NCBI GenBank assembly: GCA_032718475.1
Contig: JAUCBJ010005856.1
Coordinates: forward strand, 1 to 35,117
Source: Nemertoderma westbladi
Lineage: Eukaryota; Animalia; Xenacoelomorpha
DNA: 35,117 nucleotides
Direction of reading: 5' to 3'
Shown: in pieces, positions 1 through 35,117 of the stretch
How the letters are laid out: every line of letters begins with the position of its first letter
Position numbering within the stretch: position 1 is the first letter of the stretch
Notes under the pieces: model-generated
Seen by the model: the letters and a program-made list of their open reading frames with translations, nothing else
What the model was told of the DNA's origin: nothing
Databases searched by the model: none
Made by a program: the position numbers and the translations under genes

Positions 1-298
1 GGCACTGAATCAACAAGCACATACACATACTGACAGAAGCACTCAATGCTGCAATGTAACAATGCTGCAATGTACAGAAGTAGGTACGTACTAAAAGGTA
101 GAACGATCTATAACGGGCTATAACGATCTATAACTATCTATAAGGGCAGAACGGGCTATAATTTTCTATAAACAAGCTATAACCACCTATAATGAGCTAT
201 AATATGAAAATTTACAATAAAAAAACATATTTTAGCATGGATTTATTTTCCTAGTCAGTAATTTAATTAAGCAATTTGGTTTATTCATTAGTCAGGTA

Positions 299-322
299 CC
301 CCCCCCCCCCCCCCCCCCCCCC
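299..322 (+). repeat. Poly-C homopolymer (24 nt)
   Basis: Direct reading of the C run. Confidence 0.95.
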
Positions 323-711
323 ACCCCCAGTGCTGTAGTACAGGTAATTGAAATAAACACCATTCCTACAATTCTAGTTGTTTTCACTAATTTGAAAAAT
401 ACTTGTTACTTGCACTTTTCATTTTAGCACCAAAAATGGTAGATACACGTGTTCAATTGCGGAATGTAAAAAGCCTTCCATTAAACAGTTAAAATCAGCG
501 TACAAGAAAACCTGCCTGAAATCGATATCAATACCTAACTCTAACTAATACATTGATTGAATACTTTGACATATTCTGATATTGATTGATCTAATACTTT
601 GAAATTCAGATTTATGTGAAAATCGATAATGTCACAACCGTTACGAAACTATGTCACGACCGTTACGCTGGCTAATTGATTGCCACATTCTCTACTGCTG
701 TAATACAGTAA

Positions 712-1730
712 TACTACTACTACTATGATCGGCATGCTGCATTGCAACTGCATTTTTAAGAATGCTGTGCCGGCTTGTCGACAAATTGCGCCGCCACAAC
801 TCCCTATCACCCATGACATTTGCTAGATCATCCGCATCTTCAAGGCCAGTGTCCTTTAAGATGCGTCTCAATAAAGTCATGGGCTGTCCACCAGGCTTAT
901 TCACTCCATGAGGCTGCCAAAGTACAAGATTATGCACTGGCAGACTGGCTGGTCCTCACGGCGAAAGCAATGTCCTGCAAAGCGGAGGCGATTTTGTTCT
1001 AGTGTCAAGCTTAGGGGAACCAATGAGACACCTCCAATGTTATATAGTGTCTGGTTGGAGATGTGTGCATTGTACTTGACACAATGAACCCGGCGTAGCA
1101 TTCTTGTGAATGTGCCATCCAGAGATTTGGTGTCCTCAGCAGTTAGAGCCCAGCATGGGCTCCCATAGAGGAGTACTGGCTGACTGGCAGACTGGACTGC
1201 TGCTCTAAATAATCGGACCTTAAGTTTCCGATTAATTCTCGGTGACTTCCAAATCCTAGAAAGCCTATTCAAGGCTGCCCATGCCTTTCCCTTACGTATT
1301 CGAAGGTCCTCACCTGACTTCCGGATCCATGATCCCAGGTAACAGAAGTCGTCCTCATGCTCAAGCATACCATCCTTTGAGCTTATGCTCATCCAGTCAT
1401 CCGATCAGAGACTTGCTAAGGACTTTCAAAGTTAACTGTCTGACTGTCAAAAAAAAGACCAACACTAGAAGCAGCATGTTCTAATGAGCTGAGGAGCCGT
1501 TGGGCTCCCTCTAGTTATTCTGAGAGTACTCCTAAGTTATCAGCAAAGTCTAGATCAGTTAGGTACTTGGCAGGATTTCCTCGACTTTTGGAGCCAGTAG
1601 GTCAGTAGGTGGAGTTATCATCACCCCATCATCATTATGATGATCTAAGGACATGCAGACATGCGTAGAACATAGTCAACCACAATTATGAACAAGAATG
1701 GTGCAAGTGTGTCTCCCTGGAGGATGCCCC
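712..1730 (-). mobile_element. 5'-truncated non-LTR retrotransposon (RTE-like LINE), copy 1, frameshifted
   Basis: Minus-strand translation gives RT motifs GILQGDTLAPFLFIIVVDYVLR (~1660-1730), YLTDLDFAD and FCYLGS, plus the RTE-type C-terminus (KAWAALNRLSRIWKS..LKVRLF..PVLLYGS..W, RLRFAGHCFR). Ends in a (TAG)n tail at ~712-724. Confidence 0.9.
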
Positions 1731-1880
1731 ATAACGATCTATAACGGGCTATAACTTCCTATAACAAGCTAACCACCTATCTGCCTATAACGAGCTATAA
1801 TAGGAAAATTTACAATAAAAAAACATATTTTAGAATGGATTTATTTTCCTAGTCAGTAATTTAATTACGCAATTTGGTTT
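1731..1880 (+). repeat. Internal second copy of the left TIR/subterminal region of the MULE-like element
   Basis: ATAACGATCTATAACGGGCTATAAC...GAAAATTTACAATAAAAAAACATATTTTAG.ATGGATTTATTTTCCTAGTCAGTAATTTAATTA.GCAATTTGGTTT is a direct repeat of ~120-282 and starts exactly at the LINE 5' truncation. Confidence 0.9.
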
Positions 1881-2536
1881 TTTAGTCCATAATGCTTTTC
1901 ATCTTTTGTGGTATCACGAAATCAGTCATTACTGCATTAGTCAGCATGCCACTATACTGCATTATCTGACTATCAGACAGTGCAGCAGTGGAGAGGTCTC
2001 CCATCTCCCTGTCTATCCTCCATCCTGCTATCCGCTGTCAGCTTCTGGTCGATATAGAATACAAGAATATAGTGAGCAATAATAAAATAGGCCAATAAAA
2101 AAACTTATCAGTATCAATTAGGCATAGGCAGATAGGCCTACCTTAATTTTTAACCTGCGATATTTTTCAGACCATACCGTCTGACCGTGTTAATCCAAAA
2201 GTTAAACACACCCAAAGGGCGTTTTTCTAATGTAAATTTTCATATTATAGCTCGTTATAGGTGGTTATAGCTTGTTTATAGGAAGTTATAGCCCGTTATA
2301 GATCGATATAGATCGTTATAGCCCGTTATAGATCGTTCTACCTTTTAGTTCGTACCACAGATGTAACATACTGACATAGTAGTTTACATTTAAATATTAG
2401 CGGTCTGCCAGCAAGCCGGTGGCTCTATGCCTCTACAGCTCTATGTAAACGTACTGATGTATTCTAACTAACCAACTTAAGTTAACTTAACTGCTGTACC
2501 GGTACTGTACTTAACTTGTACAGTTGTACTTAAGCC

Positions 2537-2965
2537 AGGCTGGAAAATGTTTGCAAAAATTAAAACGCGTTGTGCGCGGTAAAATAATTTGTGCACGTGC
2601 GCGGAAAAGGCCAAAAACGTGCGCCGTGCATCCACAAAGCAGGCCACTTGTGCGCGCTTGCGCGTTCTTGCGCACCAAAAATTACCTGTTTTTTAAACAT
2701 ATGTAAGTACGGAAATTTTAATTGACCATTTAATATAAAACAATAAAATTTAAAGTCATTAAATCTGTAAATTGCAAATCTAGAGTACGGGAGTACGCAT
2801 ATTGAAAGTACCCAACCCCCTTAACTGCTTAATGAGGCGGGTCTTTACAGTTTGTCGTCGTATGCATTCGTGGCTGGTTAATTCAACTATTTCGTTTTAA
2901 CTACTCGGTTTCCGTACTTACATATGTTTCAGTGTTTCAAGCATATGTTTAGAAAAACAGGTAAT
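2537..2965. mobile_element. Probable degenerate foldback/MITE remnant
   Basis: ATTACCTGTTTTTTAAACATATGTAAGTACGGAAA (~2682-2715) is inverted at ~2909-2965 (TTTCCGTACTTACATATGTTT...AGAAAAACAGGTAAT). It is preceded by a TGCGC-rich tract starting CAGGCTGGAAA. The outer right end is not seen. Confidence 0.45.
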
Positions 2966-4290
2966 GTTTTAGTTCAAAATTTATTAGTTTTTTTTATCAT
3001 AAAACTATTACTTGGCGATGTAAAACATAATACATGTACATGTAGTCCTGTCCTACTGTAAGTAATTTAACACAACTTTTGATGAACAACAAAAGTATTT
3101 ATTTGTTGAATGGCAATAAAAACGGCAATAGTAGCGTATATACTGTGGAGTGAGCAATGAATAAAACCAACATAAATACAAATAAAAAAATAATAAAAAT
3201 TAAAATAATATATTCTAAACATATTGCGTCAGTAGTACAGTACAGCAGTAGGCCTACTGTATATTAATTTTGAAGCAAATTTTGATATTATTTTTTGTGT
3301 AAAATAGATTAAAACGTCAATACTACATGAGTACATGTAGAGTAAGCAAGTAATAAACCCAACATCATACTGGATATTTACAATATAATAAGATTACAAA
3401 TTAAAAAAGAAATTTAAAAATTAACAAGTTTATTGCGATAGTATAAAATAGGCTAAAAATTATATGAACGTAATTGTTACAGTAGATTAAAACATCATTA
3501 CATTCGATAATAGTAAGAGATATATAGTGGAAGCAATAAAAACCAACATACAGTATAATATTTACTAATTCACGAAACTTAATTACACTAGTATAAAATA
3601 ATGCAAAGTAATTCTAAAAAGGTTGAGACAATTAATATAGAAAATAAAATATTAAATAACATTAAACAATTATTATCATTAACAAAACATTAAATAAACT
3701 ATCTGCTATGAAACATTCAAATATTGATGTGTGGAGAGAGAGTTGGTGAAATAAAATATGGCATTGATTAAATAAAATATAATACAGTAAATTTAAGGGC
3801 CATGTCTATGAATATGAAACAATAAATAAATAGTGATGTATGATATCTATAGTGTTACATCTGCATCACGATCTACCTACCCGCGGCGCCGCGGCCACAC
3901 ATTTATGTAATCGTGTTGTGAAAGCATGGAATTATATTCCATTAGATATAATAACAATTTATCGTTTTAATAGATATCTTAGATTTGGTGGTTTTCCGTA
4001 ACTACAGACTAGACTACATTTCAGCATGTAAAGTATTTTATTTTTTTTATTTATGTAACGGTACTTATTACTGATCATACGCACAGGGCACAGACCTACT
4101 TACTTACCTTGATCCATAGTATAAGTCGCCCGCACAGCCTATCGCTTACTCCTGTGATGTTTCCAGACTCCTAATCAGCTAATAATATATATATATATAT
4201 CCCTGGGGCCGGGGTATACCATGTATACAGATATAATTATGTAAATTAAATGAATTACCGTTGGCTTTAGGCCCTGCTGCACTACTAGTT

Positions 4291-4325
4291 ATTATTTTTA
4301 CTGTTTTTTTCACCATTAATTACAG
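4291..4325 (+). promoter_or_regulatory. Candidate 3' splice or trans-splice acceptor upstream of the importin ATG
   Basis: T-rich tract ATTATTTTTACTGTTTTTTTCACC followed by TTACAG, 120 nt before the ATG. Confidence 0.35.
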
Positions 4326-4444
4326 AATTGTGGAGGGTTTGTTTGTATAGTAGTAAATAATCGACCATTTAATTACATAATATCAAATTAAATATATCAT
4401 TTATGACATTTAACTGATTAATAACTCAACGAAAATATATCGCA

Positions 4445-7400
4445 ATGTATGAACAGATATTGGCAGCTCTTCAGGCTACGTTAGACCCACAGCAAAGGGA
4501 GCAAGGGGAGGCGCTGCTGGACCAAATGCATAAAATCTCCCAGTTCGCGCCGCTGTTACTACAAATAGTAAGCAACGACACTGTCGAAGGCCCAATACGA
4601 CAAGCCGGGGTCATTTTCCTCAAGAACTTAGTTTTGGGAAGTTGGGTAGCGAAAGAAGTAAAACCCGGGGAGCCATTGGGGTTTAATATACATGAAGATG
4701 ACCGCGTCGTTATTAGGAATAATATAGTCGACGCGATTATTAATGTATCCGAGTTGCTCCGCTGTCAGCTCTGCGTCTGCGTGCAAACCATTATCAAACA
4801 CGACTTCCCCGAGCGGTGGCCTTCGTTGCCTGATAAATTACTCACATATTTACAGAACGAGGACCCAAATCAAGTCGTCGGCGCCTCCTTGGTCCTCTAC
4901 CAGATGGTTAAAACATACGAGTACAAGAAATCCGAAGAATGCAAACCGCGAGATGAAGTTGTAGGGAAGTTGATGCCACTCCTGTTGCAGCGGAGTCGAC
5001 ATCTATTGGATGACCCGTCCGAAATCGCCGCTCACATACAGAAAATCACGTTTAAAATACTTTACGCGTTCGTCCAGTACAACCTGCCGAAGGCTGTGAT
5101 GACCCACGAGGTGTTGAGTCAGTGGTTCGTCGTGTTCCAGGGCGTTCTAGAACAGCCGGTGCCGGAGGCCGGCTACACCAAGGTGGAGGAGGATGAGAGG
5201 CCCGAGCTGATCTGGTGGAAGGCCAAGAAGTGGGTGTTGCACATACTGGTGAGGGTGTTCGAGCGATACGGTAGTCCTGGGAACGTGGCCAAAGAGTACG
5301 AACCCTTCGCTAAGGAGTACATTAAACGCTACGCCGCGGGGGTCGTCTGTCTCATGCTCAAAGTTTTTGAGCGTAAGCGCAACGGCGAGTATATATCGCC
5401 GCGTGTGCTGCAACAGACTCTCAACTACCTCAACAACAGCGTCAACTACTCACAGTGCTGGAAGATACTAAAGTTTCAGTTCCAGGGTCTCATCGAGTCC
5501 GTGGTCTTCCCGATGCTGTGCCATTCGGACGAGGACGACGAGGTCTGGGCCAACGATCCTCACGAGTACATCCGCAGCAAGTACGACATCTTCGAGGAGT
5601 TTGTCTCCCACGTGTCCGCGGCCCAGATGTTCATCCACTCGGCCGTCAGTAAGCGTCGCAACGTGCTGCAGCCGCTGCTCGACATGTGCGTCGGACACCT
5701 CATGGCGGCGTCCCCGGACCCCAGACAGGTCGACGGCGCCCTCCATCTGGTCGGCGCGGTATCCGAGGTCCTAATGAAACGGAAACTCTACAAGGCGCAA
5801 CTCGAGGAGATGCTCGTCAAGCTCGTCTACCCCCGGTTCAAATCGCCGCACCCGTATCTGCGATCGCGCGCCTGTTGGGTCTTACAGAACTTCTCGGAGT
5901 TGAAGTTCGACTCGGTAGAGAACCTGGCGTTCGGTCTTCAGAGCATATGCGAGCTTCTTGTCAATAAGGAGGAGGACCTCCCGGTGCGAGTGGGCGCCGG
6001 GATCGCGTTGCAGTCGCTCATCGCCCATCAGGATCACGTGCAACGCCTCATCGGGGAGCAGAGCGCGGCGATCCCGGAGATAATGAACGCGTTGCTGGAC
6101 CTGATCCGGGACACGGAGAACGACGATCTCAACTCCGTCGTACAGAAACTCATCTGTGAGTACGGCGACCAAGTGGCCGAGCACGCGGACGATATCACCA
6201 AACACCTCGTCGAGACCTTCATCAAGGTCATAGAAGGCAACGAGTTGGGCGGCGACGACGTTGATGACAAGGCGATGACCGCCGCCGGGATATTAACCAC
6301 CATAGAAACTCTGTTGGACGTTCTGGAAGACAACGAGGAGATCATGGAGCGCTTAGAACCTTCAGTTCTCGTTATTATCAATCACGTGTTCCTTAATTCT
6401 GTTGTCGACTTCTACGAGGAGGTCCTCTCGTTGGTCTACAGTTTGACTACGACTCGGGTCTCCTCCCACTTGTGGTCTCTCTTCCTTCCCATCTGCAATC
6501 TCTTCGACTCCGACACCGATTACTTCCTCGATATAATGCCGGTGATGCACAACTACATCTCGGTGGGTCCGGAGGCCTTCCTGGCCGAGCCCGACAGACT
6601 CGAGCGAGTCATCTCGATCTGCCAACGCGTGATGGCCGAGGAAACCTCCGGGGATGACTTCCAATGCCACGCCGGTAAACTCCTCGAGGTTCTCGTCCTC
6701 CAGTTCGCCAACGCCATCAACAACGTCCTCCCGCGGCTCCTCGAGATCCCCGTGCGGAAGTTGATGACCAACGTGGACGTCAGCGAACTGCGGCAGATCT
6801 GTCTGCAGGTCGTCATTGCGGCTTTCTTCAACAACCCGCAGTTCGTTATCGGGTTGCTCGACACTATCACTCTCCCCTCCGGCAGCTCCTTCACGGAGTG
6901 TTTCATCGGACTCTGGATCGCGGACACCGACGTCTTCCTCGGGGTCCACGACAGGAAGGTGTGCATCCTCGGCCTCTGTACCCTCCTGCAGTCTGTCGTC
7001 AACGGTCTCAGTGTCAACAACGCGTTGGTCGCCAGGATCATCCCCTCCATCATCCTCCTCCTCAACGGGATCCGCGCGGCCTACGCAAAGAAAGCTGAGA
7101 ACGAGAAGGAGGAAGAGGAGGAGGTTGATGAAGAGGAGGCGGAGGAAGACACCGGCGATGATGAAGTCGCATCGGATGAGGAAGTCGTCGACGCCGATGT
7201 GCAGGAGATCGTGAACGGCGATACGAAACCGATCATCGATCTGGTTAACGGCTTATCTGATACCGAAAGCGACGACGACGACGACGATAGTTTCGACGAA
7301 ACCCAACTGGAGTCCTACACAACGCCGCTCGACAGCGAAACCTCTGCTGTAGACGAGTTTGTAACTTTTAAGGATTTATTGGAGTCGTTAAACTCATCCA

Positions 7401-7633
7401 ATCCCGACGTCTACAAACAACTGACCGGCTCACTTAATGCCGATCAACTCAAAGACATTCGCGAGTTGTTTACTCTCGCTGATCAACGTAAAGCCGCCGC
7501 GGATTCTCGCCGTATCGAGGCCGAGGGCGGCTACCAGTTCGTACAAACCGCGGTCCCCGGCCAGTTTAATTTCGTCGGTCCGATACCGAATAACTTTGAG
7601 TTCGGCAATCCTCCCACTAATAATGGTCATTAA
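4445..7633 (+). CDS. IPO7: Importin-7 (IPO7/IPO8, Moleskin family) karyopherin-beta, 1062 aa, single coding exon
   Basis: End-to-end collinear with importin-7 as I recall it: IBN_N (IRQAGVIFLKN), LYQMVKTYEYKK, ERPELIWWKAKKW, FERYGSPGNVAKEY, PRVLQQTLNY, DGALHLVG, RSRACWVL, TENDDL, CHAGKLLEV, FLGVHDRKVCILGLC, acidic loop, C-terminal LADQRKAA..GGYQF. No stops; GC-rich compared with the AT-rich flanks. Confidence 0.96.
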   Translation: MYEQILAALQATLDPQQREQGEALLDQMHKISQFAPLLLQIVSNDTVEGPIRQAGVIFLKNLVLGSWVAKEVKPGEPLGFNIHEDDRVVIRNNIVDAIINVSELLRCQLCVCVQTIIKHDFPERWPSLPDKLLTYLQNEDPNQVVGASLVLYQMVKTYEYKKSEECKPRDEVVGKLMPLLLQRSRHLLDDPSEIAAHIQKITFKILYAFVQYNLPKAVMTHEVLSQWFVVFQGVLEQPVPEAGYTKVEEDERPELIWWKAKKWVLHILVRVFERYGSPGNVAKEYEPFAKEYIKRYAAGVVCLMLKVFERKRNGEYISPRVLQQTLNYLNNSVNYSQCWKILKFQFQGLIESVVFPMLCHSDEDDEVWANDPHEYIRSKYDIFEEFVSHVSAAQMFIHSAVSKRRNVLQPLLDMCVGHLMAASPDPRQVDGALHLVGAVSEVLMKRKLYKAQLEEMLVKLVYPRFKSPHPYLRSRACWVLQNFSELKFDSVENLAFGLQSICELLVNKEEDLPVRVGAGIALQSLIAHQDHVQRLIGEQSAAIPEIMNALLDLIRDTENDDLNSVVQKLICEYGDQVAEHADDITKHLVETFIKVIEGNELGGDDVDDKAMTAAGILTTIETLLDVLEDNEEIMERLEPSVLVIINHVFLNSVVDFYEEVLSLVYSLTTTRVSSHLWSLFLPICNLFDSDTDYFLDIMPVMHNYISVGPEAFLAEPDRLERVISICQRVMAEETSGDDFQCHAGKLLEVLVLQFANAINNVLPRLLEIPVRKLMTNVDVSELRQICLQVVIAAFFNNPQFVIGLLDTITLPSGSSFTECFIGLWIADTDVFLGVHDRKVCILGLCTLLQSVVNGLSVNNALVARIIPSIILLLNGIRAAYAKKAENEKEEEEEVDEEEAEEDTGDDEVASDEEVVDADVQEIVNGDTKPIIDLVNGLSDTESDDDDDDSFDETQLESYTTPLDSETSAVDEFVTFKDLLESLNSSNPDVYKQLTGSLNADQLKDIRELFTLADQRKAAADSRRIEAEGGYQFVQTAVPGQFNFVGPIPNNFEFGNPPTNNGH

Positions 7634-8232
7634 GATTTATAATCAGGTGTTTTTCTCTATTTACATACTTCTGAGTTACTTTACCGTGTGCTGATCCGAG
7701 TTATTTGTTACACGAACGAGCGTAGTGAGTTCGTTAAATTAAAAATACGAGGATCTAAATACTGTAAGTATTTTATAACGATGAAGCATGTAGCTTTAAT
7801 CCAAGATTGTAACATAACTAAACGGGTGTCCTTTAATAACGCTTATGATACTCTCGTTGTTGAAATAATTATAAAGTTTTCAATTAAGTTTTTCTAGTTT
7901 TTTAATGTCACTAAATACTAAATAGACTATCAAATACGAAGTTTTGACATAATATCAAAAGATTCTTTCCATCCAATATAGTTATAGTCGTTTACCCGTT
8001 GAGTTGTGAAGTCTACATACCATATGTTCTCAACTAAACTGTTAATAGTAGTACTAATGAATGGCGTTTAATTATGTTTAAATTTTGGATTAAAGTATAT
8101 TATAAGTTAATTGACGGTTTACCGAGATTATTAGTGCTAATGAAGGTTTAGGTGAATGTGAACTACCGACACAAGCAATTCACATTATATTATATCAATT
8201 ACTTACCATAATATTTAATTTGTTTTTATGTG

Positions 8233-9465
8233 TACTACTACTACTACTAGGATCGGCATGCTGCATTGCAGCTGCATTTTAAGAATGCTGTGCCGGCTTG
8301 TCGACAAAATTGCGCCGCCACAACTCCCTATCACCCATGACATTTGCTAGATCATCCGTATCTTCAAGGCCAGTGTCCTTTAAGATGCATCTCAAGAAAG
8401 TCATGGGCTGTCCACCAATGAGATACCTCCAATGTTATATAGTGTCTGGTTGGAGATGTGTGCATTGTACTTGACACAATGAACCCGGCGTAGCATTCTT
8501 GTGAATGAGTAACAGAAGTCGTCGACATGCTTAATCACGCATACCATCCTTTGAGCTTATGCTCATCCGATCAGAGACTTGCTGAGGACTTTCAAAGTTA
8601 ACTGTCAAAATTTTGTTCTTTTTGGAGTTAATAAAAAGACCAACACTAGAAGCAGCATGTTCTAATGAGCTGAGGAGCCGTTGGGCTCCCTCTAGTGATT
8701 CTGAGAGTACTCCTAAGTCATCAGCAAAGTCTAGATCAGTTAGGTACTTGGAATAAGTCAACAAAGATAACATCCAGATGCCTGGCTATCTCTTTTGATA
8801 ACTCTTCAATTATCCTTCTAAGTGCCAAAACGGGCTCCATGGTCCCACGACCTTTACGGAACCCATTCTGATTTCCACGGAGCAGTCTCTCAATGGGATC
8901 CCTGATGCGATTTAATAGAATCCTATTGTATAGTTTTGCAGCAATCGAGATCAATGAGATTCCCCGAAAAGAACCATAGAGTGTTAGGTTGCCCTTCTTG
9001 GGAACTGGCACCAACTTATTTGTTTTCATTTCTTGTGGGACTCTTGTTGTTCGGTACATGTCTACTATGATGGGATAGATGAGCTTTAAACACTCAGGTA
9101 TTTTAAAGACCTCAGGGGGAACACCATCTACTCCACTGGCACGATTGGTCTTATTGCTCTTTGCAGCAGCCTTCACTTCTGCAAAGGGGATATCGCCAAT
9201 GGGAATATCTGGGAGTACAGACTCAGACACTTTTACTTCTATAAAGTTATCAGGCAATACCCTGTCATTATTGAGGAGCTTTTCAAAGTGGGCGGCCTTC
9301 CAACCATTGAGGCGATCGGCTGGTTATTCAGCCCTAACCTTGGTGGTTGGTTGGCTTTTCAGCCCAGTAGGCAAGTTGATCGATTTCCATGCCTGGGATG
9401 ATTGCCTGCTTTCGTCAGCATCATTGATGGCATCAACCTGTTGGTTTATTAGCTCCTGTAGATTA
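8233..9465 (-). mobile_element. RTE-like LINE copy 2, 5'-truncated and internally deleted
   Basis: RT N-terminal motifs (ASGVDGVPPE, LVPVPKKGNL..SFRGISLISIAAKLYNRILLNRIR, QNGFRKGRGT, IFVD) and YLTDLDFADD. The 3' UTR and (TAG)n tail at 8233-8250 are nearly identical to copy 1. Deletion junctions lie near 8416, 8508 and 8750. Confidence 0.92.
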
Positions 9466-9504
9466 GTAGTAGAGTCATGGCCGGCTCGGCGACAGATGTT
9501 AGAC

Positions 9505-9790
9505 CACACTGACTGGCGCCAGACTGTCTGTGTGACACCCAATGACACCTATGGGTGTCATTGGCGCCAGACTGTCTGGGTGACACCTCCTAATTAGGCT
9601 AATTAGACCCTAATTGACAGGTGTCATCAATTAATTAGTACAATTAAACCCTAATAGGTTTCTTACGACTCCTAATTAGGGTTTAATTGATTATCCTAAT
9701 TAATCAATGCGATACGCAATGGTGTCACTGTTGTCTAACTATCGCCTAGAGGGCCAAGAGGGTGTCATAAGTGACACCGCAGCTCTTTTA
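9505..9790. repeat. Cluster of TGACAC/GTGTCA and TAATTA motifs with direct and inverted repeats
   Basis: About 8 TGACAC/GTGTCA and at least 5 TAATTA in ~280 bp. Direct repeat TGGCGCCAGACTGTCTG.GTGACACC at ~9514 and ~9562. Hairpin CCAATGACACC-TATG-GGTGTCATTGG at 9539-9564. Confidence 0.7.
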
Positions 9791-10140
9791 TTTATTAATA
9801 CTTATTTATTTGTATTTAATTTTACTTTATTTATTTGTATTTAATTTCAATTTTTTTAATTGTATTTATTTTAGATTTACCAATAATTAGTTTTAAATAT
9901 TGGTTTCTAAATGACCTCATTGACTTTCATCTCGTTATACTTAGCCATAGGGTATACAGCTCCCTTACTGGTAACTAATTACTCTTATCTATATCCAGAC
10001 AGCTTTATCGTTGACCTTTGACCCCCAATTAGCTTTAACCAAGCAACAGCTTATTAATAATAGTTGTATCCAAGCGCCCCGCCCCCCTCTCGTGACACCT
10101 CTGATTACTAATTACTCTTACCTATATCCAGCCGTCTGCA

Positions 10141-11482
10141 GTTCCATAGTCTGCCGCTAGAGGGCTCAAAGGATGGTATGCTTGAGCATGTGGACGACTT
10201 CTGTTACCTGGGATCATGGATCCGGAAGTCAGGTGAGGACCTTCGAATACGTAAGGGAAAGGCATGGGCAGCCTTGAATAGGCTTTCCAGGATTTGGAAG
10301 TCACCGAGAATTAATCGGAAACTTAAGGTCCGATTATTTAGAGCAGCAGTAGTTCCAGTACTCCTCTATGGGAGTCCATGCTGGGCTCTAACTGCTGAGG
10401 ACACCAAATCTCTGGATGGCACATTCACAAGAATGCTACGCCGGGTTCATTGTGTCAAGTACAATGCACACATCTCCAACCAGACACTATATAACATTGG
10501 AGGTGTCTCATTGGTTCCCCCAAGCTTGACACTAGAACAAAACCGCCTCCGCTTTGCAGGACATTGCTTTCGCCGTGAGGACCAGCCAGTGCATAATCTT
10601 GTACTTTGGCAGCCTCATGGAGTGAATAAGCATGGTGGACAGCCCATGACTTTCTTGAGACGCATCTTAAAGGACACTGGCCTTAAAGATGCGGATGATC
10701 TAGCAAATGTCATGGGTGATAGGGAGGCGGTGCAATTTTGTTGACAAGCCGGCACAGCATTCTTAAAAATGCAGCTGCAATGCAGCATGCCGATCCTAGT
10801 AGTAGGGCGTATGATCTGAAAATTAACATCTTCTCTAACTTTGTTATTTTCATTCCGAATAGGTTTAAACTCGGTAGGCATCTACTACGGCATAGGCCAT
10901 ATCTTTTGTGGAGACATAGAGTAGTCTGAAGTTCCATAGTCTGCCGCTAGAGGGCGTATGATCTGAAAATTAACATCTTCTCTAACTTTGTTATTTTCAT
11001 TCCGAATAGGTTTAAACTCGGTAGGCATCTACTACGGCATAGGCCATATCTTTTGCGGAGACATAGATTAGTCTGAAGTTCCATAGTCTGCCGCTAGAGG
11101 GCGTATGATCTGAAAATTAACAACTTCTCTAACTTTGTTATTTTCATTCCGAATAGGTTTAAACTCGGTAGGCATCTACTACGGCATAGGCCATATCTTT
11201 TGCGGAGATATAGAGTAGTCTGAAGTTCCCCTGTCTGCCGCTAGAGGGCGTATTATTTGAAAATTAACATCTTCTCTAGCTTTGTTATTTACAATCCGCA
11301 AAACTATGAAGTTATATTGCTTAAGAGTTCTAAGGGGCGAGCCATGAGGCAAGATGTTTGAGGCTTATTTAGATATATTATTACTTAATTTTGACCCCCA
11401 AACGGCATCTACTACGGCATAGGCCATATCTTTTGCAGAGTCATAGAGTAGTCTGAAGTTCCCCAGTCTGCCGCTAGAGGGC
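10141..11482 (+). repeat. 147-bp tandem repeat (3 units plus one 233-bp unit), first unit interrupted by a LINE
   Basis: Marker CCGCTAGAGGGC at 10154, 10944, 11091, 11238 and 11471. Spacings are 790 (=147+643 inserted), 147, 147 and 233. Confidence 0.92.
10166..10803 (+). mobile_element. RTE-like LINE copy 3, 5'-truncated, with 5-bp TSD AGGGC
   Basis: ORF 10178-10744 is nearly identical to the copy 1 C-terminus and ends GATCCTAGTAGT. AGGGC flanks it at 10161-10165 and 10804-10808. Removing the insert plus one TSD restores an exact 147-bp unit. Confidence 0.92.
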
Positions 11483-11594
11483 AAAATGTCTCAAAGTGAA
11501 AACCATATGGTAGCCATGAATTGGTTACTAGGCAATAATACTGCATTTTGCAACGTTAGGCCTATTGCTGACCGAACGAAAACTGCCCTGGTTC

Positions 11595-11662
11595 ATGCAT
11601 AGGGATATCGAACCCATGACATACGGGAGATGTGAATTCAACGCAACCACTACACCAAGGTG
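11595..11662 (-). mobile_element. tRNA-derived SINE head or tRNA-like relic with Pol III A and B boxes
   Basis: Minus strand reads TGGTGTAGTGG (A box, 11647-11657) then GGTTCGATATCC (B-box-like, 11603-11614) at tRNA-like spacing. No clean cloverleaf. Confidence 0.5.
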
Positions 11663-11769
11663 GAACAGTAACCTTGGAATTTGTTCGTTGACGTTCGAAT
11701 TTGTAAGACTCTCATTTAAGACCTGACACAGACTATAACTTAAATTAACTATAACTTAAATTAATATAC

Positions 11770-12050
11770 TGTGGAGCGAGCCACGATTAGTGAGCGAAGC
11801 TACTAGCGCACAATTTCAATTAGTATTTGGGCATAATATCATGTCCGTCTGTTTGTCTGCCCATCTGTCTGTAATAGAAAATTCAATCGTTTGACCAATC
11901 AATTTTAACCTAATTTGGATGGACCTACTAGAGGAATAGTTCCAATATTTTGAAAAAAAATTTTCGTGGGGCATTCGTGCTGCACGAGTCGAGTACTCGG
12001 GTTACCCGTTCTCGAGTAAGCAGCCGCTCATGCTGCACGACGCTATACGT
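11770..12050 (+). mobile_element. Possible Helentron-associated (DINE-1/HINE-like) non-autonomous remnant
   Basis: GAGCGAGC/GAGCGAAGC start, a degenerate (GTCY)n microsatellite at 11843-11872, and short palindromes TCGTGC-T-GCACGA (11975-11987), CGAGTACTCG and CGGGT-T-ACCCG. The family call is by resemblance only. Confidence 0.35.
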
Positions 12051-12935
12051 ACGTTTATTTATATACTGCGAGACGTACGAATAGGCTGAAGTGCTATAGT
12101 GGAACCACAAACATATCCACACACATACATACTAATACAGGTGTCGCGATGTCGGGTTATAATTCTACTCCAGCTCTCCGAAATGTTGATCCAATCGACG
12201 GTAAACAAACTGAACATAAACAAAAAAAACATACCAATTTCAGGGTCTTCATAAGGGGCTCCTTACGGCAACGCTTGCGTTGCGTTTCTAGTGGGCGGGT
12301 AGTGAGATATATAGGATGGTGTTGTCCGCATGCAGTGGGCCTAGAACCAACATCTGTCGAATTGCTATAAATACTTTAATTAAAAGAACATAAAACGATA
12401 TCAACCCTTTAACTTCTGAATAATAACTATGTAGCTAATTAGTTACATAACATTAAAGGAAATCCATCTCTTATCTAAAACACTTAAACTTGAGGCCATC
12501 GGATATCGTGGAGCGCGATTCTTACTTGAGAATTACTCCAACGGTATAAATATATAATGTATATATATATAATGTATTTATACAAAGGATATAATTTAGA
12601 CACATTTTATTCCTAACTTGTACTTTTTATTTATCTTTATATAAATCCGGTACTTTTTTTCACAGATTTGTCGTCTCAAGGGAATCATTTTCGTTCCGGA
12701 CTTTTTAAAAGTAACAGTATTTTGCGAACAGTATTTTTCTGATTATTGATCATATACGGTTGTTATTTTTTATAATTTCCACCATATCACTTATATCACT
12801 TATAATTTCTACAATTTTAGGTCACGTGTTCGATCCCACCTAAACGTTAAGCTGTGGTCAACGAAAATTATAATAAAATGAATCTACTCACCACCCAAAA
12901 TACCAATAATATTAATTTTATGGTAGTTAGTGATA

Positions 12936-15900
12936 TTTCGTCTCCATATATTTTTTGGTCCTTTCCGTCCCCTGGACTTTTCGTCTCCAAATATATTTTT
13001 AACCTTTCCGTCCCCCGGACTTTTCGTCTCCATATATTTTTTGAACCTTTCCGTCCCCCGGACTTTTCGTCTCCATATATTTTCTGAGCCTTTCCGTCCC
13101 CCAGGACTTTTCGTCTCCATTTATTTTTTGAATCTTTCCATTCCCCGGACTTTTCGTCTCCATATATTTTTTGGTCCTTTCCGTCCCCATGACTTTTCGT
13201 CTCCATATATATTTTTCACCTTTCCGTCCCCAGGACTTTTCGACTCCAAATATATTTTTAACCTTTCCGTCCCCCGGACTTTTCGTCTCCATATATTTTT
13301 GAACCTTTCCGTCCCCCGGACTTTTTGTCTCCATATATTTTTTGGTCCTACCCGTCCCCAGGACTTTTCGTCTCCAAATATATTTTTCACCTTTCCGTCC
13401 CCAGGACTTTTCGACTCCAAATATATTTTTCACCTTTCCGTCCCCAGGACTTTTCGTCTCTATATATTTTTTGGACCTTTCCATCCCCCGGACTTTTAGT
13501 CTCCATATATTTTTTGGTCCTTTCCGTCCCCTGGACTTTTCGTCTCCAAATATATTTTTCACCTTTCCGTCCCCAGGACTTTTCGTCTCCAAATATATTT
13601 TTAACCTTTCCGTCCCCAGGACTTTTCGTCTCCAAATATATTTTTCACCTTTCCGTCCCCAGGACTTTTCGTCTCCATATCTTTTTTGGTCCTTTCCGTC
13701 CCCATGACTTTTCGTCTCCATATATATTTTTCACCTTTCCGTCCCCAGGACTTTTCGACTCCAAATATATTTTTTACCTTTCCGTCCCCAGTACTTTTCG
13801 TCTCCATATATTTTTTGGACCTTTCCGTCCCCCGGACTTTTTGTCTCCATATATTTTTTGGTCCTACCCGTCCCCAGGACTTTTCGTCTCCAAATATATT
13901 TTTCACACTCCGTCCCCAGGACTTTTCGTCTCTATATATTTTTTGGACCTTTCCATCCCCCGGACTTTTAGTCTCCATATATTTTTGGACCTTTCCGTCC
14001 CCTGGACTTTTCGTCTCCATATATTTTTGGACCTTTCCGTCCCCTGGACTTTTCGTCTCCAAATATATTTTTCACCTTTCCGTCCCCAGGACTTTTCGTC
14101 TCCAAATATATTTTTAACCTTTCCGTTCGCAGGACTTATCGTCTCCATATATTTTTTGAACCTTTCCATCCCCAGGACTTTTTGTCTCCATATATTTTTT
14201 GAACCTTTCCGTCCCCGGACTTTTTGTCTCCATATATTTTTTGAACCTTTCCGTCCCCTGGACTTTTCGTCTCCATATATTTTTGAACCTTTCCGTCCCC
14301 CGGACTTTTCGTCTCCATATATTTTTTGAACCTTTCCGTCCCCAGGACTTTTCGTCTCCATATATTTTTGAACCTTTCCGTCCCCCGGACTTTTTGTCTC
14401 CATATATTTTTGGACCTTTCCGTCCCCCGGACTTTTCGTCTCCATATATTTTTTTAACCTTTCCGTCCCCAGGAACCTTTCCGTCCCCCGGACTTTTTGT
14501 CTCCATATATTTTTGGACCTTTCCGTCCCCCGGACTTTTCGTCTCCATATATTTTTTTAACCTTTCCGTCCCCAGGACTTTTCGTCTCCATATATTTTTT
14601 TAACCTTTCCGTCCCCAGGACTTTTCGTCTCCATATATTTTTTTAACCTTTCCGTCCCCAGGACTTTTCGTCTCCATATATTTTTGAACCTTTCCGTCCC
14701 CCGGACTTTTTGTCTCCATATATTTTTGAACCTTTCCGTCCCCAGGACTTTTCGTCTCCATATATTTTTTGAACCTTTCCATCCCCCAGACTTTTCGTCT
14801 CCATATATTTTTGAACCTTTCCGTCCCCAGGACTTTTCGTCTCCATATATTTTTTTAACCTTTCCGTCCCCTGGACTTTTCGTCTCCATATATTTTTTTA
14901 ACCTTTCCGTCCCCAGGACTTTTCGTCTCCATATATTTTTGAACCTTTCCGTCCCCCGGACTTTTTGTCTCCATATATTTTTGAACCTTTCCGTCCCCCG
15001 GACTTTTTGTCTCCATATATTTTTGAACCTTTCCGTCCCCCGGACTTTTCGTCTCCATATATTTTTTTAACCTTTCCGTCCCCAGGACTTTTCGTCTCCA
15101 TATATTTTTCACCTTTCCGTCCCCCGGACTTTTCGTCTCCATATATTTTTTTAACCTTTCCGTCCCCAGGACTTTTCGTCTCCATATATTTTTTTAACCT
15201 TTCCGTCCCCAGGACTTTTCGTCTCCATATATTTTTGAACCTTTCCGTCCCCCGGACTTTTTGTCTCCATATATTTTTGAACCTTTCCGTCCCCCGGACT
15301 TTTTGTCTCCATATATTTTTGAACCTTTCCGTCCCCCGGACTTTTCGTCTCCATATATTTTTTTAACCTTTCCGTCCCCTGGACTTTTCGTCTCCATATA
15401 TTTTTGAACCTTTCCGTCCCCTGGACTTTTCGTCTCCATATATTTTTTTAACCTTTCCGTCCCCAGGACTTTTCGTCTCCATATATTTTTAACCTTTCCG
15501 TCCCCCGGACTTTTCGTCTCCATATATTTTTGAACCTTTCCGTCCCCCGGACTTTTCGTCTCCATATATTTTTGAATCTTTCCGTCCCCCGGACTTTTTG
15601 TCTCCATATATTTTTGGACCTTTCCGTCCCCCGGACTTTTCGTCTCCATATATTTTTGAACCTTTCCGTCCCCCGGACTTTTTGTCTCCATATATTTTTG
15701 AACCTTTCCGTCCCCCGGACTTTTCGTCTCCATATATTTTTAACCTTTCCGTCCCCCGGACTTTTCGTCTCCATATATTTTTGAACCTTTCCGTCCCCCG
15801 GACTTTTCGTCTCCATATATTTTTGAACCTTTCCGTCCCCCGGACTTTTTGTCTCCATATATTTTTGAACCTTTCCGTCCCCCGGACTTTTCATCTCCAT

Positions 15901-18900
15901 GTATTTTTGAATCTTTCCGTCCCCCGGACTTTTTGTCTCCATATATTTTTGAACCTTTCCGTCCCCCGGACTTTTCGTCTCCATATATTTTTGAACCTTT
16001 CCGTCCCCCGGACTTTTCGTCTCCATATATTTTTGAACCTTTCCGTCCCCCGGACTTTTCGTCTCCATATATTTTTGAACCTTTCCGTCCCCCGGACTTT
16101 TCGTCTCCATATATTTTTGAACCTTTCCGTCCCCCGGACTTTTCGTCTCCATATATTTTTGAACCTTTCCGTCCCCCGGACTTTTCGTCTCCATATATTT
16201 TTGAACCTTTCCGTCCCCCGGACTTTTCGTCTCCATATATTTTTGAACCTTTCCGTCCCCCGGACTTTTCGTCTCCATATATTTTTCACCTTTCCGTCCC
16301 CATGACTTATCGTCTCCATATATTTTTTGGACCTTTCCGTCCCCAGGACTTTTCGTCTCCATATATTTTTGAACCTTTCCGTCCCCCGGACTTTTTGTCT
16401 CCATATATTTTTTGAACCTTTCCGTCCCCCGGACTTTTCGTCTCCATATATTTTTTTAACCTTTCCGTCCCCCGGACTTTTCGTCTCCATATATTTTTGA
16501 ACCTTTCCGTCCCCCGGACTTTTCGTCTCCATATATTTTTGAACCTTTCCGTCCCCAGGACTTTTCGTCTCCATATATTTTTGAACCTTTCCGTCCCCCG
16601 GACTTTTCGTCTCCATATATTTTTGAACCTTTCCGTCCCCCGGACTTTTCGTCTCCATATATTTTTTTAACCTTTCCGTCCCCCGGACTTTTTGTCTCCA
16701 TATATTTTTGAACCTTTCCGTCCCCCGGACTTTTTGTCTCCATCTATTTTTGAACCTTTCCGTCCCCCGGACTTTTCGTCTCCATATATTTTTGAACCTT
16801 TCCGTCCCCAGGACTTTTCGTCTCCATATATTTTTGAACCTTTCCGTCCCCCGGACTTTTCGTCTCCATATATTTTTGAACCTTTCCGTCCCCAGGACTT
16901 TTCGTCTCCATATATTTTTTTAACCTTTCCGTCCCCCGGACTTTTCGTCTCCATATATTTTTGAACCTTTCCGTCCCCCGGACTTTTCGTCTCCATATAT
17001 TTTTGAACCTTTCCGTCCCCAGGACTTTTCGTCTCCATATATTTTTGAACCTTTCCGTCCCCCGGACTTTTCGTCTCCATATATTTTTGAACCTTTCCGT
17101 CCCCCGGACTTTTCGTCTCCATATATTTTTTTAACCTTTCCGTCCCCCGGACTTTTTGTCTCCATATATTTTTGAACCTTTCCGTCCCCCGGACTTTTCG
17201 TCTCCATATATTTTTGAACCTTTCCGTCCCCAGGACTTTTCGTCTCCATATATTTTTGAACCTTTCCGTCCCCCGGACTTTTCGTCTCCATATATTTTTG
17301 AACCTTTCCGTCCCCCGGACTTTTCGTCTCCATATATTTTTTTAACCTTTCCGTCCCCCGGACTTTTTGTCTCCATATATTTTTGAACCTTTCCGTCCCC
17401 CGGACTTTTTGTCTCCATCTATTTTTGAACCTTTCCGTCCCCCGGACTTTTCGTCTCCATATATTTTTGAACCTTTCCGTCCCCAGGACTTTTCGTCTCC
17501 ATATATTTTTGAACCTTTCCGTCCCCCGGACTTTTCGTCTCCATATATTTTTGAACCTTTCCGTCCCCCGGACTTTTCGTCTCCATATATTTTTGAACCT
17601 TTCCGTCCCCCGGACTTTTCGTCTCCATATATTTTTGAACCTTTCCGTCCCCCGGACTTTTCGTCTCCATATATTTTTGAACCTTTCCGTCCCCCGGACT
17701 TTTTGTCTCCATATATTTTTGGACCTTTCCGTCCCCCGGACTTTTCGTCTCCATATATTTTTTTAACCCGTCCCCCGGACTTTTCGTCTCCATATATTTT
17801 TGAACCTTTCCGTCCCCAGGACTTTTCGTCTCCATATATTTTTGAACCTTTCCGTCCCCCGGACTTTTCGTCTCCATATATTTTTGAACCTTTCCGTCCC
17901 CAGGACTTTTCGTCTACATATATTTTTGGACCTTTCCGTCCCCCGGACTTTTCGTCTCCATATATTTTTTTAACCTTTCCGTCCCCCGGACTTTTCGTCT
18001 CCATATATTTTTGAACCTTTCCGTCCCCAGGACTTTTCGTCTCCATATATTTTTGAACCTTTCCGTCCCCCGGACTTTTCGTCTCCATATATTTTTGAAC
18101 CTTTCCGTCCCCCGGACTTTTTGTCTCCATATATTTTTTGGTCCTTCCGTCCCCAGGACTTTTCGTCTCCATATATTTTTTGAACCTTTCCGTCCCCCGG
18201 ACTTTTTGTCTCCATATATTTGTTGTCCCTTCCGTCCCCCGGACTTTTCGTCTCCATATGTTTTTGAACCTTTCCGTCCCCCGGACTTTTTGTCTCCATA
18301 TATTTTTTGTCCCTTCCGTCCCCAGGACTTTTCGTCTCCATATATTTTTTGAACCTTTCCGTCCCCGGACTTTTTGTCTCCATATATTTTTGAACCTTTC
18401 CGTCCCCCGGACTTTTCGTCTCCATATATTTTTGAACCTTTCCGTCCCCCGGACTTTTTGTCTCCATATATTTTTTGTCCCTTCCGTCCCCATGACTTTT
18501 CGTCTCCATATATTTTTTGGACCTTTCCGTCCCCCGGACTTTTCGTCTCCATATATTTTTTTAACCTTTCCGTCCCCAGGACTTTTCGTCTCCATATATT
18601 TTTTTAACCTTTCCGTCCCCCGGACTTTTTGTCTCCATATATTTTGTGGATCTTTCCATCCCCCGGACTTTTCGTCTCCATGTATTTTTTGAATCTTTCC
18701 ATCCCCCGGACTTTTCGTCTCCATATATATTTTTCACCTTTCCGTCCCCCGGACTTTTCGTCTCCATATATTTTTTGAACCTTTCCGTCCCCCGGACTTT
18801 TTGTCTCCATATATTTTTGAACCTTTCCGTCCCCCGGACTTTTCGTCTCCATATATTTTTTTAACCTTTCCGTCCCCCGGACTTTTCGTCTCCAAATATA

Positions 18901-21900
18901 TTTTTAACCTTTCCGTCCCCAGGACTTTTCGTCTCCATATATTTTTAACCTTTCCGTCCCCCGGACTTTTTGTCTCCATATATTTTGTGGATCTTTCCAT
19001 CCCCCGGACTTTTCGTCTCCATATATTTTTTGAACCTTTCCGTCCCCCGGACTTTTCGTCTCCAAATATATTTTTAACCTTTCCGTCCCCCGGACTTTTC
19101 GTCTCCATATATTTTTTGAACCTTTCCGTCCCCCGGACTTTTCGTCTCCAAATATATTTTTAACCTTTCCGTCCCCAGGACTTTTCGTCTCCATATATTT
19201 TTGAACCTTTCCGTCCCCCGGACTTTTTGTCTCCATATATTTTTGAACCTTTCCGTCCCCCGGACTTTTTGTCTCCATATATTTTTAACCTTTCCGTCCC
19301 CCGGACTTTTCGTCTCCATATATTTTTGAACCTTTCCGTCCCCCGGACTTTTCGTCTCCATGTATTTTTTGAATCTTTCCATCCCCCGGACTTTTCGTCT
19401 CCATGTATTTTTTGAATCTTTCCATCCCCCGGACTTTTCGTCTCCATATATATTTTTCACCTTTCCGTCCCCAGGACTTTTCGACTCCAAATATATTTTT
19501 CACCTTTCCGTCCCCCGGACTTTTCGTCTCCATATATTTTTTGAACCTTTCCGTCCCCCGGACTTTTCGTCTCCATATATTTTTGAACCTTTCCGTCCCC
19601 CGGACTTTTCGTCTCCATATATTTTTGAACCTTTCCGTCCCCAGGACTTTTTGTCTCCATATATTTTGTTGATCTTTCCATCCCCGGACTTTTCGTCTCC
19701 ATGTATTTTTGAATCTTTCCGTCCCCCGGACTTTTCGTCTCCATATATTTTTGAACCTTTCCGTCCCCCGGACTTTTCGTCTCCATATATTTTTGAACCT
19801 TTCCGTCCCCCGGACTTTTCGTCTCCATATAGTTTTTGGACCTTTCCGTCCCCAGGACTTTTCGTCTCCATATATTTTTTGGTCCTTTCCGTCCCCAGGA
19901 CTTTTCGTCTCCATATATTTCTTGGACCTTTCCGTCCCCATGACTTTTCGTCTCCATATTTTTTTTTAATCTTTCCATTCCCCGGACTTTTCGTCTCCAT
20001 ATATTTTTTGAACCTTTCCGTCCCCAGGACTTTTCGTCTCCATATATTTTTTGAATCTTTCCATTCCCCGGACTTTTAGTCTCCATATATTTTTTGAACC
20101 TTTCCGTCCCCAGGACTTTTCGTCTCCATATATTTTTTGAACCTTTCCGTCCCCAGGACTTTTCGTCTCCATATATTTTTTTGGACCTTTCCGTCCCCAG
20201 GACTTTTCGTCTCCATATATTTTTTGAACCTTTCCGTCCCCAGGACTTTTCGTCTCCATATATTTCTTGGACCTTTCCGTCCCCAGGACTTTTCGTCTCC
20301 ATATTTTTTTTTAATCTTTCCATTCCCCGGACTTTTCGTCTCCATATATTTTTTGAACCTTTCCGTCCCCAGGACTTTTCGTCTCCATATATTTTTTTGG
20401 ACCTTTCCGTCCCCAGGACTTTTCGTCTCCATATATTTTTTGGACCTTTCCGTCCCCAGGACTTTTCGTCTCCATATATTTCTTGGACCTTTCCGTCCCC
20501 ATGACTTTTCGTCTCCATATTTTTTTTTAATCTTTCCATTCCCCGGACTTTTCGTCTCCATATATTTTTTGAACCTTTCCGTCCCCAGGACTTTTCGTCT
20601 CCATATATTTTTTTGGACCTTTCCGTCCCCAGGACTTTTCGTCTCCATATATTTTTTGGACCTTTTCGTCCCCAGGACTTTTCGTCTCCATATATTTTTT
20701 TGAACCTTTCCGTCCCCAGGACTTTTCGTCTCCATATATTTTTTTGGACTTTTCCGTCCCCATGACTTTTCGTCTCCATATTTTTTTTTAATCTTTCCGT
20801 CCCCAGGACTTTTCGTCTCCATATATTTTTTGGACCTTTCCGTCCCCATGACTTATCGTCTCCATATATTTTTTGGACCTTTCCGTCCCCAGGACTTTTC
20901 GCCTCCATATTTTTTTGAATCTTTCCATTCCCCGGACTTTTAGTCTCCATATATTTCTGAATCTTTCCATTTCCCAGGACTTTTCGTCTCCATATATTTT
21001 TTTGGACCTTTCCGTCCCCAGGACTTTTCGTCTCCATATATTTTTTGGACCTTTTCGTCCCCAGGACTTTTCGTCTCCATATATTTTTTTGAACCTTTCC
21101 GTCCCCAGGACTTTTCGTCTCCATATATTTTTTTGGACCTTTCCGTCCCCATGACTTTTCGTCTCCATATTTTTTTTTAATCTTTCCGTCCCCAGGACTT
21201 TTCGTCTCCATATATTTTTTGGACCTTTCCGTCCCCATGACTTATCGTCTCCATATATTTTTTGGACCTTTCCGTCCCCAGGACTTTTCGCCTCCATATT
21301 TTTTTGAATCTTTCCATTCCCCGGACTTTTAGTCTCCATATATTTCTGAATCTTTCCATTTCCCAGGACTTTTCGTCTCCATATATTTTTTGAACCTTTC
21401 CGTCTACAGGACTTTTCTTCTCCAAATATATTTTTCACCTTTCCGTCCCCAGGACATTTCGACTCCAAATATATTTTTCACCATTCCGTCCCCAGGACTT
21501 TTTGTCTCCATATATTTTTTGGTCCTTTCCGTCTCCCAGACTTTTCGTCTCCAAATATATTTTTCACCTTTCCGTCCCCAGGACCTTTCGTCTCCAAATA
21601 TATGTTTCACCTTTCCGTCCCCAGGACTTTTCGTCTCCAAATATATTTTTCACCTTTCCGTTCCCAGGACTTTTCGTCTCCATATATTTTTTGAACCTTT
21701 CCGTCCCCCGGACTTTTCGTCTCCAAATATATTTTTAACCTTTCCGTCCCCCGGACTTTTCGTCTCCATATATTTTTTGAACCTTTCCGTCCCCCGGACT
21801 TTTCGTCTCCAAATATATTTTTAACCTTTCCGTCCCCAGGACTTTTCGTCTCCATATATTTTTGAACCTTTCCGTCCCCCGGACTTTTTGTCTCCATATA

Positions 21901-24900
21901 TTTTTGAACCTTTCCGTCCCCCGGACTTTTTGTCTCCATATATTTTTAACCTTTCCGTCCCCCGGACTTTTCGTCTCCATATATTTTTGAACCTTAACGT
22001 CCCCCGGACTTTTCGTCTCCATGTATTTTTTGAATCTTTCCATCCCCCGGACTTTTCGTCTCCATGTATTTTTTGAATCTTTCCATCCCCCGGACTTTTC
22101 GTCTCCATATATATTTTTCACCTTTCCGTCCCCAGGACTTTTCGACTCCAAATATATTTTTCACCTTTCCGTCCCCCGGACTTTTCGTCTCCATATATTT
22201 TTTGAACCTTTCCGTCCCCCGGACTTTTCGTCTCCATATATTTTTGAACCTTTCCGTCCCCCGGACTTTTCGTCTCCATATATTTTTGAACCTTTCCGTC
22301 CCCAGGACTTTTTGTCTCCATATATTTTGTTGATCTTTCCATCCCCGGACTTTTCGTCTCCATGTATTTTTGAATCTTTCCGTCCCCCGGACTTTTCGTC
22401 TCCATATATTTTTGAACCTTTCCGTCCCCCGGACTTTTCGTCTCCATATATTTTTGAATCTTTCCGTCCCCCGGACTTTTCGTCTCCATATATTTTTGAA
22501 CCTTTCCGTCCCCCGGACTTTTCGTCTCCATATATTTTTGAACCTTTCCGTCCCCCGGACTTTTCGTCTCCATATAGTTTTTGGACCTTTCCGTCCCCAG
22601 GACTTTTCGTCTCCATATATTTTTTGGTCCTTTCCGTCCCCAGGACTTTTCGTCTCCATATATTTCTTGGACCTTTCCGTCCCCATGACTTTTCGTCTCC
22701 ATATTTTTTTTTAATCTTTCCATTCCCCGGACTTTTCGTCTCCATATATTTTTTGAACCTTTCCGTCCCCAGGACTTTTCGTCTCCATATATTTTTGAAC
22801 CTTTCCGTCCCCCGGACTTTTAGTCTCCATATATTTTTTGAACCTTTCCGTCCCCAGGACTTTTCGTCTCCATATATTTTTTGAACCTTTCCGTCCCCAG
22901 GACTTTTCGTCTCCATATATTTTTTTGGACCTTTCCGTCCCCAGGACTTTTCGTCTCCATATATTTTTTGAACCTTTCCGTCCCCAGGACTTTTCGTCTC
23001 CATATATTTCTTGGACCTTTCCGTCCCCAGGACTTTTCGTCTCCATATTTTTTTTTAATCTTTCCATTCCCCGGACTTTTCGTCTCCATATATTTTTTGA
23101 ACCTTTCCGTCCCCAGGACTTTTCGTCTCCATATATTTTTTTGGACCTTTCCGTCCCCAGGACTTTTCGTCTCCATATATTTTTTGGACCTTTCCGTCCC
23201 CAGGACTTTTCGTCTCCATATATTTCTTGGACCTTTCCGTCCCCATGACTTTTCGTCTCCATATTTTTTTTTAATCTTTCCATTCCCCGGACTTTTCGTC
23301 TCCATATATTTTTTGAACCTTTCCGTCCCCAGGACTTTTCGTCTCCATATATTTTTTTGGACCTTTCCGTCCCCAGGACTTTTCGTCTCCATATATTTTT
23401 TGGACCTTTTCGTCCCCAGGACTTTTCGTCTCCATATATTTTTTTGAACCTTTCCGTCCCCAGGACTTTTCGTCTCCATATATTTTTTTGGACCTTTCCG
23501 TCCCCATGACTTTTCGTCTCCATATTTTTTTTTAATCTTTCCGTCCCCAGGACTTTTCGTCTCCATATATTTTTTGGACCTTTCCGTCCCCATGACTTAT
23601 CGTCTCCATATATTTTTTGGACCTTTCCGTCCCCAGGACTTTTCGCCTCCATATTTTTTTGAATCTTTCCATTCCCCGGACTTTTAGTCTCCATATATTT
23701 CTGAATCTTTCCATTTCCCAGGACTTTTCGTCTCCATATATTTTTTTGGACCTTTCCGTCCCCAGGACTTTTCGTCTCCATATATTTTTTGGACCTTTTC
23801 GTCCCCAGGACTTTTCGTCTCCATATATTTTTTTGAACCTTTCCGTCCCCAGGACTTTTCGTCTCCATATATTTTTTTGGACCTTTCCGTCCCCATGACT
23901 TTTCGTCTCCATATTTTTTTTTAATCTTTCCGTCCCCAGGACTTTTCGTCTCCATATATTTTTTGGACCTTTCCGTCCCCATGACTTATCGTCTCCATAT
24001 ATTTTTTGGACCTTTCCGTCCCCAGGACTTTTCGCCTCCATATTTTTTTGAATCTTTCCATTCCCCGGACTTTTAGTCTCCATATATTTCTGAATCTTTC
24101 CATTTCCCAGGACTTTTCGTCTCCATATATTTTTTGAACCTTTCCGTCTACAGGACTTTTCTTCTCCAAATATATTTTTCACCTTTCCGTCCCCAGGACA
24201 TTTCGACTCCAAATATATTTTTCACCTTTCCGTCCCCAGGACTTTTTGTCTCCATATATTTTTTGGTCCTTTCCGTCTCCCAGACTTTTCGTCTCCAAAT
24301 ATATTTTTCACCTTTCCGTCCCCAGGACCTTTCGTCTCCAAATATATGTTTCACCTTTCCGTCCCCAGGACTTTTCGTCTCCAAATATATTTTTCACCTT
24401 TCCGTTCCCAGGACTTTTCGTCTCCATATATTTTTTGAACCTTTCCGTCCCCAGGACTTTTCGTCTCCATATATTTTTTGGACCTTTCCGCCCCCCGGAC
24501 TTTTCGTCTCCATATATTTTTTGAACCTTTCCGTCCCCCAGACTTTTCGTCTCCATATATTTTTCACCTTTCCGTCCCCAGGACCTTTCGTCTCCAAATA
24601 TATTTTTCACCTTTCCGTCCCCAGGACTTTTCGTCTCCATATATTTTTTGAACCTTTCCGTCCCCAGGACTTTTCGTCTCCAAATATATTTTTCACCTTT
24701 CCGTCCCCAGGACTTTTCGTCTCCAAATATATTTTTCACCTTTCCGTCCCCAGGACCTTTCGTCTCCAAATATATTTTTCACCTTTCCGTCCCCAGGACT
24801 TTTCGTCTCCATATATTTTTCACCTTTCCGTCCCCAGGACCTTTCGTCTCCAAATATATTTTTCACCTTTCCGTCCCCAGGACTTTTCGTCTCCAAATAT

Positions 24901-27900
24901 ATTTTTCACCTTTCCGTCCCCCGGACTTTTCGTCTCCATATATTTTTTTAACCTTTCCGTCCCCTGGACTTTTCGTCTCCATATATTTTTTGAACCTTTC
25001 CGTCCCCAGGACTTTTCGTCTCCATATATTTTTTGGACCTTTCCGTCCACAGGACTTTTCGTCTCCAAATATATTTTTCACCTTTCCGTCCCCAGGACTT
25101 TTCGACTCCAAATATATTTTTCACCTTTCCTTCCCCAGGACTTTTCGACTCCAAATATATTTTTCACCTTTCCGTCCCCAGGACTTTTCGTCTCCATATA
25201 TTTTTTGAACCTTTCCGTCCCCAGGACTTTTCGTCTCCAAATATATTTTTCACCTTTCCGTCCCCAGGACTTTTCGTCTCCAAATATATTTTTCACCTTT
25301 CCGTCCCCAGGACCTTTCGTCTCCAAATATATTTTTCACCTTTCCGTCCCCAGGACTTTTCGTCTCCATATATTTTTCACCTTTCCGTCCCCAGGACCTT
25401 TCGTCTCCAAATATATTTTTCACCTTTCCGTCCCCAGGACTTTTCGTCTCCAAATATATTTTTCACCTTTCCGTCCCCCGGACTTTTCGTCTCCATATAT
25501 TTTTTGAACCTTTCCGTCCCCAGGACTTTTCGTCTCCATATATTTTTTGGACCTTTCCGTCCACAGGACTTTTCGTCTCCAAATATATTTTTCACCTTTC
25601 CGTCCCCAGGACTTTTCGACTCCAAATATATTTTTCACCTTTCCTTCCCCAGGACTTTTCGACTCCAAATATATTTTTCACCTTTCCGTCCCCAGGACTT
25701 TTCGTCTCCATATATTTTTTGAACCTTTCCGTCCCCAGGACTTTTCGTCTCCATATATTTTTCACCTTTCCGTCCCCAGGACCTTTCGTCTCCAAATATA
25801 TTTTTCACCTTTCCGTCCCCAGGACTTTTCGTCTCCATATATTTTTTGAACCTTTCCGTCCCCAGGACTTTTCGTCTCCAAATATATTTTTCACCTTTCC
25901 GTCCCCAGGACTTTTCGTCTCCAAATATATTTTTCACCTTTCCGTCCCCAGGACTTTTCGTCTCCAAATATATTTTTCACCTTTCCGTCCCCAGGACTTT
26001 TCGTCTCCATATATTTTTTGAACCTTTCCGTCCCCAGGACTTTTCGTCTCCATATATTTTTTGAACCTTTCCGTCCCCAGGACTTTTCGTCTCCAAATAT
26101 ATTTTTCACCTTTCCGTCCCCAGGACTTTTCGTCTCCAAATATATTTTTCACCTTTCCGTCCCCAGGACCTTTCGTCTCCAAATATATTTTTCACCTTTC
26201 CGTCCCCAGGACTTTTCGTCTCCATATATTTTTCACCTTTCCGTCCCCAGGACCTTTCGTCTCCAAATATATTTTTCACCTTTCCGTCCCCAGGACTTTT
26301 CGTCTCCAAATATATTTTTCACCTTTCCGTCCCCCGGACTTTTCGTCTCCATATATTTTTTTAACCTTTCCGTCCCCTGGACTTTTCGTCTCCATATATT
26401 TTTTGAACCTTTCCGTCCCCAGGACTTTTCGTCTCCATATATTTTTTGGACCTTTCCGTCCACAGGACTTTTCGTCTCCAAATATATTTTTCACCTTTCC
26501 GTCCCCAGGACTTTTCGACTCCAAATATATTTTTCACCTTTCCTTCCCCAGGACTTTTCGACTCCAAATATATTTTTCACCTTTCCGTCCCCAGGACTTT
26601 TCGTCTCCATATATTTTTTGAACCTTTCCGTCCCCAGGACTTTTCGTCTCCAAATATATTTTTCACCTTTCCGTCCCCAGGACTTTTCGTCTCCAAATAT
26701 ATTTTTCACCTTTCCGTCCCCAGGACCTTTCGTCTCCAAATATATTTTTCACCTTTCCGTCCCCAGGACTTTTCGTCTCCATATATTTTTCACCTTTCCG
26801 TCCCCAGGACCTTTCGTCTCCAAATATATTTTTCACCTTTCCGTCCCCAGGACTTTTCGTCTCCAAATATATTTTTCACCTTTCCGTCCCCCGGACTTTT
26901 CGTCTCCATATATTTTTTGAACCTTTCCGTCCCCAGGACTTTTCGTCTCCATATATTTTTTGGACCTTTCCGTCCACAGGACTTTTCGTCTCCAAATATA
27001 TTTTTCACCTTTCCGTCCCCAGGACTTTTCGACTCCAAATATATTTTTCACCTTTCCTTCCCCAGGACTTTTCGACTCCAAATATATTTTTCACCTTTCC
27101 GTCCCCAGGACTTTTCGTCTCCATATATTTTTTGAACCTTTCCGTCCCCAGGACTTTTCGTCTCCATATATTTTTCACCTTTCCGTCCCCAGGACCTTTC
27201 GTCTCCAAATATATTTTTCACCTTTCCGTCCCCAGGACTTTTCGTCTCCATATATTTTTTGAACCTTTCCGTCCCCAGGACTTTTCGTCTCCAAATATAT
27301 TTTTCACCTTTCCGTCCCCAGGACTTTTCGTCTCCAAATATATTTTTCACCTTTCCGTCCCCAGGACTTTTCGTCTCCAAATATATTTTTCACCTTTCCG
27401 TCCCCAGGACTTTTCGTCTCCATATATTTTTTGAACCTTTCCGTCCCCAGGACTTTTCGTCTCCATATATTTTTTGAACCTTTCCGTCCCCAGGACTTTT
27501 CGTCTCCAAATATATTTTTCACCTTTCCGTCCCCAGGACTTTTCGTCTCCAAATATATTTTTCACCTTTCCGTCCCCAGGACCTTTCGTCTCCAAATATA
27601 TTTTTCACCTTTCCGTCCCCAGGACCTTTCGTCTCCAAATATATTTTTCACCTTTCCGTCCCCAGGACTTTTCGTCTCCAAATATATTTTTCACCTTTCC
27701 GTCCCCAGGACTTTTCGTCTCCAAATATATTTTTCACCTTTCCGTCCCCAGGACCTTTCGTCTCCAAATATATTTTTAACCTTTCCGTTCGCAGGACTTT
27801 TCGTCTCCATATATTTTTTGAACCTTTCCATCCCCCAGACTTTTCGTCTCCATATATTTTTGAACCTTTCCGTCCCCAGGACTTTTCGTCTCCATATATT

Positions 27901-30900
27901 TTTTGGACCTTTTCGTCCCCAGGACCTTTCGTCTCCAAATATATGTTTCACCTTTCCGTCCCCAGGACTTTTCGTCTCCAAATATATTTTTCACCTTTCC
28001 GTCCCCAGGACTTTTCGCCCCCAAATATATTTTTCACCTTTCCGTCCCCAGGACTTTTCGCCTCCAAATATATTTTTCACCTTTCCATTCCCAGGATCTT
28101 TCGTTTCCAAATATATTTTTCACCTTTCTGTCCCCAGGACTTTTCGTCTCCAAATATATTTTTCACCTTTCCGTCCCCAGGACTTTTCGTCTCCATATAT
28201 TTTTCACCTTTCCGTCCACAGGACGTTTCGTCTCCAAATATATTTTTCACCTTTCCGTCCCCAGGACTTTTCGACTCCAAATATATTTTTCACCTTTCCG
28301 TCACCAGGACTTTTCGTCTCCAAATATATTTTTCACCTTTCCGACCCCAGGACTTTTCGCCTCCAAATATATTTTTCACCTTTCCATTCCCAGGATCTTT
28401 CGTCTCCAAATATATTTTTCACCTTTCTGTCCCCAGGACTTTTCGTCTCCAAATATATTTTTCACCTTTCCGTCCCCAGGACTTTTCGTCTCCATATATT
28501 TTTCACCTTTCCGTCCACAGGACGTTTCGTCTCCAAATATATTTTTCACCTTTCCGTCCCCAGGACTTTTCGACTCCAAATATATTTTTCACCTTTCCGT
28601 CACCAGGACTTTTCGTCTCCAAATATATTTTTCACCTTTCCGTCCCCAGGACTTTTCGTCTCCATATATTTTTCACCTTTCCGTCCACAGGACGTTTCGT
28701 CTCCAAATATATTTTTCACCTTTCCGTCACAAGGACTTTTCGTCTCCATGTATTTTTCACCTTTCCGTCACAAGGACTTTTCGTCTCCATGTATTTTTTG
28801 GACCTTTCCATCCACAGGACTTTTCGTCTCCAAATATATTTTTCACCTTTCCATCCCCAGGACTTTTCGTCTCCATATATTTTTTGAACCTTTCCGTCCC
28901 CAGGACTTTTCGTCTCCATATATTTTTTGGTCCTTTCCGTCCCCCAGACTTTTCGTCTCCAAATATATTTTTCACCTTTCCGTCCCCAGGACTTTTCGTC
29001 TCCAAATATATTGTTCACCTTTCCGTCCCTAGGACTTTTCGTCTCCAAATATATTTTTCACCTTTCCGTCCCCAGGACTTTTTGTCTCCATATATTTTTC
29101 ACCTTTCCGTCCACAGGACTTTTCGTCTCCAAATATATTTTTCACCTTTCCGTCCCCAGGACCTTTCGTCTCCAAATATATTTTTCACCTTTCCGTCCCC
29201 AGGACCTTTCGTCTCCAAATATATTTTTCACCTTTCCGTCCCCAGGACCTTTCGTCTCCAAATATATTTTTCACCTTTCCGTCCCCAGGACTTTTCGTCT
29301 CCAAATATATTTTTCACCTTTCCGTCCCCAGGACTTTTCGTCTCCAAATATATTTTTCACCTTTCCGTCCCCAGGACTTTTCGTCTCCATATAATTTCAC
29401 CTTTCCGTCCACAGGACTTTTCGTCTCCAAATATATTTTTCACCTTTCCGTCCCCAGGACTTTTCGACTCCAAATATATTTTTCACCTTTCCGTCACCAG
29501 GACTTTTCGTCTCCATGTATTTTTTGGACCTTTCCGTCCCCATGACTTTTCGTCTCCATATTTTTTTTGAATCTTTCCATTCCCCGGACTTTTAGTCTCC
29601 ATATATTTTTTGAATCTTTCCATTCCCAGGACTTTTCGTCTCCATATATTTTTTGGACCTTTCCGTCCACAGGACTTTTCGTCTCCATATATTTTTTGAA
29701 CCTTTCCGTCCACAGGATTTTTCGTCTCCAAATATATTTTTCACCTTTCCGTCCCCCGGACTTTTCGTCTCCATATATTTTTTGAACCTTTCCGTCCCCA
29801 GGACTTTTCGTCTCCATATATTTTTTGGACCTTTCCGTCCACAGGATTTTTCGTCTCCAAATATATTTTTCACCTTTCCGTCCCCAGGACTTTTCGACTC
29901 CAAATATATTTTTCACCTTTCCGTCCCCCGGACTTTTCGTCTCCATATATTTTTTGAACCTTTCCGTCCCCAGGACTTTTCGTCTCCATATATTTTTTGG
30001 ACCTTTCCGTCCACAGGATTTTTCGTCTCCAAATATATTTTTCACCTTTCCGTCCCCAGGACTTTTCGACTCCAAATATATTTTTCACCTTTCCGTCACC
30101 AGGACTTTTCGTCTCCATATATTTTTTGGACCTTTCCGTCCCCAGGACTTTTCGTCTCCATATATTTTTGAACCTTTCCGTCCCCATGACTTTTCGTCTC
30201 CATATTTTTTTTGAATCTTTCCATTCCCCGGACTTTTAGTCTCCATATATTTTTTGGACCTTTCCGTCCCCAGGACTTTTCGTCTCCATATATTTTTGAA
30301 CCTTTCCGTCCCCATGACTTTTCGTCTCCATATTTTTTTTGAATCTTTCCATTCCCCGGACTTTTCGTCTCCATATATTTTTGAACCTTTCCGTCCCCAT
30401 GACTTTTCGTCTCCATATTTTTTTTGAATCTTTCCATTCCCCGGACTTTTCGTCTCCATATATTTTTTGGACCTTTCCGTCCCCAGGACTTTTCGTCTCC
30501 ATATATTTTTGAACCTTTCCGTCCCCATGACTTTTCGTCTCCATATTTTTTTTGAATCTTTCCATTCCCAGGACTTTTCGTCTCCATATATTTTTTGGAC
30601 CTTTCCGTCCACAGGATTTTTCGTCTCCAAATATATTTTTCACCTTTCCGTCCCCAGGACTTTTCTACTCCAAATATATTTTTCACCTTTCCGTACCCAG
30701 GACTTTTCGTCTCCATATATTTTTTTGGACCTTTCCGTCCCCAGGACTTTTCGTCTCCATATATTTTTTGAACCTTTCCGTCCCCAAGACTTTTCGTCTC
30801 CATATATTTTTTGAACCTTTCCGTCCCCATGACTTTTCGTCTCCATATATTTTTTGAATCTTTCCATTCCCAGGACTTTTCGTCTCCATATATTTTTTGG

Positions 30901-31485
30901 ACCTTTCCGTCCACAGGACTTTTCGTCTCCAAATATATTTTTCACCTTTCCGTCCTCATGACTTTTCGTCTCCAAATATATTTTTCACCTTTCCGTCCCC
31001 CGGACTTTTCGTCTCCATATATTTTTTGAACCTTTCCGTCCCCAGGACTTTTCGTCTCCATATATTTTTTGGACCTTTCCGTCCACAGGATTTTTCGTCT
31101 CCAAATATATTTTTCACCTTTCCGTCCCCAGGACTTTTCTACTCCAAATATATTTTTCACCTTTCCATCCCCAGGACTTTTCGTCTCCATATATTTTTTG
31201 GACCTTTCCGTCCCCATGACTTTTCGTCTCCATATATTTTTTGGACCTTTCCGTCCCCAGGACTTTTCGTCTCCATATATTTTTTGGACCTTTCCGTCAC
31301 CAGGACTTTTCGTCTCCATATATTTTTTGGACCTTTCCGTCCCCAGGACTTTTCGTCTCCATATATTTTTTGGACCTTTCCGTCCCCATGACTTTTCGTC
31401 TCCATATTTTTTTTGAATCTTTCCATTCCCCGGACTTTTCGTTCGTCTCCATATATTTTTTGGACTTTTCCGTCCCCCTGACTTA
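12936..31485. repeat. Satellite DNA array, 42-43-bp monomer, roughly 430 copies, ~18.5 kb
   Basis: Consensus GGACTTTTCGTCTCCATATATTTTT(T)GAACCTTTCCGTCCCC(C/A), head-to-tail in one orientation, with a strongly pyrimidine-rich + strand. Length variation is mostly in the T run. Copy number is length divided by period. Confidence 0.99.
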
Positions 31486-32016
31486 TGTTTCGGTCCGAAA
31501 CGACCTTGATCCACAACAATATATCGAGCATAGTGCCCTCCTCGAGGTATTTTATTCCACTGACGAGCGTCTGTAGATGATAAGAGCCAAGAGCGCAGTG
31601 AAATAAAGTTAACAACATTTTCCCTTTTTGATAATACTTCCTTGCTACTGTAATACTGTACTTCCTTGCTTAATTAATTTAAATAATTGCTTGCTTTAAC
31701 TCTAGATTTGTGAAGAAAAAAGTATTCCTACTCAAGCATATCCGATGTAAAATAATTAATTTATAGTTCTGGAATACTTAAGGTCTACAGTACTACATAG
31801 CTCATAAAGGGAAATAAAATAATATTTAGAGTATTTTCAAAAAAAAATTTTTTACTAAGTCGTTCGAACGACATACGAAAAAATCACATTCCTGTCTATT
31901 TGGAATCTCCATAAGTACTGTAACTTAGTAGATAGAAAAATTAATTAGATATAAACTGTGTATTTTATTACTGTATTTAAGTTTGGAAATTTTCAATTTT
32001 TAAAGCAAAATTTGCC

Positions 32017-32050
32017 ATGTTTTCTTGGATTCTCTGCATTTATGTATCAG
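32017..32050 (+). CDS. Secreted ShKT-domain protein, coding exon 1 (signal peptide)
   Basis: GCC-ATG start, MFSWILCIYVS, then CAG|GTATGT phase-1 donor. Joins the next exon in frame to give hydrophobic MFSWILCIYVSVLATLVSLNV. Confidence 0.75.
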
Positions 32051-32325
32051 GTATGTTATCACTTTGATTTCCAAATCTCCAATGAGCAGTTAGTTTTACG
32101 TCTGTAAACGTCCGGGTCCGATATTTAGTTATTTATGTATGTTTATATCTGTACATTAATATAGGCCCACAAAACAAACTTAGATAGAAAAAAACGCGAA
32201 GCCACTGTGTAAGATAATAAAACAGAAGGTTTTTATACTGTATAGAAAAAATATAGTAAATCGTGATAAACCAGGTCTTAGTTTTATACGACACTCGGTT
32301 GATTTCTACTAATAAATTGTTTCAG

Positions 32326-32499
32326 TTCTAGCGACTTTAGTATCGCTGAACGTGATACCGCCGAACCCGTGTGTAGAAGATCCCGACGACGATGTCCAGT
32401 GTGCCGGGTGGGCCGCAGTAGGGGAGTGTCTTAGCAACCCCGATTATATGTACATACACTGCCAGAAGAGTTGTAACAAATGCGACGATGGATACGCCG
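32326..32499 (+). CDS. Secreted ShKT-domain protein, exon 2 (ShKT domain 1)
   Basis: TTGTTTCAG acceptor, G|GTATGA donor, 174 nt, phase 1-1. Encodes ..PNPCVEDPDDDVQCAGWAAVGECLSNPDYMYIHCQKSCNKCDDGYA, the six-Cys ShKT pattern C..WA..GEC..NP.YM...C.KSC..C. Confidence 0.9.
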
Positions 32500-32571
32500 G
32501 TATGATAACAACCACATTACAGTATTAATCTGTAATGAGCAAAATCAATACTCTATTATCAAACTATAGAT

Positions 32572-32591
32572 GGGGGGGGGGGGGGGGGGGG
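32572..32591 (+). repeat. Intronic poly-G run (20 nt)
   Basis: Direct reading. Confidence 0.95.
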
Positions 32592-32975
32592 CGCCCCGTA
32601 TCATATTCCATATCATCGAATTAAATACTATATCTCGCATCATGTTAAATTATGACGTTTTTAAAGGAAAGGAGCAGGTTACTGTGGCACGTTATTCTAA
32701 CTAACACAATAAACGAAAGTGGGAAAGTGTTACAATTTGATTTTAAGTTGGCCTAATCCACTGTTCTATTTATGACTAATTTCCCACACTAGACCACGCC
32801 TTGGGTTCTTCTCAGTGTTGAGTGGATGTGGGGGTGATGTTTGCTAACATCATGTATTGAAATCATCAATATCATAATGACTGTGACAAAGTCAGTTTTA
32901 TTAATTTAATAATTACAATAATACCCAGTAACTACAATAATTTATTTGCACTTCTTTGCTTATTTAGGCCTAATA

Positions 32976-33220
32976 TATGGGATGCCGTGGGCCTCAAAAA
33001 TGTGAAAATGTCGGCGACTGGTTCAGATTCTCGGCGAGCGGTTGAGATTCTCGGCGACTGGTTTAGATTTCGGCCAAGATTTCTTTCGGCTTAGATTTCG
33101 GCCAAGATTCCGGCAAAGATTTCCGAAATCTAAACCAGTCGGCGAGAATCTCAACCGCTCGCCGAGAATCTCAACCAGTCGCCGACATTTTCATATTTTT
33201 GAAGTCCAAGGCGCCACATA
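32976..33220. mobile_element. Intronic MITE with 98-bp TIRs and a possible 6-bp TSD
   Basis: 32976-33073 is the imperfect reverse complement of 33123-33220. The arms contain 20-bp subrepeats TCGGCGA..GGTT.AGATT. CTAATA flanks both sides (32970-32975, 33221-33226). Confidence 0.85.
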
Positions 33221-33572
33221 CTAATAACTTGAAATATTGTGTACAGTATTACATATTTTTATCAGTTTACGTTTACTAAATGTGCTGTTAAGCGTATTTG
33301 GGCATCAATCGGAGAAAATGGCGTATCTTACACATTAATAGTTATATCCCTGAAATGTTATTCACAAAATATGATAATATTGTACTCTAAATCGCGTGGT
33401 TTATAAGGTTATGAGTCGCATCCGAATAATAGTAGGTTAGTTGGACCTCCGCATATTACTACCTAGGTGCCTAACCTCTAGCGAGAGACAGAGGAATTGC
33501 GGAGTCCTAGTATTTATTTATTTTTGAGCCTCGTGAAATGGAACGCCGATTATTGTTTTACTTCTGGTTTAG

Positions 33573-33701
33573 ATTGTGTGGAGGAAGAGGATGTCCACTT
33601 CGATTGCGAGGGATGGGCCGCAGATGGCCAGTGCGGTAGTAACGCCCAGTACATGTACGCCTACTGTCAATCATCCTGTAACAAGTGTGATGACGGTGTA
33701 G
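33573..33701 (+). CDS. Secreted ShKT-domain protein, exon 3 (ShKT domain 2); gene continues past the window
   Basis: TTTAG acceptor, G|GTAAGT donor, 129 nt, phase 1-1. Encodes DCVEEEDVHFDCEGWAADGQCGSNAQYMYAYCQSSCNKCDDGV, paralogous to exon 2. No stop codon is reached. Confidence 0.9.
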   Translation: MVWRKRMSTSIARDGPQMASAVVTPSTCTPTVNHPVTSVMTV

Positions 33702-33704
33702 GTA

Positions 33705-34207
33705 AGTCAGAATGGTAGTCTAATAGTATACTGTTGTAGTACAAACTGCATTGCTGTCACTCTGCCAGTTGCCATGGCCGTTCAAACATTTCCTGACTCA
33801 CATCCCTACTAATATATTTACATCTACATTCAGGTTTCTTTGAAAGGTATCTGCGATAAATTGATTGAAAAGTTAGGGTAATGAAAACGAGAGAAAATGT
33901 GTCTTTCACTATATTATAGTCTGTGAGAAGTGCTTGGCGCCGTACTGTACTGTATGGGGTTTGCACATACGGCGCCAAGAACTTCTCACAGACTATAATA
34001 TAGTGAAAGACACATTTTCTCTCGTTTTCATTACCCTAACTTTTCAATCAATTTATCGCAGATACCTTTCAAAGAAACCTGAATGTAGATGTAAATATAT
34101 TAGTAGGGATGTGAGTCAGGAAATGTTTGAACGGCCATGGCAACTGGCAGAGTGACAGCAATGCAGTTTGTACTACAACAGTATACTATTAGACTACCAT
34201 TCTGACT
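33705..34207. repeat. Near-perfect long inverted repeat (240-bp arms, 23-nt spacer)
   Basis: 33705-33944 is the reverse complement of 33968-34207; I saw one mismatch (33932/33980). Mirror ORFs 33757-33978(-) and 33934-34155(+) confirm the symmetry. Confidence 0.97.
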
Positions 34208-35117
34208 GACCCGGCCCCAGGCCCCCCACCATTGACCCGGCTCCAGGCCCCCCACCACTGACCCGGCCCCAGGCCCCCCGCCACTGACCCGGCCCCAGGC
34301 CCCCCACCACTGACCGGGCCCCAGGCCCCAGCCCCCCACCACTGACCCGGCGCCAGACCCCCCACCATTGACCCGGCCCCAGACCCCCCACCACTGACAC
34401 GGCCCCCCCACCACTGACCCGGCCCCAAGCCCCCCACCACTGACCCGGCCCCAGGCCCCCCGCCACTGACCCGGCGCCAGGCCCTCCACCACTCACCCAG
34501 CCCCAGGCCCCCCACCACTGACCTGGCCCCAGACCCCCACCACTGTCCCGGCCCCAGGCCCCCCACCACTGACCCGGCCCCAGGCCCCCCACCACTGACC
34601 CGGCCCCAGGCCCCCCACCATTGACCCGGCCCCAGGCCCCCCACCACTGACCCGGCCCCAGGCCCACACCACTGACCCGGCCCCCGGCCCCAGGCCCCCC
34701 ACCACTGACCCGGCCCCAGGCCCCCCACCACTGACCCGGCCCCAGGCCCCCCACCACTGCCCCGGCGCCAGGCCCCCCACCATTGACCCGGCCCCAGGCC
34801 CCCCACCACTGACCCGGCCCCAGGCCCCCCACCACTGACCCGGCCCCAGGCCCCCCACCACTGACCCGGCCCCAGGCCCCCCACCACTGACCCGGCCCCA
34901 GGCCCCCCACCACTGACGCGGCCCCAGACCCCCCACCACTGACCCGGCCCCCAGGCTCCCCACCACTGTCCCGGCCCCAGGCCCCCCACCTCTGACCCGG
35001 CCCCAGACCCCCCACCACTGACCCGGCCCCAGACCCCCTACCACTGACCCGACCCCAGGCCCCCCACCACTGACCCGGCCCCAGGCCCCCCACCACTGAT
35101 CCGGCCCCAGACCCCCT
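34205..35117. repeat. GC-rich 26-bp minisatellite (~35 copies, runs off the window end)
   Basis: Unit ACTGACCCGGCCCCAGGCCCCCCACC repeated in tandem with minor variants. Confidence 0.97.

Follow-up and report, generated by a model that had tools for sequence, protein, structure and literature searches.

Clustered N5-CAG/CTG-N5 insertions upstream of an importin-7 gene in Nemertoderma westbladi as probable excision footprints of a DNA transposon

Footprints and target duplications of described transposons

Target-duplication length and excision chemistry serve as hallmarks of transposon superfamilies. Sleeping Beauty and mariner transposases place a nick 3 nt within the transposon, and the footprint is the resulting overhang, the canonical Sleeping Beauty/Tc1-mariner footprint being TA-CAG/CTG-TA (PMC7827188, PMC8151067). 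Tc1/mariner-type elements in general duplicate TA (PMC10045372, PMC7827188). The Nemertoderma westbladi locus described here carries short sequences in which a 5-mer is repeated around CAG or CTG (N5-CAG/CTG-N5), termed scars. The window was the whole stretch of DNA analysed, 35,117 nt. Like Sleeping Beauty footprints, the scars have a 3-nt CAG between duplicated targets, which would be a remnant of the element ends, left when a nick 3 nt in from the tip is followed by end joining. The 2-3-base footprint of Tc1/mariner elements is seen as CAG/CTG, presumably derived from terminal bases. The TA target duplication is absent. The scars duplicate a variable HHNDD 5-mer and add a net 8 bp, compared to 5 bp for Sleeping Beauty.

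A 5-bp duplication is also known for hAT5, which occurs in invertebrates (PMC12730594, PMC9004415). hAT5 presumably excises via flank hairpins as other hATs do. By analogy with those elements its footprints would be variable with no fixed remnant, unlike the uniform 5+3 of the polarized scars. Transib resembles the scars in its 5-bp target site duplication (TSD) and the CMCT clade in its CA..TG ends, while EnSpm ends are CAC..GTG and both Transib and CMCT excise with flank hairpins (PMC12730594, PMC5499845, PMC8151067, PMC11071193). The CAG..CTG ends proposed here would fit CA..TG but not CAC..GTG. The spacer of the scars is the same whatever the flank, which differs from hairpin excision. No N5-CAC/GTG-N5 class was found (0 and 1 matches). 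Transib ends are likewise CAC..GTG.

Ginger2, IS481EU and LTR integrases make 4-5-bp or 3-6-bp staggers (PMC10045372), which makes a stagger of 5 bp plausible for an integrase fold. The IS481EU and LTR ends given there, TG..CA or TNT..AYA, cannot yield a CAG/CTG remnant (PMC10045372). N5-CA/TG-N5 was not enriched (1 observed, 0.68 expected), which does not fit the TG..CA ends of LTR and Ginger elements. Ginger2 shares the TG..CA or TNT..AYA ends. NuwaI (PHIS) has GGG ends and duplicates CWG as its 3-bp TSD (PMC4482050), whereas the empty sites of the scars mostly had no adjoining CWG. The literature found pairs 5-bp duplications with hairpin enzymes (Transib, and hAT5 by descent) or with TG..CA ends, and 3-nt remnants with TA targets. 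A footprint combining both predicts a new transposase or a chemistry switch in a known one. No published footprint of this kind, and no precedent for a 5-bp stagger with Sleeping Beauty/mariner-type chemistry, was found in the literature searched, a search whose scope left most subscription journals and the Repbase reports outside.

The scar cluster and its host region

The whole window contained 25 exact N5-CAG/CTG-N5 motifs (14 CAG, 11 CTG), all inside 44-4183. Positions 1-3000 held 23 of these, compared to a mean of 0.098 and a maximum of 2 in 1000 dinucleotide shuffles. The original prediction had reported about 18 scars in 3 kb and put the chance expectation at well under 1 per 3 kb. Every coordinate and 5-mer it listed was confirmed in the sequence, and five exact motifs had been overlooked (481, 1978, 2760, 2820 and 3238). 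It had also proposed counting the motif genome-wide against other 3-nt spacers and shuffled sequence; CAG and CTG were enriched over other spacers in the window and over shuffled sequence in 1-3000. CAG (14) and CTG (11) were the most frequent non-homopolymer spacers among all 3-nt spacers, followed by AGT (6). No motif occurred in 7631-12930 or 31491-34200, about 8 kb of other non-coding DNA in the window. The scar cluster is genuine and far above chance.

Importin-7 loci of other eukaryotes showed no scar excess: in 80 loci and 399,542 bases CAG occurred 8 times and CTG 19 times, the average spacer 11 times, these loci being mostly transcript-sized contigs with little intron sequence. CpG depletion was the same in scarred and clean regions (observed/expected 0.78 vs 0.78), leaving a link to CpG-poor DNA unsupported.

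The first two scars, both CAATG-ctg-CAATG (44-56 and 60-72), lie in one 16-bp tandem repeat and may be a single event that was copied. TTAAA-cag-TTAAA (481..493), ATATT-ctg-ATATT (571..583) and TAATA-cag-TAATA (701..713) follow. The last is ambiguous due to overlap with a TA-CAG-TA word, as is CAGTA-cag-CAGTA (3238..3250). Seven scars fall in a 5'-truncated, minus-strand copy of a young high-copy LINE at 717..1735. Beyond it are CCTAT-ctg-CCTAT (1776..1788), CATTA-ctg-CATTA (1927..1939), CAGTG-cag-CAGTG (1978..1990), ATAGG-cag-ATAGG (2124..2136), ACCGT-ctg-ACCGT (2176..2188) and ACATA-ctg-ACATA (2366..2378), and then CTCTA-cag-CTCTA (2431..2443), TTGTA-cag-TTGTA (2516..2528), TAAAT-ctg-TAAAT (2760..2772), CTTAA-ctg-CTTAA (2820..2832), TGTTT-cag-TGTTT (2925..2937) and CTAAT-cag-CTAAT (4171..4183).

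The LINE copy carries its 7 scars alongside 10 private substitutions, among those listed, in about 1 kb. The reverse transcriptase of the same family is encoded at 8534-9323 (Pfam RVT_1). Removing the scars by script did not extend the longest LINE frame (167 codons before, 147 after) because other indels are present. A 26-base LINE motif had no match in metagenome or viral contigs and the LINE protein had none in viral contigs. A non-autonomous terminal inverted repeat (TIR) element at 83..2356 also hosts scars. It ends in GGTAC, has subterminal repeats of 10 bp and is flanked by a 9-bp duplication (8/9 identical). From these features it appears Merlin- or MULE-like. It was rejected as the maker of the scars.

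An intronless importin-7 coding sequence of 1062 aa lies on the plus strand at 4445..7633, with 42-47% identity to animal importin-7 among the 120 matches listed and no match in prokaryote genomes. It contains no scars. A putative splice-acceptor AG is present on the plus strand at 4324..4325, where a contig of sequencing run X4, which appears to be RNA, begins with 50 loose letters. Two words from these letters had no match in the window. The AG likely ends an importin-7 5'-UTR intron that would hold all the scars. Scar density falls toward the importin-7 coding exon (23 vs 2, p = 0.004), and no scar lies outside a stretch of 4.2 kb. Both observations count against the reading preferred below.

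Insertion polarity and properties of the footprint

Nine scars at eight sites were shown to be insertions, as sister repeat copies among in-window paralogues and family contigs lack them. The original prediction had described five of these sites as missing from paralogous copies. This was borne out for 936, 1389 and 1776, where the paralogues aligned are shorter by exactly 8 bp. ACTGG-cag-ACTGG (936..948) is missing from paralogue 10164-10805 and from family contigs, TCATC-cag-TCATC (1389..1401) from paralogue 8509-8751 and family contigs, and the scar at 1776 from paralogue 150-285. The other two are also missing from paralogues and have small deletions next to them. The double scar ACTGG-ctg-ACTGG-cag-ACTGG (1175..1195), one site hit twice, shows a net excess of 12 bp, which is 16 minus an adjoining 4-bp loss, and contigs have loose ends at 1179. 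For ACTGT-ctg-ACTGT (1435..1447) the paralogue has a single ACTGT and no CTG, a deletion just 3' merges into the same alignment gap, and contig loose ends lie at 1440. Family copies genome-wide lack the 8 bp at 481, 936, 1389, 1595 and 1650 among the 12 of 136 matches listed. The gaps at 1595 and 1650 correspond to TAGGT-cag-TAGGT (1598..1610) and ACATG-cag-ACATG (1651..1663). The 8 bp were missing at 481 in 4/4 runs and at 1650 in 3/4.

The window comes from one assembly, and one of the compared runs, X1, may be from its source sample, which leaves room for the scars to be a sequencing or assembly artefact. Scars at the same places occur in contigs of three studies. One X1 contig spans the scars at 2431 and 2516, with 0 differences at 2431, and the scar at 4171 has 0 differences in spanning contigs of X1, X2 and X3. 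Contigs of two further studies carry four scars: 2760, 2820 and 2925 on X4 contig 2613-3110, which at 2760 has 1 other letter and 0 gaps, and 4171 in X2. An additional scar at a new site, AATGA-ctg-AATGA, was found in another LINE copy in run X2 and matches HHNDD. Together these largely refute an artefact, the chance of which is negligible. An X3 sequence that steps back 5 bases around a single C reads better as TA-CCGG-TA and was left out of the count.

The duplication length is 5 bp, with 14/25 scars having no extension, no N6-CWG-N6 and 2 N4-only cases. CAG and CTG are nearly equal (14:11, p = 0.69). The flank does not supply the constant spacer, since 20/25 collapsed sites have no adjoining CAG/CTG and only 1/25, the scar at 1598, doubles as a perfect 8-bp duplication; the scar at 936 is one base short of one. 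The 5-mers prefer the palindromic pattern HHNDD (21/23 independent sites, background 0.47, p = 1e-5), a pattern derived from the same sites on which this p value was computed. Other 3-nt spacers gave no comparable class once scar overlaps were removed, leaving 17 heterogeneous period-8 runs in 1-4325. Partial N5-C/G-N5 scars (7 vs 2.0 expected; downstream 7 vs 2.8) are partly simple repeats and are not claimed.

Micro-duplication through slippage or polymerase-theta-type repair of staggered breaks would need no transposon. The scars at 1598 and 936 and the failure to find an element are in its favor. The untemplated constant spacer in 20/25 scars, the fixed length, the palindromic preference and the lack of a comparable class with another spacer make it highly improbable.

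TA-CWG-TA words were enriched in the same region (8 vs 1.0 expected), as were TACATGTA words (3 vs 0.2 expected), which are also ordinary TA-type footprint words. The Tc1/mariner element leaving the TA-CAG/CTG-TA words could sometimes use non-TA sites with a wider stagger. The spacer is identical, and Sleeping Beauty can, on rare occasions, use non-TA sites (PMC7827188). However, the 5-bp class is the commoner in 331-4325 (23 vs 8) and of one fixed length, TA is missing from the junction in most scar 5-mers, and ShK-gene introns contain 10 TA-CWG-TA words and 0 of the 5-bp class. This origin is improbable.

A described lineage with 5-bp TSDs, hAT5 or a CAG-ended CMCT/Transib relative, may also have left the scars while still making flank hairpins. 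The first nick would then fall 3 nt inside the element and CAG would be a hairpin loop that survived opening. Many hAT ends start with CAG or TAG, which counts for a hAT5-type donor. hAT5 has 5-bp TSDs, is placed beside Blackjack and is found in invertebrates and fish (PMC12730594, PMC9004415), and CMCT lineages combine CA..TG ends with TSDs of 2-5 bp (PMC12730594). Excision by hAT and Transib is blunt or leaves a 1-nt 5' overhang and runs via flank hairpins, giving variable footprints (PMC8151067, PMC5499845). The polarized insertions in the LINE copy are uniformly 5+3, though two adjoin small deletions. Hairpin excision by such a lineage is rather unlikely. The original prediction could assign the combination to no standard superfamily; this is compatible with the literature found and unproven, with hAT5 and CMCT still candidates.

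Proposed mechanism, donor search and significance

The 8-bp insertions are best read as excision footprints of a cut-and-paste DNA transposon with putative CAG...CTG ends, with a probability of about 65%. A transposase dimer would insert the element with a 5-bp stagger, giving the 5-bp target duplication. On exit, two hydrolyses would sever the transferred strand at the element's tip and its partner strand 3 nt further in, as happens with Sleeping Beauty and mariner. Each flank would retain a 3-nt 3' CAG overhang, and the overhangs would pair with a central A:A mismatch. End joining and mismatch repair would resolve the mismatch to CAG and CTG with about equal frequency. The likely importin-7 5'-UTR intron would have been struck repeatedly, with one site struck twice. 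The repeated hits suggest either that this part of a housekeeping gene is targeted or that the element hops locally.

A pair scan of the non-satellite window found no CAG...CTG element that had both a convincing terminal repeat and a duplication of exactly 5 bp. The 16 CAG...CTG pairs were LINE-to-LINE inversions, chance pairs or an inverted repeat at 33.7-34.2 kb, and the sole TSD-matching pair was rejected with 5/14 terminal mismatches. The inverted repeat (243-bp arms; CAG 33708, CTG 34204) was rejected as a CAG-ended family because its flanks are unequal and its outer arms have low depth in runs X1-X3 (23-125) compared to the core at 33790-34119 (about 300-2000). A Pfam scan of 95 stop-to-stop frames in the window found no transposase domain, returning RVT_1, DUF6451, ShK and weak matches only. 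No filled-site junction was present among the 24 loose ends listed (3567 more were outside the list). An excised cut-and-paste element with CAG...CTG ends and a 5-bp TSD, as first proposed, is well supported as to its footprint, through the constant non-templated spacer, the nearly equal forms, the 5-bp length, the polarity and the palindromic sites. The element itself is deduced from that footprint.

The donor may tentatively be placed in a lineage of eukaryotic DNA transposons that is as yet undescribed, or in a hAT5/CMCT lineage that has abandoned hairpin excision. Such a lineage would combine a mariner-type exit with an integrase-like, sequence-flexible 5-bp entry, and would hit the 5' intron of a housekeeping gene and leave scars nearly as fast as point mutations arise.

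The footprint supplies an exact search image, CAG...CTG ends and a 5-bp HHNDD duplication, and a simple regular expression makes the scars a map of past insertions. At this locus it reveals a frameshifting 8-bp mutation whose local rate of origin is near that of substitutions. If the reading as transposon footprints is true, an active enzyme would offer gene transfer a non-TA counterpart to Sleeping Beauty.

Scar number and genomic setting

The exact N5-CAG/CTG-N5 motif, a 5-mer repeated around CAG or CTG (CWG) and here termed a scar, occurred 25 times in the 35-kb window by regular-expression count (14 CAG, 11 CTG), spanning 44 to 4183; the scars at 44 and 60 are perhaps one copied event, and those at 701 and 3238 are ambiguous as they overlap TA-CAG-TA words. 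The original prediction of about 18 scars had all coordinates correct and all listed scars were present, but its list lacked 481, 1978, 2760, 2820 and 3238. Region 1-3000 contained 23 scars versus a mean of 0.098 and a maximum of 2 in 1000 dinucleotide-preserving shuffles, in agreement with the predicted chance expectation of well under 1 per 3 kb. No scars were present in 7631-12930 and 31491-34200, the remaining two non-coding, non-satellite stretches of the window. The CAG and CTG spacers were at background (8 and 19, respectively, versus a per-spacer mean of 11) across 399,542 bases from 80 importin-7 loci of other eukaryotes.

Downstream of the scars is an intronless importin-7 coding sequence (4445-7633) with 42-47% identity to animal homologues among the 120 matches listed. 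This coding sequence is GC-rich (about 57%) and divergent, with at most 47% identity to any of those 120. The scarred stretch is comprised of nested repeats, including a TIR element (83-2356) that ends in GGTAC and is flanked by a 9-bp duplication, a 5'-truncated copy of a young high-copy LINE (717-1735) and others. Contigs from four public runs (X1-X4) were compared with the window. Although labelled 'DNA?', X4 has contigs that cluster on exons, suggesting that it is RNA. In one X4 contig the match begins at the AG of 4324-4325; 50 letters are left unaligned, and two words from these are absent from the window. This one contig makes it likely that the entire scarred stretch is a 5'-UTR intron. 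At 3110 the match to several contigs broke off; one of them, a near-identical X4 contig, continued for 210 unlike letters. The break may be the edge of a repeat or a structural allele.

Elsewhere, satellites occupy 12936-31484 (43 bp × 434) and 34205-35116 (26 bp × 35). Their units often hold a pyrimidine run ending CCCCAG|G (201 and 23 copies of CCCCAGG), which looks like a splice acceptor. A 147 bp tandem repeat of 3.4 copies (10804-11298) carries CCGCTAGAGGGC in each unit, which we take to resemble a CTCF site. A small inverted-repeat element (32976-33220) has 98-bp arms, internal 20-bp repeats and further copies in the genome.

Polarity of the insertions

The 8-bp insertions are a real, well-polarised class. 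Compared with other copies of the repeats within the window, the scarred copies were longer by exactly 8 bp at 936, 1389 and 1776, and at the double scar (1175-1195) by 16 bp minus a neighbouring 4-bp loss. ACTGT occurs once in the sister copy at 1435, where the scarred copy also has a deletion just downstream. All five sites had been proposed as insertions and this was borne out, with small deletions adjoining 1175 and 1435. Among 12 of 136 matches, family copies in public-run contigs lacked the 8 bp at 481, 936, 1389, 1595 and 1650. In all, nine scars at eight sites were polarised.

Public-run contigs also carried scars, which argues against artefact. A gapless X4 contig spanned 2613-3110 with one differing letter and included 2760, 2820 and 2925, and 4171 was unchanged in contigs of X1, X2 and X3. 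The four runs represent three samples from three studies (X1 and X3 share a sample), one of which may be the source of the window. An extra scar, AATGA-ctg-AATGA, was found at a LINE site empty in the window (among 12 matches listed, with 269 more), so the class is not limited to the importin-7 locus. A second row with a 5-base step-back was dropped as a scar, TA-CCGG-TA being the better reading.

Geometry, site preference and rate

The duplication length is five bases. Fourteen of 25 scars had no extension on either side and the others extended by 1-3 bases; N6-CWG-N6 was absent and just two cases were N4-only. The spacer is not derived from the flank, as 20 of 25 collapsed sites had no adjoining CAG or CTG and the sole perfect 8-bp duplication was at 1598. 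The pattern HHNDD (G avoided at positions 1-2, C at 4-5) was present at 21 of 23 independent sites versus a local background of 0.47 (p=1e-5, computed on the same 23 sites from which the pattern was derived). Central A/T preference was not significant (17/23, p=0.23). A dimeric enzyme that attacks its target with a 5-base stagger would be expected to leave a palindromic preference over a fixed span of this length.

The LINE copy carried seven scars while 1880 bases of downstream sister copies carried none (p=5e-4). It differed from the family majority at at least 10 positions (among 40 of 469 matches) and from one sister copy at 13 of 641. The scar rate is thus of roughly the same order as the substitution rate. 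Density dropped toward the coding exon (23 in 1-2937 versus 2 in 2938-4325, p=0.004) despite HHNDD sites being commoner there (0.55 versus 0.42). Scarred and clean regions had identical CpG o/e (0.78 each).

TA-CWG-TA words, the usual TA-type footprint, were enriched in the scarred region (8, 1.0 expected) and in the introns of the gene with two exons that each code a ShK-like domain by Pfam (32316-32525 and 33482-33715; 10, 0.6 expected), but not downstream (1, 1.0 expected). No 5-bp scars were found in these introns, so the 5-bp class acts as a separate system. Other footprint-like words lie at 2497-2509, 3031-3044 and 3332: TA-CCGG-TA joined to TA-CTG-TA, and TACATGTA twice in tandem and once more. 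Such varied words suggest visits to the stretch by several TA-targeting elements.

Proposed origin and known families

The insertions are likely transposon footprints of a geometry absent from the literature searched. According to excerpts of PMC7827188 and PMC8151067, Sleeping Beauty and mariner make a first nick three bases in from the end of the element and a second at the tip. Each flank is left with a 3-nt 3' overhang, and end joining gives a footprint equal to it. A donor with CAG...CTG ends would enter by a 5-base stagger and exit in this way. N5-CAG-N5 and N5-CTG-N5 would then be equal in number, as observed (14:11, p=0.69). We put the probability of such an element, with mariner-like exit and 5-base entry stagger, at roughly two in three. 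The insertions, their 5-bp geometry and the site preference are established, whereas the predicted cut-and-paste element itself, its ends and its chemistry are inferred. The window yielded no donor: CAG...CTG elements combining a convincing terminal repeat with a 5-bp duplication were absent, as was any transposase domain in 95 frames. An inverted repeat with CAG/CTG ends (33702-34210, 243-bp arms, 99% complementary) was rejected as donor since its flanks differ and only its core (33790-34119) is high-copy; the outer arms resemble a local inverted duplication abutting the satellite. Scans of metagenome and viral contigs (LINE motif; LINE protein, viral only) contained no DNA of this organism.

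The donor may instead come from a known family, hAT5 or CMCT. In the sections available of the sources, hAT5 has 5-bp duplications and is placed near Blackjack (PMC12730594, PMC9004415), CMCT lineages combine CA..TG ends with duplications of 2-5 bp (PMC12730594), and Transib is given 5 bp in a teaching key (PMC11071193 supplement). Flank-hairpin excision is described there as common to hAT, Transib and MULE, with variable hAT footprints (PMC5499845, PMC8151067). hAT5 and Transib therefore share the duplication length, but their expected footprint differs from the scars. The scars behave as a Tc1/mariner footprint but fail its TA test, TA being duplicated by ITm elements in general (PMC10045372, in part). 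Excerpts give duplication of CWG itself for NuwaI (PMC4482050), 3-4 bp for AcademX, 4-5 bp for Ginger2, 3-6 bp for LTR elements (PMC10045372) and 4 bp for Sola (PMC10741241). Unclassified DNA transposons with 5-bp TSDs exist in two tardigrade rows of the portion seen of the PMC11071193 supplement. The portions available of PMC5753468, PMC7805219, PMC11219922, PMC5199201, PMC9587614 and PMC6004678 held nothing on this footprint. The geometry was not found in the literature searched; Repbase, Dfam termini or terminal logos may hold a CAG-ended 5-bp family. It is possible, though less likely than not, that the scars belong to a transposon lineage not yet described or reflect a change in excision chemistry.
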